Assembly: GCA_003599505.1 (NCBI GenBank)
Contig: QZKO01000014.1
Location: forward strand, 7,774 to 71,773
Origin: Nitrospiraceae bacterium
GTDB lineage: Bacteria > Nitrospirota > Thermodesulfovibrionia > UBA6902
Length of the DNA stretch: 64,000 nucleotides
Reading direction: 5' to 3'
A program made the translations under genes and the position numbers. This document shows positions 1-64,000 of the stretch, piece by piece (position 1 is the stretch's first letter; the number at the start of each line of letters is the position of its first letter). The notes below the pieces were generated by a model. That model was not told where the DNA came from and did no database searches. It saw only the letters and a list, made by a program, of their open reading frames with translations.

Positions 1-507
1 GACTGGATTTATAAAATTGCAAAATTTATTCCCAACCGTAAGGCGCTTAAAAAGTCCACATATCTTATTGATAAAGCGAGTTCGCCGGTCACCTTGTCAA
101 ACGTTTGTGGGACCAACCCGTTCGGCGGAATGGATATAAGCGCGGGGTCGGCTGCTGAATACGAAAAACTGCGTGAGCAGATTATTGATGAGCTCATGGG
201 TCTTAACAGTACACTTGGCGCCAATGCCGTTAAATGGGCTGTAAGGAGAGAACAATTGTATAGAGGTTTACATGAAAAGAGACTGCCGGACGTATTGTTT
301 GAGCTCGATGGGGAATACGGCGTAGGGATGGATTTATTTACACCTCTTTCGAGCCGGAACTATACTCACAAGAAAATATCGGGCGGGCATAAGAAAGAGG
401 GTATTTTACTGATATACAAAAACAGTGAAGGAATTATAAAGGCAAAGCGTCCTGAATCCGTTATGGGCGTGAAAGATTATGTTTTAAATTTAATCGCCGC
501 CTATTGA
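1..507 (+). CDS. C-terminal fragment (gene starts upstream of window) of an alkaline-phosphatase-superfamily protein (type I phosphodiesterase / phosphotransferase-like)
   Basis: Frame 1 is open from nt 1 with no in-frame stop, so the listed 94..507 ORF is the 3' end of a longer gene. The C-terminal composition (SGGHKKEGILLIY) resembles AlkP-fold enzymes. The stop TGA at 505-507 overlaps the next gene's start. Confidence 0.35.
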   Translation, partial: DWIYKIAKFIPNRKALKKSTYLIDKASSPVTLSNVCGTNPFGGMDISAGSAAEYEKLREQIIDELMGLNSTLGANAVKWAVRREQLYRGLHEKRLPDVLFELDGEYGVGMDLFTPLSSRNYTHKKISGGHKKEGILLIYKNSEGIIKAKRPESVMGVKDYVLNLIAAY

Positions 508-509
508 AA

Positions 510-1817
510 ATGAAGATTTTACTGGTCAGCAATTTTTACTATAACCGTGGAGGTGACTGTACCTATCTCTTCTACCTTAAGAAGCTTTTGGAAAAGAGGG
601 GACATAACGTTATTATATTTTCGATGAACCATCCCCAGAACTTTGATTCCGAATATTCCCGGCATTTTGTAAGCTATATAAATTATGATGAGGAAGTTAA
701 AAGCAAAACCATAGCTTCCGTGTTTAAGGTGCTGAACAGGACGATATATTCCAATGAAGCGAGGAGGAGGATCGAGGAACTGATACTGGATGAGAAACCG
801 GATATAGCACATCTGCAGAATATTCATCACCACATAACCCCTTCAGTATTCTATGCCCTGAAGAAGAACAATATCCCCATTGTCTGGACCTTGCATGATT
901 ATACTGTAATATGCCCCAACACTTCTTTTTTGTCTCACGGAAAGGTTTGCGAAAAGTGCCGGAAGAGCAAGTATTACTGGCCGTTAATCCTGAGGTGCAA
1001 GAAGAACTCGTTTGGCGCCAGCGCGATGGCTGCCTTTGAAACCATGATACACATGAAAATGGGAGTAAACGATCTTGTAGATATCTTTATCGCGCCGAGC
1101 AGTTTCCTGGAAAACAAGCTTATTGACTATGGTTTTGACAGGGCCAAGATACGTCATCTGACTAACTTTATGACGGATATCTCTGTGTCAGATGCAGAAA
1201 ATAAGATAAGCGGGACAAGCGACTATTACCTTTATATCGGCAGGGTATCGGAAGAGAAAGGCATCAAAACGCTTATCGATGCAGCAAGTAAAATAGATTC
1301 ATGCAAACTTAAGATCGTAGGTACCGGGCCCTTAGAGGAAGAAATGGTATCATATGCGGAGTCAAAAAATGGAATAAACAACATAGAATTTTTAGGATAT
1401 AGAAAGCATGAAGAGGTGTTAAGTCTTTTAAGGGGGTGCAGATTTGTGGTATTGCCCTCGGAGTGGTATGAAAATTACCCTTATTCCGTTCTGGAGGCAT
1501 TCTCATATGGTAAACCGGTGATAGGTTCAAGAATAGGCGGCATCCCGGAGATCGTTAAAAACTGGGAGACAGGCCTTCTTTTTGACCCGGGGGATTCTGA
1601 AGATTTAAGTTTAAAGATAAGGTTTCTCATCAATCATCCTGATAAAGCAGAAATGCTGGGACGGAATGCAAGACGATTTATTGATGAGGAAATTAATGCT
1701 GATAAGCATTACGATGACTTAATGTCAATTTACAGTTTTGTTTTACAGAAGACGATGGCAGAGAAACAGGGCGCACAAGGTCCCGGGAAATTTCACAAAA
1801 AGGACCGGAAAGTATGA
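510..1817 (+). CDS. Glycosyltransferase family 4 (GT4, GT-B fold), paralog A of a tandem pair
   Basis: EWYENYPYSVLEAFSYGKPVIGSRIGGIPEIV matches the GT4 E-x7-E nucleotide-sugar binding motif. The N-terminus MKILLVSNFYYNRGGDCTYLF is nearly identical to the next gene. I use the ATG at 510 rather than the TTG at 504 listed in the ORF track. The stop overlaps the next start (ATGA). Confidence 0.8.
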   Translation: MKILLVSNFYYNRGGDCTYLFYLKKLLEKRGHNVIIFSMNHPQNFDSEYSRHFVSYINYDEEVKSKTIASVFKVLNRTIYSNEARRRIEELILDEKPDIAHLQNIHHHITPSVFYALKKNNIPIVWTLHDYTVICPNTSFLSHGKVCEKCRKSKYYWPLILRCKKNSFGASAMAAFETMIHMKMGVNDLVDIFIAPSSFLENKLIDYGFDRAKIRHLTNFMTDISVSDAENKISGTSDYYLYIGRVSEEKGIKTLIDAASKIDSCKLKIVGTGPLEEEMVSYAESKNGINNIEFLGYRKHEEVLSLLRGCRFVVLPSEWYENYPYSVLEAFSYGKPVIGSRIGGIPEIVKNWETGLLFDPGDSEDLSLKIRFLINHPDKAEMLGRNARRFIDEEINADKHYDDLMSIYSFVLQKTMAEKQGAQGPGKFHKKDRKV

Positions 1818-3094
1818 AAATTCTTCTCATTAATAATTTTTACTATAATCGGGGTGGTGATTGCACCTATCTCTTTTCTCTTAAGGAACTTCTCGAAAAG
1901 AAGGGTCATACGGTGTCTGTTTTCTCGATGCATCATCCACTCAATTTTGATAATGAATACTCCAAATATTTTGTTGATTATATTAATTATGATGATGAGG
2001 TAAAGGACATAAACATCGCGTCCGGGACCAAGGTCTTAAAAAGGACCATCTTCTCATTGGAAGCAAGGGAAAAGATCGAGCGGCTTTTAAAGGAGGAGAA
2101 ACCTGACATTGCCCATCTGCAAAATATCCATCATCATATCACGCCGTCGATATTCTTTGCATTTAAAAAATATAAAATTCCGGTTGTATGGACCCTGCAT
2201 GATTACTCTATTATCTGTCCGAATACATCCTTTCTTTCTCACGGCAGGATTTGTGAAAAATGCAAAAAAAGGAAATATTTCTGGCCCCCTATAGAAAAAT
2301 GTAAAAAGGAATCTTTCAGCGCGAGCACCATGGCCGGCCTTGAGGCGGTGAGCCACTATGTTGCAGGGGTCAGCCAATTAGTTAATATGTTTATTGCCCC
2401 AAGTGAGTTTTTAAGGGGAAAATGTATTGAATACGGCATTAAAGAGGAAAATATAAAGTGCTTGCATTATTTTATTGATAAAAGATTTCCGCCTGGTACA
2501 GGTGAAAATAGTGACTATTTTCTTTACGCAGGGAGGTTGTCGCGGGAAAAGGGGGTCAAGACGCTTATTGATGCGACGCTTAAGGTATCCCTGAACGGGA
2601 AGGATGCAAATATATTGAAAAAATATAAACTTAAAATTGTCGGCGCCGGGCCTCTGCATGAGGAACTGGTTTCATATGCACGCTCAAAAGATAAAAACAA
2701 TATAATCGAATTCCTGGGTCATAAGAGGCATGAGGAAGTGATTGATCTTATCAGGGGATGTCGCTTTACAGTTGTCCCTTCCGAGTGGTATGAAAATTAT
2801 CCCTTTGCTATCATGGAATCCTTTATCTGTGGGAAACCGGTTATCGGCACAAAATTCGGGGGCATTCCTGAATTAATAACAAACACAGTTAGAGGATTGA
2901 TTTTTAAGCATGGGAATTCAGATGATTTGTGTGCAACTATTAAATATCTCCTTAACAACCCTGACCTTGCTGAAGAAATGGGTAGAAATGCGAGGACGTT
3001 TGCCCTTGAGGAATTGAATGGCGAAAAACATTATGAGAAGTTGATGGAAATATATGAGTTTGTAATGCACAAGAACAGAACCCATTCGACTTAG
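1814..3094 (+). CDS. Glycosyltransferase family 4 (GT4), paralog B (tandem duplicate of 510..1817)
   Basis: It shares the blocks MKILLINNFYYNRGGDCTYLF, DIAHLQNIHHHITPS, VWTLHDY, CPNTSFLSHG and EWYENYP with the upstream gene, in the same order. It has the GT4 EX7E motif. Confidence 0.8.
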   Translation: MKILLINNFYYNRGGDCTYLFSLKELLEKKGHTVSVFSMHHPLNFDNEYSKYFVDYINYDDEVKDINIASGTKVLKRTIFSLEAREKIERLLKEEKPDIAHLQNIHHHITPSIFFAFKKYKIPVVWTLHDYSIICPNTSFLSHGRICEKCKKRKYFWPPIEKCKKESFSASTMAGLEAVSHYVAGVSQLVNMFIAPSEFLRGKCIEYGIKEENIKCLHYFIDKRFPPGTGENSDYFLYAGRLSREKGVKTLIDATLKVSLNGKDANILKKYKLKIVGAGPLHEELVSYARSKDKNNIIEFLGHKRHEEVIDLIRGCRFTVVPSEWYENYPFAIMESFICGKPVIGTKFGGIPELITNTVRGLIFKHGNSDDLCATIKYLLNNPDLAEEMGRNARTFALEELNGEKHYEKLMEIYEFVMHKNRTHST

Positions 3095-3166
3095 CCCTAT
3101 TTATTGCAGAGGGTAATCTTTTTTATAGAGTCCAAATGAAGAAGCCGCTTTTCATTCGGAAATAAA

Positions 3167-4558
3167 ATGCCACTTAAGGAAAACGCAATATCCCTGATAC
3201 GGATTAAATTATTTGATATGGCAGGATATTGGCTGATAGGTATCCTTTTGATTATTCCTTTTCAACCCAGAATTTCTTTGATCACACAGCTCTGGAATAG
3301 CCGGGCAGCAAATATTTTTAATAAATTAGACGAATTAACAATCATTATATTTTTCCCTCTTGCGGCTTATATATTATATAGGAACTACAAGGAGGGAAGA
3401 ATTAATTGCCAGCTTTATGGAATTTTCGTTTTTCCTATTATTACAGTAATTTCTATGGGGTTCATATCGGGCCTTTTAAATCAAAATTCGATGTATATTA
3501 CTGCTCATGGCATTTTTTCTTATATAAAAAATTTCCTCCTTATCTTTATCTATGCAGCTTTTTTTAGAGAGGGTATTACATTTCAGAAGATATTCCAATT
3601 GATGTTAATTATTGCTGTATGTGTGGGCGTTATAGCTATTATCCACGAACTGTGGGCAATGTACCTGAAATATTCTGACTACGATCTTCCCATTTCAATC
3701 TTTAACAATATTCAAATGATAATGATAATGATAACTGGAGGCAAGATAGACCCTTTTAATTGGAGGATGGGAATTTACAGGACCCCTTCCATCATGACAC
3801 ATTATAATCTCCTCGGATTTTATAGCATATTCATCATTAGTATTTATTTAACAATAACAAAGAAAATTAACGCGATCAGCTTTTCCTCTCTTTTCGCGGG
3901 AGTTTTATTAAGCGTATCGAGGCTGGCTTTTTTGTGCTTTGCATTTTTAGCGGGATTCCAGATTTTAAAGGGCAGGAAATGGTTTATTGTTTTATTAATC
4001 CCTTTATTGCCCTTGCTGTTATATGCTGTTTTTATATCTCATAATAGTGTCTTTTCAGATGAAATAAATGTACCACGAGACACGATAACAGGAGAAGAGA
4101 TAAAAGAGGGAATGACTTCCTACCGGGAGTATGCACGTTCAAAGACACTTGAGGTGTGGAGAGACTATCCCGTATTAGGGGTTGGTCCCGGCATGTTCGG
4201 AGGGGATATAGCTGTAAAAAACAATTCACCGTATTATGAAGAATATAATGCTTTTGTATTGCTGAAACATTTTCGTACGTTAGATCAGTTTTGGCCCCAG
4301 GCGCTTGCTGAAATGGGCATCGTCGGGACGATTGCGTTTGCAGGATTGCTTGTCTCATTGTTTTTAACATTTCTGTTATCACGTCAATTGGCTGCCGATG
4401 AATTGACAAGAGGTTTATTTACAGGACTTACGGTATTTACGGTCTTTGTTTTTTTCAGTACTTTCAGCAACAGTTTAAACAATGCCCCGATTTTATTTCC
4501 TTATTGTGCAGTTGCAGGTATGGGATTAGGGTGTGGGGGACGACATGAAACTGCATAA
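3167..4558 (+). CDS. O-antigen ligase / polymerase family polytopic membrane protein (Wzy_C-like)
   Basis: It has about 10 predicted TM segments. A large late periplasmic loop contains REYARSKTLEVWRDYPVLGVGPGMFGG, matching the conserved R...YP.fGvGpG.f signature of the O-antigen ligase/Wzy family. Confidence 0.65.
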   Translation: MPLKENAISLIRIKLFDMAGYWLIGILLIIPFQPRISLITQLWNSRAANIFNKLDELTIIIFFPLAAYILYRNYKEGRINCQLYGIFVFPIITVISMGFISGLLNQNSMYITAHGIFSYIKNFLLIFIYAAFFREGITFQKIFQLMLIIAVCVGVIAIIHELWAMYLKYSDYDLPISIFNNIQMIMIMITGGKIDPFNWRMGIYRTPSIMTHYNLLGFYSIFIISIYLTITKKINAISFSSLFAGVLLSVSRLAFLCFAFLAGFQILKGRKWFIVLLIPLLPLLLYAVFISHNSVFSDEINVPRDTITGEEIKEGMTSYREYARSKTLEVWRDYPVLGVGPGMFGGDIAVKNNSPYYEEYNAFVLLKHFRTLDQFWPQALAEMGIVGTIAFAGLLVSLFLTFLLSRQLAADELTRGLFTGLTVFTVFVFFSTFSNSLNNAPILFPYCAVAGMGLGCGGRHETA

Positions 4559-6557
4559 TTTATTACTTGTCATCTTAACGTTGGCGAGTATAACTGCCGC
4601 AAGTTATGCGAGTGCCGGGGAGAGTGTAATCGTTGTTTATTATGACAAAGAGATTGGGCTTATAAATGAGAAAGTTTTTGGCAATACTTTCTTGAGTAAT
4701 GATCCCGGCACAGATGAACCTAAGTATAGTCATTATTATGGTCGCGCAGATTATGGCTTAGGGATTTGGGACCCAAAGAAGAAAGAATCAGTTAATGAGG
4801 TAGTAGAGTTAGCAAAAAATGCCGGAATATCTATTGTTCGTTTTACTAATGGCTCTTATCCCTGGAAAAAAACCATTGGTAAAGGAAGAGAACATTTTCT
4901 GTACGGAATTGATGAATTTTTAAAAACGACTAAGGAATTAGGCGCTGAGGCGGTTATTTTAATGAATTATTTTGTTGACAATGAGCAAGACGCTGCGGAC
5001 TTGGTGGAATATTTGAATGCTCCATGTGACGGGGAGCATCCATGGGCAGAGAAGCGGGCAGAAAATGGTCATCCTGATCCGTATAACGTGAAATATTTTG
5101 AGATCGGTAATGAAATTTATTATGTTAATAACGGGGTATCACCTGAACAATATGCCCACAAATATTTAAAATTCTATGAAGCAATGAAGGCAGTAGATTC
5201 CTATATTAAAATAGGTATAAATTTATATACAAACGAGTGGAACAGGAGGATGCTTCAAATAGTTAAGGATAAGGTTGATTTTGGTATTTTACATCTATAT
5301 CCCACACCTGTATGGGGGGAAAAGCTGAAACAGATGAATCCGATAGAAATTTTCAGCTTGTCTCTATCCATACCCCCTCTTGGTTATGAGAATTTGTTTG
5401 TGGATACTCTGAAACTTACAAAAAAAATAACCGGGAAAGAACTGCCCTTTGCTATTACTGAATATAACGGTGGCTTTGCCTCAGATAACACAATGCATTA
5501 CTTGCAAACTCTCGGAACTGCGTTAATCAATGCCGAACTACTCAGGATATTTATGAAACCGGAACACAAAGTTCTTTTGGCTACTTACTTTCATTATTCT
5601 AATGAAAATGGAGGGATTATCAGGGCAGAAGATAACTTTATAAAACATGACTATCTGAAACCGATAAAATATGTAAAACGTCCAAGTTACTATGTGTATG
5701 AACTTTATAACAAATACTTCGGGACTACATTGATAGACGTGAATGTGAGGACCGATTTTTATGATATTAGGGAAGGGGGCATTTATCCTCATATATCGGA
5801 TGTCATTTTGAATTTAAAAAAAGGAGTTGTTGTCAGCGAAGATTTATTAGACATTAAATGGGAGATAATAAATTACCCTGGTGTGAGTACAAGGGTAAAA
5901 GACGGTATATTAGAGATTGACTATAAGGTGATTCATTATGCTTATGCTTTTAAGAAAGCAAAAATAAAACCTAACACATATTATAGATTGTCAGGTTATG
6001 TGAAAACTGAAGAATTGTTTGATAAAGAAGGAATATGTTTAGAAGTTCAGGATGCAAGAGGATGGAAATATCTTGATATTAAAACAGAAAAAATAACCGG
6101 AACAGTTGATTGGACATTTGTGCACAGCATATTCAGGACACCACCCGAAGCTGATTCAGTAATAGTTTTAGCACGGAGAATGGGGAAAGGAGATCCTGAT
6201 GAGGGCAAGGTATTTATTAAAGATGTTAAACTTGAGGAATTTGATCCAGATACTCTTGTGCCGTTTCTTTCAGTTAATGCAAGTAAGAGCAAGAACGGAG
6301 ATAAAATATATCTGATGGTAATAAACAAGAATCTTGAAAAAGCCATATCATGCCAAGTTCAGTTAAGTGGTTTTGTAGCATCTGAAAAGGCAAGAATTAG
6401 GGTATTAAATGGACCGTCTATAACTGCTACAAATGAAATAATAAAAGATAATGTAAATGTAGTATATAAAGAAATTGAAATTGTCAATGGCGTTTTAAAA
6501 ATGAATTTCGACCCGCATACATTAACAGCAATCGAAATTGAAAAGAGAAAATTATGA
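4545..6557 (+). CDS. Secreted glycoside hydrolase, clan GH-A TIM-barrel (PslG/GH39/GH5-like) with C-terminal beta-sandwich domain
   Basis: The N-terminal Sec signal peptide is MKLHNLLLVILTLASITAASYASA. YFEIGNEIYY carries the clan GH-A acid/base NE(P) motif. The ATG at 4545 is preceded by GGGGGA, a Shine-Dalgarno-like sequence. The ORF track's GTG at 4533 is also possible. Confidence 0.55.
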   Translation: MKLHNLLLVILTLASITAASYASAGESVIVVYYDKEIGLINEKVFGNTFLSNDPGTDEPKYSHYYGRADYGLGIWDPKKKESVNEVVELAKNAGISIVRFTNGSYPWKKTIGKGREHFLYGIDEFLKTTKELGAEAVILMNYFVDNEQDAADLVEYLNAPCDGEHPWAEKRAENGHPDPYNVKYFEIGNEIYYVNNGVSPEQYAHKYLKFYEAMKAVDSYIKIGINLYTNEWNRRMLQIVKDKVDFGILHLYPTPVWGEKLKQMNPIEIFSLSLSIPPLGYENLFVDTLKLTKKITGKELPFAITEYNGGFASDNTMHYLQTLGTALINAELLRIFMKPEHKVLLATYFHYSNENGGIIRAEDNFIKHDYLKPIKYVKRPSYYVYELYNKYFGTTLIDVNVRTDFYDIREGGIYPHISDVILNLKKGVVVSEDLLDIKWEIINYPGVSTRVKDGILEIDYKVIHYAYAFKKAKIKPNTYYRLSGYVKTEELFDKEGICLEVQDARGWKYLDIKTEKITGTVDWTFVHSIFRTPPEADSVIVLARRMGKGDPDEGKVFIKDVKLEEFDPDTLVPFLSVNASKSKNGDKIYLMVINKNLEKAISCQVQLSGFVASEKARIRVLNGPSITATNEIIKDNVNVVYKEIEIVNGVLKMNFDPHTLTAIEIEKRKL

Positions 6558-8227
6558 AGTTATTAAAATATCTTGAAAAAATAGATATAACTTGTTGTTG
6601 TCTGCTTATAAGCAGTATGATCTTTCCTCTAATGGGATTTGGTTTATATTTTAGAAACGAAGATGCACAATATGTGATTTGGCTGGATAAGGATCATAAT
6701 ATTTTTAATGCGTTTAATTTAAATGCTAACTATGCTTCTATAACATACAGGCCTGTTTCCGAATTAGGGATGCGAATCGTGTATAGTTTTTTTGGAAGCA
6801 ACCCTTTGGCCTTCCAGGTTGCCAGTGGAATATCATTTATAGCTGCAATCTTCTTTTTATATAAAATCGTGATGCTTTTATTTAATAGAACTACCGCGTT
6901 TTTGGTAATATTAACTTTTTATTTAGGTTTTTATAAAATCATTCACTTTCTTTACACGCCTATTCAGGGCTTTCAATATTCTTTTGACTTGTTTTTAGCT
7001 ACCGGTTCTATTTTTTATGCAATGAAAGGATTGAAAGACGGGAAATTTAATTATTACTATGCAATAAGTATTTTATTGATGATTTCCGCTATATTTTCTC
7101 ACCCGGTATGTTCGTTTTTCCTTCCTATAATAAACATAGTTCTTCTAATCATAAATTGGAGAAAATTGGAAAATATACATATTAACAAAAAAATACTGAT
7201 TGTTGCTTTTTTTATTACGCTATTACTTGCTACAAAAATAGTTACAAAACAGGGTGTTGATATATTTAATAAATCAATTGTTGATGCTATAACGTTTCTA
7301 CTAAATGGATATATAGGATATGGTAATATTTTTCTAAATAGTAGACTTAATTTAATTCTTATCCCTTTTCCCCTTGTTTATGGATTAACACACTTTATAA
7401 TTAAAAAATACTTTTTCAGTTCCAAAGGTCATTCCATTTTTATTTATTCTTCTATTGGTGCAATTATTGGATGTATAATAGCTAATATAGTTTCTAAAGA
7501 AATCGCTTTTATAATATTAAGCGTGCTTCTTCTTATTATTGCAACAACAGACAGATATAAGTTTTTCTTAACGGTTTGGTTCTTTAGTAGTCTATTGCCA
7601 TCTATTCTGAGTACAGAAGCAACAGGGGTTTATGCACGGCATTCAGCATTTGCATTAAGTTTTACTGTAGGAATTATATATGGAGAAATTATATCTGAAA
7701 TTCTAAGCTTGATTCAAAATAAATTCAGAAGAGCCGTTAACTTGTTTTCGTTAAACGCTATAGCGTTTTCTTTGACGTTATTTATTCTTTCAATAAGCAG
7801 CTTAGCCAAATTTAATATCTTGCACATTCCATTTGTTAGCAGCCAGTTAGAACAACTAAATTACGTTAAGGATATAAGCTGCAATTTTCAAGACGTGCTG
7901 ATTTTTTTGGCAGAGAAAATAAACAAAAATGAGCATGTTTATTTCCTTAAAGACTTTAAGCTGGATAAAGAAAATCTTTATACACAGAATCATGTGGAGC
8001 GGCTCCGGCCTGCAGGAATTAATCATTATCCTTCTTATCTTAAAATGCATAATAGAGATGATTTAATAGTAGAATCTGTCGATAACCTTAATCAAATTTA
8101 TGGCAATCAGAAGATAATAGTTGCAACAAACAGTTGGGAGGCAGAGTATTTGGAATCTCGTTATACACTTAACATATGGAAAGTATTTAGACGGGGAAAG
8201 GCTATTGCAAAGATATACAGATATTAA
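6554..8227 (+). CDS. Polytopic membrane protein, putative GT-C fold glycosyltransferase
   Basis: It has more than 10 hydrophobic segments and a first-loop acidic motif (RNEDAQYVIWLD) followed by YRPVSELGMR, reminiscent of ArnT/PMT-type GT-C enzymes. Its start overlaps the upstream stop (ATGA). Confidence 0.4.
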   Translation: MKLLKYLEKIDITCCCLLISSMIFPLMGFGLYFRNEDAQYVIWLDKDHNIFNAFNLNANYASITYRPVSELGMRIVYSFFGSNPLAFQVASGISFIAAIFFLYKIVMLLFNRTTAFLVILTFYLGFYKIIHFLYTPIQGFQYSFDLFLATGSIFYAMKGLKDGKFNYYYAISILLMISAIFSHPVCSFFLPIINIVLLIINWRKLENIHINKKILIVAFFITLLLATKIVTKQGVDIFNKSIVDAITFLLNGYIGYGNIFLNSRLNLILIPFPLVYGLTHFIIKKYFFSSKGHSIFIYSSIGAIIGCIIANIVSKEIAFIILSVLLLIIATTDRYKFFLTVWFFSSLLPSILSTEATGVYARHSAFALSFTVGIIYGEIISEILSLIQNKFRRAVNLFSLNAIAFSLTLFILSISSLAKFNILHIPFVSSQLEQLNYVKDISCNFQDVLIFLAEKINKNEHVYFLKDFKLDKENLYTQNHVERLRPAGINHYPSYLKMHNRDDLIVESVDNLNQIYGNQKIIVATNSWEAEYLESRYTLNIWKVFRRGKAIAKIYRY

Positions 8228-8323
8228 GCGTGTTATATGATGACAACCACGTAATATTGAAATGATTTCTCAAATGCCGGCATATTAGTTGAAAGAAATT
8301 AAGAAAGGCGAAAAGAATAAGTA

Positions 8324-9331
8324 ATGCTAAAATACCCCAAAGAAATATGCATTATCCTTACATACAGGTGCAATGCAAAGTGCAATATGTGTGATGTATG
8401 GCATTATCCAACGAAAGCCGGTGAGGAAATTACTCCAACGCAACTTGAAAAACTTCCTTCAGACCTCAGGTTTATTAATATAACAGGTGGTGAACCATTC
8501 ATAAGACAGGATATTACTGATATTATAGATGTAATACGTCCTAAAACAAAGCGGATTGTAATCAGTAACAATGGTTTTTTTACCGGGCGTATCGTAAAGC
8601 TGTGTGAAAAATATCCTGATTTAGGGATAAGAATAAGTACTGAGGGGCTTCAAAAGACTAACGATTCAATCAGAGGGATACCTCATGGGTTTGACAGGAC
8701 TCTCAGAACCCTGTTGACATTGCGAAGAATGGGAATTAAGGATATTGGATTCGGCATGACCGTGCAGGATGAAAACTGCAAGGACTTGTTGCCTCTTTAT
8801 GAACTGTCAGATGCGCTCGGTTATGAATTTGCAACCGCAACGCTACATAATTCCCACTATTTCCATAAACTGGATAATAGGATAGATAATAAAGAGATGG
8901 TTTGCGGAGAGTTTGAAAAACTTATAACCGAGCTTTTAAAATCGAAATCAGTAAAAAAATGGTTCCGGGCCTATTTCAATTATGGATTGATGAATTATAT
9001 TTATGGGGGACAAAGATTCTTACCTTGCGAAATGGGAACAGAATCATGTTTTATAGACCCTTCAGGAGATGTATTAGCCTGCAATGGGATGGATGAAAAA
9101 ATGGCCATGGGTAATATCAGAGCGCAGTCATTTGAATCAATATGGAATAGCGAGCAGGCAAACAAGGTCCGTGAAATAGTCAGGTCATGTCAGAAGCAAT
9201 GCTGGATGGTCGGAAGCGCCGCCCCCGCCATTAAGAAGCATCCCTTGAAACCGCTTACCTGGGTCATCAGCAATAAACTCCGCCTTGTCTTTGGGAAAAA
9301 TCCTGACCTATGTATTCCTAACAGGAAATAA
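8324..9331 (+). CDS. Radical SAM enzyme with C-terminal SPASM/twitch Cys-rich domain
   Basis: YRCNAKCNMC provides the CX3CX2C [4Fe-4S] motif. NITGGEPF is the SAM-binding GGE motif. The C-terminus holds clustered Cys residues (CEMGTESCF...CNG...CQKQCW). It is paralogous to 23699..24799. Confidence 0.75.
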   Translation: MLKYPKEICIILTYRCNAKCNMCDVWHYPTKAGEEITPTQLEKLPSDLRFINITGGEPFIRQDITDIIDVIRPKTKRIVISNNGFFTGRIVKLCEKYPDLGIRISTEGLQKTNDSIRGIPHGFDRTLRTLLTLRRMGIKDIGFGMTVQDENCKDLLPLYELSDALGYEFATATLHNSHYFHKLDNRIDNKEMVCGEFEKLITELLKSKSVKKWFRAYFNYGLMNYIYGGQRFLPCEMGTESCFIDPSGDVLACNGMDEKMAMGNIRAQSFESIWNSEQANKVREIVRSCQKQCWMVGSAAPAIKKHPLKPLTWVISNKLRLVFGKNPDLCIPNRK

Positions 9332-9379
9332 TAGTTCGGTATTCTGCTTTTTATTTAAACACCCAATATCTGAGATTAA

Positions 9380-10489
9380 ATGAAAATAGTGGTAACCGGT
9401 ACCAGAGGTTTTCCCGGTGTGCAAGGGGGAGTGGAAAAGCATTGTGAAAAATTGTATTCACATTTGATAAAGCATGGCTGTGATATTACCGTCTTTTCCA
9501 GGAAACCATATGTCACGTACCCTGATGAGAAATTTAATGGGATAACGTTAATTCCTCTCAGTTGCCCTCAAAACAAATTTCTGGAAGCTATTGTTCATAC
9601 TTTTAAAAGTGTATTGGAAGCAAGAAAATTGCATCCTGATATTCTGCATATCCATGCAGTTGGCCCGGCACTGATGACCCCTTTTGCCCGTGTTCTCGGT
9701 ATGAAGGTTGTGGTTACCAGTCATGGTCCTGATTACAAGAGAAAGAAATGGTCGTGGCCGGCAAAAATATTCCTGAGATGGAGCGAATGGGCGGGGATGA
9801 CTTTTGCAAGTGAAATTATAGCGATTGCCCAGGATATTTCAAATGATATAAGGAAAAAGTACAGGAGAAATCCTGCTGTTATACCAAACGGTGTGGATAT
9901 TCCTGCGCAGGTAACTACGAGTGAGGCTCTCAAAAAATATGGTCTTCAAGAAAAAAGATATATTCTTTCTGTAGGAAGGTTTGTCCCGGAAAAAGGATTT
10001 CACGACCTTATAGATGCATTCAATAACATGAAAGGAAATAACTGGAAACTGGTGATCGTCGGAGATGCTGATCATGAGGATAAATACAGCCGTGATCTGA
10101 AAGTAAAGGCAGGGAATAATGAGAATATCTTACTAACAGGTTTTTTGACAGGTCAGCCTTTACAGGAAATATACAGTCATGCCGGACTTTTTGTTCTGCC
10201 TTCATCTTATGAAGGGTTGCCCATTGTTTTACTCGAAGCTATGAGTTATGGGTTACCATGTATCGCCAGTGATATTCCCGCCAATAGAAACGTTGATTTG
10301 GGTGATGATAGATTTTTCAGGGCAGGGGACATAAGCATGCTCTCTCGAAAGATCGTTTATTTTATTCAAAGACCATGGGAAGATACCGATAAAAGACATC
10401 AGGTTAACATGATTGCTGAAAAATATAACTGGGAAAGTATTGCTGATGAGACTTTGAAGGTTTATAAGAAAGTGTTTAAAGTGAGTTAG
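9380..10489 (+). CDS. Glycosyltransferase family 4 (GT4)
   Basis: VGRFVPEKGFHDLIDAF and LPSSYEGLPIVLLEAMSYGLPCIASD give the GT4 EX7E motif. A GT-B N-terminal Rossmann half is present. Confidence 0.8.
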   Translation: MKIVVTGTRGFPGVQGGVEKHCEKLYSHLIKHGCDITVFSRKPYVTYPDEKFNGITLIPLSCPQNKFLEAIVHTFKSVLEARKLHPDILHIHAVGPALMTPFARVLGMKVVVTSHGPDYKRKKWSWPAKIFLRWSEWAGMTFASEIIAIAQDISNDIRKKYRRNPAVIPNGVDIPAQVTTSEALKKYGLQEKRYILSVGRFVPEKGFHDLIDAFNNMKGNNWKLVIVGDADHEDKYSRDLKVKAGNNENILLTGFLTGQPLQEIYSHAGLFVLPSSYEGLPIVLLEAMSYGLPCIASDIPANRNVDLGDDRFFRAGDISMLSRKIVYFIQRPWEDTDKRHQVNMIAEKYNWESIADETLKVYKKVFKVS

Positions 10490-10591
10490 GCATCAATCGT
10501 TAGGTATCAATATCTTTTTCTTTTTAATTCTTCTGTTGTTATAATTATAATTAGTTCCTTTCTGTGAAAGGCTTGCAAAGATTTTTCTTCT

Positions 10592-12139
10592 TTACTCTAT
10601 CTCAAAATCATCTGTTATCTTATAAAAGCTATAAGGATAAATAATTTCATTTACATAACTGTCATCGGGAAGTAATTTAAAGTTGCCCTTAAAATAAAGA
10701 TTGAAAATAACTCGAAAAGAATTCACTGGTGTTATGGAAGGATATAAAATACTTTTATTAACCCCGGGCAGAAAATATGCATTTAATATGCTCATTTTCT
10801 GTTTTAACTCTATTTTGGTTGCGCGTTTGATGTTGTATTGATGTTTCTCCTGTACTAATTTCATAGGATAGGACCCCTCATCTGACTGTAAGATAATAAT
10901 TGGAACAATTTCAGAGGTTGACAGGAGTTTATCAATAAGTTCTTTAATTTTATGATTAATAAAAATTAATTGCTCCAGATAATTATAATTTTCATTACGC
11001 TTTTCGACTACCTCCTCTGTTAAGAAATTTCCGTTTCTATCAAAAACGTATGGAGTGTGAGGGACAAGTATATGGGCGAAAACAAACGTGGGCTCTTTAA
11101 TTTTCGGGATCTCGACGAGTTTGTTCAGTTTATACAGTGTCCTTTGCCAGTGCTCCATACGGGGATCATAGATGCCCCATGCGACTGATATAGGGTATAA
11201 AACTGTAGTTTGATACAACATCGTTGCAAAACGGGGAAAAATATAATAATTAATATTTAAATCTGCATATGGATTAAAGCTCGTCGGTCGCCAATAATCT
11301 CCAACATGCACATATTTATATCCTGCTGATTTCAGAAGGCGCAATACTTTGTAATCTCGCAACATGGCATAAAGCATTGTGAAATCCCGAGAATCCGTTC
11401 CCATCTCTTCCTTTAGATGAAATACATGCTCCATATTCAGGGACGATGAAAGGGAGGGGGCAGTCGTCATATAATTAGACCTGCTTTGATCCGCTACATA
11501 AAATCCTTTATCGGTTAAATAGTTGAGAAATTCATTGTTGTCATAACCATAAACTTCTTTGAGGCTGTCTGCCCTGCAATATCTATCGAGGATTATATAG
11601 TAAATATCCGGTTGTTTATCAGTTTTTGAAAACGTCAGTATATCTGTGTTTTCCTCTACACTATGTCTGCTATCATGACTAACATATCTCTCCTTGAACT
11701 TAAAAATAAATACATTAACAAAAGCCAATACGATCAATAAAACAGACATGGCATTAAGTAGATTTGTAAATCTTATTAAAGTTCTTCGAGATTTCCAGAC
11801 GAAAAAAACGATAATCGTAAATAATAGTACCCATGCTGACAGAAAATATCTATTTCTGATCATTGTACTGCCAAATGAATACGATTCTCTTATCCAGAAG
11901 AAAATGTGTCCGTAAGAGAAAAAAAATAAGAAAAAGAATGAGATTAGGATTCCAGATTTTCTTGTTTCTCTTAAGAAAAGATTTAAGAGTAAAAAAAAGA
12001 GAATCGCAAACAAAAGGATGACGGCTGCAGAAATAACCGGTACTTTTATCGATATTATTTCATTTATGTTGTGTGAATAGAGGAATAAAACGGGATATAG
12101 CGCAAACAAAAAGGGATGAATGATATAAGGCTTTTTCAT
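10592..12139 (-). CDS. Membrane-anchored sulfatase-fold phosphotransferase (LtaS/EptA-like; Thr replaces the formylglycine Cys)
   Basis: It has N-terminal TM helices. The C-terminal AlkP/sulfatase fold carries FAHILVPHTPYVFD and a metal-site-like ILDRY...TTAPSLSSSL in which the sulfatase C-x-P-x-R Cys/Arg are absent. It is paralogous to 62079..64000. Confidence 0.5.
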   Translation of the reverse strand: MKKPYIIHPFLFALYPVLFLYSHNINEIISIKVPVISAAVILLFAILFFLLLNLFLRETRKSGILISFFFLFFFSYGHIFFWIRESYSFGSTMIRNRYFLSAWVLLFTIIVFFVWKSRRTLIRFTNLLNAMSVLLIVLAFVNVFIFKFKERYVSHDSRHSVEENTDILTFSKTDKQPDIYYIILDRYCRADSLKEVYGYDNNEFLNYLTDKGFYVADQSRSNYMTTAPSLSSSLNMEHVFHLKEEMGTDSRDFTMLYAMLRDYKVLRLLKSAGYKYVHVGDYWRPTSFNPYADLNINYYIFPRFATMLYQTTVLYPISVAWGIYDPRMEHWQRTLYKLNKLVEIPKIKEPTFVFAHILVPHTPYVFDRNGNFLTEEVVEKRNENYNYLEQLIFINHKIKELIDKLLSTSEIVPIIILQSDEGSYPMKLVQEKHQYNIKRATKIELKQKMSILNAYFLPGVNKSILYPSITPVNSFRVIFNLYFKGNFKLLPDDSYVNEIIYPYSFYKITDDFEIE

Positions 12140-12146
12140 TAATATT

Positions 12147-13517
12147 TTATGTTTTTTGCATCAAATATAAAATTCTTTCTGAATCTCTTATCTCAATTAA
12201 CTTTAAGATTTTAAAATATTTCTTAAATTCTTTTTCAAAGGCAGGTTGTAAATAATCTGAGAAAATGTCTTTTCTTGTTGCTAAAAGTTTTTGAACTTGA
12301 GAGTCACTTTTGGGAATAAACTCAATAATCAGCATATTGCAGATTTTACTGAAAAAATCCGCTATTTTCTCCATAGGAAGATTGTTTGAAATAACAAGAT
12401 GATGGATTAAAGCAAGTGCCAGCACGACATCGGAGGGGCCGCGCTCCAGAAAAGACATTCTCTCTGTGTTCCCCCACCCTATATTAGAGCTTGGATTTGT
12501 CAGGTCTAATAATAGAGGTAAAATTTTTGTTTCCCCTCTTTCAGTACATCTAAGATAATTTATCTCGACCGCGGCAGGATCAATATCAAAAGAAATTGTT
12601 TGTATCCCTTTAGCACTTGCAATACTGCTAAATACGCCAATATTAGCGCCTAAATCCCATAAAAGGCCAGGGTGAACCTCATCTAACAAATCAGAAACAA
12701 CCGCTTTTTTATGGCTCAGTGCATCCGGCGGGTAATTTGTATCTTTATAATAATTGCCCCATTCAGTGCCAACGGGACGCCATTTTAATTTTTTGATAGC
12801 AGTTTCCAAATTATCAATAAGTCCAAGAAATGAAAGAAGATTCATCTTGCGGCTTCTTATATTTGTAGTCTTCCCTGAAAAATATTTCTGGCTTTTTGCA
12901 TGGAGATGGATATGTGAAAACAATGAGAATATAAAATGCGTATTAAATGGCAAAAGAGAACTTGCCAGGTCCAACGGAATTCCATCTATAAAAACTCTAA
13001 ATAGCTGGCTAAGTCTGACATCTCTGTAAACCATCAACGCTAAAGGAGCGAGAAAGTGTTGGCAGCACTGTCTGTATGCCACCCAAGGTTTTCCCTCCTC
13101 GTATGTTTCAAAAGAAAGTGTGTCGATAAAAATGGGTTTAGAGTCTTTAAATTGTATATTATAAGCGCTACAGTCTTTCAGGGACATTCCAAAGTCAAGT
13201 GCTTTTTTTTGAATTTCAAGAGTGGTTAAAGCAGCATCTTTCAATTGACTGAAACTCCATTCATATGGGTAAGATACAAAAGGAACAATTTCAGGCTTTA
13301 TTATTTTATACGCTAAATCAGATTTGGCAGCTTGCACATCAACTTCTATGTGGGGAATTAATAGTTCTGCTTTTACAAGAGAGTCATAAAGACCCGACTC
13401 CATAAGATGCTGATAATTGTTTTTATAATAACAGTTTACTTGTCGATAAAGATGCCCATCCTGCTGAAAAAGGAATCCGCTTGGATCTCGAAAAGACCCC
13501 GATATGGGATGGTTCAT
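12147..13517 (-). CDS. Two-domain protein: N-terminal kinase-like (APH-like) region plus C-terminal class I SAM-dependent methyltransferase domain
   Basis: The C-terminal LLWDLGANIGVFSSIASAKGIQTISFDID matches MT motif I plus the acidic loop. The N-terminal LKDCSAYNIQF...IDTLSFE resembles a kinase catalytic loop and DFG-like region. The kinase reading is weak. Confidence 0.4.
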   Translation of the reverse strand: MNHPISGSFRDPSGFLFQQDGHLYRQVNCYYKNNYQHLMESGLYDSLVKAELLIPHIEVDVQAAKSDLAYKIIKPEIVPFVSYPYEWSFSQLKDAALTTLEIQKKALDFGMSLKDCSAYNIQFKDSKPIFIDTLSFETYEEGKPWVAYRQCCQHFLAPLALMVYRDVRLSQLFRVFIDGIPLDLASSLLPFNTHFIFSLFSHIHLHAKSQKYFSGKTTNIRSRKMNLLSFLGLIDNLETAIKKLKWRPVGTEWGNYYKDTNYPPDALSHKKAVVSDLLDEVHPGLLWDLGANIGVFSSIASAKGIQTISFDIDPAAVEINYLRCTERGETKILPLLLDLTNPSSNIGWGNTERMSFLERGPSDVVLALALIHHLVISNNLPMEKIADFFSKICNMLIIEFIPKSDSQVQKLLATRKDIFSDYLQPAFEKEFKKYFKILKLIEIRDSERILYLMQKT

Positions 13518-13717
13518 GCCTTGGTTTCTTTTGAGAATATAGATTTAAAAAAATTTATGATCTTCTTCCAGAATAACTTGACCAAATAAAGTCCTGTGAC
13601 AGAAGCTGCAATAATCATTTGAATAATGTAACTGCCAGTCCCGGCATCAAGATAAGCATAACCATTTTGGGGACAAGTCAAAAGACATAATACAACTAAA
13701 ACGAATATAATTTTCAA
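13514..13717 (-). CDS. Small secreted/membrane mini-protein (signal peptide plus C-terminal TM and basic tail)
   Basis: It encodes 67 aa. MKIIFVLVVLCLLTCPQNGYA is signal-like. It is followed by a short motif, a hydrophobic helix and KLFWKK. It sits tightly between two operon genes, with a 4-nt overlap on one side and a 5-nt gap on the other. It could be spurious. Confidence 0.3.
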   Translation of the reverse strand: MKIIFVLVVLCLLTCPQNGYAYLDAGTGSYIIQMIIAASVTGLYLVKLFWKKIINFFKSIFSKETKA

Positions 13718-13722
13718 CCTAT

Positions 13723-15264
13723 TTATTTTCCTCCTGAAGAATGAATCCTGTCCTTTGTTTTCATAATATTATAACAGTAAATATCAACATTCGCAATTTC
13801 AGTTATATCCTTGTGAAGAGATTTAATTTCATCATGATTACTGTCAAGCCAAGCCTTTGCATAACCGTTTTTGTCTGCATACCATTCACGGCTGAGGATT
13901 AGCCAGAGACGCTTTTTATTCTCCGCCATTTCCTGAAGCACGCCTTCAATGTCCTTCTTATTGTCTGTCTGTGCGGATTTTAATGACTCGCAGACGATAT
14001 CCTCTGATCTGGAATATCTATTGAATGTTACATCGTCAACAACACATAGCAGCACATCGTCTGCAGATCTATGGCTTTTTATATATGATACAGCGCTGCG
14101 TATGTCAGGTTTTGAATATTTAACATCAGACTGATAGCTTGCATATGAGAAAGAGCAAAATCCGATGATCGCGGCTATTGCAACAAGGGGCAGGTATTTA
14201 CTGAGCTTCACTGATTTCAGGCATAAAAGCCAATCTATTCCTATAGAGACACACAAAAGAGATCCAAACAGTGCTGCACCGCTATATCTTACATTATAAG
14301 TTAACCGTGGGTTTAAGAGCGTTAATACGATTGCCCCGCTTATGGGCATGATTATGAGAAGAAGGAGAAGGATGAATTCTGCTCTATCCTTTCTTGTGGA
14401 CCATAGACCCAGAGTGACTAATGTGCTGTAAAGAATAAACAGCGGGAAGATTATGGAGATGTAAGGCGTTACTACTGTTAACGACGGGTTGATATGGAGT
14501 TCTCTTAAGGAAGGGCCGATACTAAACCCTGCAAAAAAAGAATAGAAGGTGTAGGGAAGAGCTATAAAATAATTTACAGGTTTTAGATAAGCTGTTCCCC
14601 TGTCTTTCAAAGATGTTAACTGGTGGATGATCCATGGCAGATAACAGATTACAATAACACTGAAAGCCGCGATCCATTTAAGGACCTGATGCTTGTATTT
14701 TTTAAAAAATATAATTAAATACAGAAATTGCACGAACATGATAAACACAAACATCTGCAATGTATAAAGCGCGGCGATAGAGCTTATTATAAAGCCTGAG
14801 TAGTTGGCAGGGCTTGGCTTATCAAGCGCTCTCAGGAAGTATAGCATAGATACCAGAATCAGCATCCAGAAAAGGGCGTACATCCTTGCATCTTGTGAAT
14901 ACCATATGTGGAATGGCGATATTGACAATAAGAATGCCGATATAAGGCCGGTCTTTTCATTAAATAATTTTTTCCCAAGTAAAAAAAATAAAGGAACACT
15001 CAATGATCCAAAAATGAATGGTACAAATCGTATCGCATAATCACTGTCAGGGAATAATTTAGATACAGCATAGACCAGGATCGCATTTGCCGGGGGAGTA
15101 TCGGGAAGACTTAATGACATGTCACCCAGAAATTGACGCTTAAATGCAGTCTCCTCAGCAACTTCATCATACCACAGTGACTGCCTGCTTATACCATATA
15201 CCCGTAACAGGACGGCAATCAAGAAGATAACGATAGATATGGAAATGACAATACGTCTTGACAT
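13723..15264 (-). CDS. GT-C fold glycosyltransferase of the ArnT/PMT (GT39/GT83-like) family
   Basis: The N-terminal TM helix is followed by the loop motif SLWYDEVAE, the DE motif of ArnT/PMT enzymes. It has at least 11 TM segments. It lies immediately downstream of a Dpm1/ArnC-like GT2. Confidence 0.65.
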   Translation of the reverse strand: MSRRIVISISIVIFLIAVLLRVYGISRQSLWYDEVAEETAFKRQFLGDMSLSLPDTPPANAILVYAVSKLFPDSDYAIRFVPFIFGSLSVPLFFLLGKKLFNEKTGLISAFLLSISPFHIWYSQDARMYALFWMLILVSMLYFLRALDKPSPANYSGFIISSIAALYTLQMFVFIMFVQFLYLIIFFKKYKHQVLKWIAAFSVIVICYLPWIIHQLTSLKDRGTAYLKPVNYFIALPYTFYSFFAGFSIGPSLRELHINPSLTVVTPYISIIFPLFILYSTLVTLGLWSTRKDRAEFILLLLLIIMPISGAIVLTLLNPRLTYNVRYSGAALFGSLLCVSIGIDWLLCLKSVKLSKYLPLVAIAAIIGFCSFSYASYQSDVKYSKPDIRSAVSYIKSHRSADDVLLCVVDDVTFNRYSRSEDIVCESLKSAQTDNKKDIEGVLQEMAENKKRLWLILSREWYADKNGYAKAWLDSNHDEIKSLHKDITEIANVDIYCYNIMKTKDRIHSSGGK

Positions 15265-15294
15265 CTCATTATTCAGAGCTACTTCTGAATCCTT

Positions 15295-16059
15295 TCACAG
15301 AAGACCAAACAATTTTTCAAAGCGCAATCTTATTACAGTGTAAATATATTTTTTCCCGCGTTTCAGATAATGCAATATGTTGCTGCCGGTCTTAGATTCC
15401 CCGCTTCGTCGAGGCATAGCCATATAGGGCAATTCACAAACACGATATTTTTTGCTCAGTACGCGAAAAATGAAGTCAATAAAATATTCTCCGTAATCGC
15501 CTCTTAATGGAATGGCTTTCAGAACCTCACGTTGAACTGCAATAAAACCGCTTGTGTAATCTGAGAATGTAGGATATAAAAAAAATCTTATGCCCCAATT
15601 TAACGATTTGCTTAAAATGAGCTGTATAAAACTTCCCTTGCCTCTGCGATCTTCACCCCCACCGATTATGTAACGGGAATTTACAACAACCTCAAATCCC
15701 TGCGAGATCATAAAAAGCAACTGGGGAATGCATTCGGGAGGGTGGGTAAAATCACAATCGAACCAAATTATTATATCATGGGATGCGGATGATATACCCT
15801 CTTTCAGTGATGCGGTAAGTCCATGATCTTTCATGCGGCGAATGACACGTATATCAGCGGCCTCACAGGTAGTATTTGATGCAATTTCCCATGTTTTGTC
15901 AGGAGAATTATCATCTACGACAATGACCTCAATTTTTTGTATTCCTGTATGCCGGATGGCATTTACTGTTGCATGGATTAGGTCCTCAATGTGGCCGGCT
16001 TCATTGAAGGTGGGCATTATGACAGATACTCCCGATATGGAAGAGGACAGTGTAACCAC
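15295..16059 (-). CDS. GT2 polyprenyl-phosphate glycosyltransferase (Dpm1/ArnC-like, soluble form)
   Basis: VIMPTFNEAGHIE...VIVVDDNSPDKT is GT-A DXD-type architecture (DD motif) typical of dolichyl/undecaprenyl-phosphate sugar synthases. Confidence 0.75.
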   Translation of the reverse strand: MVTLSSSISGVSVIMPTFNEAGHIEDLIHATVNAIRHTGIQKIEVIVVDDNSPDKTWEIASNTTCEAADIRVIRRMKDHGLTASLKEGISSASHDIIIWFDCDFTHPPECIPQLLFMISQGFEVVVNSRYIIGGGEDRRGKGSFIQLILSKSLNWGIRFFLYPTFSDYTSGFIAVQREVLKAIPLRGDYGEYFIDFIFRVLSKKYRVCELPYMAMPRRSGESKTGSNILHYLKRGKKYIYTVIRLRFEKLFGLL

Positions 16060-16138
16060 TATTGTTTAATGACCTTAATTAATATGATTTGATTTGCTAT
16101 AAATTCTTTCATTGACTTTAGGCTAAAAAGGAGATACT

Positions 16139-17248
16139 TCACTTTGGCATTATTTCTTTAATAGCTGCTGCGACTTTTTGTATATCTCTTTCTGATAGAG
16201 TTAGGCCTGATGGCAGATACAGTCCCTGCTTTGAGATCCTCTCAGTAACCGGGTAGGACTCATTACTGAAAAAACCCATCTTGCACAGAGCTGGTTGTTC
16301 GTGCATTCCGAGGAAGTAAGGTCTTGTAGCTATTTCTTTTTCACTTAGCTGCCTTGCGAAACTTTCAGCAGTAAATCCTGTTGTCTCACTAATTACTATT
16401 CCATACATCCAATAAACATTTTTTGCCCATTTTTTTTCAACCGGTTTTTGAATCCATTTGATGTCCGTTAGATGTTTATTATAAGACGCTCCATTTCTTC
16501 TTTTGATTCCGACAAATTCATCTATTCTTTCCATTTGGGCGGTGCCAACTGCGGCCTGAAGATTAGTTATGCGGTAGTTTCCTCCTAATTCTTCATGATA
16601 AAATCTTCTTCCTTCCTTAAAGCAAAGATTTCTGTGCAGTCTCGCCCTCTCAGAAAGTCTGTTATCATTAGTTACGACCATACCTCCTTCACCTGTTGTA
16701 ATGATCTTATTGGCATAAAAACTGAAACAATTTATATGTCCAATGCCTCCACATTTCCTGCCCTTATATTCAGCTCCGTGTACTTCCGCGGCATCCTCAA
16801 TGATATATAACCCGTATTTTTCTGCAAGATATATAATAGGATCCATATCGACCGGGTGACCATACATATGGACTGGCATTATTGCTTTCGTTTTTTTGGT
16901 AATTTTATCCTTTACCTGATTGATGTCCATACACCATGTGTCAGCCTCTACATCAACAAGCACCGGAACCCCACCTCGTCTTATGACTGCGAGTGCACAG
17001 GAGATAATAGTGAATGCAGGCATAATAACTTCTTCTCCCGGCTTTAGATCTATTGCGGACATCGCAACTTCAAGCGCTACGGTACCATTGCAAACCGCTA
17101 TGCCATGCTGCAGGCCAACATAACTTGCAACCATCTCTTCAAAGCTTCGTACAAAAGGGCCTTCAGACGAGATCCACCCTGTATCAATGCATTCCATTAA
17201 ATATTTTTTTTCATTCCCGTTCAAAAGAGGTTCATTAACTGGAATCAT
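16139..17248 (-). CDS. DegT/DnrJ/EryC1/StrS-family PLP-dependent sugar aminotransferase (ArnB-like)
   Basis: GIAVCNGTVALEVA and SFYANKIITTGEGGMV carry the PLP-lysine motif and are diagnostic of the family. Confidence 0.85.
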   Translation of the reverse strand: MIPVNEPLLNGNEKKYLMECIDTGWISSEGPFVRSFEEMVASYVGLQHGIAVCNGTVALEVAMSAIDLKPGEEVIMPAFTIISCALAVIRRGGVPVLVDVEADTWCMDINQVKDKITKKTKAIMPVHMYGHPVDMDPIIYLAEKYGLYIIEDAAEVHGAEYKGRKCGGIGHINCFSFYANKIITTGEGGMVVTNDNRLSERARLHRNLCFKEGRRFYHEELGGNYRITNLQAAVGTAQMERIDEFVGIKRRNGASYNKHLTDIKWIQKPVEKKWAKNVYWMYGIVISETTGFTAESFARQLSEKEIATRPYFLGMHEQPALCKMGFFSNESYPVTERISKQGLYLPSGLTLSERDIQKVAAAIKEIMPK

Positions 17249-17685
17249 GTTTTTTCCTCAAAGTGTGTTTTATCTATCTCACCTGCATAAGGCCCCTGTT
17301 TTATTTCTATCATATCAACATCTTCAATAACCTCAAACCCATGACCACCGCCTCCGAGCAAAATAACGTCTCCTGCATCGAGAAAATGTGTTGAATAATA
17401 AGACTGATTGCTGCGATACAAATCAACTTTTAATCTTCCTCTCTTAATTACTAATACTTCTTGTGTAAAGCGTATCTCGCGTTTAACAGCATTATGGGCG
17501 TGAGGTTTAATTTTTCTTCCTGCTTTATGATGCATATATGCGAGTTGTTGAGAAAAATCATCTGGTGTGAAAAACTTGACTCCTTCGGTTGAAAAATTAT
17601 TTCTTATAATTATTGCTAAAATTTCATTATCATCTTTAATTGTTTCTATATATTCCATAGTCTTTCCTATCACTACTATTGGCAA
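17245..17685 (-). CDS. Cupin-domain protein (possible sugar isomerase/epimerase)
   Basis: It has the two-motif cupin signature (PHAHNAVKRE ... GGGGHGFEV). The 4-nt ATGA overlap with the aminotransferase indicates translational coupling. Confidence 0.45.
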   Translation of the reverse strand: MPIVVIGKTMEYIETIKDDNEILAIIIRNNFSTEGVKFFTPDDFSQQLAYMHHKAGRKIKPHAHNAVKREIRFTQEVLVIKRGRLKVDLYRSNQSYYSTHFLDAGDVILLGGGGHGFEVIEDVDMIEIKQGPYAGEIDKTHFEEKT

Positions 17686-17841
17686 CTCTTTTCTTTTGGT
17701 CGATTGTGAATTATCCCTGATCCAGGACGTATCAATAGAAATTGTAACTTATTGTAATAGTTTATATTCTGAACATCAATTAAATCAACTTTTATCCTCG
17801 TATATATGAAAAAGGACACTTCTATTTTGGCTTGGCAGAAA

Positions 17842-18492
17842 TTATTTCTCACCAAAGATGTAATCTGACTGAGTTGATTCGAGCGACAAACTGAGATCAT
17901 GAACAAATTCATTTCCCATAATTATTGCTTCTTCTATTTCATGTTCATTTGCAGGAATATCAATACGCACCATTAAACCAACACGTTTTGCATTAAAGAG
18001 AGAGAAATATAGTTGTTTAATCTTATTCTCAATCCACTCATTGGCGATGTTTTTATCAATAATTACCCAGTAAAAGCTCAGGAAACTGTTTCCACCATTT
18101 TGTGTAAATAACGCGTGTGCTTTAAAGGTGCGGTTAGAGACTGTAAACTCGGTATCTTCGAGTTCATTTATCATATATCCCGAGTTTGTGAAGCAAACTC
18201 GGGGGTTGTGTAAATTTCCGGCATCCAGAATGATGAAAAGCAGGCTTTTACCGTCCTGATTTATATATTGATACCCAAGCGCGTCATTGATAAAATTATA
18301 TGTGGATTCCTCATAATTAATATTTAAAGCCCCTGTGACGTCTTTTCCATTCCATCCTGGAAAGGTAAGAGGAATTTTAAGTTCGGAGATGAATTTTGTG
18401 CCGGTGTATTTTGTTTCAGGGATAATATAACTTGATAAAACAGTAGATATCAGCAAGAAAATCACTATAAAAGTTTTTCTTTTATATGTCAT
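17842..18492 (-). CDS. EpsI-family exosortase-associated protein
   Basis: It has a single N-terminal TM and a soluble domain of about 190 aa. It is positioned immediately downstream of the exosortase, which is the canonical EpsH/EpsI arrangement. Confidence 0.5.
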   Translation of the reverse strand: MTYKRKTFIVIFLLISTVLSSYIIPETKYTGTKFISELKIPLTFPGWNGKDVTGALNINYEESTYNFINDALGYQYINQDGKSLLFIILDAGNLHNPRVCFTNSGYMINELEDTEFTVSNRTFKAHALFTQNGGNSFLSFYWVIIDKNIANEWIENKIKQLYFSLFNAKRVGLMVRIDIPANEHEIEEAIIMGNEFVHDLSLSLESTQSDYIFGEK

Positions 18493-18506
18493 GGAAAATT
18501 AACTCG

Positions 18507-19319
18507 TTAAGTCAATTTGTTCATTAATGATTCTATTCCCAACAGTCCGGACAGAGTAATAATAAAAATTACGATTCCGCTGAAGTTATGAAAAAAGCCC
18601 TGTCCGGCTTCTTCCCCGAAATAGAATGTTATGAGGCATAAAGTTATGACACGAATCAGATTACCAAGCAATGACAGAGGAACGATACAGACGGCAAGGG
18701 CAGATTTCTTTAAAATAGATCCGTTCATAATATAAACATAAACCAGCACCAGGGAAAACATCGTAATCAGAGAACGAAATCCGCTGCAGGGCGCTCCCAT
18801 GAATATTGTAGTGTAACCTATAGTTAATTCGAGCCCCGATCTCGTAATAGGATAATTCAGCAGCGCCAGTATCGATTCTGTCGCGACCGATATAGCGTGG
18901 CGCATGGGTAATGTGATGCTATCCAGAATTCCAAACGGCGGCGGTATTAACAATAGGAGATATAAGATAGGAAAAGATAGTTCTTTTGCCATATCATTTC
19001 CATAAAGATATCCTGTTAAACCGAATAAAAAAGGTATTATGGAAATTATTTGGAAGAAAAAGTAACCTTGACGCAGACCCCAAAGATGCATCGTGAGTCC
19101 CGTTAATAACAGGAAGAGATTGAGAGCATTATTGTAATGACGATCATTTTTATTAACGATTTCTTTCAGTCTCAGCCGTTTTCGCCAGACAAGCCAGATA
19201 GAAAGGGGTAAAATAAAGTAAGCATGTGTGTAATCAATAAAATCCCAGCGCGTTTTGTAAAGGTCGAAGAATTTCGGTATATAAAGAACAAGTGCCAGTG
19301 TCCAGATTAAATAAGTCAA
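18507..19319 (-). CDS. Exosortase (Xrt/EpsH family) polytopic membrane transpeptidase
   Basis: It has about 8 TM segments. A conserved-looking Cys/Arg region, GAPCSGFRSL, is present. It sits adjacent to an EpsI-like gene. Confidence 0.6.
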   Translation of the reverse strand: MTYLIWTLALVLYIPKFFDLYKTRWDFIDYTHAYFILPLSIWLVWRKRLRLKEIVNKNDRHYNNALNLFLLLTGLTMHLWGLRQGYFFFQIISIIPFLFGLTGYLYGNDMAKELSFPILYLLLLIPPPFGILDSITLPMRHAISVATESILALLNYPITRSGLELTIGYTTIFMGAPCSGFRSLITMFSLVLVYVYIMNGSILKKSALAVCIVPLSLLGNLIRVITLCLITFYFGEEAGQGFFHNFSGIVIFIITLSGLLGIESLMNKLT

Positions 19320-19506
19320 TGTGACAAAACCTCAGTGCCTTAAATTGAACCGCTTGTCGAACCATGGATGCCCGATTAAAGACTTCGGGCATGATGAAAA
19401 ATAAAAATAACAATTTATGGACATATACTAATTGGTTTGCTGAACAAGAATTTTCCAAAAAATTAATAATTTGTTATAGTAATATTATAAATAATTATCA
19501 AAAGAT

Positions 19507-20898
19507 ATGAAAGTACTTCTAATAAATCCTTTAACCCTGGAAGACAGTATGGTGAATATCACTCCCAATCTTGGCTTGGGATATCTGGCAACTTCTCTGA
19601 GAAACAACGGGTTTGAAGTGGAAATATGGGATGGTGTCAAGAAGAACATGACGAAACGGGGACTTGAAGAGAGGTTGAAGAAACGCGATTACGATGTTGC
19701 CGGTTTTCAGGTATATACCCGGAGCGTGAAGGAAACTCAAGAAGGACTTGAGAAAGTTAAGGCGCTTGATTCCAGGATCGTTACAGTAGTAGGTGGGCCG
19801 CATCCTTCAGGTGACCCGGAAGGCTCTCTGACTCATCTTAAAACTGATTACGCTTTTCGGGGAGAAGCTGAAATAGGTTTATCCCAATTGTTAAAAAAAA
19901 TTACCGGAAAGGTAAATGAACCATTTGAAAATATCAATAATTTAATCTGGAAAAGCAATGGGAAAATTATATGTAATCCGCTGCAGCCTATTGAAAATCT
20001 GGATGTGGTAGGCATTCCGGCTTGGGATATGATTAACCCTAATGACTATCCCTACGCGCCGATTGGAGCTTTTTCAAAAAAAATGCCTTTAACGAGTATT
20101 TCCACAACGCGTGGTTGTCCCTATCACTGCACTTTTTGCGCGAACAACACGATTATGGGCAGGAAGGTAAGGGCGAGAAGCACAGAAATTGTTTTGGCAG
20201 AAATGGACTTATTGTATAACAAGTATGGAGTTAGAGAATTTCAGATTATTGATGATAATTTTACATCCAAAAAAGCCCTTACTCTGGGGGTGTGCGAAGG
20301 CATTATTAACAGAGGGTGGGATATAGGCCTTTCATTTCCGAACGGGGTGAGACTAAGTACTCTTGATGAAGAAATTCTGCATCTGCTTGAAAAGGCCGGC
20401 TGCTACTCTTTGGGGCTTGGTATAGAATCAGGTTCTCCAAGGACTTTAAAGAATATGAAAAAAGCTCAGTCAGTTGATGAGATAAAAGAAAAAGTTAATC
20501 TAATCCATAATGTTACCAGGATCAGGACCACAGGCTTTTTTATCATCGGCTATCCAACAGAAGAAAAAGAAGACATTTTGCAGACGATCAACCTGTCTAA
20601 GGAACTTCCCATAGACAGGGCGCAGTTTACTATATGCCTTCCAGTTCCCGGAAGCGAAATGACAGAGCAAATGATAAAAGCCGGAAAGCTGAAAGATGTG
20701 GATTTCAGTGACATATCTTTTCAGAATATTGTCCATATACCTGAAAAGATGACATTAAAAGAACTGAGGCGATACCGGATGAAAGCGTATATGGAATTCT
20801 ACCTCAGATTCAGGATAATCTTCGGCTTATTATCAGAAATCAAATCAATTGAACATATGAAATTTATATTCCGAAGAGTAATGAAGTTGTTTTCATAG
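19507..20898 (+). CDS. B12-binding-domain radical SAM enzyme (class B), paralog 1
   Basis: The N-terminal Rossmann-like cobalamin-binding domain begins MKVLLINP. TTRGCPYHCTFC is the CX3CX2C motif. It is paralogous to 43151..44548 and 54107..55534. Confidence 0.8.
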   Translation: MKVLLINPLTLEDSMVNITPNLGLGYLATSLRNNGFEVEIWDGVKKNMTKRGLEERLKKRDYDVAGFQVYTRSVKETQEGLEKVKALDSRIVTVVGGPHPSGDPEGSLTHLKTDYAFRGEAEIGLSQLLKKITGKVNEPFENINNLIWKSNGKIICNPLQPIENLDVVGIPAWDMINPNDYPYAPIGAFSKKMPLTSISTTRGCPYHCTFCANNTIMGRKVRARSTEIVLAEMDLLYNKYGVREFQIIDDNFTSKKALTLGVCEGIINRGWDIGLSFPNGVRLSTLDEEILHLLEKAGCYSLGLGIESGSPRTLKNMKKAQSVDEIKEKVNLIHNVTRIRTTGFFIIGYPTEEKEDILQTINLSKELPIDRAQFTICLPVPGSEMTEQMIKAGKLKDVDFSDISFQNIVHIPEKMTLKELRRYRMKAYMEFYLRFRIIFGLLSEIKSIEHMKFIFRRVMKLFS

Positions 20899-20997
20899 GC
20901 TCATATTCAATCTGAAGACAATGAATAGTTATTTTTTCTTTGAGGCTCCTCAATATATCAAGCATTAATCCGGTGAATTGAACCGTAATCGCAGCAA

Positions 20998-22275
20998 ATG
21001 AACTTGAAACCACTGACAGTTTTACATATAAATAAGCTTCATTACATATTTGGAGGAGCGGATGTAATTTATTTCAGGACGGCCGAAATTCTTGAGAAAA
21101 ACGGCCATAGCTCAGTTTTTTTCGCAATGCGCCACCCGGATAATCTGCCTTGTCACACTGCAGAGTATTTCATGCCTTTGATCGACACTGGCAAGAGATA
21201 TGTAAGTGACTTCGTAAAAGCGTCCTGCAGAAATATATATTCCTTTAAAGCGAGGAAATGCATTTCCAGAATATTAGACAAATATCATATCGACATCGTA
21301 CACATGCATGATATCCACCGCCAGATGTCTCCCTCTATACTTCATGAAATCAAAAAGAGGGAAATCCCTGTGGTGATGACTCTCCATAATTACAAAATGA
21401 TATGCCCTTCTTTTCTTATGATGGCTCATGGAAAGCCGTGCGAGGCGTGTGATCAGGGAAAGTATTTTAATGCCGTTAAGCTGAAGTGCGTTAAGGGGTC
21501 GTTTTTCAGGAGCGCTCTGCTTGCCATTGAGTTATATATGCATCACAAAATTCTTGATGCATATAAAAACGTTAATGTCTTTATTGCTCCGAGTATTTTT
21601 TTAAAGAATAAGCACGAGGAAATGGGATTTCATAAGAATATAGTACATCTTCCGTACCCTCTTGATGTTAAGGGGTTTGATAAAGTCAACCCGGAGGAGA
21701 TTAAAGAAAAAACCGGTGGGCAGCTTACTTTTGTATATTTTGGAAGACTTGAACCTGAGAAAGGGCTTTTTACACTTTTTGAGTCGATTAAAAATATTTC
21801 CTACAATGAAGCAGAGAGCCGGGTAGTATTTAAGATTATTGGTGAAGGTGCAATAAAAGATGAACTGCACGAAATAGCGCTGCGAAACGGGATGCACAAT
21901 GTTGAATTTCTCGGATACTTAACAGGGGAAGATCTTTTTACTGAAATTAGAAAAGCCGATGTCGTGATAATCCCTTCAGAGTGGTATGAAAATTATCCGG
22001 TTTCAGTAATGGAGGCATTTGCTTTGGGTAAACCTGTAATTGGCGCAAGAATCGGAGGAATTCCGGAAATGGTCAAGGATAATGCGACCGGTTTAACCTT
22101 TGAATCCGGCGATCCTTCAGATTTAGGTGAAAAGATTACATACGTCATAAAGAATCCTGGTAAAGCCGCTCTCTGGGGAAGAAATGCACGGGAGTTTATA
22201 GAAAGGGAAGTAAATCCTGAAAAGCATTATCGGCAATTAATGAAAATTTATAATATGGCTATGTCCCACAGATGA
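20998..22275 (+). CDS. Glycosyltransferase family 4 (GT4), paralog C of the 510/1814 pair
   Basis: EWYENYPVSVMEAFALGKPVIGARIGGIPEMV, DIVHMHDIHRQMSPS and CPSFLMMAHGKPCEAC parallel the conserved blocks of the tandem GT4s. Confidence 0.8.
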   Translation: MNLKPLTVLHINKLHYIFGGADVIYFRTAEILEKNGHSSVFFAMRHPDNLPCHTAEYFMPLIDTGKRYVSDFVKASCRNIYSFKARKCISRILDKYHIDIVHMHDIHRQMSPSILHEIKKREIPVVMTLHNYKMICPSFLMMAHGKPCEACDQGKYFNAVKLKCVKGSFFRSALLAIELYMHHKILDAYKNVNVFIAPSIFLKNKHEEMGFHKNIVHLPYPLDVKGFDKVNPEEIKEKTGGQLTFVYFGRLEPEKGLFTLFESIKNISYNEAESRVVFKIIGEGAIKDELHEIALRNGMHNVEFLGYLTGEDLFTEIRKADVVIIPSEWYENYPVSVMEAFALGKPVIGARIGGIPEMVKDNATGLTFESGDPSDLGEKITYVIKNPGKAALWGRNAREFIEREVNPEKHYRQLMKIYNMAMSHR

Positions 22276-22633
22276 GAAGGGCTGCTATGCCGGACAATAC
22301 TATTTTCGCTAATCAGTTATTATTAACTCCTGCAGAAAGATAACCATAGCCGGTAGCATACAAAATAACTGACCGTTAGCGTTAATTCAAAGAAGATTAA
22401 TATGAGAATAAAACTTGATATGAATGACTTTACTCTCATTTATTCGGTCCCTCCTTTTTTATTGCTCCGGACGCGACTGAAGCCCGATATTGCCCGCTGC
22501 TTGTGTCGTTTTATATTCATGAGTTAACATGCAAGAAGTATACCATAATCATTATATGCGCCTGCCCTTGAATAATCACAGTAATTCAATGGGTTATATC
22601 AGTCTGGGGGGCATTTATTAATTGAAGGAAAAT

Positions 22634-22646
22634 GTGCCAGGCACAA
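22634..22646 (-). terminator. Candidate small intrinsic terminator for the minus-strand GT2 gene
   Basis: TGTGCC-A-GGCACA is a palindrome of 5-6 bp per arm. It lies about 40 nt past the stop of 22684..23715 and is followed on the minus strand by ATTTTCCTT. It is weak and short. Confidence 0.2.
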
Positions 22647-22683
22647 TAAATGAACGATGTTGGCACAATTACCAGACTTCTTA

Positions 22684-23715
22684 TTAGGAATTATCGTAGT
22701 TTTTATACAGACTCTTGAGATTTGTTTTTACCCCCAATAATGCTCTCAACGATCCAATTCCGGGGGAAACATTTCCAATGAGTAACGATAAAAAAGTTAA
22801 AGGGACTTCTTTTATATGCTCGGAATATTTTATTGATTCGATTACGATTATCGCTGAGTAAAAAATGAGGATAGCTAAATAAAAAAAGAGAAAGGTATTA
22901 GAGAAGAAAGAGATAATTCCACCTGCAATTATAAACAACAGAAAAAACATGGGCAGAAGGAATGAAACCGTATGAAAAGAAATATGTTCCCTGAAAATGT
23001 CTTCTTTGAGCGATGCGAAAACAGTAGAGCCGTACGTGACTCTTTGAAGAAAATAAGGCTTAAATAAAGACCTGTTGTGGTGATAAACGATTACTTTATT
23101 GTTATAAAATATTTTCTTTTTATTGCTGATTATTCTCATGCAAAGCTCTATATCTTCGCCGGTGAACAGGTTTTCATTAAATCCCTTCAACTCTTCTATT
23201 GCCTGTTTATTTACAATAAGATTGCACGAAGGCAGATCGTAGCAGTATCTTGAGTGCGCTATCTTCTTCCTGAATGAATTTGCTCCGGAAACAAAAAAAG
23301 ATTTTAATGAATTCCCAACACATCTCTTATATAAGTTATCATTGGGAGGAGTTATATTTGGCCCGCCGACTGCCCAGATATCAGTGTTTTTCGTAAACGT
23401 CTTTACCGCATTTTCCAGCCAGTCCCTTGTCGGATAAGCATCAGAGTCAATAAAGGCATAAAAATTTCCGGCGGCATTATTTATGCCGATATTTCTTTTG
23501 AACGCGATATTCTTGTTCCCGGTTTCTACTGTCTTTATATTCCTGCTGATTAATTTTTCAGGTAATTCTATCTTGTTATCAGGGAGTAAAATAATCTCAA
23601 AATCGGGATAATTTAAATCAAGACAATGCAGGACACATTCATATACATAAGAATTGAATTCTACAAAAGGTATTATTATTGATACCCTGCTGTTCACCTT
23701 AAAATTTGACTGCAT
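22684..23715 (-). CDS. GT2 family glycosyltransferase with C-terminal TM helices
   Basis: VSIIIPFVEF...IILLPDN is a GT-A N-terminus. Two or three C-terminal hydrophobic helices follow. It overlaps the upstream radical SAM gene by 17 nt. Confidence 0.7.
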   Translation of the reverse strand: MQSNFKVNSRVSIIIPFVEFNSYVYECVLHCLDLNYPDFEIILLPDNKIELPEKLISRNIKTVETGNKNIAFKRNIGINNAAGNFYAFIDSDAYPTRDWLENAVKTFTKNTDIWAVGGPNITPPNDNLYKRCVGNSLKSFFVSGANSFRKKIAHSRYCYDLPSCNLIVNKQAIEELKGFNENLFTGEDIELCMRIISNKKKIFYNNKVIVYHHNRSLFKPYFLQRVTYGSTVFASLKEDIFREHISFHTVSFLLPMFFLLFIIAGGIISFFSNTFLFFYLAILIFYSAIIVIESIKYSEHIKEVPLTFLSLLIGNVSPGIGSLRALLGVKTNLKSLYKNYDNS

Positions 23716-24799
23716 TGTACAGCATAGGAATGATGAATTTGGGATTTGATATGGCGTTCACAGACCAAACACATTCGTATGTACAGGCACATTTCGTGTT
23801 TTTGATAAACTCCTTACAATCAGTTACCTGTTTATTTTGCCATAGTTTCATGAAATCCATATCATAATCCCTCAGGTTCCCAAGATTTTTATCGTTAAGT
23901 ATCTCACAAGGATAAACATCCCCATTTGCATAAATAACTCCAAAAAGAGAGGCCGCGGAACAATTTACAATAAATTTCTTTTTTATATAGGTCTCCGCAA
24001 CAATTTTACTTACCAATATATTTTTTGAATTCATGAGTCTTCCCTGAAAGTGCTTTTCAAAACCTTTTGTTACTCCGGATAATTGGTCCCTGCGCATTTC
24101 TTTTGTCAAATTAATATATGATTCTAATATCTCCGTTTTTACATCAGAATTAATTTCTCTGACAACTCCGGCCTCCCTCATTATTGTTGCCGTGCATGAA
24201 TCTATTCCAAGACTCTTCAGATATGCATAAAGTTTTAAAACGTTATGGTAGTTATGGTGTGCTATAGTTATGCAGATATTGGGCATTATGTTGACATTCT
24301 TATAAGATTTAACCAAGTGATAACTGTCAAGGACTTTTCGGAATAAACCTTCTACTCCCCTGTTCTTATCATGCTCTTCCTCAAAATTATCAATGGAGAA
24401 CTGGAAAGTCACTTTCCCTTTTATGTTAGAACTGACAAAGCTCTCCAGAAAATCATGAATTCTATCAGTGAAAAACCCGTTTGTCGTTATAAATAATGAT
24501 TGTATATTCGTAGTTGTAAAATAAGCCCTGGCGATATCAAACATATCTTTTCTGAGAAAAGGCTCTCCTCCGGTCAGGTTAACGTTGAACAGGCTTTTTC
24601 CAAATGTCTTTGTCATTCTTTCTATATCATCTAAACTTAATTCATTCTTAGAGACACTCTGATTATTGATGTCAACAAAGCAATGTTCACACCTCGCATT
24701 ACATCTATTAGTTACAAAGTGTATTACGCTGATTGGTTCTTTTTTTAAAAAAAATGAATTAAGAATCAATCCCGGCATTTTATACATTGATTTATTCAT
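23699..24799 (-). CDS. Radical SAM enzyme with SPASM domain (paralog of 8324..9331)
   Basis: TNRCNARCEHC is the CX3CX2C motif. NLTGGEPFLRKDMFDI parallels NITGGEPFIRQDITDI of 8324. The C-terminus has clustered Cys (CSAAS...CEIL...CKEFIKNTKCACTYEC). Confidence 0.75.
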   Translation of the reverse strand: MNKSMYKMPGLILNSFFLKKEPISVIHFVTNRCNARCEHCFVDINNQSVSKNELSLDDIERMTKTFGKSLFNVNLTGGEPFLRKDMFDIARAYFTTTNIQSLFITTNGFFTDRIHDFLESFVSSNIKGKVTFQFSIDNFEEEHDKNRGVEGLFRKVLDSYHLVKSYKNVNIMPNICITIAHHNYHNVLKLYAYLKSLGIDSCTATIMREAGVVREINSDVKTEILESYINLTKEMRRDQLSGVTKGFEKHFQGRLMNSKNILVSKIVAETYIKKKFIVNCSAASLFGVIYANGDVYPCEILNDKNLGNLRDYDMDFMKLWQNKQVTDCKEFIKNTKCACTYECVWSVNAISNPKFIIPMLYNAVKF

Positions 24800-24985
24800 T
24801 TTCTATGCGCGGGTCAGCCGGGCTGGAAATATTAATGATCAAAGTAAACTTGAACAAAAGCATAGAGTCTTCAGACGTTAATTTATCTAATTATAATATA
24901 TTTTAGAATATATAGTAATCACGTGAGGTTACAAAAGCAGTCAAGTTATAAGTAGAATGACCTGTCTTTGATCAGGAAAAAGAGG

Positions 24986-25016
24986 AACCGGACATCATGC
25001 TTTACTCCGTCCGGTT
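24986..25016 (-). terminator. Candidate rho-independent terminator at the 3' end of the minus-strand epimerase gene
   Basis: AACCGGAC-N15-GTCCGGTT forms an 8-bp stem. On the minus strand it is followed by CCTCTTTTTCC. It spans the stop of 25002..25988. Confidence 0.35.
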
Positions 25017-25988
25017 TTCGGTTCGGCTGTATTGTCTTTCGTGAAGCACCCATTGGTATTGGCGACGTACACCGTCGACCAGGCCGATCTTCGGTGACCA
25101 CTCCAGGACATCCCGGGCGCGGCGGGTGTCGATGTTGTAATCCAGGCGCTTTTTAACTCGTTTATGATATTCAATGTCCACCGGTCGTTCGGCAACCATA
25201 CGAACGGCCTCCGCGATGTCCCGGATGCGGCAGCTGCTTCCGTTTCCGATATTAAATATGCCCCGGGCTCTTCGGAACCATGCAAGATAAACCGCCTCGG
25301 CGGCGTCTTCCGCGTAGACCAGGTTCCTTCGATCTTCTCCGTCTCCGTAAATGGACAGGGGAAGGCCTTCGGCCGCCCGATGAATAAAATTGCCGACTGC
25401 CCGCTTGAGGCGATCACCGGGACCATACACGGCCGGCAGACGAAGCGAACAGACGGGCAGGTCGTGGAGGTCCCCGTAGAGATGCAGATATTTTTCGCCG
25501 ATTAATTTGGCGGCCCCGTAAAACGTGAGAGGCAGGGTCGGATGCAACTCTGAAATGATATCGTTTTGAGGGGTCCCATAGACTTCAAAGGAACTGATAT
25601 AGACCAGAGATTGAAGCAAGGGTGCCCGTGCGAGCGCCCGCAACAGGCGAATCGAACCGTGCACATTGTGTGAAAGCAGTCGGACCGTGTCCTCGGGTTG
25701 ATTGGCAGCGGTATTATCGGGGATAAAAGCGGCCGAATGCACCCATCCCTCGATTTGGCCGAGATACGGGCCCAGGGCGTCCACGAAGTCATCGGACGTC
25801 AAGTCTGCCGGCTGAGCATATACGTTGCCGGGCCACGATACCCCGTGTATGGACGGCGCGGTAGCGGGTGAACGGGAAATACAGAGGACAGTGTGCCCGT
25901 TCCGCGTCAAGGCCTGTACGATAAACTGCCCCAGATGCCCGGAGGCCCCGGTGACGGCAATCATGATGAACCTCCCAACACATCCCAC
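25002..25988 (-). CDS. NAD-dependent epimerase/dehydratase (extended SDR), high-GC
   Basis: MIAVTGASGHLGQFIV is the Rossmann GxxGxxG motif. YGAAK supplies the YxxxK catalytic motif. Its codon usage is foreign to the flanking genes. Confidence 0.75.
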   Translation of the reverse strand: MGCVGRFIMIAVTGASGHLGQFIVQALTRNGHTVLCISRSPATAPSIHGVSWPGNVYAQPADLTSDDFVDALGPYLGQIEGWVHSAAFIPDNTAANQPEDTVRLLSHNVHGSIRLLRALARAPLLQSLVYISSFEVYGTPQNDIISELHPTLPLTFYGAAKLIGEKYLHLYGDLHDLPVCSLRLPAVYGPGDRLKRAVGNFIHRAAEGLPLSIYGDGEDRRNLVYAEDAAEAVYLAWFRRARGIFNIGNGSSCRIRDIAEAVRMVAERPVDIEYHKRVKKRLDYNIDTRRARDVLEWSPKIGLVDGVRRQYQWVLHERQYSRTENRTE

Positions 25989-26866
25989 ATCAGCTTCAAC
26001 CCGTCGGGGAAATCGGTTTTCGGGTCGAATCCGAATGCTTTTCTGGCCCGATCAATGGTATACCAGCGATCGACCCATGAGCTCTCCCGATAAAGGATTT
26101 CAGGCTGTATGGGCCGGCAGGACAGGGCGCAGACGGCGTCCGCAACGTCTTTCAGTGTATGCGGCCGGCCGGAAGAGATGTTGAAGACGCCCTCTGCGCC
26201 TTTCCGGATAACCTGCTCGATGGCTACAGCTATATCCTTGACGAAAATATCGTCTCTGATTTCAGCTCCGGTTCCATGGATGACAGGACGTTTGCCTTGT
26301 TTCACGCAATCCATAAATAGGGGAATGACATTGCGCCGGTGCTGGCCGGGTCCGTATATGAAAGCGAGCCGGAGGTTGCAGAGCTTGACGCCCCGTTTTT
26401 CACAGGCAATCCGGAGAAAATGCTCCGCGCAAAGTTTGGCCACGCCATACAGGGTGAACGGATCAGTGGGGTGCGATTCATCGACCGGGAGATTGCGGGG
26501 TCTTCCATACACCTCGATGCTGCTGATGTGAACGACGCTATCCGGCGCGTCGGGCAACCGGTCCAGGAATTCCAGCGGAGCCCGCACCATGAGGTCAATG
26601 TCCGAATGGGCAAATGAATCGGACTCCCGCTGTTGCGTGATGTGGGCCGCTAACCAGACCAGTACGTGCATAGGCCCTGCTTCCCTGATCGCCTTATCGA
26701 GATCCTGCCGGTCAAGCAGGTTTCGCTCATGGAATTGCTCGCCGTTAAAGGGACCTCCCTCGGGGGGACGCAGGTCGAACGAAACGACTTCCATGCCGCT
26801 GTCCAGCAGTTGCCGGACGACATGCCGGCCCAAAAACCCGCTGGAACCTGTAACCACCGCTTTCAT
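25961..26866 (-). CDS. NAD-dependent epimerase/dehydratase (extended SDR), high-GC
   Basis: MKAVVTGSSGFLGRHVV and YGVAK are present. Its 3' end overlaps the next gene by 28 nt. Confidence 0.75.
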   Translation of the reverse strand: MKAVVTGSSGFLGRHVVRQLLDSGMEVVSFDLRPPEGGPFNGEQFHERNLLDRQDLDKAIREAGPMHVLVWLAAHITQQRESDSFAHSDIDLMVRAPLEFLDRLPDAPDSVVHISSIEVYGRPRNLPVDESHPTDPFTLYGVAKLCAEHFLRIACEKRGVKLCNLRLAFIYGPGQHRRNVIPLFMDCVKQGKRPVIHGTGAEIRDDIFVKDIAVAIEQVIRKGAEGVFNISSGRPHTLKDVADAVCALSCRPIQPEILYRESSWVDRWYTIDRARKAFGFDPKTDFPDGLKLMWDVLGGSS

Positions 26867-27159
26867 AAAACTGCTCCGATTTTCTCCACGAGAAAATTAC
26901 CTGCCGCAAATTATCATACCACACTCAGAGTAGTATTTTTCCGGTTAGAAAGCCCGGCACCTGCGCTACATATAGCTTGACTTATCGAGCAGTGCGGGAT
27001 GCGCAACTGATTGCGTATTGTGTTAATATAAACAATGAGTTCTGCAATGCCGGCATCATTTATTTACCGTACTCATACTATTCTATTGCCTGATACCGAA
27101 ATCCAGATTTAATAATTGTTTATTTTACTGATTTATAGTGAGGGAAAAAACTATATTCA

Positions 27160-28131
27160 ATGAAAAAAGAAACAAGTAAGCTTGAAGGAAGTAACGTGCT
27201 CGTAACAGGCGGGTGTGGTTTCATAGGGTCACATTTGATAAGAAGACTAATCGACTTGCACGTCGGCAGTATTACGGTAATTGATAGTTTGAAGTATGGC
27301 GATAAAGCAAATATAGGCAAAGAGTCTGAGAATATTATAGTAATAAAATATACAATTGATAATAAAAACGATGACGTTCTTTACGAGGCTCTTCATGGAA
27401 TCGACTATTTATTCCACTTAGCTGCAGAGAAGCACAATCAATCTATCAATAACCCTACAGATGTGATAAACAGCAATATAAACGGGACGTTCAGGCTCTA
27501 TGAAGCTGCTGCCAGGAATAGAGTCAGGAAAGTGGTTTATGCATCATCTCTTTATGCCTATGGTCGTATGTCTGTTCCCGATATGAACGAATCGGAATTG
27601 CCGGCGCCGAAAACAATCTATGGAATTTCCAAATTGGCAGGGGAACTCTTCCTTGCTCACTACTTACAGAAAAATGACCTGAAATATAACGTGTTAAGAT
27701 ATTTTTTTACTTATGGCCCTAAACAATTCAGCGGGACGGGATATAAATCTGTTATCGTGAAAAATTTCGAAAGAATTTTAAGAAATGAAAACCCGATAAT
27801 ATTTGGCGATGGGAAACAGGTATTGGACTACATCTATATCGATGATGTCATAAGCGCCACCATTAAGGCAATGGAGTCGGATTGTTATGGTGAAGTATTT
27901 AACGTTGGGTCATCTATTCCCTCTTCAATAGATCAAGTTACTGACGTGATGCTCAGAGTCAGCGGAAAGTCACTTGATAAACTATATGACCCGCCTGATG
28001 AGACAAAAGATACATACAGAGTAGCCGACATTTCAAAAATCAAAAAAATATTAAACATTCAGCCCACTGTATCACTTGAAGAAGGACTGAGCAAAACATA
28101 TGAGTGGATACAACAGAGAGGGAATGTATGA
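27160..28131 (+). CDS. NAD-dependent epimerase/dehydratase (UDP-sugar 4-epimerase / UXS-like extended SDR)
   Basis: VLVTGGCGFIGSHLIRRLI and YGISK are present. It has no TDE triad, so it is unlikely to be a 4,6-dehydratase. Its codon usage is native and AT-rich. Confidence 0.8.
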   Translation: MKKETSKLEGSNVLVTGGCGFIGSHLIRRLIDLHVGSITVIDSLKYGDKANIGKESENIIVIKYTIDNKNDDVLYEALHGIDYLFHLAAEKHNQSINNPTDVINSNINGTFRLYEAAARNRVRKVVYASSLYAYGRMSVPDMNESELPAPKTIYGISKLAGELFLAHYLQKNDLKYNVLRYFFTYGPKQFSGTGYKSVIVKNFERILRNENPIIFGDGKQVLDYIYIDDVISATIKAMESDCYGEVFNVGSSIPSSIDQVTDVMLRVSGKSLDKLYDPPDETKDTYRVADISKIKKILNIQPTVSLEEGLSKTYEWIQQRGNV

Positions 28132-30305
28132 GGTATGAACTTTCTATCATTGCTCCTTGTTACAATGAGACTTTAAACATTCACGAGCTAATAGAGCGCT
28201 TACAGAATGTAATGAATAAGAAGAATATCAATGGTGAAATCATACTTGTAAATGATGGAAGTATTGATGATACGGGAGAAGTCATCGACCGGTCCTCGGC
28301 AAAATATGAGAATGTTACCGCTGTTCATCACAAAATAAATCAAGGCATTGCTGCTGCCTGGAAAACAGGCCTGTCCGTCTCGTCCGGCGAGTATGTATGT
28401 GTTATAGACGCTGACCTTCAATATCAGCCTGAAGATATATCGAGACTTTACAGGGAAATCAAGCTTACGAACATAGACGTAGCGCAGGGATACCGAAGCA
28501 ATATCGGACGTCAGATGGACTACAGATATTTTTTAAGTCGTGGCTTTAACCGTATCCTCAATCTTCTTTTTGGAATGAATCTGAAAGATAACAAATCGGG
28601 GTTTGTCTTGTGCAGGAGAGAGATTTTACAAGACATATTGCAGCATCGCTATCACTATTATTATTTTCAAAGCTTTATTGCTATCGCGGCCAAGGAAAAA
28701 GGGTATACAATTCGTGAAGTTGAAGTTTTGTTCAGAGAGAGACGTCTGGGGAAGTCTTTTATCCAAAGGTGGCCTTTAAATGTAATTATCTGCTGTATTA
28801 TCGACATAGTGAAAGCCTTCATTGAGCTGCGTGTATTTAAAAAAGATGAAGACATATTAAGAGATTTTCTTTTACACAATAAACCGGCGCATTATGAGGA
28901 AACTTTACCGGGATGGCGGAAGATCTTTTTTAAGTTTTATATTCTTTTGATGCCGCTTCATCACTGGATGATCTCGCGCGTTGCCATGCTTTATTATAAG
29001 GAATTAAAACAAAGTCAATGGTTGTCCCCGGACAAGATTAAGGAGCTGCAGGAAATAAAACTCAGAAGGCTTATTAACCAGGCCTATTATCATGTGGGGT
29101 ACTATAGGGAACTATTTGATGAACACGGATTAAAACCGTCAGACATTAACACTATTGAGGATTTACAAAAGTTGCCGTTGCTGGATAAACACAGTGTGCG
29201 AAACAATCTTTATTTTGATTTAATGTCCGATAATCATAATAAAAGAAATATTCTCAAGATAACTACGAGCGGTTCAACGGGCGAACCTTTTGTTTGCTAT
29301 GCCGACAAGCATCAACTGGAGATCAGGTGGGCGACAACCCTGAGAAGCATGGAATGGACCGGCTACCGTTTTGGAGATAAACAGGCGAGACTCTGGCATC
29401 AGACAATAGGAATGACACGGCTTCAGATCATTCGTGAGAAAATGGACGCGTTTTTCAATCGCAGACTGTTTATCCCTGCTTTTGAGATGAACAAGAAAAA
29501 CCTTAACCATTTAATCGGTAAATTGAAGATGCATGCCCCTGTTCTGATTGACGGATATGCTGAATCATTCAATTTCCTGGCCCATTATATAAAGAACATC
29601 GGCCTTGACGGAGTCCATCCCAAGGCGATTATATCATCTGCACAGGTGCTGCCGGAACATAGCAGAGAAATCATTGAAGATGAATTTAAATGCGGGGTCT
29701 TTGATAAATACGGAAGCCGGGAATTCTCCGGTATTGCTTATGAATGTAATGCGCATAACGGACATCACATTGTCGCAGAGAACTATATAGTTGAAATATT
29801 GAAAGATGGAAAAACTGCAAAACCCGGCGAAGTTGGAGAGATCATAATTACAGATTTGAATAATTACAGTATGCCTTTTATTAGATATCGTATCGGGGAC
29901 CTGGCGGTTGCGATGGACAATTCTGTTACTTGCGCCTGCGGAAGGGGATTGCCGCGAATTGGAAAGATCGAAGGTCGTGTTCAGTCTATTATTATAACGA
30001 CCAACGGAACATACATACCCAGCTCATTTTTTCTGCATTTGTTAAAGGATTATGATCATATTATAAGGCAGTTTCAAGTTGTGCAGGAAGAAGAGGGGAA
30101 GGTAACATTAAAGATTGTGAAAGGTCTAAGCTTTGCCGAAAGTGTCTTTAATGAAACCGTGTTAGGCTCTTTGCACAGGTATCTTGGCGATGACATGATT
30201 ATTAATGTGGAATTTGTCGATAAGATACAAATGGTCAGGACAGGCAAACATCAGACAAGCATATCAAAACTGAATTTTGATTACCAGAATATCAACAAGC
30301 ACTGA
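28128..30305 (+). CDS. Fusion protein: N-terminal GT2 polyprenyl-phosphate glycosyltransferase (Dpm1/ArnC-like) plus C-terminal CapK/PaaK-like adenylate-forming enzyme (phenylacetate-CoA ligase / F390-synthetase family)
   Basis: The N-terminus has LSIIAPCYNETLNIHE...ILVNDGSIDDTG...VIDADLQY (GT-A). After about 230 aa comes a hydrophobic stretch, then TTSGSTGEPFVCYADKHQLEIRW (the AMP-binding P-loop of the PaaK/CapK family) and later acyl-adenylate motifs. A single uninterrupted ORF spans both domains. I use the ATG at 28128, which overlaps the upstream stop by 4 nt. The ORF track lists a GTG at 28104. Confidence 0.6.
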   Translation: MRYELSIIAPCYNETLNIHELIERLQNVMNKKNINGEIILVNDGSIDDTGEVIDRSSAKYENVTAVHHKINQGIAAAWKTGLSVSSGEYVCVIDADLQYQPEDISRLYREIKLTNIDVAQGYRSNIGRQMDYRYFLSRGFNRILNLLFGMNLKDNKSGFVLCRREILQDILQHRYHYYYFQSFIAIAAKEKGYTIREVEVLFRERRLGKSFIQRWPLNVIICCIIDIVKAFIELRVFKKDEDILRDFLLHNKPAHYEETLPGWRKIFFKFYILLMPLHHWMISRVAMLYYKELKQSQWLSPDKIKELQEIKLRRLINQAYYHVGYYRELFDEHGLKPSDINTIEDLQKLPLLDKHSVRNNLYFDLMSDNHNKRNILKITTSGSTGEPFVCYADKHQLEIRWATTLRSMEWTGYRFGDKQARLWHQTIGMTRLQIIREKMDAFFNRRLFIPAFEMNKKNLNHLIGKLKMHAPVLIDGYAESFNFLAHYIKNIGLDGVHPKAIISSAQVLPEHSREIIEDEFKCGVFDKYGSREFSGIAYECNAHNGHHIVAENYIVEILKDGKTAKPGEVGEIIITDLNNYSMPFIRYRIGDLAVAMDNSVTCACGRGLPRIGKIEGRVQSIIITTNGTYIPSSFFLHLLKDYDHIIRQFQVVQEEEGKVTLKIVKGLSFAESVFNETVLGSLHRYLGDDMIINVEFVDKIQMVRTGKHQTSISKLNFDYQNINKH

Positions 30306-30306
30306 A

Positions 30307-32328
30307 TCATCGGCCGGTTGTATAAGTATCGCTCATATTGGGTTGATAAACAAATGGCTTGTCAGGATAATATTTCCTGAGTTCATTTGAAAGGAAGTCC
30401 ACGTCGGATTGGTTGAAGGATCCGATCCTTTCATAAAGATAAACCTTTGCTTTCTTCTTCTCAAGAGTAAGATTGAACTCGTAGGGGAGTCGTCTGTAAG
30501 AAGCGCCCATATCTTTCCCGTTTAGAATGGATTCAGCCGGAATGACGACGGTCAGTGTTTGTTCACGGCTGAAATCATGTTGTACCGGATCGGTTACAAG
30601 CACATACCGGGCTTTAAAAAGAGCATTGGGAAATCCGTCTTTCTGATCAAGTGCGCCGCTTCTGTAGATATGGTTTCCCATATACGGGGTGTCTGGAAGA
30701 GACAAATAGGCTTTTTCAATGATTTCAGAGTTTAAGAGGTCATTGCCCGCCAGAACGTACAGCCTGTCATCGGGATCAGTCAGGAGTCCTCGTATTACAC
30801 TCAGCATCCTTTTTATCTCAGGGATATCATGCCGTACAGGAGGCTCATATCTATTTATGGGAAACAGAGTTTTGGCCTGTTTTGTGTACGGAGCTGCTTC
30901 CGGGGAGAAAACAGCAGAAAAATTTAAAGACGCAATGAGAATATAAACGGAACAGATAGTGGCTCTTACAGTCCGTGATTTTACATTTAAAATAATTCCT
31001 GTTATGAACAATGAAATAAACAGGACTATGGTTGGTATTAAGATGTCATAATGGTGAGGGAAAAAACTGTGAATCCTTGTGAACAGGAAGAAAGTAAACG
31101 CCCATTGAATCAGCAGGAATGAAGCCAGTTTCCTGGTATTTCTGTAATAAAAGGATACAAATACACCTAACAAGGCCATAGCAATATAGAGAAAGCCAAA
31201 ATGCGCCAGGAATCTTTTGAAATCCTGCAAAGTAGTATCACTAAATTTATAAGCCGTTATATATGAATAATCACCGATAAATATTTTTATCAGAAAAGGT
31301 CCGGCTATCATTATGAAAAAAAATCCGGAAATGAAGATAGTAAACAATAGTTTCTTTGACAGAACAAGGAGTCTTTCGCGATCAAAACGATGCTCTATGA
31401 ATAAAAAGATATATTCATTAATGATAAGAGCAATAAAAAAGGAGGCAGCCCAGAAGATATAGTACTGACGGAAGATAACCAATACGGGAACCAATATGGC
31501 AAGGAAAACCAGGGTCCTGTATCTTTGGGCGGGAAACGGATATTTGAAATAGGAAAAGAGGATGAGACATATTATAAAAAAGCCGCCAATGCCGACATAT
31601 CCATCTAATAGAGGAACCCAGATAAAAGTGAATGAAAAGAAGGTGAAAAGAGCTACAAAGCTTGCGCTGATCGGGATGCGGTCATTATACAGCATTGCAG
31701 CGCTTCTTTTATATAAGAGGAGGAAAAATATGGCGGAAAAAAAGAGGAAGATGTTTACCATCGATAAAATAAAGGACAACCTCTGTGTACCGAATAATAG
31801 AGAAAATGGTGTCAACAGAAAGGGGGCCAATAAGTTGTAATGGTCAAACTGGATGCTGCCCAGAACAATTAGTATGGCATGTACAGGATTAGCTTTAAAT
31901 ACTGTGCTTATTCCTGCATACTTTTCAGGAAATATTGCTGAATCCCAACTGAAAATATAGTTTTGCTTCCCTACAATATGTATAGCAAATAAATTACTTG
32001 CAGTAAGAAAAAGAAGAAGCATTATAAGATCATATTTTGAAACCGAGGGGCGGTTTGCAAGGTCTCCTTTTCGTTCGAGCATATACTCATTATCATTGAA
32101 TTTCTTTTTGAAATAATTGATTAGCCCCGGGAATAAAAGCAAAGTCAGGCCTGTAATAATAAGGACGAAACCATTTCTTATGAAAAATAACTCCGTATAA
32201 CCGAGCCCCTTGCTTCCTATGCCCAACAAATCAGGTACAAAAGAAAGAAAGATAAAAAATAATCCCAGAACCGGCAGCGCCAATGAATACTTTTTTTGAG
32301 ATACCGGCTTATTATTTTTAGATAACAT
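30307..32328 (-). CDS. Large polytopic membrane protein with C-terminal periplasmic domain (function unknown; possible GT-C-like transferase/polymerase)
   Basis: It has about 12 or more hydrophobic helices followed by a soluble tail of about 200 aa. It is the last gene of the long minus-strand operon. Confidence 0.4.
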   Translation of the reverse strand: MLSKNNKPVSQKKYSLALPVLGLFFIFLSFVPDLLGIGSKGLGYTELFFIRNGFVLIITGLTLLLFPGLINYFKKKFNDNEYMLERKGDLANRPSVSKYDLIMLLLFLTASNLFAIHIVGKQNYIFSWDSAIFPEKYAGISTVFKANPVHAILIVLGSIQFDHYNLLAPFLLTPFSLLFGTQRLSFILSMVNIFLFFSAIFFLLLYKRSAAMLYNDRIPISASFVALFTFFSFTFIWVPLLDGYVGIGGFFIICLILFSYFKYPFPAQRYRTLVFLAILVPVLVIFRQYYIFWAASFFIALIINEYIFLFIEHRFDRERLLVLSKKLLFTIFISGFFFIMIAGPFLIKIFIGDYSYITAYKFSDTTLQDFKRFLAHFGFLYIAMALLGVFVSFYYRNTRKLASFLLIQWAFTFFLFTRIHSFFPHHYDILIPTIVLFISLFITGIILNVKSRTVRATICSVYILIASLNFSAVFSPEAAPYTKQAKTLFPINRYEPPVRHDIPEIKRMLSVIRGLLTDPDDRLYVLAGNDLLNSEIIEKAYLSLPDTPYMGNHIYRSGALDQKDGFPNALFKARYVLVTDPVQHDFSREQTLTVVIPAESILNGKDMGASYRRLPYEFNLTLEKKKAKVYLYERIGSFNQSDVDFLSNELRKYYPDKPFVYQPNMSDTYTTGR

Positions 32329-32475
32329 ATATCCTATATTAGAAACGGCCGTTCAACTTAGTCATACAAAATATTAAGGGAATAAGAAGACATTTATTTT
32401 AAGAAAAACATAATATAACATTATCAATATAACCGAACAAGTCGCAAGTTGCTATTTGAGTTGCAACCACTTAAT

Positions 32476-33717
32476 TTAATTCGCTGATGGATAACACTTT
32501 TTAAAACAGAACAATCGGCGCAAATCGTTCTTAAACCACTCAGGAAGCGATGAAAAAAATAGATAAAGCAAGCCGACTAAAATAATCCAGTTAGAAAACT
32601 CTTCCATAGCGAATGTTATTTTTCTTCCCAGGAAGCGCATTACAACGTTACTCCAGAGTGAAAACATTATTGCTGAAAAAGTAATGCGAGGAACTAATGA
32701 ATCGCCTTTATCGCAATCACGCATCCATACTACTAACTGGGGTATAGCAAAAACTAAAAACACCAGTCTGTAATCAACAGTATTCATCAGCAGGAAACAG
32801 CCTATATAAATTCCCGCTCCAATTCTGAAGGCATCAACATATTGCGGTTGTCTGCACAGTCCGGAGCCTGCTCTACGCATGCTGAAATATAAAGCTGCAG
32901 CCACCGATATAAAGGCCAAGATATAGGAAAGTATCTTAAAGAACAGCACTTGGCTGTCAGACAGAGGGAGATGATAGAAACGCCCGTGTCTCAGCGCCAT
33001 CCACCATACATCTCTTCCAAATGAACTGCTGACGCCTTTGGGCGCCGTCTTGAAGAGCTGTATAAAATCAGTAATCGATAATAACGCATAGAGAACGAAG
33101 ATACCTGATCCCGTTAGAAAAAGAAACCAGAATTTCCTTTTATGTTCTTTCAGAAGATATGGAATTCCAAAAATCGGATACAGTTTAAGTATCGCGGCGA
33201 ATAAGAAGATCAGCAGTGCCGAAATACTCGAGTAAGAATTTATGACCAGCGCGAGGGATAATATGAAAAATATTATTAACTCTATGTTCGATCTTTCCAC
33301 CCCGAGCATTACAGGAGGGGAGAGAATAACAAAAAACAGGATAAGGTACGTGAAATTATCAAAATTTCCGGAGAACCAGAAGATGCCGATACCGATGAGA
33401 AATAAGATTATTACGATGCTCCCCAATATATTTGTATGGCTCTCATTAATTCCCAGGGAGAAAAGGGCGTGCCATATTCTCGGATAATTAAGCAGTGTGC
33501 CTCTGGGATTGACAGTATTTTTGTAGATTTGATCATGTCCTTGAGCATGTGATTCCGACGCCCATGCGAACTGACGTGAATCGAAAAAGCCGGGAGGGTC
33601 CAGGGGGAGCTGCCACTTTCTTATCAAGAAATCATTATGAAGAGATACGAATGAAAATATCGATGCCGTTATTATCAGTATGATGGCGACAAACAGTATT
33701 AATTTCAATCTGGTCAT
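32476..33717 (-). CDS. Polytopic membrane protein (possible GT-C / DUF2029-like mannosyltransferase-type)
   Basis: It has about 10 TM helices. The first periplasmic loop is rich in aromatic and acidic residues. Confidence 0.35.
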   Translation of the reverse strand: MTRLKLILFVAIILIITASIFSFVSLHNDFLIRKWQLPLDPPGFFDSRQFAWASESHAQGHDQIYKNTVNPRGTLLNYPRIWHALFSLGINESHTNILGSIVIILFLIGIGIFWFSGNFDNFTYLILFFVILSPPVMLGVERSNIELIIFFILSLALVINSYSSISALLIFLFAAILKLYPIFGIPYLLKEHKRKFWFLFLTGSGIFVLYALLSITDFIQLFKTAPKGVSSSFGRDVWWMALRHGRFYHLPLSDSQVLFFKILSYILAFISVAAALYFSMRRAGSGLCRQPQYVDAFRIGAGIYIGCFLLMNTVDYRLVFLVFAIPQLVVWMRDCDKGDSLVPRITFSAIMFSLWSNVVMRFLGRKITFAMEEFSNWIILVGLLYLFFSSLPEWFKNDLRRLFCFKKCYPSAN

Positions 33718-33748
33718 ATGATTGGAAATAGAATGTTTTTAAAATATG

Positions 33749-35287
33749 TTATCCCTGTCTTGCTTTCATCCATATTTCGTATATTCCATATGTTTTCTTT
33801 AATTCATAATTGCTGCCGATGTAATTATCAAGCAAATTAACATTCGAATCAATTTTGCTCAGATTGGGCTCATATCGATCCCGCACAGCCAGTACGACCA
33901 AAGGGGTATCGTTATTTCTTAATTCATTAATCATTTCGCTTTGCGCTTCAACGGTAGTGGTTACGCCTGCATCCAACTCATGATATTTTGTCGCGCAATT
34001 CCTCTCCGCAAGAAAGTAAATAACCGGATCGTTAAAACGAAATTGATCATGGTTTTTGACACCAACATATATATATTCATTTTCTAAGGTATTGTTTTTA
34101 ATAAAGGTGACTGTTTCTTTTAAGTTTGAATCTATAATCAAATATCTGATTCTATCCATGTCAGCGTTTACAGTACTCACGATATAACCTTTTGTGCGTT
34201 TTAAAATCAGCTCGATAGTGCTGATCGGTCTGATAAATGCGACGCTAAAAACGATAATGAACATCACATAAACACCTCTTTTCTGCCATGTGTTGAGTGA
34301 TAACGTTTCAGGCAATGAGCACAGTAAAATTGAAGCAGACACAATTCCCGTCAGGGCAACGGGAAGCAAATGTGGTATATCTGATCGAACACTGACCTGA
34401 AACATGAAAAGCAAACCGATGAGGGAGATAAGCAGTCCTCCATAGGCCACCATATGATCAGTTTTGCGTTTCATCAGGACCAAAGAAATGATGACGCTGA
34501 TCAAAAGCACAACCGGGAATAAATAAAAGGAGAACGCATATATTGACAAGGAAGGATAAGGGAGTTGCGCATATTCAGTCAGGACATTAAGAGGCATAAG
34601 GATCATATCATTGATTATAAATTTTAAAGCGGAATTCAGAAAGAAATAAATAATTACGGGTAATGCCGATATCATTCCGATCACTATAAAAGAAATGAAC
34701 GGGGTCCATGATTTTCGCACCCCGGTTATTCTCATGACAAACAGGACAACAGCCATAGCTATAGCAGCGTATCCTCCCAAATCATGTCTAAATAGAATAG
34801 CCAGGACAATGGCCACAGCGCTTAACGCGACATAATAAATTGTATTGTGTTTCATATGTAACAAGAGAAAATACACACTGATATATATAAAAAGAACAGA
34901 TGGATATACCGGATACCCCGGATAACTGCTATGTCCCATCCAGACAAGAGACATCGTCCATCCGACAAATGCCAATTTATTTGATGCCAATAACCTTATG
35001 ATCAAAAAAATAAAAAGAGATAGAAGAGCTCTTACTGCAATATCATATATCCTTTCAGTGGTAACGGACGTCCCGAATATATTAAAAAGCGCTGCTATTG
35101 TGTAATATTGCCCGGGTGGATATGCACTGCTGAAATCTTTATATGGGATTTGCCCTTTCAGGACTCTTTCTGCTCCAAAAAGGATTAGCCCTTCATCATA
35201 AGGGCCCAGACCTATATTGAGTATTGGAAGATAATATATCGCGGCGACAATAAAGATGAGGATCAATAATAGAATATTTTTTTTCAT
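33749..35287 (-). CDS. GT-C-like polytopic membrane glycosyltransferase
   Basis: The N-terminal TM helix is followed by GLGPYDEGLILFGAERVLKG (the DE loop motif). It has more than 11 TM helices. I use the ATG at 35287 (MKKNILLL), giving a 1-nt spacer to the upstream stop, rather than the longer 35332 start. Confidence 0.45.
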   Translation of the reverse strand: MKKNILLLILIFIVAAIYYLPILNIGLGPYDEGLILFGAERVLKGQIPYKDFSSAYPPGQYYTIAALFNIFGTSVTTERIYDIAVRALLSLFIFLIIRLLASNKLAFVGWTMSLVWMGHSSYPGYPVYPSVLFIYISVYFLLLHMKHNTIYYVALSAVAIVLAILFRHDLGGYAAIAMAVVLFVMRITGVRKSWTPFISFIVIGMISALPVIIYFFLNSALKFIINDMILMPLNVLTEYAQLPYPSLSIYAFSFYLFPVVLLISVIISLVLMKRKTDHMVAYGGLLISLIGLLFMFQVSVRSDIPHLLPVALTGIVSASILLCSLPETLSLNTWQKRGVYVMFIIVFSVAFIRPISTIELILKRTKGYIVSTVNADMDRIRYLIIDSNLKETVTFIKNNTLENEYIYVGVKNHDQFRFNDPVIYFLAERNCATKYHELDAGVTTTVEAQSEMINELRNNDTPLVVLAVRDRYEPNLSKIDSNVNLLDNYIGSNYELKKTYGIYEIWMKARQG

Positions 35288-35288
35288 A

Positions 35289-36038
35289 TCAGCTATTTTC
35301 TTTTCTTGCCACACAAAAAACTGAGAGACCAAAAGGGAGCTTTACCCCTGACATTATAAGTTTGTTTTCAAGGAATAAAAGATGCGTAAATATTTTATTG
35401 AACAGGCAGCCGGATTGATTAAGGTCGGAATCACTGTCGTCCTTGTTCACAAAAATAAATTTGTCAACCATTCTCTTAATTGCGGCTATGGGGAAAAGCA
35501 GTGTATTTCGATATGTGATTATCTCTATTCTAAACCCGGCTTTTTCCAGGTCGCTTTTCAATCCTTCTATTGTATACCTTCGCCTTGTATGAATCGCTAC
35601 ATCATGCTTGCTTTTTAAAAAATTATAAGCGGGTACGTTTAACAGTAATATTCCATTTGGACTGATAACTTCATGGAGTTCTTTCAATGTATTTACGTCA
35701 TTTTTCACGCCCATGTGATAAATAACATCTAAAGAAACTACAATATTAAATAAATTATTTTTAAGGGGAACTTCGCATATTGAACCCCTGATCAGGTTAT
35801 TTATATTTCTCAATTTGCAAAAGTTAATTGCAACTTCCGAAAAATCCAGACCAAAAGCCCGGTACGCTTTACACTCATCAAGAAATTTGCCTGTACCGCA
35901 ACCCGCATCCAATATTCTCATGCCATCATGTTTATGACTAAACTTATCAATAGAAGAAAAGACCAGGTCCCTTAATCCAACATACCACCAGTAGTTATCT
36001 TCTATGTTAAATATAACTTCATATACTTTCTTTTCCAT
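35289..36038 (-). CDS. Class I SAM-dependent methyltransferase (size and architecture compatible with sugar N-methyltransferases of the TylM1/DesVI type)
   Basis: MRILDAGCGTGKFLDE is motif I. An acidic residue ends beta2 (GLDFSE). The protein is about 250 aa. Confidence 0.7.
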   Translation of the reverse strand: MEKKVYEVIFNIEDNYWWYVGLRDLVFSSIDKFSHKHDGMRILDAGCGTGKFLDECKAYRAFGLDFSEVAINFCKLRNINNLIRGSICEVPLKNNLFNIVVSLDVIYHMGVKNDVNTLKELHEVISPNGILLLNVPAYNFLKSKHDVAIHTRRRYTIEGLKSDLEKAGFRIEIITYRNTLLFPIAAIKRMVDKFIFVNKDDSDSDLNQSGCLFNKIFTHLLFLENKLIMSGVKLPFGLSVFCVARKENS

Positions 36039-36190
36039 TGAGCACTATGATCTTATCAGACAATGATTCTATAGATACATTGATTTTTGCTTAATCATAT
36101 AAGCATGACGGTAGAAAACGAATTGACGATGTCAACGGTTGTTTATATTTAAACCATTATTTTTAGTATCACTCATTGTCTCTATAGAAA

Positions 36191-37300
36191 TCAATTAATA
36201 TTTGCAATGATATCATGTAACGCTTTAACAGTTATTTGTTGTTCGTCATCGGAAAGGGAAGGATACATAGGTAGAGAAAAGATCTCTTTAGCAGCATCCT
36301 CCGTATGAGGTAAATCACCCTCTTTGTAACCTAAAAACTGATAACCTGTCATGGCATGAATGGGCCATGGATAACTGATATTAACGAAAATGTCTCTGTT
36401 TTTCAGTCCCTCAATAATCTGATCTCTACGGGGGTGCCGGCAAACGTATAAATAATATACATGCTTATTGCCCTGCTTTGTTTTCGGTAAGGTAAGTTTC
36501 GCGTTTAATAACATGTGATCATATTTTTGTGCAAGAAGTCTTCTGCGCTTTATATATTCTTCAATATGTTGCAGCTTACTTAAAAGAATCGCCGCATGAA
36601 GCTCATCGAGTCTTGAATTGTAACCGTGCTCTACTGAATAATATGTCTTCTCCATGCCGTAAAAACGAAGCCGGAGCAGTTTCTTGTACAGCTTTTCACT
36701 ATTTGTTAAAACCATACCACCGTCTCCATACCCGCCGAGGATCTTGGTTGGGTAAAAAGAGAAGGCTGAAACGTCTGACATAGAGCCGGCCTTATTGCCG
36801 TTAAAGATCGCTCCATGACTCTGGGCGCAGTCTTCAAGGACCTTGAGACCATAAGCATCAGCTACCCGTTTGACGTCGTCCATATTTACGCATTGGCCGT
36901 AGAGGTGAACCGGAAGGATACACTTTGTCTTCTTCGTAACTGCTTTCTCCAGCAAAGAGGTGTCCATAAGGTAAGTTTCCGGGTCTATGTCGACAAATCT
37001 TGGAACTGCGCCGGTTGAAACAATAGCCGATACCGTCGGGACAGCGGTATTGGACACGGTTATTACCTCATCTCCAGGACCTATACCTAATCCCTTCAGA
37101 CCGAGGAATATAGCATCCGTCCCGCTATTGACACCTACTCCGAATTTTACTCCGCAATATTCAGCAAATGTTTCCTCAAATTTCTTTACGTTCTCTCCGA
37201 GTATCAGGCATCCCGACCTCAAGACCTTTTCTATCGAGGCATGAATCTCCTCTTTTTCCTGTTCATATTCTTTCAAGTAGCTCCAAATTTTTATAGACAT
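36191..37300 (-). CDS. DegT/DnrJ/EryC1/StrS-family PLP-dependent sugar aminotransferase
   Basis: GVNSGTDAIFLGLK and SAFSFYPTKILGGYGDGGMV (PLP Lys) are present. Confidence 0.85.
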   Translation of the reverse strand: MSIKIWSYLKEYEQEKEEIHASIEKVLRSGCLILGENVKKFEETFAEYCGVKFGVGVNSGTDAIFLGLKGLGIGPGDEVITVSNTAVPTVSAIVSTGAVPRFVDIDPETYLMDTSLLEKAVTKKTKCILPVHLYGQCVNMDDVKRVADAYGLKVLEDCAQSHGAIFNGNKAGSMSDVSAFSFYPTKILGGYGDGGMVLTNSEKLYKKLLRLRFYGMEKTYYSVEHGYNSRLDELHAAILLSKLQHIEEYIKRRRLLAQKYDHMLLNAKLTLPKTKQGNKHVYYLYVCRHPRRDQIIEGLKNRDIFVNISYPWPIHAMTGYQFLGYKEGDLPHTEDAAKEIFSLPMYPSLSDDEQQITVKALHDIIANIN

Positions 37301-37303
37301 TCG

Positions 37304-38305
37304 TTACTCCTTCAATAAGGCGGCTGACCGCATTCTGTGCAACACGCGTGCGTCTGAAAGCAAATTTTCTATAAGATATTTGTGATCCCCTCCCTGAACT
37401 GCTTCAATAACTTTTTGCATATAGATTGAAAAACTGTCGGCTTTAGGAACCTTTATCACGGCACAGGTATTGCGATGTCTGACCTGTATTTCGTTTTCCA
37501 TCTCTGCAGGAGTTGTGAAGATGCGCTCGATGGCGGCGTATACCGTGGGGCCAATCAAGCCGAGGTAATTGCTGTATTCCGTATCAAACCCGAAATGACC
37601 CACCATGGACCTCCCCCCTTTATAGGCTGCAAGCATGCTGAAAGAGGTCTCCACGTTATCGCTTCCGCCATAACTGCAAATCCTGCAGAAAACCTTCTCA
37701 GGTTCTTCCCCGAAAAATAACCTGCCGACAGATACCGCGTAAGAACCGAGATCCAAAAGAGCTCCTCCGCCGAGATACTTCTTATATCTGAAATCATCGG
37801 GTTTTAAGGGAGGGAAAGAAAACACCGCCGTTAACCTTGTCGGGCCGCTTTTTGTTTCAGAATAGATATTCCTGATGGCCTGTATTTGCGGGTGAAAAGC
37901 ATAGACTGTCGCCTCGGATAAACATAAACCGGATTTTCGGGCCAATTCCGCCAGGTTTTTCGTAGTCTCGAAATCAGTGAATGCCGGTTTGTCGACAATT
38001 ACGTGAAATCCGCGTAAAAGCGCTTTCTCTGCCCACTTGGCGTGTTTGCTGTTAACGGTTGAAATATAAACCAGGTCGGCTCTGCTTTTTGCCAAAGCGG
38101 TATCATAATCATCAAATATTTCACCTTTATATTTATAAGGCAGTGATATCTTTGATGCGGACGACAGCGAAGCTACGTCTACGCGCGTGATAGAAGGGAT
38201 GACAGACAGGGCGGGTATGACACGCTTTTGTACAATGCTGGAATATCCAATAAATAATATATTCATTTTAATATGTAAAAAGTCCGTTAAATGAAGCTTA
38301 AACAA
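37304..38305 (-). CDS. Gfo/Idh/MocA-family NAD(P)-dependent oxidoreductase (sugar-nucleotide dehydrogenase / ketoreductase)
   Basis: The N-terminus MNILFIGYSSIVQKRVIPAL is a Rossmann fold. An EKP-type motif region (GFHVIVDKPAF) is present. Confidence 0.75.
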   Translation of the reverse strand: MFKLHLTDFLHIKMNILFIGYSSIVQKRVIPALSVIPSITRVDVASLSSASKISLPYKYKGEIFDDYDTALAKSRADLVYISTVNSKHAKWAEKALLRGFHVIVDKPAFTDFETTKNLAELARKSGLCLSEATVYAFHPQIQAIRNIYSETKSGPTRLTAVFSFPPLKPDDFRYKKYLGGGALLDLGSYAVSVGRLFFGEEPEKVFCRICSYGGSDNVETSFSMLAAYKGGRSMVGHFGFDTEYSNYLGLIGPTVYAAIERIFTTPAEMENEIQVRHRNTCAVIKVPKADSFSIYMQKVIEAVQGGDHKYLIENLLSDARVLHRMRSAALLKE

Positions 38306-39738
38306 GAAAGTATGTTTCTTGCCTCAATATTTAAATAATTATTATACTTTTTAAAAGTCATTATTTGATTCAAAGTCATCCATTTATAATTTTCAGGTAT
38401 ATCTATCAATGTGGAATCATCTATCTCGACTATCATGTTCTTGTTCTGCCAATGATAAAACCTTCCACCTTCTTCAGATTGGATAGAATAATATCTTATC
38501 CGGGTCGGGTCAGCACTTATAAAAATCTCCAGAAAAGGTGGTTTATTTGACTGCCGCATACGGTATGCAGCATCTGCGCATGATACCGTAGGAGCCATCT
38601 CAACGACGTCAAGATTCCCGGGTTCCGGCTTTCCCTGAACCAAAAAGTGGAGTACGTTGTGTATCTTCTTGACAAGAAAGCCTATCAGACCGTAGGAATA
38701 ATGCTTTAATAACGGCTGGGTCCACGTCAAAACCTCCCTGCTTCCAGCTGTTACCGAAACCGCGATCACGGAAAAGAATTGCCCGGATTCATGGTGAATT
38801 TCTTTATCAGTGCATATCCACCCGGATACCGCCTTCAAAGGGATATTCTCTACCTTCATATAATATTTTGTTTTTAATTCCGTGAACCAGCTGATTATTT
38901 CATCTGTATTGTGAAGGGCCCGCTTTTCGTCAATTATTGAAGTAAATATGTCTTTACAAAACCCTTGAAGTTTGCAGTCAAACAGTTCTATCTCGTCGGG
39001 CTCTCCTGACAGCAAATATTCATAACCCCGCCTCATCTCATCATTAATAAAGGGGATGCATGATATGACCGATCTGGTATCCATATTTACAAAATTATCA
39101 AGGGACAGAAGTCTCTTTATTTGTCCTAACGTAAGCCATTGGAAGTCATCGTACAATTGTATGTCTTCATCCACTTCAACTATCATATTCCGGTTCCGTT
39201 TGCGCAGAAAACGTGACCCCTGTTCTGACTGCAGCTGGTCTATGAGAATTGTTGATTTCGACCTGTCAAGAAAATACTCAAGATAAGCAGGCAGTTTACC
39301 TTTATGTACCTGAGTGTAGTTGCTTTTGGTGGCCTGAACCGTGGGCGACAGCTGGTTGATATTTATATTGCCGGGCTCCATCTTTGACTGCATAAGGAAA
39401 TACCTTATCCCATCAACCTTCTTTGTAACTATTCCCAGAATGCCGATCTCAGGCTGGTTGATGATAGGCTGTTCCCAGTCTTTAAAAGGGCCGAAATTAG
39501 TATGTACTCTGATGCCCTCAACTTTGAAAAACTTCCCGGAAGCGTGAACAAGATTTTGCGAATCTTCTTCGAAATACCATTTGTCAAGTTTCTCAAATGA
39601 AATCTGTTCTACAGAAAATAAATTTGCTGTTTCCCTTGAATTAAACCAGTGAATAAAATCGTTTGTCTTCAGGAAACGATTTTCTTCCGTTAGAGCGGAC
39701 AAAAGGAAGCTGGATTCTTTAGATTTTGTGTTGAACAT
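38287..39738 (-). CDS. NDP-hexose 2,3-dehydratase (EvaA/TylX3/Hexose_dehydrat family), two tandem homologous domains
   Basis: An internal duplication is visible. HASGKFFKVEG...GILGIVTKKVDGIRYFLMQSKMEPGN (N-terminal half) parallels HESGQFFSVIA...GLIGFLVKKIHNVLHFLVQGKPEPGN (C-terminal half). The protein is about 480 aa, typical of the family. Confidence 0.6.
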   Translation of the reverse strand: MFNTKSKESSFLLSALTEENRFLKTNDFIHWFNSRETANLFSVEQISFEKLDKWYFEEDSQNLVHASGKFFKVEGIRVHTNFGPFKDWEQPIINQPEIGILGIVTKKVDGIRYFLMQSKMEPGNININQLSPTVQATKSNYTQVHKGKLPAYLEYFLDRSKSTILIDQLQSEQGSRFLRKRNRNMIVEVDEDIQLYDDFQWLTLGQIKRLLSLDNFVNMDTRSVISCIPFINDEMRRGYEYLLSGEPDEIELFDCKLQGFCKDIFTSIIDEKRALHNTDEIISWFTELKTKYYMKVENIPLKAVSGWICTDKEIHHESGQFFSVIAVSVTAGSREVLTWTQPLLKHYSYGLIGFLVKKIHNVLHFLVQGKPEPGNLDVVEMAPTVSCADAAYRMRQSNKPPFLEIFISADPTRIRYYSIQSEEGGRFYHWQNKNMIVEIDDSTLIDIPENYKWMTLNQIMTFKKYNNYLNIEARNILSCLSFI

Positions 39739-39752
39739 CTTTATCCGGAAAT

Positions 39753-40208
39753 CTAACTCTTTGTTTTTGTCGTGTAATTAAAGTTGTTCTTTACGGTTTC
39801 CATGTATTCTTCCCAGCTTCTAATTGATTTCGAAATATCATAATGCGTGTTAGCCAATACCACGCATACAGCATCGCCGGAAAAATCATAGATTCTTATA
39901 AAAATCATCCTGGGGATATAAAGTCCTCGAGTTGCATCATTCAACTCATATATCTCTGAATTAATTCCATCAGACAGGTTTATTTTAAACGAACCGGAAG
40001 AAGCAATAACAATTTGGTCGGTATCAACATGAGCATGTCCACCTCTTGGAGAGGAAATATGGTGCATATAGAAAATTCGTTTTATACTAATCGGAATATC
40101 AAATTCGCTCTCTATTGACGTCAAGGTGCCCCTCGAATCGGTAATAGATGGTAATACGATCCATTTGACATATTTTAAGCTTGGCTTTGAAATCTGTTTT
40201 GGCGACAT
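39753..40208 (-). CDS. FdtA/QdtA/WxcM-like cupin (sugar 3,4-ketoisomerase / epimerase-type)
   Basis: DSRGTL...RIFYMHHISSPRGGHAHVDTDQ...SGSFKINLSDG matches the FdtA-type RG.HAH...G......DG pattern. It is about 150 aa. Confidence 0.55.
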   Translation of the reverse strand: MSPKQISKPSLKYVKWIVLPSITDSRGTLTSIESEFDIPISIKRIFYMHHISSPRGGHAHVDTDQIVIASSGSFKINLSDGINSEIYELNDATRGLYIPRMIFIRIYDFSGDAVCVVLANTHYDISKSIRSWEEYMETVKNNFNYTTKTKS

Positions 40209-40234
40209 GATTCTTATAATACTATCTAAGCGAG

Positions 40235-41089
40235 CTATTTCTTATGACAAACAACGGTTTGAAAATATGTGCTTCGCATTAATCGACTTAACATAAATAT
40301 TCCCCACACCCCGCTCCGGAAAATGGCGTTGAATATGGGAGATTGAACAGGGGAATCGACTGCGGACAGAGGGAAATTATGAAAAAGTATTTTCTTGACG
40401 GACAATTCATTAATATGTAACAAATGGCTGAGAGAAGAAACATTGAAGTGATTGAGATGATGCCTGTTGTAGAGTCGTTCAAGAGGCATAGTACAGCCAA
40501 ATCGATGGAGCAAGCGTGAAATTCCATAAATAATTCCCCGATCGTTTACGGTCGTAATTATTACTAATCCGTTTGGAGAACATAATTCATAAAGACGCCT
40601 GGTGAATTTCTGAACATCTGCCACATGTTCTATAACGGCTGTGTTAACAACAACATCAAATTGCCGATTTAAATCAGCACTGAAAATATCAGCATGTAGA
40701 AAATGTACCCCTTCGACAGGAGAATTCTCATACAGGTCTATGCCGGTTAAGGATAACCTGTGATTTTTCTTTCGGAGAAACTTAAGAAAATCACCTCTCC
40801 CGCAACCTATATCGATAACAGAAGCATCAGGTTTGAAATTTGTAATAGATTTATTATACGTCTCGAACAGGGCAATATTAGGATTATTAAACCAATTAGC
40901 ATGTGAGACATTAAAATATTCAGAATCATATTCTTCAAAATTACCTTTAAGGTCGCTAAAGCAATGATCACAATTTGGGCAACGATAGAGGTTAAGGTCA
41001 GAAAAACTATACTCCATGAAACTCATTGCGCCACAAATTGTACAGTTTAATTCTTCAGCATTATTACTTTTTATCGCCATAGTATTCAT
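40235..41089 (-). CDS. Class I SAM-dependent methyltransferase with N-terminal Cys4 zinc ribbon
   Basis: CTICG...CPNCDHC supplies four Cys. VIDIGCGRGDFLKFL is motif I. Zn-ribbon methyltransferases occur among sugar C- and O-methyltransferases. Confidence 0.65.
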   Translation of the reverse strand: MNTMAIKSNNAEELNCTICGAMSFMEYSFSDLNLYRCPNCDHCFSDLKGNFEEYDSEYFNVSHANWFNNPNIALFETYNKSITNFKPDASVIDIGCGRGDFLKFLRKKNHRLSLTGIDLYENSPVEGVHFLHADIFSADLNRQFDVVVNTAVIEHVADVQKFTRRLYELCSPNGLVIITTVNDRGIIYGISRLLHRFGCTMPLERLYNRHHLNHFNVSSLSHLLHINELSVKKILFHNFPLSAVDSPVQSPIFNAIFRSGVWGIFMLSRLMRSTYFQTVVCHKK

Positions 41090-42026
41090 ATTTGTTTCTT
41101 ATGGTATATTGAGGTTTTTTATTCAGAGAAAGAAAAATCCTTCCAATGTATTCTCCAACCATACCCAGCATTATTAGCTGTATTCCACCGAAAATTGAAA
41201 TTGAAACAAACAAACTTGCAAAACCTACCGGCACATCGGGATTTATAAATCTTTCAATCGCAGTATAAATACCCAAAAGCAATCCAATAGTAGCAAATAT
41301 GAGTCCCAGGATAATTGATGTTCTCAATGGCAGGATAGAAAAATTGGTAAACATATTCATCCATAAGGAAATCAGCTTTTTGAATGTATACCCTGAACTT
41401 CCTTGTATTCGTTTCTGATGATCTACATCGATTTTACCGATATTATCCGTGATTTGAATTATTAAACCATCAATATAAGGAAATGGCGCCTCATATTTAA
41501 TAATTTCATTTACCAGAAATTTATTTAAAACCTTAAAACTTGAAAGATACAGGTCTCTTGGTTTCCCTAACATGAGGTTGGCAACCTTGTCATTAAGCCA
41601 GCTTCCCAGATTTCTGAAAAAATTATGCCTTTTTTTTTCGTAATGCGAATATACTACATCATAATCATTATCCAGGGAGGCCTTTACAAGTTTCAAAACT
41701 TCACTTATTGGGTTCTGGAAATCGTCATCCATGATAACTGTATAATCGCCGGTTACATTGTTTAATCCTGCCATTACCGCGCTGTGTTCACCAACGTTTT
41801 TTGACAAGGAATAAAATTTCACGATCTCTTTATTTTTCTCGAACAAGGATATACACACTTCATCCGAGTTGTCTCGCGAATTATCATTAACAAGAATAAT
41901 CTCAAGCCTGAAAAGGGGGACCAACTCTCTGATCAGTTCTTCAACCAGTCTGCTTATGGTTTTTTCAGAGTTATATACGGGAACAATAACAGATAATGAA
42001 GTTAACGAGGTGGTTTTGTTCATCAA
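41064..42026 (-). CDS. GT2 polyprenyl-phosphate glycosyltransferase with C-terminal TM hairpin (ArnC/GtrB-like)
   Basis: LSVIVPVYNSEKTIS...ILVNDNSRDNSDEV...IMDDDFQ is GT-A with a DXD motif. Two C-terminal TM helices (IILGLIFATIGLL.../GFASLFVSISIFGGIQLIMLG) follow. It is paralogous to 61101..62063. Confidence 0.75.
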   Translation of the reverse strand: MMNKTTSLTSLSVIVPVYNSEKTISRLVEELIRELVPLFRLEIILVNDNSRDNSDEVCISLFEKNKEIVKFYSLSKNVGEHSAVMAGLNNVTGDYTVIMDDDFQNPISEVLKLVKASLDNDYDVVYSHYEKKRHNFFRNLGSWLNDKVANLMLGKPRDLYLSSFKVLNKFLVNEIIKYEAPFPYIDGLIIQITDNIGKIDVDHQKRIQGSSGYTFKKLISLWMNMFTNFSILPLRTSIILGLIFATIGLLLGIYTAIERFINPDVPVGFASLFVSISIFGGIQLIMLGMVGEYIGRIFLSLNKKPQYTIRNKYEYYGDKK

Positions 42027-42132
42027 TTTTCATTAATTATAACAAATAAATCAAAAACAAGAAAGCGTTTGCCGTGTATTAGAGACTATTACACTTCCGA
42101 CTTAATGTACGTGTGACTTTACGGCGGTTCCA

Positions 42133-42160
42133 TATAATTCTCTCTTTCGGGAAAGAGAGG
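42133..42160 (+). promoter_or_regulatory. Candidate -10 box (TATAAT) immediately followed by a strong hairpin in the divergent GT2/GT2 intergenic region
   Basis: TATAAT lies at 42133-42138. CTCTCTTTC-GG-GAAAGAGAG gives a stem of about 9 bp at 42141-42160. A -35-like GTGACT lies 14 nt upstream, which is suboptimal spacing. Confidence 0.25.
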
Positions 42161-42283
42161 GTCAGGACTGTTGCGTCAAATAACATAGATATTACAAATA
42201 ATCATCAGGTAGCATTTAGTTTGCTAATAAGTATATAATATACATAGTTAAATTTAAATTGTTAATGAATCAGATTAGCCAGT

Positions 42284-42997
42284 TTGAATAATAGTTCAGA
42301 TAAGCCATCCATAGCCGTATTTTTCCCTGTATACAAAGATGAGGGCACAGTTGAGAAAGTCGCAATGAAAGCCCTAAGAGTCTTGTCTGATATAGCCTCT
42401 CAGTATAAAGTTATTATTGTTGATGACGGAAGTCCTGACAGGTCAGGAGAAATCGCTGATCGATTGGCAGCAAGATATCCGGAAGTACAATCTGTACATC
42501 ATGATAATAATCTTGGATATGGCGCTGCCCTTAAAACGGGTTTTAAATATTCACTTGGTTATGAGTGGATTTGCTTCACAGACGGGGATGATCAGTATGA
42601 TGTTAACGAATTGTATCATTTATCAAAGTTGTTTCATCACTTTGACCTGATTGTAACGTTCCGTTACTCAAAAATATATGGAACACTAAGGACGTTTATG
42701 TCTTTTGTATATAATTTTGTTATTAGATGGTTATTTAAGTCTCATTTACGTGATCATAACTGTGGATTAAAAGTAATCCGCTCAAATGTTGTTAAAGATA
42801 TGGAGCTAATTTCAAATAGCGCATTTATTGGCGCGGAAATTGTCATTAATGCTATGGTAAGAGGATATCCTATTGGTGAAGCGGGAATAAGGACATATCC
42901 AAGAACCTTCGGCGAGTCGAGTGTTACGTCTGTTAAGAATATAGTCAATAGTATCCTTGATATGCTGAGGGTTTACAAGAAAATATTCAAACAATAA
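42284..42997 (+). CDS. GT2 polyprenyl-phosphate glycosyltransferase (Dpm1-like, soluble)
   Basis: IAVFFPVYKDEGTVE...IIVDDGSPDRSGEI...FTDGDDQY is GT-A with DXD. Confidence 0.7.
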   Translation: MNNSSDKPSIAVFFPVYKDEGTVEKVAMKALRVLSDIASQYKVIIVDDGSPDRSGEIADRLAARYPEVQSVHHDNNLGYGAALKTGFKYSLGYEWICFTDGDDQYDVNELYHLSKLFHHFDLIVTFRYSKIYGTLRTFMSFVYNFVIRWLFKSHLRDHNCGLKVIRSNVVKDMELISNSAFIGAEIVINAMVRGYPIGEAGIRTYPRTFGESSVTSVKNIVNSILDMLRVYKKIFKQ

Positions 42998-43150
42998 GAT
43001 TCAACAAACGAAGCCGGTAGCAGGGGAATCCATGAACTTGGAAAACTGCAGAAACGCTGAACTGCCCTTTTGAGGAAAGTTATATATGTTCTCCCGGAAA
43101 TTCCCGTAGAGCCTTTTTTAATTATCCTTTAAAGATATAAGAGATAACTG

Positions 43151-44548
43151 ATGAAAAATAAAAAAATATTATTAGTCAATCTTCCTTTTGAAAAAATATA
43201 TGAGAAAACATCATTAAAGGGGGTTGCTCCATCTACCCCTCCTTTGGGGCTGGCATGTATTGGCGGAAGTTTATTGCAAAACGGACATGAAGTGAAATTG
43301 TTTGATTTCAATATCTATGGAACGGGAGAATTCGTAAAAATATTGGAAGATTTTGCTCCGGATTTTGTGGGGATAACTTTTGTCACTCCTTTGATTAGAG
43401 AAGCCCAAAAAGTATCAGAGCTTGTTAAAAAAATCAATAGGAAAATTATTGTTATCGGCGGAGGGCCGCATTGTTCTTCTTTCCCCGAATCTTCTGTAAA
43501 AGAAGCATTATTAGATATCGGGGTCATTGGCGAGGGAGATTTTATCATAAATGAGATAGCTTCGGGAAAGGACCTTCAGCAGATAAAAGGCATAGCATAT
43601 AAAAAGGGGGATGAAATAATTACCAATGAGAGAGAAGACTTCATAAAAGACCTGGATTCACTTCCTTTTCCTGCCTACCCGCTTTATGAAAAAGAAAAAT
43701 ATAAAGTGCCCGCTGCAATCGCCCGGGAGAACCCCGTAGCATGGGTTGAAACCTCGAGAGGGTGCGTGTTTGGATGTATTTACTGCAATAAAAGCTGTTT
43801 TGGTAAAACTTTTCGCGTTAAATCCCCGGAAAGGATTGTTGAGGAGTTTGCTGAAGTAAAAAAATTGGGGTTCAGGGAAATTCATTTAACAGATGATGGT
43901 TTTACAACGAATATTAAACGTGCAAAGAGAATATGTGACTTATTGATTGAGTCAAAAGTGAATATTGGCTGGAGTACAATAACCGGTATCCGCGTAGACA
44001 GGGTCGATTTTGAATTGCTGGGCAAAATGCGGCAAGCCGGATGTTACCGGGTATACTTCGGAATCGAGTCAGGGAATCAAGAAATACTTAATAACATAAA
44101 GAAGGGAATAACTTTAGAACAAGTTAGAAAAGCCGTTGAATCGGCCAAAAAAGCAAAACTGGAAGTTGCGGGGTATTTCATGATAGGACTCCCCGGAGAA
44201 ACTGAAAAAACAATGCAGGATACAATCAGGTTTGCAAAATTACTTGATCTGGATCTGGCTAAAATAAGCATCACTATCCCTTTGCCCGCAACGGAAATAT
44301 TTAATGAACTGGATACAAAAGGCCTGATAAAAACTCATGACTGGGAAAAATTTAAATTTTATTCTACCCCTTCAACAATTTATGACCATCAAAACTTATC
44401 CTGGCCGACAATTGAGAAATACTATGCAAAGTTCTACAAGGAGATATACTTAAATCCTAAATTCATACTCAGAAGATTTAAAAACGGTTTAGTGAATAAA
44501 ACATTAATCGATGATTTTAAAATGTTCATACAAATGAAGTGGACTTGA
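43151..44548 (+). CDS. B12-binding-domain radical SAM enzyme (class B), paralog 2
   Basis: MKNKKILLVNLPFEK begins the B12-binding fold. SRGCVFGCIYCNK is CX3CX2C. Confidence 0.8.
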   Translation: MKNKKILLVNLPFEKIYEKTSLKGVAPSTPPLGLACIGGSLLQNGHEVKLFDFNIYGTGEFVKILEDFAPDFVGITFVTPLIREAQKVSELVKKINRKIIVIGGGPHCSSFPESSVKEALLDIGVIGEGDFIINEIASGKDLQQIKGIAYKKGDEIITNEREDFIKDLDSLPFPAYPLYEKEKYKVPAAIARENPVAWVETSRGCVFGCIYCNKSCFGKTFRVKSPERIVEEFAEVKKLGFREIHLTDDGFTTNIKRAKRICDLLIESKVNIGWSTITGIRVDRVDFELLGKMRQAGCYRVYFGIESGNQEILNNIKKGITLEQVRKAVESAKKAKLEVAGYFMIGLPGETEKTMQDTIRFAKLLDLDLAKISITIPLPATEIFNELDTKGLIKTHDWEKFKFYSTPSTIYDHQNLSWPTIEKYYAKFYKEIYLNPKFILRRFKNGLVNKTLIDDFKMFIQMKWT

Positions 44549-44610
44549 ATTGCATGGAAAAGATCGGAAAGCTCCCGCATGACTTCAGTGTCGGTAGAAC
44601 GGACGTTAAT

Positions 44611-46170
44611 TCAGCGACTTCGATTTTTCTTTAAATCGCAAAGATAAAAAGAATTGTTTTCAAATTCACACTCAAGCTTGCCCTGAAAATCATCGAATCT
44701 TAAATCAAAATCAATGTATTTCTTTTTGGCGATGACAATATATTTAGCATCAGAATCATATGCTTTATCGGGCGTAAAAGTGAAATGGTCCATCGCAAAA
44801 GATTTTCTGTCGGTATAAAGTGTCATTGCCCTCGGTTTATGAAAAATTATGGCATCGTCCTTGTTTGTATTTTTTTTAATATAGTTAAACATTTCTACAC
44901 TATCAGGCGAATATGGTCCGTCAACTACCTGGCCGCTTTTGTTGAAAATGATGCTCTTATAAGCCGTATGTAACATATAGACAAAGGAAATTAATATTAA
45001 TCCAATACAAAACAAATATGCAGCATTGATATTTGTAAACCTGACCTTATCAGATAAATCTAAAGATAAAGAAATACCTTTAAGTCCTGCGAATAGAAAA
45101 TATATGAAAAATGGGAATATAGGCATGACGTACCAGGGCGCCCTCGGCGGGAAAATAATGACTAAGACCAGGTTAAACAGAACATACCATATATACATAT
45201 AATCATCTTTCCTGTTGCGTATCATTCCTGAAACCACAAAAAATAGCATAATAAGATATAGAATTAAATGGATCTTATCGTAACCCAGGCCGAAGACGCT
45301 GTATTTTACGAACAGATAAGGGAAATACCGTGCCGGTAACACTATATAATATTTAATATTCATAATGATTGAAGATAATCTGATCTCATTAAAAAGTTTA
45401 TTCAAATGCCCGTACTCGCCCCCGGTAATGTCCTCGGATGAAAAAAACCAGACGCTTGCCGCATTGAGAACAAAGAAAATTATATAGGGCATAAACTTGA
45501 TCCTATCTGAAAATATAAAATTTCTGAGAGTGCCCCTATTGTGAAAAAATTGAGCACATAATAAAGTTGGCACAAGTAAAAATCCAAAGGGCCTTGTAAA
45601 GGATGAGAAGAACATAAAAAATCCGAGTAAGAAGTAACTTGTAGATTTGTTGATCCAGATTTTATCTGAAATAATAAATCGTTGAATAAGCAATAAGGTA
45701 GCTAATGAGAAAAACAGATACGGCATATCAGAAGAAATATGGTCCTTGAATTCAAAAAACCATGGATTAAATCCCAGAACTGCCGTCAGCAATAAACTTT
45801 GCAGGTTGTCTAATTTATCCCGTAAGAGTAAAAAAAGTGACAATAAAGATAACGAAAAAAAGAATACAAGATATATTTTCATTGCATGGACGTCTAATCC
45901 GAAGACATGATATACAGGGCTTAATAAAAGGCAAGTGCCCCATTCACCGTCTACAGGCCCAATCCACAACGTTGAATTTTTCACCCTATATTTGTTAATA
46001 GATATAAATTCATCCATTGTACCCTCAGCTATACTCTTTGCTGCACTTATGAATGAAGCAAAATCGTCTCCCCAATCATGTCCATCTGTAAGGCTAACAA
46101 CATTGATGATAAAAACAAATAAGAGGAGCAAGAATAATGCTGCATAAGTTTTTTTATTATCTAAAGCCAT
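44611..46170 (-). CDS. Polytopic membrane protein with periplasmic C-terminal domain (possible GT-C-like transferase)
   Basis: It has about 12 TM helices. The N-terminal loop DGHDWGDDFASFISAAKSIAEG is acidic and aromatic-rich. Confidence 0.4.
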   Translation of the reverse strand: MALDNKKTYAALFLLLLFVFIINVVSLTDGHDWGDDFASFISAAKSIAEGTMDEFISINKYRVKNSTLWIGPVDGEWGTCLLLSPVYHVFGLDVHAMKIYLVFFFSLSLLSLFLLLRDKLDNLQSLLLTAVLGFNPWFFEFKDHISSDMPYLFFSLATLLLIQRFIISDKIWINKSTSYFLLGFFMFFSSFTRPFGFLLVPTLLCAQFFHNRGTLRNFIFSDRIKFMPYIIFFVLNAASVWFFSSEDITGGEYGHLNKLFNEIRLSSIIMNIKYYIVLPARYFPYLFVKYSVFGLGYDKIHLILYLIMLFFVVSGMIRNRKDDYMYIWYVLFNLVLVIIFPPRAPWYVMPIFPFFIYFLFAGLKGISLSLDLSDKVRFTNINAAYLFCIGLILISFVYMLHTAYKSIIFNKSGQVVDGPYSPDSVEMFNYIKKNTNKDDAIIFHKPRAMTLYTDRKSFAMDHFTFTPDKAYDSDAKYIVIAKKKYIDFDLRFDDFQGKLECEFENNSFYLCDLKKNRSR

Positions 46171-46404
46171 AATAAACGGTCAATCCTCAGGTCTGAGATC
46201 CCTTCATTGGAGTTTGTTGAAGCTTCTGAAGTCCCTGGAACAAGCAGTCCTTATCGAACTGAAATGCGTATATATTCTGAATTTCCTTATCCCTCTTTGC
46301 CGGCGCAAATATAATATTAAAGATTAATATAATTACAAGAAAATTGCAAAAACAGTTGATAATGCCCTGTTACATCAAATAATATTTGAAATGAAATGAT
46401 AATC

Positions 46405-46435
46405 GTTGCCTCATGCATGAATTATTTGAGGCAAC
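46405..46435. promoter_or_regulatory. Perfect 9-bp inverted repeat (GTTGCCTCA-N13-TGAGGCAAC) in the 445-bp divergent intergenic region
   Basis: It was read directly from the sequence. The loop contains ATGCAT. There is no adjacent T-tract, so it is not a terminator. It lies between the divergent starts at 46170 and 46616. Confidence 0.25.
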
Positions 46436-46615
46436 AATTAGCATTCATCGCAATTTTGCAGGCAATACGGTTGCTGTATTTTTTTTAACGATAACGATGT
46501 TATAATTAAATAACTTCTTCTTACCTTATGAGCAGACCATGAACGGGTTGTTTTATTCTCTGTATACTAAATTAAGGCGGTACCTAAATCTAATTCATCA
46601 GCAGGGTTAAAAATC

Positions 46616-48046
46616 ATGGTCTTTAGTTCAACAATTTTTTTATTCGGGTTTTTGCCTCTTATTCTATTTCTTTATTATATCTCACCTAAAGTTTCAAAAA
46701 ATATTGTTCTGTTAAGTGGGAGCTTGATCTTCTATGCATGGGGGGAAGTTTTTTATGTGTTAGTTATGATCTCATCAATTATCTTCAATTATGTATTGGG
46801 AATTTTTATTAACCGGCCCTCCAGAAAAAAAATATATTTAAGTGTGGGAGTTATTGGGAATCTCATTCTATTAGGAACATTCAAGTATGCCAATTTTATA
46901 ATTGACAATTTCAATTCAGTTCTCAACCGGATGAATTTAGATTCAATTTCAATTGAACCAGTGCACCTTCCAATAGGCATTTCTTTTTTTACGTTCCACT
47001 CTATTTCCTATTTGGTTGATGTGTACAGAAGGAAATCCCCTGCTCAAAAGAACATATTTGATTTTGCCTTGTATATTTCACTATTTCCACAGTTAATTGC
47101 CGGGCCGATTATTCGTTATCATGATATCGCATCTCAGATTATAAACAGATCCCATTCAATAATTTTGATATCTTCCGGCATCCAGCGATTTGTTTTCGGA
47201 CTGGCAAAAAAAATGTTAATCGCTAACCCTCTCGGTGAGGTGGCAGATAAAATATTTGCATTGCCGGCCGACAGATTGTCTTCATCAATTACATGGTTGG
47301 GTATATTATGTTATACACTCCAAATTTATTTTGACTTTTCCGGCTATTCGGATATGGCGATTGGTTTGGCCAGGATGTTCGGTTTTCATTTATTGGAAAA
47401 TTTTAATTATCCATATATTTCCAAATCCATACAAGAGTTTTGGAGAAGATGGCATATTTCATTGTCAACGTGGTTTCGTGACTACTTGTATATACCCCTT
47501 GGAGGGAACCGGGTTTCGCCTTCCCGGGTATATTTTAATCTCTTTTTAGTCTTTATCCTCTGCGGACTTTGGCACGGAGCAAGCTGGAATTTTATTGTTT
47601 GGGGATTGATTCACGGTCTATTCCTGATAACCGAACGGGTTGGGTTCACGCAGTTTCTGGAGAAATTATGGAGACCAATCAGGCATGGGTATGCAATGAT
47701 TATTGTAGCCACAGCATGGGTGTTCTTCAGGTCTGATACTATATCGTTTGCATTACATTACGTATCTGTAATGTTTGGTATTAATAATCCATCCCGTTCA
47801 TTTTATACTATTGAAATGTTTTTAACTAATGAAGTAATAATCTCATTATTATTTGGAATAATGTTCGCTACCCCACTTTACAGTTTCATTTCAGAAAACT
47901 TAAAATTAAATTATTATAAGAACCACATAAAAGCCGTGCCCTATTATTACGCTCCAAAGATGCTGTTAATATGTATATTGCTGTTTATTTCAATATTAAA
48001 AGTTACTTCATCAACTTATAGTCCGTTTCTTTATTTCAGGTTTTAA
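46616..48046 (+). CDS. MBOAT-family membrane-bound O-acyltransferase (AlgI/DltB-like)
   Basis: It has about 10 TM segments. The conserved MBOAT His is in FWRRWHISLSTWFRDYLYIPLGGNR. Confidence 0.75.
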   Translation: MVFSSTIFLFGFLPLILFLYYISPKVSKNIVLLSGSLIFYAWGEVFYVLVMISSIIFNYVLGIFINRPSRKKIYLSVGVIGNLILLGTFKYANFIIDNFNSVLNRMNLDSISIEPVHLPIGISFFTFHSISYLVDVYRRKSPAQKNIFDFALYISLFPQLIAGPIIRYHDIASQIINRSHSIILISSGIQRFVFGLAKKMLIANPLGEVADKIFALPADRLSSSITWLGILCYTLQIYFDFSGYSDMAIGLARMFGFHLLENFNYPYISKSIQEFWRRWHISLSTWFRDYLYIPLGGNRVSPSRVYFNLFLVFILCGLWHGASWNFIVWGLIHGLFLITERVGFTQFLEKLWRPIRHGYAMIIVATAWVFFRSDTISFALHYVSVMFGINNPSRSFYTIEMFLTNEVIISLLFGIMFATPLYSFISENLKLNYYKNHIKAVPYYYAPKMLLICILLFISILKVTSSTYSPFLYFRF

Positions 48047-48055
48047 CGGCGGTTT

Positions 48056-49222
48056 ATGTTTATTCGTGATACAAATAAAATTTTTAGTTGTCTGATTGCG
48101 TTGATATTTTTTGCAATCATTTGCGCTCCGTTATTGATGTTCGGACTTTCCGGACACGAAGAGATCTCTGTGGCTGAAAATAGAAAGCTTGCGTCATTGC
48201 CGCGATTTCAAGTTTCCCCGGAAGGTCTGAAGGAGCTCCCGAATCAAGTTGAAAAATACTACCAGGACCATTTTGGTTTTAGACTTAGCTTCCTTCATTT
48301 ATACCAGTTAATTAAGTATAAAATTGGTGATTCACCCACAGAGCATATGATTATTGGTAAAGAGGGATGGCTGTTTGGCAAGGGGAAAGGATATTTTGAT
48401 AAAAACGATCAAATTGACAACTATAGAAATATTAACGTACTGTCATCGGAAGAATTGGATCATTTGACAAAGACGTTAGTTGCAAAGCATCTCTGGTTAA
48501 AAGAAAAAGGAATTAAATTTATATTCATTATTGCGCCGAGTAAACACACAATCTACTCGGAATACATCCCTTCATACTTTACCAAGGTGCAGGACAAGTC
48601 AGCTTTAGACCAGGTTGTAGAAGCATTACAACAATACCCTGACTTTACTATAGTAGATCTTCGTAGGGGTTTAATCGATCATAAGAAAAATTCAGAACAT
48701 TTTCTTTATTATCGACTTGATTCGCACTGGAACAGTTATGGAGCGAATATTGCTCAGTACGAAATTGCAAAAAGTATTGAATCATATTTTCCTGGACGGA
48801 TTAAACCGATTCTGAATAAGCCGGAAGGCTTTGACGCCGCGCCTGACCGATCCGTTGCCGGTAGTCCTTATTTAATCAAAATTAAGGAAGAAGACCCTCT
48901 CCCCATATGGAAGAGTCGATGCGGTATAGAGCGTATACATGAGAAGAATGAACAAGACGGCATTTTTACGACAAGTTGTAAGGATGCAGACCTTAAAGCA
49001 GTTGTTTTCAGGGATTCGTTTTTTATAGCTCTCCAGCCCTTTATTTCTGAATACTTCAGGCGCATAACATACATATCTGATGAAATTAGCTACACGGAAT
49101 TGGAAAAATATGTCACGAGCGAAAAACCGGATATTGTACTTGAAGAATGGGTTGAGCGGAAATTACTGCTATCGCATGAATTGGACGACAGATTTCTGAT
49201 GACAATGAACAAATTAGATTGA
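48056..49222 (+). CDS. AlgJ/AlgX-like (DHHW-family) periplasmic O-acetyltransferase partner of MBOAT, N-terminally anchored
   Basis: An N-terminal TM is present. YRLDSHWNSYGA matches the D-x-H-W catalytic motif of AlgJ/AlgX-type SGNH-like enzymes. Confidence 0.5.
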   Translation: MFIRDTNKIFSCLIALIFFAIICAPLLMFGLSGHEEISVAENRKLASLPRFQVSPEGLKELPNQVEKYYQDHFGFRLSFLHLYQLIKYKIGDSPTEHMIIGKEGWLFGKGKGYFDKNDQIDNYRNINVLSSEELDHLTKTLVAKHLWLKEKGIKFIFIIAPSKHTIYSEYIPSYFTKVQDKSALDQVVEALQQYPDFTIVDLRRGLIDHKKNSEHFLYYRLDSHWNSYGANIAQYEIAKSIESYFPGRIKPILNKPEGFDAAPDRSVAGSPYLIKIKEEDPLPIWKSRCGIERIHEKNEQDGIFTTSCKDADLKAVVFRDSFFIALQPFISEYFRRITYISDEISYTELEKYVTSEKPDIVLEEWVERKLLLSHELDDRFLMTMNKLD

Positions 49223-49358
49223 GAATAAATTCCAACATGATATGAAGAAAAAAAGTGAATGGGTTTGCAAATATTAAGCCTACATCATTTTTCGTCAGCA
49301 ATTATTGTAAGATTAATAATATTATTATCATTACTGTAATGTGACGTCAATATAGTTT

Positions 49359-50504
49359 ATGAAAATCAATGCCATAAAGGTTATAGACTATTATGTGGGA
49401 AGCTCTCTTATAGCAATGCTCAAACCTTTTGTTATATTGCTTGAGAAAATCCTGCGAAGAGACCACAGGCTTGAACTTAAAAAACAGGTGACCTTCGTGA
49501 AATTATTAGGCGGCGGCAGTCTTGTAATCGCATTTCCTGCTTTGCTTGGCTTAAGGAAAAAATATCCGGACCTGAGCATAAATCTTGTTACGACCAAAGG
49601 GATCACCCCTTTTGCCCGCAGCCTGAATATTTTTGACAATTATTTTGAGATTGACTATTCGAGTGTAATTAAACTGCTCTTAAGTTCATTGAATACCTAT
49701 ATCAGGACCTTCGGGAGCGATACCATTATTGATCTTGAAGTCCATAGTAAACTAACGACAGTTTTTTCAGTTCTCAGCGCGGCCCGAAACCGTATAGGAT
49801 TTTATGAGCATGAGGCGTTCTGGAGAAGACGTATCTATACCCACATGATCTATTTTAATACTTTTTCCGGTTCGTATGAATTCTATGATAAAATTATTCA
49901 TCTTTTTACGGTATCTCCGTCTTCAATTGGTGAGTGCAGGGACCATCTACTGAAGGGCTTACCCAGAGTTGAACAAACCGGGAAATACAGGATATGCATA
50001 GGCCACGCATGTTCAGATATTGGACGTGAGCGAATGCTTGATGCCAAGCAATGGGAGAAGGTTTTTCAATCAAGAATTGATAAGAATATTGAAGCAGAAG
50101 TCGTGTTTCTTGGCGTGAAAAGAGATTCTCAGCTCGCCGCTGAAATAATAGAGACTCTATCCACACGATTCAGGAATATTAAATTTGTCAATTCCTGCGG
50201 GCAATATAGCCTGACTGAAAGCCTGGCGATTTTAAGCTCAAGTAACGAGTTCTGGAGCATTGATTCTTCTCTTCTTCATTATGCACGTCTTTTTAATATT
50301 AAAACTGTTTCATGGTGGGGGCCGACAGATCCAAAGACCCGTTTACGCGCGATACCCGGGCTTGAGGAAGAAACCTATTATTGCAAAATACCATGTTCTC
50401 CCTGCACTCATGTTACCGAAACTCCGCCCTGCATGGGTGATAATATCTGTATCGAAAATTTATTTAATGACAAAAAACGCGAATGGACGGGGCTCGTTAC
50501 CTGA
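49359..50504 (+). CDS. Glycosyltransferase family 9 (heptosyltransferase-like)
   Basis: LLGGGSLVIAFPALLGLRKKYPDL is the N-terminal GT9 signature. LTESLAILSSSNEFWSIDSSLLHYARLFNIKTVSWWGPTDP matches the C-terminal DSG..HLA...G.P.V.LFGPT.P block. A terminal CSPC...C cluster is present. Confidence 0.6.
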   Translation: MKINAIKVIDYYVGSSLIAMLKPFVILLEKILRRDHRLELKKQVTFVKLLGGGSLVIAFPALLGLRKKYPDLSINLVTTKGITPFARSLNIFDNYFEIDYSSVIKLLLSSLNTYIRTFGSDTIIDLEVHSKLTTVFSVLSAARNRIGFYEHEAFWRRRIYTHMIYFNTFSGSYEFYDKIIHLFTVSPSSIGECRDHLLKGLPRVEQTGKYRICIGHACSDIGRERMLDAKQWEKVFQSRIDKNIEAEVVFLGVKRDSQLAAEIIETLSTRFRNIKFVNSCGQYSLTESLAILSSSNEFWSIDSSLLHYARLFNIKTVSWWGPTDPKTRLRAIPGLEEETYYCKIPCSPCTHVTETPPCMGDNICIENLFNDKKREWTGLVT

Positions 50505-50529
50505 AATACTGCTTGATACTTTCACTCTT

Positions 50530-51411
50530 TCAAAAAGGGCGTATTCTTGTTTTGAGATGTTCAAACACGCTGAAATCAGGGGCGGGATTTTGATCAAAAA
50601 AAGTAAGGATCGATTCGCTGCGAAAAGGCAGTTTAAATTTTATTTTTTCCAGAATAATCAACAGAAACCATGGGATTTGCCACGGTACTGGTATGAATAG
50701 AACGTTCTTCTTTACCTGACGATCTTTTATTTTGACAAGAAACTGTTTCAACGTGAGAGGTTTTTCATTCACAGCGCATATTGGCTTAACGATAGCTTTA
50801 TTTTTTGAGGCAACTTCTTCTACAAGGGCAAGAAGGTCATCAAGATGAGAAGTATAGACGGTCGGCCTCTTTGAATATAGGATTGGCACAATAGGAAGGA
50901 TTCGAAATAATTTTTCAAAGAACTGTAACGTCCCTCCTCCCTGTCCTCCATACAGTTTATTTTTTTTATCCACATAGATAGTACCCGGGCGGATAACGAC
51001 CCCCCCCTGTTCAAAGGTATTTTGTTCTCCGGCAAGCTTGGCCCGGCCGTACATTGTTCTGCACCCTTCAAACGCGTGCATGCTGGAGATAAACACAATA
51101 AGGCCGACTTTTGCTTTCTTAGCCGCTTCAAGAAGCAGCTTTGTGCCGTTAATGTTGATATCTCTGATTGTATCCGGGTTGTTACATTTAAAATCATATG
51201 CGCAATGAATAAGTAAGTCTACATCAGCCAGAGATGCAGGGTCTATTTTATCACCCAGTGAAAAATGTATGATTTTATCATCGCTATCAGTTCCCCGGTC
51301 TTTTTTCCTTTGCATTTTTATCACGGACCAGCCGGATTCTTTCATTTTTTGAGCGATATGATGACCAAGAAATCCGGTAGCCCCTGTGACAGCGCATGTT
51401 CCTTTAGACAT
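50530..51411 (-). CDS. NAD-dependent epimerase/dehydratase (SDR family)
   Basis: CAVTGATGFLGHHIAQKM is the Rossmann motif. YGRAK is YxxxK. Confidence 0.7.
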   Translation of the reverse strand: MSKGTCAVTGATGFLGHHIAQKMKESGWSVIKMQRKKDRGTDSDDKIIHFSLGDKIDPASLADVDLLIHCAYDFKCNNPDTIRDININGTKLLLEAAKKAKVGLIVFISSMHAFEGCRTMYGRAKLAGEQNTFEQGGVVIRPGTIYVDKKNKLYGGQGGGTLQFFEKLFRILPIVPILYSKRPTVYTSHLDDLLALVEEVASKNKAIVKPICAVNEKPLTLKQFLVKIKDRQVKKNVLFIPVPWQIPWFLLIILEKIKFKLPFRSESILTFFDQNPAPDFSVFEHLKTRIRPF

Positions 51412-53023
51412 TGGGACCTTCCATTGTCTGCTTATCTACTGAGTCCGCGATTCTGCAGGCATTAGCCATGACTGTGAGGGTTAAAGGCGTAGCAGGAATA
51501 GATGGCAGAACAGACGAATCAACTATATGCACGCGTTCACATCCGGAAGGTCTCCCAAGGAGGTCTGTTTGATAGGCATTTGGCGACTGAGACATAGGAA
51601 GTGTAGAACCGATGTGCTGACTGTCTCCAGGTAAAAGTGTTTGAACACCCAGTCCCAATGGTATACCCCCGAGAGCATGACGATGTTTTTTTAGCAAGCG
51701 CAGAATGGATTTCATGATGGCATCGGATTTCGGATTGATTTGTCCTTTTATTTCTCCCATACCTTTGGTCCCGGGTTTATATTCATGGACCTTGAGTGAC
51801 ATTGCTCCGGAGTCGTCTGAATGGAAATACACAAAACATATCATTAACCTCTCAAAGAACCCTGAAAACAATTTTGGGACAAGTTCTGTAATAGAACCCA
51901 GCCGTTGCCTCAGAGGCTCCAACATGAGATCATTGTAGCCGTAATATTGCAAATGAACTATGTTAGGACTAACAGAGGGGTTATCGATCTCCATGTAGAT
52001 CTGATCAGCAGTATGCTCCTTTTCTTTAACACAACCCCTGGAACGATGCCATCTCAGCAGCGGGAAAACGTATTTTTGACTGTCCTTGATAATAAATTCA
52101 TGGTCCGTTAAGTTCAGAGATCGAGCGACAATGCATGTAGTATTGATGACCCCGCAGGCAAGAAATAATCGGCAGCCTTTGAGAATTGATTCGTCCGAGG
52201 AATGAATATCTTTAATATGTATTTCGACCTCCCCATTGTCTTCTGAAAAACGTGTGACAAGCTTACCGGGTAAATAAGTAAAATTATCATCTTTCTGTAA
52301 CTGAGTTAATAAAAAAGCAGAGTTAAAAATAGCGTTATTGGGACAACCATGCATACACAACCCACAAGGGGAACAACCTTTATTATCAAGTGAATACTTT
52401 GACCCAACAGCTAACTTTGCTCTCCCAAAGTAGAGGCCATCATCTGCTAAATCATCCTTGTAAGGTTTAAGACTTTCGTATAAGTCATTTCCCTGTTTGC
52501 CAAGAGGGAAAGAAGGGGGGTATCCTATATTTACAGGAAATATCTCTGACATTTCACCTTTTGGAGAGGCAATATCGATAATTTCTTCCAATAAGGTGTA
52601 ATATGGTTTCAACTCATTGAAAGTTATCGGCCAACCAAGCATTTCTTTCGGAATTATACAGCTTACATTTGCTCCCCACACGGTACTGAAACCGCCTTTT
52701 GCCAAAGAAGACCGGATGACCGCCTTATCATCATTCTCTACGAAAGTATCATCTATACCTTTATACGGAAAATCCGAACCGAATAATGTCTTGGCCGGCT
52801 GAACGTCGCTCTGCTGCCTGTGTTTTTTGCGGAGGAGGTGGATGTCCTTTATCAGTTCCGCTGTATCACGATCTTTACGATATCTGTTTACAAGAGACTG
52901 GGACTCATCTTTCAGGGTAAAACCAACATCCAAGAGAGTTACCTTATAGCCTGCTTTAAGAAGGGTGTAGGCGCAGGCAATTCCAGACGGTCCCGATCCA
53001 ACCACATACATCATGTTATTCAT
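51404..53023 (-). CDS. GMC-family FAD-dependent oxidoreductase
   Basis: The N-terminal YVVGSGPSGIACAYTLLKAGYKVTLLDVG is the FAD-binding GxGxxG motif. The C-terminal ERVHIVDSSVLPSIPATPLTLTVMANACRIAD matches the GMC_oxred_C signature. Confidence 0.65.
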   Translation of the reverse strand: MNNMMYVVGSGPSGIACAYTLLKAGYKVTLLDVGFTLKDESQSLVNRYRKDRDTAELIKDIHLLRKKHRQQSDVQPAKTLFGSDFPYKGIDDTFVENDDKAVIRSSLAKGGFSTVWGANVSCIIPKEMLGWPITFNELKPYYTLLEEIIDIASPKGEMSEIFPVNIGYPPSFPLGKQGNDLYESLKPYKDDLADDGLYFGRAKLAVGSKYSLDNKGCSPCGLCMHGCPNNAIFNSAFLLTQLQKDDNFTYLPGKLVTRFSEDNGEVEIHIKDIHSSDESILKGCRLFLACGVINTTCIVARSLNLTDHEFIIKDSQKYVFPLLRWHRSRGCVKEKEHTADQIYMEIDNPSVSPNIVHLQYYGYNDLMLEPLRQRLGSITELVPKLFSGFFERLMICFVYFHSDDSGAMSLKVHEYKPGTKGMGEIKGQINPKSDAIMKSILRLLKKHRHALGGIPLGLGVQTLLPGDSQHIGSTLPMSQSPNAYQTDLLGRPSGCERVHIVDSSVLPSIPATPLTLTVMANACRIADSVDKQTMEGPNV

Positions 53024-53030
53024 AGTCTTT

Positions 53031-54104
53031 TTATCTTGCCTCGAGAAAAGTGCCGGTAAATTTTGCTACCATACTTTTAGTTGACTTTTCAATTGCAACA
53101 CAAGCTAACAAGAATATCGGGGATAAAATTAATGTGAATATCATACTCTTAGTGTTTCCGTGTGTGATTAATCCAAATTTATCCAATAAATAAAAATAAA
53201 AGAAATGAAATAAATATACCGGATATGAGTAGTTCCCCAATATATTGATTATTTTTTTAAAAGGCAAAACGATGTCATTATTTAACGTACACAGCATAAG
53301 AAGAAAAGTTGATAAGACGAATAAAGGCGCGGCAAAAAGCGCCGAATTATTGAATATCATATTATTAACACGTGTTAAATAAACCATTGACAGGAAAACA
53401 AGAAATGAAATAAAAAGACTTGCATTACCGGACAATAATTTAAATTTATCTTTATTGATGCCGGACAAACAAAACGATAGTGAAAATATAAACAAGTGAC
53501 TGAGGAACATAAAACGATAGACAAAATAAGATCTTGTGATCGGCAGGCCTATTATAACATAGGAAATATGCGTTATAGACATAACAGTTAGTATGATTGT
53601 TAATGTCTTAAGCGGGCCATATTTTTTTATAATTAAAAATAAAAAAGGTGCTATCAGATAGCATTGAAGCAATGATGGAATGAACCAATACCATCGAGGA
53701 GCTTCATAAAATGGAAATGCCAGAAAATTCATAAATGAAGGCAAATCGTAACTGGCTGCACCTTTTGAAATCAAATATACTGTATACAAAACCAAACTGA
53801 CTAAATAGAGCGGATATAACCGGAAGAATCTTTTAAACAGGAATCTCTTAACAGTATTAATATTAAATACGGTATATTTCTCCAACGACTTATATACGCA
53901 GTAGCCGCTCGTTATAAAAAAAAACGCTACTATTCCGTTAGCAAAACCTTCAATTGATCTTGAGTAGTTCCAGATTACATAATGATTCATTACCACAGCT
54001 ATAATGGCAAGTCCTCTCAGGTAAGATATTTTTTCATTTGTGGTTAAATCTGCGTTCATATGCGTTAATGTCTTTTTGCAAAATACCTGCATCAAGACTT
54101 TCAA
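53031..54104 (-). CDS. Acyltransferase family 3 (OatA/WecH-like) integral membrane O-acyltransferase
   Basis: ISYLRGLAIIAVVMNHY is the N-terminal Acyl_transf_3 R-G...H motif. It has about 10 TM helices. Confidence 0.65.
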   Translation of the reverse strand: MKVLMQVFCKKTLTHMNADLTTNEKISYLRGLAIIAVVMNHYVIWNYSRSIEGFANGIVAFFFITSGYCVYKSLEKYTVFNINTVKRFLFKRFFRLYPLYLVSLVLYTVYLISKGAASYDLPSFMNFLAFPFYEAPRWYWFIPSLLQCYLIAPFLFLIIKKYGPLKTLTIILTVMSITHISYVIIGLPITRSYFVYRFMFLSHLFIFSLSFCLSGINKDKFKLLSGNASLFISFLVFLSMVYLTRVNNMIFNNSALFAAPLFVLSTFLLMLCTLNNDIVLPFKKIINILGNYSYPVYLFHFFYFYLLDKFGLITHGNTKSMIFTLILSPIFLLACVAIEKSTKSMVAKFTGTFLEAR

Positions 54105-54106
54105 TC

Positions 54107-55534
54107 TTATTTTTTCTTGTAAAACACCTTCATGTAATGAAGGCTGAAACTTAAGACTTCCTGTACTCTAAGTCCTTCAGATTTTATGTAGACGAGAAAA
54201 TAAATAAACTGAAACCACAGGTTGAATAACGGATTTGGAGGAAGTTTTACGAGTTTTTTTATTAATGGGAGGGTCCAGGGGAAAAGGACGGCAGTCTGGA
54301 AAAACCTTTGAATGTTAAGGAGTTCGTTTATATTATTGTTTTTCATGACCGACCCCTTGTAATAAGAATCATCTATGGAATTAATATCGAAGTCTTTATC
54401 AAGGAACCCCTCTTCCTTGGCATAATCGACAATTTTAGTGCCTGAGTACGGATTATAAACCGAACACCAGGGGTAAGCGGTTTTGATCCTGATATTCAGG
54501 TCGATAGTCTCAAAGGCCTGCTCAACTGTTTCCCCGGGAAGGCCCGTCATGCAGTAGGCCCTGAACTTGATGCCATATTTTGTCAGCAACCCTGCGGTCT
54601 TAATGATCTGATCGTCACTGAGATTTTTTTTCAATATCTCATTTCTCAATTTTTCATTTCCGGATTCCATTCCGAATCTGGCAATACAACAACCGCTTGT
54701 CTTGAGTTCTCTTACCAGTTCTTCGTCCAGCATATCCGCCCTGATTAAACCGATATAAGGCAGATTAATTTTTTCCCTGTAATACCTCAGGAAATCCAGC
54801 GCCCATCTTTTGTTTATGAACATAATGTCCGATATGAAAAAAACCCGCTTAAAATCATATCGGGATTTTACCTGAAGTATTTCTTCGATTATATTTTCTT
54901 TACTTCTGAACCTTGTATATTTGCCCTTTCCCCTATACATTTCTTTCAGTTTGTGATTAAAACAAAAACTGCAGTCGTAGGGACATCCCCGCACGCCGAG
55001 AAAATTCTTTACAGACAGATTTTTGAGGAAGGGATAATTATCATAATAGAGTTCGAGGTCCATAAAAGGTAACTCATCAAGGTTTTCAATCAAGTGGCGG
55101 AGGTCGTTTTTATATATCCTGTCTTTCTGTTTAACCCAAAGATTAAGGATATTGGCAATATCGCTGTTATTATCAAGGGCGTTCATTAAATCCAGCATGG
55201 CATATTCACCCTCTCCGCGACAGATGATATCCACTCCTTCCTCTTCAATAACCTCGGGGAAATATGTAGGATGCACCCCCCCGAAAACTACTTTGATATC
55301 CGGGAATTCCTTTTTAACTTCCCGGCAAACATTTAAAGCCCAATGCTGCATGCCGCTCATAAGTGAAAAACCTATCACATCAGGAATATTTTTCTTCAGG
55401 GCCTTTACAAAACCGGCCGGTTGTGTGTCTATCACCATATTACAATTATGACCATGTTTTTTAAGCACTGCCGATACGTACTGTACCCCCGGGAATTCTG
55501 CTTTAATATTCTGAAAAAAAGTGATCGTGGCCAT
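54107..55534 (-). CDS. B12-binding-domain radical SAM enzyme (class B), paralog 3
   Basis: GVRGCPYDCSFCFNH is CX3CX2C. An N-terminal B12-binding-like domain is present. It shares overall collinearity with 19507 and 43151. Confidence 0.8.
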   Translation of the reverse strand: MATITFFQNIKAEFPGVQYVSAVLKKHGHNCNMVIDTQPAGFVKALKKNIPDVIGFSLMSGMQHWALNVCREVKKEFPDIKVVFGGVHPTYFPEVIEEEGVDIICRGEGEYAMLDLMNALDNNSDIANILNLWVKQKDRIYKNDLRHLIENLDELPFMDLELYYDNYPFLKNLSVKNFLGVRGCPYDCSFCFNHKLKEMYRGKGKYTRFRSKENIIEEILQVKSRYDFKRVFFISDIMFINKRWALDFLRYYREKINLPYIGLIRADMLDEELVRELKTSGCCIARFGMESGNEKLRNEILKKNLSDDQIIKTAGLLTKYGIKFRAYCMTGLPGETVEQAFETIDLNIRIKTAYPWCSVYNPYSGTKIVDYAKEEGFLDKDFDINSIDDSYYKGSVMKNNNINELLNIQRFFQTAVLFPWTLPLIKKLVKLPPNPLFNLWFQFIYFLVYIKSEGLRVQEVLSFSLHYMKVFYKKK

Positions 55535-55826
55535 TAAACGGTAATCCTCTTTCTGAATTCGAGACCAAAACTGTCAGGCTGGCGGAATAATCTTCGGAAA
55601 CGATAAAAGTTGCCGGGCCCGGGAAACCGGGCATTCGGCAATTCTTTAAAAAAAACGGATTCCTGCAAGCGCCGGAATGACGACGAAGGAAACTGAAAAC
55701 AGTTTTTCAGCAGAATGATATGCAATATGTTTGCGGACCTTGCAGTGCAAGGTATATTTTGTTTTGAGAACCCTAACAAGATGATAGTGTTTGCGATTCA
55801 GACATATTCAAAGTTTAACAAAAGGA

Positions 55827-57710
55827 TCAGTGAACCTGCAACATTCCGGGTTGTCTCATCCGGATATCTGTGAGTCTATTGACATTCGTTTTAAAATCTT
55901 CCTGAGAAATCTCATCGAGAACCGAAACAGGAGAGGCAGGGGCTACGGTATCCGAAGGAGGTATCTTATATACATAATAATCTGAATTTGCAATCCGTTG
56001 CCAGTCAAAATAAGAATCCGGATTCGCAATCTTCTGCTTTTCAGCAGGAGAAATCTGACCCGGCAGACTTTTTGTAACAATGACCTTTGCCCCTGTCCTG
56101 CCGAACGCCCCGATGACTTTGAATTGCGTTTCATTATTTGCTTCCCAGAAATAATCCGCCTCTTCACCGGGCATCTCAGCAACAATTCGGACCTTTGCAA
56201 GCCTGGCCCAGAAGTAAGGATGCGAGTAGCCGATACTCGCGACCTTGTCGCCCGGTAAAACTCCCATTTGTTTTATGGCGTCTGCAACCTGCCAATGCGT
56301 GTTATCGGGTAAAGAATATCTGTCTCTGATCAAATGACGGGTTGACGTGAACATCATTACCATCCCTATGAGAAGAGCGATATTCCTCAGTAATCTTATT
56401 GATTCATCGGAGTCAGGAAGGCGTATGCCGGAAAATACTCCCAGCCATAAAAGAGTAATAAAAGGGGCAACATACCTTGACTCGGCAGATACCATAAAAT
56501 ACATGCTTAAGGCCATGATCGCAGGAATCAATAAACTCCATTGTTCCGACATGTCCCTCACGATCAGCCACTTCCTGCGGCCCATGAGACAGAGAATGAA
56601 GACGGTAAAGAACATAATGTTGAAATCCGGATTGAAAATTTGATAGTAGCTTTTGACGGTGCTTTGAAAAACTCTTAACTGGTTCTCCAGGTTAAAATGG
56701 ATTTCAAGGCCGTCATACCAGTAGGAAGGATCATACCACATCGGGTATGTTCCCGGGACCGGAGCTCCGAATTCATAAACCTTAGGCACATTGAAAATCC
56801 GTCTTGGAGGATGTTTGAACATGCGGTTGACGGAATTTGTATCATCCCAGTAACGACCGATTGTAAACTTAGTTACATGATGGTAGTTGAATTTTCCCGC
56901 GTCCCCGAATGTAAAACGCCCCTTTGCGTGTGAAATTGCGATGATAAAAGGGCCTGCAACGGACATGAAAATGATCAGAGCGATTATAGTACGGGGCAAC
57001 GCCTTGCGGAAATTGCCGAACGAAAAAAAACTAAGCGATAAAAAAATGAAAGATAGAGGGAACATGACCGATTTTGCAAGATAGCCGAAACCAAGCACTG
57101 CTCCCAACAAGGCAAATGTAAAATAATTTTTTACTCCTCTGCGTATGCGCAATAATATTCCGCAGGCCAGATACACAAAAGCAGAAACACACATATCCGG
57201 AGTTACTATGGATAAAGTTATCATGTTCAGGGAAGAATGCAGGAACAAGGAGTATCCCAGTGCGATCCATGCCCATTCCGGAAAGATCACACCACAATCC
57301 CCCGGTTTTTTCCCCTGCCGGAAATGATGGTATCCGATCAATTGCAGCAGGAGGAAATGAAAACATCCTAACGCGAACAGGTAACTTATGAAATTTACGA
57401 GATGAACAACAGGAAATTCATTATATGGTGAAGGTTTCAGGAAATGCATTGCCGGGCCTAACAGCCATGAATATAACGGACTCCAATAAGCGTTAACGGC
57501 ATTCTTCCAGTCGCCGCGGAAATACGTGTCTCCTATATCGAGATATGAGATGCCGTCAGCGTCCATATGATAACGGGCGTCCCAGGCTTGCCAGGCCCCC
57601 AGGATGACGCAGATAAGCCAAAAGACTGCTATCAGCCGTTTATTGCGGGGGTGGATAGATAACGGGTTGTTTTTTTGCGGATGAACAGGGTCAGTATTAT
57701 TCTTTTCCAT
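55827..57710 (-). CDS. Large GT-C-like polytopic membrane protein with C-terminal periplasmic domain (ArnT/PMT-like)
   Basis: The N-terminal TM is followed by an Asp-rich loop (HMDADGISYLDIGD). It has about 12 TM helices and a soluble domain of about 200 aa. Confidence 0.5.
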   Translation of the reverse strand: MEKNNTDPVHPQKNNPLSIHPRNKRLIAVFWLICVILGAWQAWDARYHMDADGISYLDIGDTYFRGDWKNAVNAYWSPLYSWLLGPAMHFLKPSPYNEFPVVHLVNFISYLFALGCFHFLLLQLIGYHHFRQGKKPGDCGVIFPEWAWIALGYSLFLHSSLNMITLSIVTPDMCVSAFVYLACGILLRIRRGVKNYFTFALLGAVLGFGYLAKSVMFPLSFIFLSLSFFSFGNFRKALPRTIIALIIFMSVAGPFIIAISHAKGRFTFGDAGKFNYHHVTKFTIGRYWDDTNSVNRMFKHPPRRIFNVPKVYEFGAPVPGTYPMWYDPSYWYDGLEIHFNLENQLRVFQSTVKSYYQIFNPDFNIMFFTVFILCLMGRRKWLIVRDMSEQWSLLIPAIMALSMYFMVSAESRYVAPFITLLWLGVFSGIRLPDSDESIRLLRNIALLIGMVMMFTSTRHLIRDRYSLPDNTHWQVADAIKQMGVLPGDKVASIGYSHPYFWARLAKVRIVAEMPGEEADYFWEANNETQFKVIGAFGRTGAKVIVTKSLPGQISPAEKQKIANPDSYFDWQRIANSDYYVYKIPPSDTVAPASPVSVLDEISQEDFKTNVNRLTDIRMRQPGMLQVH

Positions 57711-57921
57711 TGAAGATAATTTGTGACGGGATCTTCTTTAAACGGAAATGACTTGGAATTTTAAAATGTTTTTATATACAATCGAGACGACACGTTACAA
57801 AGTATGCTTAAAAATTTGATCAAGAAAAATAAAGGATATTAAAAAACCAAGCTTGATTATTTTAAAAAATAAATAGGATAAATATCAATACCTTGCAGAA
57901 AAAATTACCGATATCAAACCC

Positions 57922-57956
57922 GGACATTTCTCTTTTGGTAAAAACAGGACATTTCT
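57922..57956. promoter_or_regulatory. Direct repeat GGACATTTCT(C/G), two copies with start-to-start spacing of 25 bp, in the divergent promoter region
   Basis: Copies lie at 57922-57931 and 57947-57956. The region sits between the divergent starts at 57710 and 58037. It could be a tandem-site regulator operator. Confidence 0.25.
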
Positions 57957-58036
57957 GAACCGGCCTGACATGCCTTGTTTTTTTTTGAGCTTTCTGACAA
58001 AATTTATAAAACATAACACTGAACGGAGAACCCGAC

Positions 58037-58318
58037 ATGGATAAAAGAAATTATGGAATGCTTCTGATTGTTGTATCTGTTATTGTAGCCGTTGTTTATA
58101 CTTTCTGGGTCCCATTAAGTTACCTCCTGAATGATGGAAAAGAGCCCCTCATCCTCAAAGACATTCTGCCGCCTCCGATATGGGGGATAATAATCCCGGT
58201 ATTCCTTCTGATGCTGTTCACGACGTTTATTTTCAGTTGGATCGGATGGAACATTTTGCATGCTCCACCGCAGGAAGAAACTTCCTTAAAGGATTTAGAA
58301 GGTAAACGAGCAGATTAA
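58037..58318 (+). CDS. Small two-TM membrane protein (hypothetical)
   Basis: It encodes 93 aa with two hydrophobic helices. It is an isolated plus-strand ORF and could be non-coding. Confidence 0.3.
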   Translation: MDKRNYGMLLIVVSVIVAVVYTFWVPLSYLLNDGKEPLILKDILPPPIWGIIIPVFLLMLFTTFIFSWIGWNILHAPPQEETSLKDLEGKRAD

Positions 58319-59502
58319 CCGTACTTCCTCAACCTCTTTGTATAGAAAGATATCCAGCGCAAATTCGGGCTCTTCCAGGGAAGTTCTTCGATAAGATTAT
58401 CTTCAGGATGAAAAAGTACACGGGAGTATTTGTTATACAGGTCCGAACATAATGCGCCAAACCGGATATCTTTATCCATTAATTTGTAATACATACTGTA
58501 TGAATCGATTATGGTCCTTAAAAATGTGACTCCGGACCTGAAATTAAACTGGGGCTCAACCTTTTTCCCGCGTACCAGGTCATAATATATTTCCGGAAAA
58601 TTCACCCCGCATTCCATCGGCAGCCTGATCCATGCCCAAACCCTCGGGTTTATTTCAAACATCTTATATTTCCCGTCTCTTTTATCGAATTTGAACTCAA
58701 GTTCAGCCAAACCCTGCCATTTGATCTTTCTGAAGAACTCCAAACCAATATCAATTATTTCGGGGATCCTTTCACTTACGTAATAAGTCGCGATGCCCTG
58801 ATAAATATGCTTGGACCTTACTGTACTCAGTTTACGGCATGTAAAAACCGCTTTAGGCTCGCTCTGTTCATCAAAAAGCACGCCGAGATTACAAAGACTT
58901 GTCACGCCGCCGGGTATCCACTCCTGAGCGATGTAGCCCAGTTTCTTCTCACCCAGCATATTTAATATTCGGTCGAGTTCATTGCTGTTCTTGACAACGT
59001 GTTGTCCCCTGCTGCCTCCCGACGAACGAGGTTTCAGCACCAGAGGAAAATCGATTCCGACGTCATTGAGATTATCTTCAGGGGAATCGAAAAAGTATGT
59101 CTTCGGGGAGGAGACCTGAAAAGCTTCCAGAGCCCGGGCTGTTTTTGCCTTATCAAAAGCAATACAATTGAGTTGTCCGTCAGGGATCAAAATTAAAAAA
59201 TATTTTTTCAGCTCGTTCTTATTATCTGCAATTAATTGACTGCACGGATCATCGTTTACCAGCAATGCTTTCCCGGGATCTTTTCTGCCAAGTTCCAATA
59301 AGAAACTCATGAAATCCTCGGGATTTTTTTCCGGATCCGGCGATATCAATTTCTTGTTAATGCCGGATATGAAGAAGCCCGGCGCCTCCGGATCATGATC
59401 GAATACGGTTACTTCTATTCCATTCCGGATAAACGATTTAATGATTGCGAAATTTGAAATCTCTCTCAGCAAGCCGATGATTATACCTGGTTTCTTATCC
59501 AT
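58315..59502 (-). CDS. ATP-grasp domain ligase (carboxylate-amine ligase type)
   Basis: The central LVLKPRSSGGSRGQHVVKN...YIAQEWIPG matches the ATP-grasp phosphate-binding loop and hinge region. Confidence 0.65.
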   Translation of the reverse strand: MDKKPGIIIGLLREISNFAIIKSFIRNGIEVTVFDHDPEAPGFFISGINKKLISPDPEKNPEDFMSFLLELGRKDPGKALLVNDDPCSQLIADNKNELKKYFLILIPDGQLNCIAFDKAKTARALEAFQVSSPKTYFFDSPEDNLNDVGIDFPLVLKPRSSGGSRGQHVVKNSNELDRILNMLGEKKLGYIAQEWIPGGVTSLCNLGVLFDEQSEPKAVFTCRKLSTVRSKHIYQGIATYYVSERIPEIIDIGLEFFRKIKWQGLAELEFKFDKRDGKYKMFEINPRVWAWIRLPMECGVNFPEIYYDLVRGKKVEPQFNFRSGVTFLRTIIDSYSMYYKLMDKDIRFGALCSDLYNKYSRVLFHPEDNLIEELPWKSPNLRWISFYTKRLRKYG

Positions 59503-59531
59503 TAGGAAATCAGAAAAATGACAGTTATGCG

Positions 59532-60245
59532 CTATCTCTTGTGAAAAAATTGATCTGCCGGTTTATTGCCGTATATGATGAATTCACATCCGCTGAAAAA
59601 ATACCGTCTTAATTTAATAAAAGAGCCGTGCCGCTCAATAATCTTCCTGTAATAGGGGATGTAATAAATCAGATAGACCGGGCGAGGATTTTTCTCAACA
59701 GAAGAACAAATGTTATCAAGTACTTTTTTCAAAATAACTTCATCAAACGGATTAAAAAGATAAAAAACATTTTCATCGTCTTTTATTTCATAATGGACTA
59801 CATCGGAATGAATAACGTCAATATGCGCATTACGTCCTGTTTTTTGCTGATATATGGAAATATTTTTCCGGGCGCATTCACACAGCTTCTCGGAGAAGTC
59901 AACTCCAACCACTCTTTTGAAACCAAAATGGGGTGCTAATAATAACATTTTCCCCTTACCGCACCCAATGTCAACAAAAACACTGTCGTCAGGAAATTCG
60001 ATAGCGTCCAGTAACTTTTTAAAGGCTATCGCTGGTGTCGAAGCATATCTGTGTCCTCTCGAATAATTCTCACTGTTTATGTCCAGGTTTTTCAACTCGA
60101 CATGACTTACAGTATCTGTTCCATATCTAAAATCAAAGAGGTAATCAAGAACTGCCACCAGAGATGCCTGAATCGTGCTTTTGAGGCCATAACTTTTATA
60201 AGCATCGAGAATACGATCGGATAATTTAGCGGAATGAGCATTCAT
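59532..60245 (-). CDS. Class I SAM-dependent methyltransferase
   Basis: FVDIGCGKGKMLLLA...VVGVDFSE supplies motif I and the acidic loop. Confidence 0.7.
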   Translation of the reverse strand: MNAHSAKLSDRILDAYKSYGLKSTIQASLVAVLDYLFDFRYGTDTVSHVELKNLDINSENYSRGHRYASTPAIAFKKLLDAIEFPDDSVFVDIGCGKGKMLLLAPHFGFKRVVGVDFSEKLCECARKNISIYQQKTGRNAHIDVIHSDVVHYEIKDDENVFYLFNPFDEVILKKVLDNICSSVEKNPRPVYLIYYIPYYRKIIERHGSFIKLRRYFFSGCEFIIYGNKPADQFFHKR

Positions 60246-60417
60246 AAGATATATGAAATTTTAACAAAAAACTGCGTAAAATTGTCAAACATAAATTAAC
60301 TGAATTTATTAAAACCTGCCTTTAAATCAATTAACTCATCTTTTTTGTTATACTAATTGATACCGTTTTCATTTAAATGACGTCTGACAATTTTATTTTA
60401 CACAAAATACAGCAATT

Positions 60418-61089
60418 ATGATCCTCGGATATAAGATAATCTTTATACTTCTTGTCGCCTTTGCGGTGATATTTATTTACGCAAGAGGGTATTACCCTAT
60501 ATTTTTTCTGAGAGACCCCGCCAGGAAGCTTCCTCCGGAAGGAAATCATATTTACGCTCCGGCAGACGGCAGAATCGCCTATATAAGAGAAATTAAAGAT
60601 GGAGATGTTCCTATCTGTATTAAAGCAGGGAAGATAATCCCTCTTGAAGAAATCACAAGAAGCCACCTTAATGAGATAAAAGACGGTTATATTGTCGGTA
60701 TTATCATGAGTTTCTGGAATGTACATATTCAGCGGGCCCCGATATCAGGAAAAGTCATTGATCAGATCTATGTGCCCGGACGTTTCTTTGATGTTGGAAT
60801 TAATGCCGGGAGAATGTTGAAAGAATCAGAAAGGAATGTATTGATATTAAAAGATCCTGTCAGGAATTTCAGCACCATTACTATTCAACTGGCCGCAATC
60901 TGGGTAAGAAGAATCGTAAGCCTGGTCAAAAAAGGAGACGAACTAAAACTGGGTCAAAGATATGGATATGTTAAGTTCGGGTCCCAGGTAGATATTATTA
61001 TCCCTGACCTTAAAGGGTTACAGTTTACTATTAAGAAGGGCCAAAAGGTTTACGCCGGGGAAACAATTATTGCCCGCTACGATACCTGA
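60418..61089 (+). CDS. psd: Archaeal/short-type phosphatidylserine decarboxylase proenzyme (pyruvoyl-dependent)
   Basis: An N-terminal TM is present. WNVHIQRAPISGKV matches the H..R.P..G motif. The C-terminal VKFGSQVDI matches the FGS(R/Q)VD self-cleavage site of short PSDs. Confidence 0.7.
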   Translation: MILGYKIIFILLVAFAVIFIYARGYYPIFFLRDPARKLPPEGNHIYAPADGRIAYIREIKDGDVPICIKAGKIIPLEEITRSHLNEIKDGYIVGIIMSFWNVHIQRAPISGKVIDQIYVPGRFFDVGINAGRMLKESERNVLILKDPVRNFSTITIQLAAIWVRRIVSLVKKGDELKLGQRYGYVKFGSQVDIIIPDLKGLQFTIKKGQKVYAGETIIARYDT

Positions 61090-61100
61090 TTTCACTAATA

Positions 61101-62063
61101 ATGGTACAAGAAAGAAATACCAAACCTGTCATAGCAATTGTAATACCCTGTTATAATGAAGAATCTGTATTAAATGAAACATCACAACAGCTTAATACTC
61201 TTGTAGAGAAACTTATCCGGAATAACAATATAAGCGACCAGAGTTTCATATGTTTTATTGATGACGGGAGCACAGATACAACCTGGGATAAAGTAGAGGA
61301 ACTGCACTTCAAGAACAACAGGATTAAAGGTGTGAAACTTTCCCGCAATGCCGGCCATCAGAACGCATTAATGGCCGGTTTGGACAGCGTGTACGAAAAA
61401 ATTGACTGCGCTATCTCTATAGATGCTGATTTGCAGGACGATATTTCAGTCATTGAATCGATGGTCGAACAGTTCAATAAAGGCTTTGAAGTTGTATATG
61501 GTGTAAGGAGAAAAAGGGAGACTGATACTTTATTAAAGAAGAATACTGCTTTGATTTTTTACAGACTCATGTCTTGTTTTGGTATTGACATGGTTTATAA
61601 TCATGCAGACTTCAGGCTCTTGAGTAAAAATGTTATCGGACATTTAAAATCGTTTAAAGAGGTTAATTTGTTTTTGAGGGCCATGATCCCTTTAATTGGT
61701 TTCAGATCAACAAATGTTTATTATGACAGAAAAGTCAGATATGCAGGGACCTCAAAGTATTCCGCAGGGAAAATGATAGCCTTTGCGTTGGACGGGATCA
61801 CTTCTTTCAGCATTACCCCTTTGCGATTTATCACCGTTATCGGCTGCGTTTTGTTTATATCTTCACTTATCTTGACTGCATGGGCGTTTATGGTCACCAT
61901 TCAGCATAAATCTATACCGGGTTGGGCATCGACCGTATTGCCGATCTACTTTATCGGAGGGATCCAATTGTTATCAATAGGCATTATAGGTGAATATTTA
62001 GGGAAAATTTATAAAGAAGTAAAGGCCCGCCCCAGATATATAAAAGATATAGAACTGTTTTAG
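61101..62063 (+). CDS. GT2 polyprenyl-phosphate glycosyltransferase with C-terminal TM hairpin (ArnC/GtrB-like), paralog of 41064..42026
   Basis: IAIVIPCYNEESVLNE...FIDDGSTDTTWDKV...IDADLQD is GT-A with DXD. Two C-terminal TM helices are present. Confidence 0.75.
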   Translation: MVQERNTKPVIAIVIPCYNEESVLNETSQQLNTLVEKLIRNNNISDQSFICFIDDGSTDTTWDKVEELHFKNNRIKGVKLSRNAGHQNALMAGLDSVYEKIDCAISIDADLQDDISVIESMVEQFNKGFEVVYGVRRKRETDTLLKKNTALIFYRLMSCFGIDMVYNHADFRLLSKNVIGHLKSFKEVNLFLRAMIPLIGFRSTNVYYDRKVRYAGTSKYSAGKMIAFALDGITSFSITPLRFITVIGCVLFISSLILTAWAFMVTIQHKSIPGWASTVLPIYFIGGIQLLSIGIIGEYLGKIYKEVKARPRYIKDIELF

Positions 62064-62078
62064 AAAGGCGTCGGAATA

Positions 62079-64000
62079 ATGAAATCTGATCAGAAGCAAA
62101 AACCGACTAACGGAGTGTCATTTTTACATTTATTTCGTTTAACTTTTGTGCTGTTTTCCCTTTACTTATTGAGAGAAGCTTTCAATCGCTGGGACGGGTT
62201 TTTGTTCTATGCCACTTTTTCTGAATTTGTTCCTGCGGTTGCTCTTGTTTCAATCCTTTGGACCATTGTAGCGCTTTTGGCGACCCTTTTGCTGTGGACA
62301 CTATTTAGGTTATTTGAAAGTCTGTCCGCCCGAATAGGATTAAAGATAAGAACTGCCCATTTATTGCTGTATGGAGTAGCCGGTGTATTGTTAGGCGGAT
62401 TAGTCTGGAAAACAAAGAGGCTATTATGGACTGACGTACAAACGAGCGATCAATTGAAAATTATTTTATTTGTAGCTGTAGCGCTCGTGTCCGCGTACTC
62501 GGTATGGGTGCTTCGCGATAAGGCGCAGCACTGGTTTAATATTGTACAGGACCGGATTACACCCCTGGTATGGTTGTTCGGTTTTATTGTATTTATTTCT
62601 GTGCCTGTTGTGGTTTCGTCTACATGGGGGAAGAAAGTCGAAAAACCGGTGCCCGAAAAATTCAATCAAACCTCTTTATCACAATCAGACAATAAACGTC
62701 CTAACATTATTCTGGTAATATTTGATACCCTGACGTCGCGGGACATGTCTCTGTACGGATATAGTAGGGAGACAACGCCGTTTATCACTGAGTGGGCAAA
62801 GAATGCCACAGTATTTACGAGGGCGGAAGCGAGCAACAATCATACTTCACCTGCTACGGCCAGCCTCATGACAGGCAAGAGGGTCTGGTCTCATCAGGTA
62901 TATCATCAAAAAGGATCGATTCCTGTAAAGAGCGATATAGAAAGTCTGCCGGGAGAATTAAAGAAATATGGCTACTATAACGTGGCTTTTGTTGCCAACG
63001 GTTCTGCTTCCACTCCAAAATTGGGAATATTTGACAACTTCGATATTTCTTTGCTGGTTTCCGAGTTTTACCAGCCGGATAATCTGGTCTTTCTTGACCC
63101 CTATCAATACGGACGCATTGATATATTGCTCTATAAAATATTCGGTGAAAAAATCAGACTGCATGACTGGATACTGGGCACTAAATTATTAGGGACCCTG
63201 GAGCCGCTTATCGCTAAATTCAGTCACAATACGGAAACAGCGGTACCGCCGGAAGTTGCGTTTAACAAGTTTCTGGAGATTTATGACGATATTCCCGAAC
63301 CTTTTTTTGCGTGGATCCACGTTCTTCCGCCGCATGCCCATTATTTGCCCCCGAAGCCCTACCTGGGTATGTTTGGTTCCACCCGACCGGCTGAACGATA
63401 CATGGGGGATAAAGAATTTAACATGGAAGAGGAGCGGACCCGTTATGATGAATTTATCAGATATTGTGACAAACAGTATGAAGAATTTATGACTGAGTTA
63501 GAGAAGAGAAAGAAGTCGGAAAATACCACTGTTATTTTTTCGTCTGACCATGGAGAAAGTTTTCAACATGGTTTCTTTCAGCACGCTGTCCCCGCTCTAT
63601 ATGAGCAACTGACCAATGTGCCTCTAATAATAAAAGAACCGGGCAAACCGGATGGGAAGGTTATTCACGACACAGTGGAACAAATCGATATTCCGGCTAC
63701 AATGCTTGACCTGGCCCATATACCGGTGCCTGAGTGGATGGAGGGACGTTCCCTGCTCCCATATATGCGTGGTGAAGCACTCTTACCAAAGACCGCATTC
63801 TCTATGTATTATCAGACAAATCCGAGTCGTGGTCATCAAATTACCAAGGGTCTGATTGCTGTCTGGGAAGGCGACTATAAACTGATACACCATTTAGAAA
63901 ATGAAAAATCACTCCTTTTTAACCTGAAAGAGGACCCGGAGGAATTGGAAAATCTCTTTGGCAAAGAACCGGAAACAGGAAAGCATTTGCTTGATCTGAT
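62079..64000 (+). CDS. Membrane-anchored sulfatase-fold phosphotransferase (Thr-nucleophile type), 3'-truncated by window end
   Basis: N-terminal TM helices are present. NIILVIFDTLTSRD...NNHTSPATASLMTG aligns with the sulfatase CSPSRASLLTG motif with C->T and R->T substitutions. VIFSSDHGE is the DHG metal site. The ORF is open to the window end and is not in the ORF track because it has no stop. Confidence 0.6.
   Translation, partial: MKSDQKQKPTNGVSFLHLFRLTFVLFSLYLLREAFNRWDGFLFYATFSEFVPAVALVSILWTIVALLATLLLWTLFRLFESLSARIGLKIRTAHLLLYGVAGVLLGGLVWKTKRLLWTDVQTSDQLKIILFVAVALVSAYSVWVLRDKAQHWFNIVQDRITPLVWLFGFIVFISVPVVVSSTWGKKVEKPVPEKFNQTSLSQSDNKRPNIILVIFDTLTSRDMSLYGYSRETTPFITEWAKNATVFTRAEASNNHTSPATASLMTGKRVWSHQVYHQKGSIPVKSDIESLPGELKKYGYYNVAFVANGSASTPKLGIFDNFDISLLVSEFYQPDNLVFLDPYQYGRIDILLYKIFGEKIRLHDWILGTKLLGTLEPLIAKFSHNTETAVPPEVAFNKFLEIYDDIPEPFFAWIHVLPPHAHYLPPKPYLGMFGSTRPAERYMGDKEFNMEEERTRYDEFIRYCDKQYEEFMTELEKRKKSENTTVIFSSDHGESFQHGFFQHAVPALYEQLTNVPLIIKEPGKPDGKVIHDTVEQIDIPATMLDLAHIPVPEWMEGRSLLPYMRGEALLPKTAFSMYYQTNPSRGHQITKGLIAVWEGDYKLIHHLENEKSLLFNLKEDPEELENLFGKEPETGKHLLDL

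Follow-up and report, generated by a model that had tools for sequence, protein, structure and literature searches.

A widespread, predicted bifunctional fusion of a polyprenyl-phosphate-type GT2 domain with a CapK-family adenylate-forming domain

Introduction

Known bacterial pathways run from a nucleotide-sugar-modifying SDR through GT2-dependent loading of polyprenyl phosphate to a periplasmic GT-C transferase. In the Rhizobium GalA pathway these roles are held by the epimerase LpsL, the PI-GT RgtE and the GT-C enzymes RgtA-D, and in the Arn pathway (ArnA/B/C/D/T) the sugar bears a transient N-acyl (formyl) group during loading. Two acceptor-phosphate arginines, R122 and R200 in GtrB and R147 and R234 in human DPM1, are described as universally conserved in lipid-phosphate GTs (PMC4728340).

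At E<=1e-30, the CapK family (Pfam PF27533) comprises some 5,000 representative clusters. The standalone members (~450 aa) occur in capsule/EPS loci, where they adjoin GTs and SDRs. The searchable literature yielded no biochemical data on any CapK-family member, standalone proteins included, and family membership therefore gives no reaction.

Here we describe a locus in which a GT2 domain and a CapK domain are encoded by one gene. It lies in a window of 64,000 nucleotides, the whole stretch of a Nitrospiraceae contig that we analysed, and comprises a two-gene operon with the following features:

27160..28131, forward strand: GalE-like extended SDR of the NDP-sugar 4-epimerase type, operon gene 1 of 2 (Pfam Epimerase PF01370, E 4.8e-49)
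28128..30305, forward strand: GT2-CapK fusion ORF, 725 aa (GenBank RJQ56211.1)
28128..28763, forward strand: GT-A (GT2) catalytic domain of the DPMS/ArnC/GtrB type, residues 1-212, key residues D43, D94-x-D96, R123, D154 and R205 (PF00535, PDB alignments)
28764..29015, forward strand: helical linker, residues 213-296, with helices 217-236, 243-250, 263-278 and 286-296 (AF2 secondary structure)
29016..30302, forward strand: CapK-family (PaaK-like, ANL superfamily) adenylate-forming domain, residues 297-725 (NCBIfam, PDB, Foldseek)
29262..29288, forward strand: P-loop / A3 motif TTSGSTGEP, residues 379-387 (sequence, conservation)
30246..30248, forward strand: codon of K707, putative A10 catalytic lysine in the motif TGK (G706-K707 invariant in 107/107 sequences)

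The comparisons below indicate a real, intact gene whose family is a widespread, predicted bifunctional enzyme.

Results

The N-terminal half and the linker

The original prediction of a Dpm1/ArnC-type GT-A domain at the N-terminus was borne out. Pfam GT2 (PF00535) matches residues 6-170 with an E-value of 4.9e-30, and the best matches by sequence and structure among solved proteins are all polyprenyl-phosphate GTs, i.e. DPMS (Dpm1; 5mlz), ArnC (9hwj, 9bhc and 8vxh) and GtrB (Synechocystis sll0501; 5ekp and 9nye). The DXD metal site D94-A-D96 aligns with the DAD of GtrB, ArnC and DPMS, and the invariant D154 with the Asp of DPMS (KD) and ArnC (GD), GtrB D157 being four residues off in the HMMER alignment. 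R123 aligns with GtrB R122 in the PDB alignment and R205 with the Arg that DPMS and ArnC conserve in their R-x-x-G-x-S motif; the equivalence of R205 with GtrB R200 is one that we infer, because the GtrB alignment stops at residue 187. By these alignments, the N-terminal domain is a GT-A domain of the DPMS/GtrB/ArnC type which keeps the DXD, a putative catalytic Asp and two putative lipid-phosphate arginines. The cut-off of the ArnC equivalog (NCBIfam NF007986) is not reached (78.4 bits against 529), and compared with GtrB, ArnC and DPMS the fusion protein has ~430 extra residues of adenylating enzyme.

In the AF2 model (pLDDT 86.3, pTM 0.85) the linker helices occupy the place of the ArnC/GtrB TM hairpin, in agreement with Foldseek alignments of ~280-298 columns. 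The linker had been called hydrophobic, which holds for helix 219-237 of the window protein, the only one to pass the Kyte-Doolittle TM threshold, but not for the family: among 39 homologues, helices 217-236 and 262-281 have mean KD values of 1.16 and 0.12, and the invariant residues of the linker (D226, E233, R264, H278 and W280) include charged ones. By hydropathy of these 39 homologues and the invariant charges, a C-terminal TM hairpin of the GtrB/ArnC subtype was not found. Whereas both helices are TM in GtrB and ArnC, their counterparts appear to be amphipathic family-wide and not convincingly transmembrane.

Such weak hydrophobicity would suit a peripheral rather than integral protein, in which the GT2 half, as a conventional GT2, extends a growing glycan that the CapK half decorates. 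The many ordinary GT2 and GT4 genes around the fusion would agree with this, as would the finding of CapK fused to a GT4, which is not a PI-GT. We nevertheless consider a conventional GT2 unlikely, as every one of the closest solved structures is a PI-GT, the predicted lipid-phosphate arginines R123 and R205 are invariant, the Foldseek columns against ArnC and GtrB run past the GT-A core and the adjacent GT-C enzymes need polyprenyl-P-sugar donors. Also, PI-GTs without TM helices exist, e.g. human DPM1.

Neighbouring genes

The predicted ATGA overlap between the SDR and the fusion is present at 28128-28131, where the SDR stop overlaps the fusion start, and the operon link is real. In 41 of 70 related loci the gene immediately upstream, on the same strand, is an ortholog of this SDR (at least 38% identity), a context that supports a predicted lipid-carrier sugar pathway. 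Of the earlier label 'UXS/GalE-like' only the second part stands, since the closest PDB relatives are the 4-epimerases 4zrm (E 4e-52), 6dnt, 6zl6 (a UDP-GlcA 4-epimerase, E 4e-39) and 6wjb; the top matches, 4zrm and 6dnt, are hexose and HexNAc epimerases. Further genes of possible relevance flank the operon:

25002..26866, reverse strand: pair of extended-SDR genes that overlap each other, within an island of 55-60% GC and divergent from the operon (Pfam Epimerase, GC profile)
30307..32328, reverse strand: GT-C-fold glycosyltransferase, 673 aa, roughly 13 TM, convergent, its stop one base from the fusion stop
32476..33717, reverse strand: GT87-like polytopic membrane protein, probable GT-C (Pfam GT87 26.2 bits, cut-off 25; nine hydrophobic segments)
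33749..35332, reverse strand: PMT_2/ArnT-like polytopic membrane protein, probable GT-C (Pfam PMT_2 25.5 bits, cut-off 26.1, borderline; ten hydrophobic segments)

The SDR pair may provide sugar nucleotides, as an alternative source or an additional one. Its homologues are found ~1.4 kb or less downstream of the fusion in several related loci (L007, L080/L082, L089, L093, L096 and L099), and it is missing from the syntenic relative L018.

The GT-C component of the three-component (PI-GT / flippase / GT-C) periplasmic glycosylation systems is encoded nearby, and GT-C genes are likewise the genomic partners in Gtr, Arn and PMT systems. PMT_2 neighbours occur in the loci of Acidobacteriota and Myxococcota, and PMT_2, YfhO or DUF6077 elsewhere; in one locus (L019), the SDR, fusion and PMT_2 genes form an isolated module. 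Proteins with at least 8 TM are encoded within 3 kb of the fusion in 33/40 loci, which is a raw count with no background rate, and these large membrane neighbours are heterogeneous, some being unrelated transporters (OPT, CLC) or ORF-calling artefacts. In contrast to the Gtr and ArnC systems, there is no adjacent GtrA- or ArnE/F-like flippase gene: a small flippase of the GtrA/ArnEF type is absent from 30305-37300, where every ORF is assigned and no intergenic room is left, and from the annotated neighbourhoods of related loci. Nor did we see a conserved amine- or acid-donor gene next to the fusion.

The C-terminal half

The C-terminal half had been assigned to the PaaK/CapK family, and a search with HMMs recovers the PaaK core: residues ~276-692 match NCBIfam DVU_1553 (E 7e-43) and PaaK TIGR02155 (E 8e-36) as well as the PDB entries 4r1l (E 2e-33) and 2y27. 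The precomputed Pfam annotation PF27533 'CapK_C' is attached to each of the 120 listed homologues, among them the one that represents the identical protein's 90% cluster. The P-loop that had been quoted, TTSGSTGEPFVCYADKHQLEIRW, is found at residues 379-401. Altogether, the ANL motifs TSGSTGEP (380-387), YGSRE (528-532), TD (575-576), RYRIGD (586-591) and GK (706-707) are seen, which in the nomenclature of ANL enzymes we take to be A3, A5 (YG..E), the A7 Asp, A8 (R.R.GD) and the A10 Lys; K707 is presumably the A10 lysine by its position and by what is known of the ANL family. Foldseek matches BT_0428, PaaK1/2, HCL, NatL2, AjiA1 and ClxA, and the two-subdomain PaaK fold is recovered with E-values of 1e-27 to 1e-24 (BT_0428, PaaK1/2) and target-normalised TM-scores of 0.62-0.66 over ~430 columns. 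By homology, the C-terminal domain is a CapK-family, PaaK-like ANL member that keeps all ATP/adenylate motifs. The JGI annotation of the CapK half reads 'phenylacetate-CoA ligase'.

With the standalone CapK proteins (33-43% identity across the full length of the domain, E 1e-75 to 1e-105), the fusion shares TSGSTG, REFS.IA.EC, ITDL, FIRY.IGDL, C.CGRGLP and GK; those proteins, however, are unfused and show no conservation of H424 and Q425. PaaK and the PaaK-like ligases BT_0428, NatL2, AjiA1, ClxA and HCL have the ANL fold, the P-loop, A5, A7, A8, A10 and C-x-C-G-R in common with the fusion, but identity is merely 22-25%, and the fusion lies in a glycan locus instead of a catabolic or natural-product cluster. 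The aryl-pocket loop of PaaK, SYGYG(L/M)FTGG, is replaced by RLWHQTIGM, in which the polar R421-x-W423-H424-Q425 is invariant. Coenzyme F390 synthetase (FtsA) belongs to the same superfamily, whereas the fusion's host is a Nitrospiraceae bacterium and its context glycan assembly; the TIGR03335 cut-off for this enzyme is not reached (69.1 against 458.7, E 3e-19). Since all NCBIfam equivalog cut-offs are missed widely (147 against 300; 123.4 against 646.3 for PaaK TIGR02155, i.e. about five-fold; 134.1 against 700 for NF041878), no substrate specificity is transferable from the named families.

More can be learned from gene organization. CapK is also found fused to GT4, to GNAT and to an aspartate decarboxylase (PanD), which points to the decoration of sugars with an acid or amine, and some CapK genes lie beside GT4 and SDR genes. 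In a natural split version (P0127, order SDR-GT2-CapK-SDR) the GT2 and CapK genes remain adjacent. Both observations fit a CapK domain tied to glycosyl transfer, and thereby one part of the earlier proposal of adenylation on a lipid-linked sugar, namely that the domain acts on the sugar of its GT2; the other part, uronic-acid amidation, is without direct support. In this form, CapK would adenylate the C-6 carboxylate of a carrier-bound uronic acid (e.g. GalA from UDP-GlcA via the epimerase) and an amine would convert it to a uronamide. The SDR is indeed 4-epimerase-like, with the UDP-GlcA 4-epimerase 6zl6 among its best matches, a sugar or phosphate would fit the invariant Arg/His/Trp/Gln pocket, and the epimerase / PI-GT / GT-C logic resembles that of the Rhizobium GalA system. 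However, Pfam finds no UDP-glucose dehydrogenase in the 64-kb window, and the motif GG.C[FLI].KD, used without a positive control, has no match in 1.23 Mb of related loci, so that uronic-acid amidation is left without specific support. As, in addition, the top SDR matches are hexose/HexNAc epimerases and no conserved amine-supplying gene lies nearby, we hold a uronamide product to be improbable.

Ligation of another acid or amine to the GT2's sugar would also differ from the case of an ordinary acyl-CoA ligase that feeds a separate acyltransferase and is fused merely for co-expression or co-localisation. The best named families (DVU_1553, PaaK and FlxY) are CoA ligases, and MBOAT, AlgX-like and Acyl_transf_3 genes are also present in the window. 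Yet every equivalog cut-off is far off, the PaaK acyl-pocket loop is replaced, no conserved acyltransferase adjoins the fusion in other loci, and some PaaK-like enzymes are known to form esters or amides without CoA, with NatL2, AjiA1 and ClxA among the structural matches; we thus rate the CoA-ligase reading as rather unlikely.

Both halves are strongly conserved in a set of 107 sequences with 50-87% identity. D43, D94, D96, R123, D154, R205 and the P-loop residues T380, S381, G382, S383 and P387 are invariant in 107/107, as are G529, E532, T575, D576, R586, D591, R606, G706 and K707 of the CapK half, and Y528, R588 and C604 are conserved in 106/107. It is very unlikely that the CapK half is non-catalytic, i.e. 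a structural, oligomerisation or ATP-sensing module in place of the GtrB/ArnC TM hairpin: the pTM of 0.85 does suggest fixed inter-domain packing and the TM hairpin is degenerate, but the P-loop, A5, A7 Asp, A8 and A10 Lys are kept in at least 106 of the 107 sequences, and this near-invariance of the adenylation motifs is a pattern unlike that of a pseudo-enzyme.

Integrity and distribution of the fusion

As described originally, ORF 28128-30305 (forward strand) joins both domains without interruption: its 725-aa translation has no internal stop, and homologue N-termini concur with the ATG start at 28128 (consensus MxYELSVIAPCYNE). The proposed check for a frameshift was made by comparison, and the gene is one tblastn HSP in 94/94 related loci. 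A sequencing frameshift or chimeric assembly can practically be dismissed and is already refuted by the comparative data, although the halves are separate genes overlapping by 4 nt in one related contig (P0127) and a GC island of 2 kb lies immediately upstream of the operon, since GenBank holds the identical 725-aa protein, the frame is continuous in 94/94 independent loci from many studies, the linker is conserved nearly without indels (105 columns per 101 query residues), and the operon has the GC content of the window outside the island (~38%) and is syntenic with L018.

That such a fusion is unusual, as had been stated, is an overstatement, because the architecture is common among uncultured bacteria: hundreds of metagenomic and MAG proteins have it, and at least nine phylum-level groups are represented. 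We find >120 full-length homologues (59-91% identity, about 725-765 aa) and >430 metagenome relatives, and the protein itself is already in GenBank (RJQ56211.1) with the sole label "MAG: glycosyltransferase [Nitrospiraceae bacterium]". Mean column identity is 65-68% over both halves and the linker. Judged from these alignments, the fusion is genuine and under selection.

Discussion

We give roughly even chances to the fusion being a bifunctional, membrane-associated enzyme whose product is a chemically decorated sugar on a lipid carrier, destined for the cell surface. The GalE-like SDR would supply a 4-epimerised NDP-sugar, which the GT2 domain would move onto polyprenyl phosphate at the cytoplasmic membrane face. 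Using ATP, the CapK domain would form an acyl-adenylate and join an acid or amine to the monosaccharide that the GT2 domain handles, leaving an ester or amide substituent; this decoration could immediately precede transfer, with the nucleotide sugar as substrate, or immediately follow it, with the lipid-linked sugar as substrate. Once flipped, the decorated polyprenyl-phosphate sugar would serve the neighbouring GT-C transferases as donor for modifying a glycan, lipid or protein of the envelope. In a more specific version, which we put forward tentatively and as somewhat doubtful, CapK would act at the membrane interface on the polyprenyl-phosphate sugar made by its own GT2, adding an amino acid, other acid or amine in an ATP-dependent manner before a GT-C enzyme installs the product on the envelope.

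The SDR, GT2 loading and GT-C logic would be that of the Arn and Rhizobium RgtE/RgtA-D/LpsL systems. The formyltransferase and deformylase of Arn are absent here, however, and in contrast to both systems the modifying enzyme is covalently joined to the GT2 and predicted to be ATP-dependent.

Polyprenyl-phosphate donors and GT-C enzymes underlie changes in lipid A, teichoic acid, O-antigen and protein glycosylation, and such changes affect charge, phage receptors and resistance to antimicrobial peptides. If the proposed pathway is true, coupling lipid loading to ATP-dependent ligation would add a new chemical step to the polyprenyl-phosphate/GT-C scheme. The more specific version would moreover be a way of modifying surface glycans that has not been described before, with a logic like that of Ara4N addition or D-alanylation. 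The annotations 'phenylacetate-CoA ligase' or plain 'glycosyltransferase' given to the CapK family are misleading. A concrete substrate panel is offered by the fusion together with its split form and with the CapK fusions to GT4, GNAT and PanD, and the CapK family would, if the pathway holds, get its first reaction.

The fusion gene, its domains and its distribution

The window encodes a fused and conserved enzyme, in which a GT2 of the polyprenyl-phosphate glycosyltransferase type is joined to a CapK-type adenylating domain, with the catalytic motifs of both intact. Its gene forms an operon with a GalE-like SDR gene, the TGA stop of which overlaps the ATG start codon of the fusion gene (ATGA), and adjoins genes for GT-C transferases:

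27160-28131 (+): GalE-like extended SDR
28128-30305 (+): GT2-CapK fusion, 725 codons, reading frame unbroken
30307-32328 (-): 673-aa GT-C protein
32476-33717 (-): GT87-like protein
33749-35332 (-): PMT_2-like protein

Pfam assigns residues 6-170 to GT2 (E 4.9e-30) and finds in the C-terminal half only a sub-threshold AMP-binding match; this half was assigned to its family by NCBIfam, the PDB and precomputed annotations (PF27533, CapK_C). PaaK-like adenylate-forming models of NCBIfam cover residues ~276-685 (DVU_1553 family, E 7e-43; PaaK, 8e-36 to 5e-39; F390 synthetase, 3e-19) and the ArnC model residues 5-211 (E 5e-22), the NCBIfam scores of both halves all being far under the equivalog cut-offs. 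By PDB sequence search, residues 4-212 resemble DPMS (5mlz), ArnC (9hwj, 9bhc, 8vxh) and GtrB (5ekp), and residues 295-692 resemble BT_0428 (4r1l, E 2e-33) and PaaK1/2. The original prediction described the ORF, its GT2 and PaaK-like domains, the P-loop (here at residues 379-401) and the ATGA overlap accurately.

It had also raised the possibility that a frameshift created the fusion, and had called the architecture unusual. Searching 5.8 billion proteins, we found more than 120 homologues at 96-100% query coverage (nearly all 99-100%) and 59-91% identity, nearly all of them 720-780 aa long and every one carrying PF00535 and PF27533; a metagenome scan yielded at least 430 relatives. Sources include, among others, Nitrospiraceae, Endomicrobiales, Patescibacteria, Thermodesulfobacteriota, Myxococcota and Terracidiphilus, and on genome contigs also Rokubacteria, Polyangia, Polarisedimenticolia, Gemmatimonadota and a 'delta proteobacterium', besides a truncated copy in Planctomycetaceae. 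The gene gave a single tblastn HSP in all 94 of 94 non-redundant loci, the linker aligns almost without indels and has invariant residues of its own, and the protein is 100% identical (BLASTP) to GenBank RJQ56211.1, 'MAG: glycosyltransferase [Nitrospiraceae bacterium]'. Together these observations rule out a frameshift or chimera: the fusion is real and, being spread over many phyla, was overstated as unusual. The 673-aa neighbour is likewise 100% identical to a deposited protein ('hypothetical protein C4526_02145', Nitrospiraceae bacterium MAG) and recurs on a 147,295-nt contig.

Conserved residues of both halves

Conservation was assessed on 107 unique full-length sequences with 50-87% identity to the window protein. 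Invariant or nearly so in the ligase half are T380-S-G-S-T-G-E-P387, Y528-G529...E532, T575-D576, R586-x-R588-x-x-D591, C604-x-R606 and G706-K707, which we take to be the motifs A3, A5, A7, A8 and A10 of ANL enzymes. The same holds in the GT2 half for D43, D94-x-D96, R123, D154 and R205. In HMMER alignments R123 stands opposite R122 of GtrB, and R205 opposite the Arg of the R-x-x-G-x-S motif in DPMS and ArnC; R122 and R200 of GtrB are essential and universally conserved among glycosyltransferases working on lipid phosphates (PMC4728340).

One rival reading is that the C-terminal half is a plain CoA ligase. It is an ANL/PaaK-like protein and a member of the CapK family, and is neither PaaK nor F390 synthetase. 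Since the aryl-pocket loop of PaaK, SYGYG(L/M)FTGG, is replaced throughout the fusion family by an invariant polar R421-x-W423-H424-Q425, we infer that the substrate of the ligase would be polar (a sugar, a sugar phosphate or an amino acid) rather than an aryl acid. The alternative that the C-terminal half is a non-catalytic module conflicts with its conserved adenylation motifs, and with the catalytic motifs kept on both sides of the linker it is unlikely that either half is a pseudo-enzyme.

Predicted structure and membrane placement

The AlphaFold2 model of the fusion, built from a 35-sequence alignment, has a pLDDT of 86.3 and a pTM of 0.85. Foldseek matches in the PDB are ArnC, GtrB and DPMS for the N-terminal half (E 1e-16 to 1e-14) and BT_0428, PaaK1/2, HCL, NatL2, AjiA1 and ClxA for the C-terminal half (E 1e-27 to 1e-17); none among the matches listed spans both. 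The alignments to ArnC and GtrB extend over 280-298 columns and thus include the linker helices (217-236, 243-250, 263-278 and 286-296 in the model), which occupy the site of the TM hairpin of these two enzymes. Mean Kyte-Doolittle hydropathy over 39 homologues is low in two of them (1.16 for helix 217-236 and 0.12 for helix 262-281), the residues D226, E233, R264, H278 and W280 are invariant, and in the window protein helix 219-237 is the only TM-like segment. The low hydropathy and the invariant residues therefore point to a monotopic or interfacial protein whose catalytic domains both lie on the cytoplasmic side, a placement that also fits the requirement of the ATP-dependent domain. The GT2 half would work like GtrB, ArnC or DPMS: it has the DXD motif and the arginine pair, but it has no TM hairpin and falls short of every equivalog cut-off. 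In a rival reading it is an ordinary GT2 whose acceptor is a glycan.

The SDR partner

In 41 of the 70 loci with enough flank, the gene immediately upstream of the fusion gene, on its strand, encodes an ortholog of the SDR (38% identity or more); counting any extended SDR, 41 of 56 loci have one no farther than 3 kb away. The best solved relatives of the SDR are 4-epimerases acting on hexoses, HexNAc and GlcA; of the earlier label 'UXS/GalE-like' the GalE part stands and UXS does not fit. Comparison of the residues near the catalytic Ser/Tyr/Lys with 6zl6 and 4zrm was not diagnostic of the substrate. Promoter and terminator scans gave signals no better than shuffled controls.

Further upstream, a sharp island of 55-60% GC (25000-26950) in surroundings of ~38% GC carries two overlapping genes:

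25002-25988 (-): extended SDR
25961-26866 (-): extended SDR

The syntenic locus L018 (78-83% nucleotide identity on both sides) is without these genes and has transposase fragments and a B12 radical-SAM gene at this position; homologues of the island SDRs occur ~1.4 kb or less downstream of the fusion gene in the related loci L007, L080/L082, L089, L093, L096 and L099. The island resembles a functionally linked cassette gained by horizontal transfer.

GT-C neighbours and the surrounding glycan region

GT-C enzymes take polyprenyl-(di)phosphate-linked donors, the very product of GT2 enzymes of the DPMS/GtrB/ArnC type. The GT87-like and PMT_2-like genes near the fusion were both recognized at borderline Pfam scores. 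The order in Acidobacteriota loci is PMT_2 - SDR - fusion - SDR, a Myxococcota locus (L019) has an isolated SDR - fusion - PMT_2 module amid unrelated genes, and in an Endomicrobiales locus the gene after the fusion encodes a 643-aa membrane protein that has no Pfam match. Of 40 loci, 33 encode, no more than 3 kb from the fusion, a protein of 400 aa or longer that has eight or more TM segments. By iterative HMM searches and clustering these neighbours proved heterogeneous, and a Pfam sample of ten comprised two PMT_2, two YfhO-like and one DUF6077 protein, two without match and three unrelated or spurious cases (OPT, CLC, SecY). We therefore rejected orthology among them, and the co-occurrence, judged without a background rate, is only suggestive.

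Beyond these genes, the window forms a single large glycan-assembly region that contains numerous GT2 and GT4 genes as well as deoxy-amino-sugar genes. An exosortase EpsH with DUF3485/EpsI (17842-19319) and a Wzy_C-domain protein of the O-antigen ligase/polymerase type (3167-4558) indicate that a PEP-CTERM/exosortase-type EPS system is also present. A second, separate ArnB/ArnC/ArnT-like trio is without CapK domain (13723-17248, - strand):

16139-17248 (-): DegT aminotransferase
15295-16059 (-): 254-aa GT2
13723-15264 (-): PMT_2 GT-C

The glycan region also contains O-acylation machinery at a distance of 16-24 kb from the fusion: an MBOAT and AlgX-like SGNH pair (46616-49222) and an Acyl_transf_3 gene (53031-54104). 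Amid the glycosyltransferase genes lies one for a 674-aa protein whose domains resemble alpha-L-arabinofuranosidases (4533-6557, +), and the glycosyltransferase genes are also interspersed with three B12-binding and two SPASM radical-SAM enzymes:

8324-9331: radical-SAM gene
19507-20898: radical-SAM gene
23699-24799: radical-SAM gene
43151-44548: radical-SAM gene
54107-55534: radical-SAM gene

Six B12 radical-SAM genes surround the fusion gene of the Endomicrobiales locus L014. Such genes suggest radical modification of the glycan, e.g. C-methylation. A class-I SAM methyltransferase gene lies directly downstream of the fusion in several related loci (L018, 12288-13097; L017, 10277-12735; L079, L091 and L095), including that of an 87%-identical fusion; the window has none at this position. 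Its nearest methyltransferase (35289-36038) weakly matches the DVU_1556 family, by name from the same Desulfovibrio vulgaris gene neighbourhood as DVU_1553, the best ligase family of the C-terminal half.

The CapK family beyond the fusion

When 1.84 billion cluster representatives were searched exhaustively by HMMER with residues 290-725 as query, 25 080 matched at E<=1e-3 and 4956 at E<=1e-30. The best ~25 are fusions of ~700-750 aa; below them follow hundreds of standalone proteins of ~450 aa with 33-43% identity, i.e. the CapK family, which share the motifs TSGSTG, REFS.IA.EC, ITDL, FIRY.IGDL, C.CGRGLP and GK. A natural split is seen in P0127 (JGI 3300059473), a 477-aa CapK protein (52% identical) separate from a 243-aa GT2, in the order SDR - GT2 - CapK - SDR - two methyltransferases; GT2 and CapK overlap by 4 nt, and the split may be genuine or due to a frameshift in that assembly. 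Other architectures are GT2-CapK (36-41% identity) and, in the proteins P0273, P0211, P0187 and P0140/P0155 (loci L102-L104), CapK-aspartate decarboxylase, GNAT-CapK, CapK-GT4 and tandem CapK-CapK. Next to the CapK-aspartate decarboxylase gene lie another PanD gene and one for a polysaccharide deacetylase, and one standalone CapK gene adjoins GT4 and SDR genes. Such 'Rosetta stone' links tie CapK to glycosyl transfer and, once, to a beta-alanine-forming enzyme, which hints that CapK members may join amino acids or amines, beta-alanine for instance, to sugars.

An OPT-family oligopeptide transporter is encoded one to two genes from the fusion in three unrelated loci, and another near the CapK-PanD fusion (L102):

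L019, 12845-15103: OPT transporter
L021, 7877-9691: OPT transporter
L090, 12274-14304: OPT transporter

These may supply peptides or amino acids, or their position may be a coincidence.

Proposed function

We propose that the SDR would epimerise an NDP-sugar, which the GT2 domain would load onto polyprenyl phosphate; shortly before or after loading, the CapK domain, spending ATP, would couple an acid or amine to the sugar, and GT-C enzymes would then put the decorated sugar in place outside the cytoplasm. The overall logic resembles that of the Arn and Gtr pathways; unlike these, the fusion system has its lipid-loading enzyme joined to an ATP-dependent ligase and lacks an adjacent flippase gene. 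The specific example given in the original prediction, amidation of a uronic acid on the carrier lipid, is possible but found no specific support. UDP-glucose dehydrogenase is absent from the 64-kb window by Pfam, and a scan for its motif GG.C[FLI].KD, run without positive control, gave no hit in 105 related loci (1.23 Mb). As background, Methanococcus maripaludis reportedly needs AglU/MMP1084 to carry threonine in amide linkage on a uronic acid.

A domain fusion within a glycan locus is in itself no surprise. The gene is already deposited and the domain pair catalogued; the new part would be the function. A full-text literature search found no paper on the GT2-CapK architecture or on CapK biochemistry. 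The finding is solid and open to testing, and a function for the fusion would annotate a very large family.

Follow-up and report, generated by a model that had tools for sequence, protein, structure and literature searches.

What becomes of an antibiotic-type deoxyaminosugar when the genes predicted to make it sit beside a polyprenyl-phosphate glycosyltransferase and polytopic membrane proteins? The question is raised by ten genes of a Nitrospiraceae bacterium, found within a 64-kb stretch of DNA that was analyzed as a whole (the window) and that has the gene content of an exosortase/EPS locus (exosortase, Wzy, MBOAT/AlgX, GT4, GT2, and GT-C genes). On balance, and with modest confidence, we read the block as an Arn/Gtr-like lipid-carrier decoration module whose tailoring part has been swapped for a 2-deoxygenation cassette. 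If this is true, the block adds a rare antibiotic-type 2-deoxy aminosugar to a polymer of the cell surface and does so outside the cytoplasm.

The gene block and its tailoring enzymes

The features discussed here are as follows.
30307-42026, minus strand: the ten-gene block
41064..42026, minus strand: ArnC/GtrB-type polyprenyl-phosphate GT2 (Pfam Glycos_transf_2, 98 bits)
40235..41089, minus strand: class I SAM methyltransferase with an N-terminal zinc-ribbon-like CxxC...CxxC (Methyltransf_23, 78 bits)
39753..40208, minus strand: FdtA/QdtA-type cupin, predicted NDP-hexose 3,4-ketoisomerase (Pfam FdtA, 116.6 bits)
38287..39738, minus strand: two-domain NDP-hexose 2,3-dehydratase of the EvaA/TylX3 family (Hexose_dehydrat, 508 bits in two stretches)
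37304..38305, minus strand: KijD10-like Gfo/Idh/MocA oxidoreductase, predicted NDP-hexose 3-ketoreductase (Pfam GFO_IDH_MocA)
36191..37300, minus strand: PLP-dependent NDP-sugar aminotransferase (Pfam DegT, 376 bits)
35289..36038, minus strand: class I SAM methyltransferase, candidate sugar N-methyltransferase (Methyltransf_11, 54 bits)
33749..35332, minus strand: 527-aa GT-C protein, PMT_2/GT39/ArnT-like (PMT_2, 25.5 bits; cutoff, 26.1)
32476..33717, minus strand: 413-aa GT-C protein, GT87/PimE/PIG-M-like (GT87, 26.2 bits; cutoff, 25)
30307..32328, minus strand: 673-aa membrane protein of GT-C fold that ends in a soluble domain of ~190 aa (structural model)
42284..42997, plus strand: soluble DPM/PpgS-like GT2 without a TM helix, divergent from the block (Glycos_transf_2, 80 bits)

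All ten minus-strand ORFs were found at these coordinates, and Pfam, PDB, TM, and model evidence upheld the domains that the original prediction had claimed for them. The probable start codons are ATG 42023 for the polyprenyl-phosphate GT2, ATG 38266 for the oxidoreductase, and ATG 35287, one base past the methyltransferase stop codon, for the 527-aa protein. Intergenic spacing is -44 to +31 bp except at two gaps of ~150 bp, and the block is likely to be operon-like, a judgment made from sequence alone. A promoter and terminator scan of the block gave a result no better than chance.

The tailoring enzymes belong to the families listed, and the catalytic residues are intact in the five block enzymes checked. 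The original prediction was to be abandoned if the 38287..39738 product failed to match the NDP-hexose 2,3-dehydratase family; it passed this test with the 508-bit match above, and it aligns with EvaA (4j7g) at E = 8.5e-126. EvaA residues E139 and E190 correspond to E121 and E172 of the block enzyme, both invariant in 24 homologs. The Pfam searches for GFO_IDH_MocA, DegT_DnrJ_EryC1, and FdtA likewise matched the respective ORFs, so that all of the testable family assignments were upheld. The top solved match of the oxidoreductase is KijD10 (3rbv; 1e-34, 124 bits), and the next Gfo/Idh/MocA structure is at 1e-14 (≤56 bits); in the block enzyme, a DKP Lys and a GSY Tyr align with the EKP Lys and the Tyr found in KijD10. 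The cupin matches QdtA (2.9e-23), FdtA (2.3e-21), and WlaRA/RB and retains the GHAH His pair.

The aminotransferase, in which the SFYPTK lysine is conserved, is probably C-3 specific, an inference from its relatives. Its best solved match is 7b0d, for which no function was found, followed by QdtB (2.6e-95), 7n63, DesV, WbpE (4.6e-77), and 5u1z, which we take to be C-3 aminotransferases (257 to 323 bits). The best C-4 solved match is perosamine synthase (2e-60, 208 bits), and the top NCBIfam matches are C-4 enzymes (PseC, 272 bits; ArnB, 209). In an archaeal locus resembling EvaA-E (L008), a DegT ortholog of 63% identity lies directly 3' of EvaA; the locus also encodes SDRs, a PMT_2 GT-C protein, and a TcaB9-type C-methyltransferase fused to an epimerase.

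Searches at E ≤ 1e-5 gave no solved sugar methyltransferase as a match for either methyltransferase. The 40235..41089 enzyme (C16-x2-C19 ... C37-x2-C40) is encoded by an accessory gene confined to the closest relatives, with homologs in L001 and L002 alone, and it has no PDB match at 1e-5. Homologs of the 35289..36038 enzyme, with 36 to 85% identity, adjoin the cassette in L001-L004, L026, and L029, and its PDB match is weak (LahSB, 1e-6). TcaB9-type Pfam domains, suggested as a check alongside TylM1, are absent from both, and the original label "TylM1-sized" describes size only. It remains possible that these enzymes are instead O-methyltransferases or that they modify the polymer.

Lipid-phosphate and membrane glycosyltransferases

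The block GT2 matches ArnC (9hwj, 6.5e-41) and GtrB (5ekp, 1.7e-37) over its full length, with DPMS next at 1e-11. Its NCBIfam scores, 160.6 bits for ArnC and 156.6 for PgfS, both fall under the equivalog cutoffs (529 for ArnC). Two C-terminal TM helices (238-256 and 272-290) are predicted, and the DXD motif, D100-D-D-F-Q-N105, is in register with 100-DADLQN-105 of ArnC. The characterized Pren-P GT2s discussed in the ArnC preprint all take a UDP- or GDP-sugar, and no precedent for a dTDP-sugar was found.

The divergent GT2 matches PpgS, dolichyl-P hexose transferase, and ArnC in NCBIfam, all below cutoff. An ortholog of 84% identity occupies the same divergent position in L088, and the position is also kept in L001. 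This gene may encode a second lipid-phosphate sugar synthase serving the same GT-C set.

"Two or three" GT-C-like proteins had been predicted, and three GT-C-fold proteins, each with ~9 to 11 TM helices, are confirmed. The 527-aa protein has ~10 TM helices, a YDEG motif after TM1, and ~110 relatives, many of them carrying PF13231 or named GT39; its orthologs with 56 to 59% identity lie within GT2-SDR-DegT-GT-C modules. For the 413-aa protein, in which D46 of the first loop is invariant, the AF2 model (pLDDT 91, pTM 0.91) retrieved only GT-C folds among its top 8 Foldseek matches, including PIG-M (8e-5), PimE, ALG6, ALG3, and ArnT. PIG-U, a GPI transamidase subunit, is also among these 8. The 673-aa protein matches neither Pfam nor NCBIfam and belongs to a small family with only 13 relatives, but the top 20 Foldseek matches of its AF2 model (pLDDT 78.9, pTM 0.80) are all GT-C proteins (ALG12, 1.3e-6; ArnT, 1e-4; PglB, STT3, DPY19, AftA, and Emb).

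Linkage of the cassette to the lipid-phosphate GT2

The linkage of the tailoring genes to the GT2 is shown across several phyla. Two independent assemblies share all ten genes in identical order, and the FdtA–EvaA–GFO–DegT cassette recurs at ~15 loci spread over several phyla. It is usually adjoined by an ArnC/GtrB-type GT2, directly 5' of FdtA in L020, L024, and L029 and once inside it, between EvaA and GFO, in L011. Omnitrophica and Thermodesulfobacteriota MAGs carry GT2-FdtA-EvaA-GFO-DegT-MT adjoining PMT_2 genes. Within 10 kb of EvaA, such a GT2 was found in 21 of the 74 non-actinomycete loci, compared with none of the 13 actinomycete loci. At almost every locus, including those of actinomycetes, the KijD10-like gene lies directly 3' of EvaA, and no locus that combines a DegT of ≥58% identity with a KijD10-like gene is without an FdtA-like gene. 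The connection between tailoring pathway and carrier enzyme recurs in several uncultured phyla and is experimentally undescribed.

Two sibling loci, L088 and L089, retain orthologs of the GT2 (74 to 77% identity), DegT (72 to 74%), and the 527-aa (56 to 59%) and 413-aa (53 to 63%) GT-C proteins, but one SDR replaces FdtA-EvaA-GFO. This extended, unclassified SDR most resembles a 4,6-dehydratase or an epimerase, and no isomerase is encoded in these loci. The exchange of the deoxygenation cassette for a single SDR with the scaffold genes kept suggests a modular Arn-like scaffold. Conservation of the three block GT-C proteins does not extend beyond the closest relatives and L088/L089; in more distantly related cassette loci, their place is taken by PMT_2, YfhO, or unannotated polytopic proteins, and a related EvaA locus, L035, has a YfhO-family GT-C protein.

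The original prediction, in which a polyprenyl-phosphate GT2 and GT-C enzymes rather than a GT1 receive the tailored sugar, is supported by comparative genomics, because this linkage is conserved in distant lineages and wholly absent from actinomycete loci.

Predicted pathway, alternatives, and closest known systems

The order of steps, the nucleotide, N-methylation, the identity of the lipid carrier, and the acceptor are inferred, without chemistry data. RmlA and RmlB were not found in the window, whose three SDRs score 92 to 158 bits against a cutoff of 365, and dTDP-4-keto-6-deoxyglucose would come from RmlA/RmlB encoded beyond it. The EvaA-type enzyme would dehydrate this substrate to a 3,4-diketo-2,6-dideoxy sugar, the KijD10-like enzyme would reduce C-3, the cupin would shift the 4-keto group to C-3, and the QdtB/DesV-like aminotransferase would yield dTDP-3-amino-2,3,6-trideoxyhexose. 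One or both methyltransferases would probably then N-methylate the aminosugar. The ArnC/GtrB-type GT2 would transfer it to undecaprenyl phosphate at the inner membrane face; after flipping, at least one of the three GT-C enzymes would attach it on the periplasmic face to a product of the exosortase-linked polysaccharide locus around the block, to LPS, or to a secreted protein. No GtrA-, ArnE/F-, or Wzx-like flippase was found within the block.

The five tailoring enzymes would leave no keto group unreduced, so the route appears self-contained. A Pfam domain search found no TcaB9/EvaC-type C-methyltransferase or 3,5-epimerase in the block, and such genes do occur in other EvaA loci. The product should therefore be unbranched, neither vancosamine nor mycarose, and the original "vancosamine/mycarose-type" label was too specific. 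Judged from sequence alone, it is likely to be a possibly N-methylated 3-amino-2,3,6-trideoxyhexose of the angolosamine/acosamine type.

Alternatively, the tailored dTDP-sugar might be an ordinary repeat-unit component, added to an Und-PP-linked oligosaccharide by a cytoplasmic GT4 or GT2, while the Pren-P GT2 and GT-C proteins handle a common UDP-sugar (Glc/GlcNAc). In its favor, the window encodes at least five GT4 proteins, several soluble GT2 proteins, and one Wzy_C protein, and the donors in the ArnC preprint are UDP- or GDP-sugars. Further, Bacteroides timonensis carries EvaA-GFO-DegT in a Wzx-type capsule locus without an ArnC-like GT2, indicating that 2-deoxy pathways can feed conventional assembly. 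However, distant phyla have the GT2 directly next to the cassette, and in L011 it lies within the cassette. The GT2 also remains with DegT and the GT-C proteins where the keto-sugar genes are swapped, as expected if it uses the aminotransferase product. We consider the repeat-unit reading unlikely.

Slightly less likely still, in our judgment, is amination at C-4 within the same module logic, which would give a 4-amino-2,4,6-trideoxyhexose (2-deoxy-viosamine/kedarosamine type) and leave the cupin with another role or none. The sibling modules, with their closely related DegT, single extended SDR, and no isomerase, follow the classic recipe for C-4 amination, and strict C-3 specificity is hard to reconcile with them. 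Moreover, Ara4N, the paradigm ArnC/ArnT cargo, is a 4-amino sugar, and PseC and ArnB lead the NCBIfam matches. Against this reading, the solved matches after 7b0d outscore the best C-4 match, the FdtA-like gene never leaves the combination of related DegT and KijD10-like gene, and the partners of the orthologous DegT in L008 are EvaA and a C-3 C-methyltransferase, like those of EvaB.

It is very unlikely that the cassette decorates a secreted small-molecule natural product in the actinomycete manner and that its position in the EPS locus is incidental. The experimentally characterized 2,3-dehydratases in a 2022 review all come from antibiotic pathways, but no PKS, NRPS, GT1, or aglycone-forming genes were found in the whole 64 kb, the neighbors are exosortase, Wzy, MBOAT/AlgX, GT4, GT2, and GT-C genes, and the same cassette occurs in glycan-type contexts in other phyla. 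A Gfo/Idh/MocA–DegT pair of the GnnA/GnnB or WbpB/WbpE type, acting on a UDP-sugar to give a 3-amino product that keeps its 2-substituent while EvaA and FdtA serve another product, is well established in the synthesis of UDP-GlcNAc3N and UDP-GlcNAc3NAcA and fits the good WbpE match, but it is just as improbable given the KijD10 score of the oxidoreductase and its position directly after EvaA.

Several known systems come close to the proposed module. The Arn (Pmr) pathway (ArnB, ArnC, and ArnT; L-Ara4N on lipid A) also runs from an aminotransferase through an ArnC-type GT2 to an outer-face ArnT/PMT-like GT-C enzyme, and the block GT2 shares the DXD motif, the two C-terminal TM helices, and the full-length match with ArnC. 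Unlike the UDP-pentose of Arn, the sugar predicted for the block is a dTDP-derived 2-deoxy-6-deoxy hexose; the block lacks ArnA (decarboxylase/formyltransferase), ArnD (deformylase), and ArnE/F (flippase), has methyltransferases in place of the formylation enzymes, and has three GT-C proteins instead of one. In the Gtr, CsbB-YfhO, and GacI-GacL systems, a GtrB-like GT2 likewise makes a Pren-P-monosaccharide with which a polytopic GT-C enzyme decorates a preformed surface polymer, but these systems draw on UDP donors for common sugars (Glc, GlcNAc) and have no dedicated tailoring genes, and the GtrA-family flippase of Gtr is missing from the block.

The tailoring route itself is inferred to correspond to the Qui3N/Fuc3N route with a 2-deoxy sugar. 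In dTDP-Qui3NAc and dTDP-Fuc3NAc synthesis (QdtA/FdtA, QdtB/FdtB, and QdtC/FdtC; S-layer and O-antigen), a keto shift to C-3 also precedes C-3 amination, and QdtA and QdtB are the closest solved relatives of known function of the block isomerase and aminotransferase. Here, EvaA and the KijD10-like reductase are predicted to deoxygenate C-2 before these steps, the N-acetyltransferase gives way to a methyltransferase, and delivery is predicted to proceed through Und-P and GT-C enzymes rather than a cytoplasmic Leloir glycosyltransferase.

The actinomycete epivancosamine (EvaA-E), daunosamine, angolosamine, and megosamine sets share the first committed enzyme and the predicted product class. The actinomycete route proceeds by direct amination of the 3,4-diketo sugar, an SDR 4-ketoreductase, and GT1 transfer to an aglycone. 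In contrast, the block interposes a KijD10-like 3-ketoreductase and an FdtA/QdtA 3,4-ketoisomerase, which implies a hybrid route distinct from EvaA/EvaB/EvaE, and it lacks genes for a C-methyltransferase, an epimerase, a GT1, or an aglycone. We found no mention of an EvaA/KijD10-type enzyme together with QdtA/FdtA in the literature searched. The original description of the product as an unusual chemotype holds for the literature but not for genomes, since EvaA homologs are encoded in at least 589 species representatives.

Enzymes of the ten-gene block

Ten head-to-tail ORFs fill 30307-42026 on the minus strand of a genome of low GC content (about 35 to 45%). On balance, though by no wide margin, we favor reading them as a lipid-carrier decoration module whose cargo is a 2-deoxy amino sugar made by a hybrid route. 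From the highest coordinate down, the ORFs are the following.

ORFs of the block
41064-42026, minus strand, GT2 of the ArnC/GtrB type
40235-41089, minus strand, 284-aa methyltransferase
39753-40208, minus strand, FdtA-like cupin
38287-39738, minus strand, EvaA-like protein
37304-38305, minus strand, KijD10-like Gfo/Idh/MocA reductase
36191-37300, minus strand, DegT aminotransferase
35289-36038, minus strand, 249-aa methyltransferase
33749-35332, minus strand, first GT-C protein, 527 aa
32476-33717, minus strand, second GT-C protein, 413 aa
30307-32328, minus strand, third GT-C protein, 673 aa

Neighboring genes overlap by up to 44 bp or lie up to 31 bp apart, except at two places, ahead of the gene for the 249-aa methyltransferase and ahead of the last gene, where the gap is about 150 bp. 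Across a 257-bp divergent region from the block, a plus-strand gene encodes a soluble GT2; a convergent gene lies one base from the block end. A consensus scan for promoters and terminators across 29800-42500 returned 39 promoter-like sites where 40 were expected; because these were no more than chance would give, the scan was uninformative about transcription or operon structure. The ten genes occur in identical order in two independent metagenome assemblies, with protein identities of 75 to 91%, so an assembly artefact was rejected as the cause of this order.

The EvaA-like protein (483 aa) matched Pfam Hexose_dehydrat (PF03559) at 508 bits in two stretches and EvaA at E = 8.5e-126, and its two tandem Nudix-like domains align to EvaA 4j7g (residues 11-231 and 273-481). 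Mutation of E139 or E190 in pocket A of EvaA abolishes activity (PMC8987622); these residues align to E121 and E172 of the window protein, both of which are invariant in 24 homologues. The original prediction that 38287-39738 belongs to the two-domain NDP-hexose 2,3-dehydratase family thus held. That the enzyme converts dTDP-4-keto-6-deoxyglucose to a 3,4-diketo-2,6-dideoxy sugar is inferred. By homology search, the protein is 100% identical to one in a MAG labelled Nitrospiraceae bacterium; an exact-sequence look-up matched no contig.

The next gene encodes a protein with a Gfo/Idh/MocA Pfam match that is closer to KijD10 (1e-34) than to the next solved family member (1e-14). The Lys of the KijD10 EKP motif aligns to the Lys of DKP, and the Tyr of GVY to the Tyr of GSY. 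We take these residues to be K102 and Y186 of KijD10, the positions mutated in 3rc7, 3rc9, and 3rcb; the numbering relies on an inferred 18-residue tag offset. The cupin matched Pfam FdtA (PF05523) at 116.6 bits over 128 of the 131 profile positions, and the solved enzymes QdtA, FdtA, and WlaRA/RB at 1e-20 to 1e-23. The catalytic His-x-His pair of FdtA is H49 and H51. The sequence R-G-G-H-A-H at residues 55-60 of the cupin is compatible with this motif, with no residue-level alignment to FdtA behind the match. The DegT protein (376 bits) retains the Schiff-base lysine, in an SFYPTK motif, rather than a His, and it is therefore an aminotransferase and not a ColD/E1-type dehydrase.

The two methyltransferases gave only generic class-I Pfam matches, the 284-aa protein also carrying an N-terminal CxxC...CxxC motif. 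In a PDB search at E <= 1e-5, the 249-aa protein matched LahSB alone and the 284-aa protein matched nothing. Neither type named in the original prediction, TylM1 or TcaB9, was detected: no similarity to TylM1/DesVI was found in either protein, which does not exclude N-methylation, and the Methyltransf_13 zinc and Methyltransf_14 domains of the TcaB9/EvaC type were absent from the block by Pfam, although present in three of the comparison loci (L006, L007, and L008). No 3,5-epimerase was found in the block by Pfam.

The GT2 (320 aa) aligned over its full length (8-311) with ArnC and GtrB (E-values of 6.5e-41 to 1.7e-37); of the other solved structures, DPMS came closest, at 1e-11. Its DXDxQ-type motif, DDDFQN at 100-105, is in register with 100-DADLQN-105 of ArnC and with 94-DADLQD-99 of GtrB, and two C-terminal TM helices are found at 238-256 and 272-290. 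Characterised relatives use UDP or GDP donors. The protein is not ArnC proper (NF007986), since it scored 160.6 bits against an equivalog cutoff of 529. The block resembles the Arn pathway (ArnB, ArnC, and ArnT) in function without being a member of it: the GT2 falls far below the ArnC cutoff, and no formyltransferase, decarboxylase, deformylase, or small flippase gene (the ArnA/D/E/F functions) was found in the block. Nor was any other flippase found there.

All three polytopic proteins have GT-C support, which fixes at three a number originally put at two or three. The first is PMT_2/GT39-like by family, without a structure model (PMT_2 at 25.5 bits against a cutoff of 26.1; homologues carry PF13231). 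The second matched GT87 only weakly (26.2, with the cutoff at 25), and its model (pLDDT 91) gave eight top Foldseek hits, all of the GT-C fold (among them PIG-M, PimE, ALG6, ALG3, and ArnT; one, PIG-U, is a GPI transamidase subunit). The third has no Pfam match and only 13 relatives; its model reached a pLDDT of 79, and its top 20 Foldseek hits were all GT-C. Candidate acidic motifs are Y-D-E-G after TM1 in the first, an invariant D46 and a nearly invariant D62 in the second, and an invariant W128-D129 in the third, the topological placement of which is not established in any of the three.

Linkage to lipid-carrier enzymes across lineages

EvaA homologues matched at least 589 GTDB species. We assembled 87 loci around such homologues: exact-protein look-up supplied 7, and the GTDB species genomes that were scanned supplied the other 80. 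About 15 of them contain a cassette of FdtA, EvaA, a KijD10-like reductase (at least 36% identity), and DegT (at least 58%). These are in MAGs labelled Omnitrophota, Thermodesulfobacteriota, Anaerolineae/Chloroflexota, Gamma- and Deltaproteobacteria, Armatimonadota/Chthonomonadales, and Acidobacteria, and the cassette is also found in close relatives of the window's Nitrospiraceae MAG. In several cassette loci an ArnC/GtrB-type GT2 gene lies immediately upstream of FdtA, and in one (L011) it lies between EvaA and the reductase; PMT_2 GT-C genes flank the cassette in Omnitrophica and Thermodesulfobacteriota loci.

Under a strict definition of such a GT2 (at least 85% coverage, 280 to 400 aa, a C-terminal TM helix, and a position within 10 kb of EvaA), at least 21 of the 87 loci qualified, this being a lower bound because many contigs are short. 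All 21 were among the 74 non-actinomycete loci, versus none of the 13 from actinomycetes. In distant loci, most of the polytopic proteins beside the cassette that were scanned had no Pfam match; the exceptions were one YfhO, one Wzy_C-TPR, and one unrelated permease. A conserved GT-C partner could not be demonstrated across these loci beyond the family level. Taken together, comparative genomics favors the reading that the sugar pathway is wired to lipid-carrier enzymes, and the delivery originally proposed is supported, with refinements, along with the underlying observation of the gene block, which was confirmed.

The first GT-C also led to two sibling loci, L088 (JGI 3300036760) and L089 (GCA_040961595), that carry orthologues of the first GT-C (56 to 59% identity), the GT2 (74 to 77%), the aminotransferase (72 to 74%), and the second GT-C (53 to 63%); L088 alone also has the divergent soluble GT2, at 84%. 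Both have a single extended SDR in place of FdtA, EvaA, and the reductase, and no ketoisomerase. This SDR could not be classified (NCBIfam RmlB/LegB at 130 to 140 bits, below the cutoffs; best PDB match, a GalE-like epimerase), and the sugar of the sibling modules is therefore undetermined. From gene orthology we infer a conserved unit in which a GT2 is joined by one or more enzymes that make the keto sugar, by an aminotransferase, and by a GT-C, a methyltransferase being an optional member. The logic is that of the Arn pathway, with the 2-deoxygenation cassette supplying the keto sugar in the window's version. Replacement of the deoxygenation cassette by one SDR on a retained GT2-DegT-GT-C scaffold is a clear case of modular evolution in glycan decoration.

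Predicted sugar and alternative readings

Placed in line, the five tailoring enzymes would perform 2,3-dehydration, 3-ketoreduction, 3,4-keto isomerisation, C-3 transamination, and methylation, a sequence that would be self-contained and leave no keto group over. The proposed route is in effect the one by which Qui3N/Fuc3N is made for S-layer and O-antigen glycans, starting here from a 2-deoxygenated substrate. The predicted product is an unbranched 3-amino-2,3,6-trideoxyhexose, of the angolosamine type if N,N-dimethylated and arabino-configured. The product class is the robust part of this prediction, whatever the order of steps; the order, the stereochemistry, and N-methylation are inferred. 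The block shares its first enzyme with the deoxyaminosugar pathways of actinomycetes but differs from them in route, transferase class, and genomic context. The actinomycete route aminates the diketo sugar directly and then employs an SDR 4-ketoreductase. Neither RmlA nor RmlB was found in the window, where three SDRs (25002-28131) scored only 92 to 158 bits against an RmlB cutoff of 365.

Alternatively, DegT might aminate C-4 instead of C-3. In favor of this possibility, L088 and L089 pair a closely similar aminotransferase with one SDR and no isomerase, and the top solved match of DegT is 7b0d, whose specificity we did not find in the literature searched. Against it, DegT scored 257 to 323 bits with its other solved relatives, QdtB (323), 7n63, DesV (274), WbpE (263), and 5u1z, which we take to be C-3 aminotransferases, whereas the best C-4 enzyme, perosamine synthase, reached 208 bits and ArnB reached 152. 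In addition, a DegT 63% identical to that of the window lies directly after EvaA in an Aenigmatarchaeota MAG (JAUWZW010000002, locus L008), and the EvaB-like context of this orthologue probably strengthens the assignment to C-3, which we prefer.

A branched L-sugar of the vancosamine or mycarose type, the label that the original prediction put on this combination of enzyme families, is not predicted, because the block has neither a TcaB9-type C-methyltransferase nor a 3,5-epimerase; the label was too specific. A natural-product cluster was rejected for lack of aglycone and GT1 genes.

Acceptor, precedent, and surrounding genes

Taken as a whole, the window constitutes a polysaccharide locus of the exosortase (EpsH)/DUF3485 kind, with Wzy_C, five GT4 and several GT2 proteins, MBOAT/AlgX, an acyltransferase, and five radical-SAM genes. 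The PEP-CTERM/EpsH system is associated with EPS (PMC1569441). A search of the window for a PEP-CTERM substrate protein gave one spurious out-of-frame match, and none is encoded there. From this context we infer that the polysaccharide made by the locus itself is the most likely acceptor. Analogy with ArnT leaves LPS or lipid A possible, and analogy with PMT enzymes does the same for a secreted protein. The block would work in like fashion to the side-chain glycosylation systems Gtr, CsbB-YfhO, and GacI-GacL.

A 2022 review (PMC8987622) lists 2,3-dehydratases only from antibiotic pathways, so 2-deoxy sugars have come to be regarded as a signature of actinomycete antibiotics. In genomes, however, EvaA homologues are common: they occur in Bacteroidota and in MAGs labelled Acidobacteria/Acidobacteriota, Verrucomicrobiota, Chloroflexota, and Omnitrophota, as well as in those of a cyanobacterium and a DPANN archaeon. 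In the open-access literature searched, no paper mentioned QdtA or FdtA alongside EvaA or KijD10; searches combining 2,3-dehydratase with polysaccharide, O-antigen, or undecaprenyl gave papers on antibiotics or on O-antigens without a 2,3-dehydratase; and no lipid-phosphate-linked 2-deoxy sugar was described, an absence that is weak evidence.

If the favored reading is true, 2-deoxy sugars are structural parts of the envelope in many uncultured lineages, and the polyprenyl-phosphate GT2/GT-C mechanism extends to a 2-deoxy glycosyl phosphate that is dTDP-derived and chemically labile. Adding a cationic amino sugar at the periplasmic face would alter the charge of the surface, an effect that Ara4N has on lipid A. 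For glycoengineering, the block would offer a compact four-gene route to 3-amino-2,3,6-trideoxyhexoses, a GT2 tolerant of deoxy sugars, and three GT-C transferases of undetermined acceptor. A bolder reading, which could as easily prove wrong as right, is that the block belongs to a widespread, undescribed class of Arn-like envelope decoration shared by several phyla of bacteria, related gene sets being present in a DPANN archaeon as well; that its Pren-P GT2 accepts a dTDP-linked N-methylated 3-amino-2,3,6-trideoxyhexose from a hybrid of 2-deoxygenation and the Qui3N-type route; and that the GT-Cs then attach the product, a cationic sugar of the antibiotic type, to glycans or proteins of the surface. 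On this reading the block would provide the first case of a 2-deoxy sugar borne by a lipid phosphate, and its Pren-P GT2 would be the first that depends on dTDP.

Other gene sets with EvaA were observed among the comparison loci. L008 combines EvaA with SDRs, one of them RmlB-like, with an EvaB-like DegT, and with a protein in which a C-methyltransferase of the TcaB9 type and a 3,5-epimerase are fused. PMT_2 GT-C and LPG_synthase_TM proteins adjoin this EvaA-E-like set, which may make a branched 3-amino-2-deoxy sugar for a surface glycan of the archaeon. L006 (GCA_040960375) has EvaA with two TcaB9-type C-methyltransferases, a 3,5-epimerase, and a GFO reductase in a glycan locus that also contains STT3, PMT_2, Wzx, and a WecA-family initiating transferase, and it might make a mycarose-like branched 2,6-dideoxy sugar for a surface or N-glycan pathway. 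In the cultured gut bacterium Bacteroides timonensis AP1 (NZ_CBVI010000086), a capsule locus encodes Wzx, EvaA, a GFO reductase, DegT, an unknown protein, a PglD-like acetyltransferase, PGA_cap, and a GT2; it is predicted to make an acetamido 2-deoxy sugar and is experimentally tractable. Glycosides of 2-deoxy sugars are acid-labile and may not survive standard hydrolysis.

Several further features of the window touch on glycan assembly.

Other features of the window
16139-17248, minus strand, DegT aminotransferase of the LegC/WecE/PseC (C-4) type, second Arn-like module
15295-16059, minus strand, soluble 254-aa DPM/AglJ-like GT2, second Arn-like module
13723-15264, minus strand, 513-aa PMT_2 GT-C, second Arn-like module
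10592-13517, two unannotated proteins after the PMT_2 gene of that module
19507-20898, B12-binding radical SAM
43151-44548, B12-binding radical SAM
54107-55534, B12-binding radical SAM
8324-9331, radical SAM/SPASM
23699-24799, radical SAM/SPASM
6554-8227, polytopic protein, 7 to 8 predicted TM helices, no Pfam match
44611-46170, polytopic protein, likewise
55827-57710, polytopic protein, likewise

The second Arn-like module (13723-17248, minus strand) is simpler than the block. The five radical-SAM genes are dispersed across the polysaccharide locus, and B12 radical-SAM genes also adjoin related modules in L007 and L089; the three B12-dependent enzymes might be C- or O-methylases of sugars. 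The three polytopic proteins could be further GT-C or Wzy-like enzymes. An MBOAT (AlgI-like) and AlgX-like SGNH pair (46616-49222, plus strand), also found near the block in the comparison locus L001, would point, as inferred from sequence alone, to O-acetylation of the exported polysaccharide. The gene convergent on the block end (28104-30305, plus strand) encodes a 733-aa fusion of an N-terminal ArnC/PgfS-like GT2, one TM helix, and a CapK/PaaK/F390-synthetase-like adenylate-forming domain, and it is conserved in L001 and in a second comparison locus, L002. With four candidate lipid-phosphate GT2s, the locus appears unusually rich in periplasmic-face glycosylation.

Follow-up and report, generated by a model that had tools for sequence, protein, structure and literature searches.

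Two membrane proteins encoded in a Nitrospiraceae genome, here termed P1 (62079..64000, + strand) and P2 (10592..12139, - strand), are probably inner-membrane phosphotransferases of the alkaline-phosphatase superfamily, which would transfer a phospholipid head group to a surface glycan, and not sulfatases. Phospho-head-group transfer to a surface glycan is the most likely reading of the evidence below, from which we infer not only the donor, acceptor and metal but also that the proteins are catalysts, and transferases as opposed to hydrolases. P1 combines five transmembrane (TM) helices with an S1-sulfatase-type catalytic domain carrying Thr as putative nucleophile, while P2 combines five TM helices with a divergent alkaline-phosphatase/sulfatase-fold domain, whose predicted site comprises D185, T226, H356, H361, D420 and E421. 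The window, i.e. the whole stretch of 64 kb that was analyzed, is a glycan-biosynthesis island from end to end (including exosortase and EpsI), in line with the original prediction that both genes lie in glycan operons. Both proteins belong to large, uncharacterised families; a literature search on either family, on the peptide motif described below and on Thermodesulfovibrio "arylsulfatases" returned no relevant paper, the MCR-1 reference paper being the only one retrieved.

The open reading frame of P1 covers 640 codons from position 62079 on the + strand and is cut, still open, by the end of the window. Its ortholog P0001 (85% identity) has 657 residues, and P1 is thus short of about 17 residues. 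The N-terminal membrane domain (aa 1-184; 62079..62630, + strand) consists of five long helices in the AlphaFold2 model, and the hydropathy and loop charges are consistent with an N-in/C-out topology. The same holds for the N-terminus of P2, whose reading frame encodes 515 residues and is 100% identical to the NCBI entry "hypothetical protein C4526_02060 [Nitrospiraceae bacterium]". Together with the Pfam and fold searches, these models agree with the earlier description of an N-terminal TM bundle followed by an AlkP/sulfatase domain in both proteins. The Pfam scan of P1 did not find the EptA_B_N domain, and helices TM3-5 align weakly with EptC and with the EptA/CptA models, in an alignment that also takes in the Thr described below. 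Many residues of the P1 membrane domain are near-invariant (e.g. W38, D39, G40, E49, P52, P162 and W165), which argues for a lipid-binding role as opposed to that of a plain anchor.

The catalytic domain of P1 matches the Pfam families Sulfatase (5e-44) and SGSH_C (1e-20), and thus exhibits the N-domain and C-terminal subdomain of the S1 two-subdomain fold. This architecture is shared with the S1 sulfatases (choline sulfatase, BT4656, AslA and ARSA) and the phosphonate monoester hydrolases, which also give the best sequence and fold scores: the best 50 Foldseek matches are, without exception, S1 sulfatases or phosphonate monoester hydrolases, and the top PDB matches by sequence and by fold are sulfatases. 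Overall, P1 is nearer to the true S1 sulfatases than to EptA, LtaS or any transferase. It scores 137 bits against the NCBIfam arylsulfatase model (cut-off 481) and 107 bits against that of choline sulfatase (433), compared to 44.7 bits for P_eth_NH2_trans (500), 42.6 for EptA (561) and 28 for LtaS (970); its score with OpgB is 7 bits. The Pfam matches, the top PDB matches and the name "arylsulfatase" in the source databases thus raise the alternative that P1 and P2 are true sulfatases, acting through Thr as the nucleophile or through a modified residue that escaped recognition. This alternative is nevertheless highly improbable: P1 stays far below every curated NCBIfam sulfatase cut-off (137 vs 481 bits), P2 matches no sulfatase model in NCBIfam or Pfam, and the sulfate-binding residues are replaced.

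The position of the formylglycine residue is occupied in P1 by T256 (codon 62844..62846, + strand), the proposed nucleophile, within the segment NNHTSPATASLMTGK (aa 253-267). T256 aligns with the Ser/Cys of the S-x-P-x-R motif in structures 5g2v and 7p24; its counterpart in E. coli AslA is the Ser of SSPTR. The Pro-x-x-x-Leu-x-Thr-Gly context of the sulfatases is kept around the nucleophile, yet the motif itself reads T-S-P-A-T, and Thr occupies position 256 in 106 of the 109 genomic genes of the P1 family (family 1). The motif Arg (position 260) is replaced by Thr, Val or Ala across the family, the GKWH block of 5g2v stands opposite VANGS, such that the K-x-H element is missing from P1 in the alignment, and the sulfatase Lys after DxG has become the near-invariant H502. 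P1 thus departs from the S1 sulfatases in its lack of Cys/Ser-x-Pro-x-Arg, its replaced sulfate-binding residues (among them the Arg) and its N-terminal 5-TM fusion. The original prediction had proposed Thr in place of the formylglycine Cys in both proteins, and held that a conserved Cys or Ser in a valid C/S-x-P-x-R context elsewhere would speak against it. The alignments to 5g2v, 7p24 and AslA, and the position of T226 of P2 opposite T256, agree with this proposal; P1 and P2 are devoid of any C/S-x-P/A-x-R motif, no column of either family alignment consistently contains one, and Cys is conserved at no position of either family, including the single Cys of each protein. As for sulfatase maturation, no anSME was recognised by NCBIfam among the radical-SAM genes scanned in the window (8324..9331, 19507..20898 and 54107..55534); the radical-SAM/SPASM gene at 8324..9331 was considered as an anaerobic sulfatase maturase and rejected, there being no anSME model among its best 25 NCBIfam matches. 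No FGE-type enzyme is annotated among the Pfam-scanned reading frames of the window (of those of at least 150 aa, all but about four), and an Rfam scan of the window gave no match.

The residues of P1 correspond instead to those of the phosphoethanolamine (pEtN) transferases. The catalytic set of MCR-1 comprises E246, T285, H395, D465, H466, E468 and H478 (PMC5216409). The full EptA/MCR-1 set has equivalents in P1, namely D216, T256, H419, D490, H491, E493 and H502, and the motif D490-H491-G-E493...H502 (63546..63584, + strand) matches both SDHGES...LHG of EptA and D465/H466/E468/H478 of MCR-1, i.e. the DHGE motif and the distal His; the stretch SDHGESF...H of P1 aligns with SDHGESLGENGIYLHG of EptA. 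D216, H419, D490 and H491 are invariant among the 109 genomic genes of family 1, H502 is kept in 107 of them, and E493 is conserved in the family. EptA/LptA, MCR-1 and EptC/CptA also resemble P1 and P2 in having five N-terminal membrane helices, a periplasmic sulfatase-fold domain and a Thr nucleophile (predicted here). P1 differs from the Ept enzymes in carrying Asp where their ligand is Glu, in its SGSH_C subdomain, which they lack, and in scores far under the Ept family cut-offs (45 vs 500 bits). The earlier claim that these are transferases rather than sulfatases is thus supported in part, by the loss of the motif Arg and the Lys in P1, and qualified by the greater overall proximity of P1 to the S1 sulfatases.

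A Thr nucleophile on this fold is also found in hydrolases, such as NPP, PafA and the ENPPs. P1 and P2 could thus be periplasmic phosphodiesterases, phosphatases or pyrophosphatases with water as the acceptor, which would act on lipid-linked intermediates, LPS or glycan and trim their phosphorylated groups or take them off. The nearest structural relatives of P1 are all hydrolases, and NPP-type Phosphodiest genes lie near family 1 genes in 10 loci. Set against these observations are the strong conservation of the 5-TM domain and its weak similarity to the membrane domain of EptA/EptC, the identity of the catalytic set with that of the pEtN transferases and a genomic context which is biosynthetic and not catabolic; on balance, hydrolysis is an unlikely function, albeit the strongest competitor. 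Far less probable still is a non-catalytic role as a membrane sensor or scaffold like PbgA/YejM, binding lipid or LPS and regulating envelope biogenesis, since hundreds of divergent homologs keep the predicted metal ligands and nucleophile with little or no variation, which indicates selection for catalysis.

Turning to P2, searches against Pfam, NCBIfam and PDB (phmmer and profile) gave no match, and its family profile showed nothing significant against E. coli EptA, EptB, EptC, OpgB, BcsG and AslA; an attempt to name P2 directly by sequence was thus abandoned. Fold searches place it in the alkaline-phosphatase superfamily, and the hallmarks of this fold were recovered: in an alpha/beta core, strand 1 is followed by an Asp and a late strand by an Asp-x pair, and the nucleophile lies where a helix begins. 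The residues at aa 224-234 are MTTAPSLSSSL, with T-A-P-S-L at the motif position. The proposed nucleophile, T226 (codon 11462..11464, - strand), is Thr or Ser in the P2 family (family 2): Thr in 106, Ser in 14 and Cys in none of 120 proteins. In the "DHG" metal-ligand pair, D420-E421 (codons 10877..10882, - strand), the His ligand of EptA/LtaS is replaced by an invariant Glu (E421). Equivalents of MCR-1 H478, the second His of the EptA/LtaS pattern, and of E468 are also absent from P2, which shows no sequence-level similarity to the Ept enzymes. The LtaS/EptA-like Thr-phosphotransferase pattern originally proposed for both proteins is hence complete in P1 with regard to the MCR-1/EptA set, and fails in part in P2, with its Glu for His and its missing second His. 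The all-oxygen Asp/Thr/Asp/Glu ligand set predicted for P2 suggests Mg, Ca or Mn rather than Zn as the metal.

P1 and P2 had originally been described as paralogs, which overstates their kinship. Aligned by profile, they share about 19% identity, and BLASTP detects a patch of only 28 residues; the register is given by hhalign, which pairs D216 with D185, T256 with T226, H419 with H361 and D490-H491 with D420-E421. By sequence, the two are distant members of the superfamily, representing two families whose relationship is detectable by profile comparison alone. Family 1 occurs chiefly in Nitrospirota. Genomes of Thermodesulfovibrionia/Nitrospirota carry it in many copies, of which up to five can stand in tandem, and the public names of its members are "arylsulfatase" and "arylsulfatase A-like enzyme". 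The P2 family comprises 8,305 clusters at 50% identity (E<=1e-30) and lacks a dedicated Pfam model.

The neighborhoods of the two genes are those of glycan assembly. The gene sixteen bases upstream of P1 (61101..62063, + strand) encodes a PgfS/ArnC/GtrB-type GT2, i.e. a polyprenyl-phosphate sugar synthase, with membrane helices at its C-terminus. It is preceded by a phosphatidylserine decarboxylase-like (psd) gene (60418..61089, + strand), which opens an apparent psd-GT2-P1 operon. The linkage of psd to P1 is restricted to close (85%) orthologs at 3 loci, and is missing at a 64% homolog and at 73 genomic family 1 loci; the adjacency was therefore dropped as proof of phosphatidylethanolamine (PE) as the donor, and serves as a weak local hint. 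In other genomes, family 1 genes neighbor GT2, GT-C, epimerases, aminotransferases, SGNH proteins and carbamoyltransferases. Upstream of the P2 cassette are a PMT_2-type GT-C (13723..15264), an ArnC-like GT2 (15295..16059) and a DegT/LegC-type aminotransferase (16139..17248), all on the - strand.

In the proposed phosphotransfer mechanism, the catalytic domains of P1 and P2 would face the periplasm, with the N-terminus inside. The metal-activated Thr (T256 in P1, T226 in P2) would attack the phosphodiester of a membrane phospholipid head group, whereby diacylglycerol would be released and a covalent phospho-Thr intermediate would remain; the phospho-substituent may then be passed to a hydroxyl of a surface glycan made by the island (EPS, O-antigen or LPS core). 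P1 would employ an EptA/MCR-1-type site on an S1-sulfatase scaffold, with D216, T256, D490 and H491 for the metal, in addition to H419, H502 and E493. The leading candidate group for P1 is phosphoethanolamine from PE, with phosphoglycerol as the alternative. A membrane domain combined with an extracytoplasmic sulfatase-fold domain is also common to LtaS/LtaP, GacH and OpgB, in which a lipid head group reaches a glycopolymer through a covalent Thr intermediate, and a similar course is proposed for P1 and P2. GacH, encoded inside a polysaccharide gene cluster, decorates the wall polysaccharide via a Thr intermediate with a membrane lipid as the donor (10.1101/337519). It has 11 TM helices, compared to five in P1 and P2, and the ligands of this group are Glu/Thr/Asp/His, compared to Asp/Thr/Asp/Glu in P2. 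The combination that marks glycerophosphate transferases (the Glu/Thr/Asp/His Mn site, GroP-binding His/Arg and the curated score) was not found here, and no GroP-binding His/Arg was identified.

P2 may work together with two partners of the same cassette. The first gene of the cassette encodes a 67-aa membrane peptide (13514..13717, - strand), which has a single TM helix and a basic tail, in addition to a signal-like segment and the motif AYAYLDxGTGSY. It is followed by a 456-aa cytoplasmic protein (12147..13517, - strand). Pfam and PDB searches recognise only the C-terminal half of the latter, as a class I SAM-methyltransferase domain, and the N-terminal half contains an invariant D115-x4-N120-x11-D132. 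This protein exhibits 65-72% identity across phyla, with >8,000 matches. A kinase-like nature of its N-terminal half was considered and set aside, as the hhalign comparisons with E. coli WaaP and WaaY were non-significant (probability 0.1-0.2%). The WaaY alignment, itself non-significant, superimposes D115, N120 and D132 on the kinase D-x4-N...D residues.

The cassette resembles, by analogy only, BcsE-BcsF-BcsG of E. coli cellulose secretion. There, too, genes for a cytosolic protein and for a small single-pass membrane peptide accompany that of a sulfatase-fold enzyme. BcsG is a 5-TM pEtN transferase which uses inner-membrane PE to place pEtN on nascent cellulose, and BcsF ties the cytosolic partner to the membrane (PMC11470070). 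The profiles of both families (A1 for P1, A2 for P2) show no match to BcsG, the gene order differs from that of the Bcs module, and the cytosolic partner is methyltransferase-like, compared to a c-di-GMP sensor in the Bcs module. A bolder and rather doubtful proposal is that P2, together with the peptide and the 456-aa protein, makes up a three-gene system not described before, widespread in bacteria and some archaea, and that, separately, the P1 family, multiplied in Nitrospirota to as many as five genes per array, is a surviving intermediate form between the S1 sulfatases and the pEtN transferases. In such a system, the peptide would tether the 456-aa protein to the membrane, and this cytoplasmic enzyme, with its possible kinase-like half and its SAM-methyltransferase half, would make a methylated phospho-donor or cap. 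Candidates are N-methylated PE/phosphocholine, or methyl phosphate, which is the group added by WbdD. P2 would then move the group to the surface glycan via its unusual Asp/Thr/Asp/Glu metal site.

The findings on P1 and P2 do not overturn known biochemistry. Taken literally, the "arylsulfatase" names of such proteins would give a false hint of organosulfate use in sulfur-cycling bacteria, where the active site indicates phosphotransfer. In P1, a complete S1-sulfatase scaffold supports a Thr site of the EptA type, which bears on nucleophile and specificity switches within the alkaline-phosphatase superfamily. The size of the P2 family, its missing Pfam model and its strikingly conserved partner make it a well-defined target in the search for a new glycan modification.

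The two proteins considered here, P1 (start at 62079 on the (+) strand; 640 codons, open at the window end) and P2 (10592..12139, (-) strand; 515 aa), each belong to a large protein family (families 1 and 2). P1 is short of about 17 residues, judged from an 85%-identical ortholog of 657 aa, and P2 has an exact match in a Nitrospiraceae MAG protein labelled 'hypothetical'. Homologs are so numerous (at least 805 matches for P1, the best above 1,000 bits; for P2, 15,720 cluster representatives with E<=1e-3, of which 8,305 reach E<=1e-30) that both are real genes and chance can be set aside. Confident AlphaFold2 models built on the family alignments (mean pLDDT 85.7 for P1 and 87.6 for P2) show, in both, an N-terminal run of five long helices and then an alpha/beta domain, and loop charges and hydropathy fit an N-in/C-out orientation with a periplasmic catalytic domain. 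P1 matches Pfam Sulfatase (5e-44) and SGSH_C, the S1-sulfatase C-terminal subdomain (1e-20). Sequence searches of Pfam, NCBIfam and the PDB with P2 returned zero matches; despite this, structure and profile comparisons place P2 in the alkaline-phosphatase superfamily, on its sulfatase/Ept/LtaS branch. In Foldseek the top-ranking matches of P2 are full-length EptA, MCR-1 and EptC, and hhalign joins the two family profiles over 390 columns (90% probability, E 1.5e-6), each profile detecting only the other protein among the 79 long ORFs of the window. The sulfatase-fold domain and N-terminal TM bundle originally predicted for both proteins are thus borne out, by AlphaFold2 together with Pfam for P1 and Foldseek and hhalign for P2. 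The profiles also show that the two are homologous, but to call them paralogs, as was done, is too strong, because they share about 19% identity and BLASTP aligns a single 28-residue patch and nothing more.

The candidate nucleophiles are T256 of P1, within the string NNHTSPATASLMTGK, and T226 of P2, within MTTAPSLSSSL. In HMMER alignments T256 stands opposite the S-x-P-x-R Ser/Cys of 5g2v and 7p24, the SSPTR Ser of E. coli AslA, and the Thr of EptC. Thr occupies this position in 106/109 genomic family-1 genes, one non-Thr case being a bona fide CLPSR sulfatase that clusters with the family. T226 falls on T256 in the hhalign comparison; among 120 family-2 members the residue is Thr in 106, Ser in 14 and Cys in none, and the Pro that follows varies. 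The placement of Thr at the formylglycine-Cys position therefore holds in both families. A C/S-x-P/A-x-R motif, sought over the whole of P1 and P2, is absent from both, and the sole Cys of each is non-conserved; consequently neither has a Cys or Ser in a valid C/S-x-P-x-R context elsewhere, the observation that the original prediction had named as counting against it.

P1 resembles the S1 sulfatases in its scaffold and C-terminal subdomain but differs from them in the residues of the active site. The sulfatase motif Arg is replaced by T/V/A across the 109 genes, the G-K-W-H block is aligned to VANGS, and the Lys behind the D-x-G motif has become H502, which is kept in 107/109. In MCR-1, Zn1 is bound by E246, T285, D465 and H466, with H395, H478 and E468 nearby (PMC5216409). 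P1 has equivalents of this full set in D216, T256, D490, H491, H419, H502 and E493, all invariant or nearly so, with an Asp (D216) at the E246 position. Its SDHGESF...H segment aligns directly to SDHGESLGENGIYLHG of EptA, and TM3-5 up to the Thr are matched by the NCBIfam EptA and CptA models, as well as by E. coli EptC, while P1 lies far below the curated cut-offs of every named NCBIfam family. Since the sulfatase residues are lost, and a phosphoethanolamine (pEtN)-transferase set and EptA-like TM region are present on an S1-sulfatase scaffold, P1 is a chimera in character.

The top PDB sequence and fold matches of P1 are all formylglycine sulfatases or phosphonate monoester hydrolases. With Thr conserved, and with the sulfatase residues of P1 lost and the pEtN-transferase set present, it is extremely improbable that P1 and P2 are true sulfatases, and the core idea of Thr-type phosphotransferases survives testing. 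That both proteins are hydrolases is a less remote reading, though still unlikely beside the residue-by-residue match of P1 to pEtN transferases. By analogy, the best-supported reading for P1 and P2 is transfer of a phospholipid head group to a glycopolymer via a Thr intermediate, the chemistry of LtaS, GacH, EptA, MCR and BcsG (10.1101/337519; PMC5216409; PMC11470070). At the inner membrane's outer face, a metal-activated Thr would attack the phosphodiester of the head group, a phospho-Thr intermediate would arise, and the phospho-group would then be handed to a glycan hydroxyl. For P1 this predicted chemistry is fairly secure because of the same residue-by-residue match; pEtN, GroP or another group may be transferred, and EPS, O-antigen or LPS core may receive it.

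The same transfer logic applies more weakly to P2. Comparison by hhalign and across 120 family-2 members indicates that P2 retains D185, T226, H356, H361 and D420, and has an invariant E421 at the position of a His ligand found in all relatives; counterparts of MCR-1 H478 and E468 are missing from these alignments. Since all its ligands are oxygens, the predicted site may take a hard metal (Ca, Mg or Mn). A PbgA-like, non-catalytic role for P1 and P2 is very unlikely.

A minus-strand series runs from a DegT aminotransferase through an ArnC-like GT2, a PMT_2 GT-C, a 67-aa ORF and a 456-aa ORF to P2, and its final three members make up a conserved cassette. A 456-aa homolog lies immediately upstream of the P2 homolog in 30/61 metagenomic loci with sufficient flank, additional loci having a second P2-like gene between the two, and the small ORF is next upstream in 31/57. 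The cassette also occurs in loci of Eisenbacteria, Blastocatellia and an unassigned 184-kb contig. In the window (12147..13717, (-)) and in outside loci L079 (5387..6995), L080 (5387..7004) and L081 (4712..6341), the peptide measures 67-79 aa and the large protein 456-471 aa. Features of the peptide are a signal-like stretch, the AYAYLDxGTGSY motif (AYAYLDPGTGSY), a single TM helix and a basic tail. The 456-aa protein, 55-72% identical across phyla, has more than 8,000 database matches, among them an Aenigmarchaeota archaeon, WOR-3 and Anaerolineales. The C-terminal half of this protein forms a class I SAM-methyltransferase domain, with weak Methyltransf_23 matches in 35/38 family members (best E-value 5.6e-6) and a marginal PDB match. 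The N-terminal half, to which no family was assigned, carries an invariant D115-x4-N120-x11-D132 whose resemblance to a kinase catalytic loop is a lead rather than a finding; hhalign set these residues on the WaaY motif non-significantly. The conserved methyltransferase partner suggests that P2 does more than plain pEtN or GroP transfer.

P1 is third in a tightly packed psd/GT2/P1 order (GT2 of PgfS/ArnC/GtrB type) that is maintained in 85% orthologs. The nearby psd points only weakly to a PE donor, since it is missing near a 64% homolog and near family-1 genes in 73 genomic loci. GT2 genes occur in 32 of these 73 loci; B12-radical-SAM enzymes (next to family-1 genes in 16 loci outside the window), epimerases, PMT_2 GT-C proteins, methyltransferases, aminotransferases and carbamoyltransferases also recur. 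NPP-type Phosphodiest proteins that look cytoplasmic and measure about 605 aa (PF01663, 4.5e-43; L028 3301..5118 and nine other loci) are a second alkaline-phosphatase-superfamily member of these clusters. A membrane-anchored 463-468-aa protein with a weak GDSL/SGNH match, a possible O-acyl-modifying partner, is convergent to P1 orthologs and remoter homologs in 8 loci (L001 10037..11428 (-); L004 8030..9436 (-)), just past the window end. Family 1 is centred on Nitrospirota/Thermodesulfovibrionia MAGs, with many copies per genome, both at separate loci of single MAGs and as tandem arrays holding as many as five full-length genes of 650-720 aa (five consecutive in L036, four in L056 and L050; also L034, L006 and L008).

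The window is a single long glycan-biosynthesis island, and P1, preceded by a GT2, and P2, preceded by a GT2 and a GT-C, lie in apparent glycan operons, as proposed. It codes for several GT4 and GT2 enzymes, at least three GT-C-like proteins (PMT_2, GT87-like), a Wzy_C protein, epimerases, an acyltransferase and a GT9 heptosyltransferase-like protein. A compact deoxy-amino-sugar pathway (36191..41089, (-)) comprises a DegT aminotransferase, GFO/IDH/MocA oxidoreductase, NDP-hexose 2,3-dehydratase, FdtA-like isomerase and methyltransferase. Three B12-binding radical-SAM enzymes (19507..20898, 43151..44548, 54107..55534) and two radical-SAM/SPASM enzymes (8324..9331, 23699..24799) are also present. 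An XrtB/XrtV-like exosortase (196 bits) adjoining an EpsI-family (DUF3485) protein (17842..19319, (-)) indicates a PEP-CTERM-type protein-sorting system within the island. GacJ is a small activating subunit of GacI, and by analogy a 93-aa two-helix membrane protein (58037..58318, (+)), whose ortholog has weak DPM2/PIG-P matches, could be such a subunit for the nearby polyprenyl-phosphate GT2. G+C rises to 0.46 at 24001..28000, spanning three epimerase/dehydratase genes, against 0.34-0.42 elsewhere in the window.

Thr-nucleophile phosphotransfer is standard knowledge for the PF00884 branch that holds LtaS and EptA, and no publication on family 1 or family 2 turned up in the literature searches. 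The new elements are small but genuine. The family of P2 is very large and has no Pfam model of its own; its metal site is altered, and it comes with a conserved cassette of three genes. P1 stands for an uncharacterised lineage in which an S1-sulfatase scaffold is joined to an active site and a membrane domain of EptA type. Public names of 120 P1 homologs (P0001-P0120) are 'arylsulfatase', 'arylsulfatase A-like enzyme' and 'DUF4976 domain-containing protein'. The naming of such Thr-type proteins as arylsulfatases is likely a systematic misannotation, which could skew inferences on sulfur metabolism.
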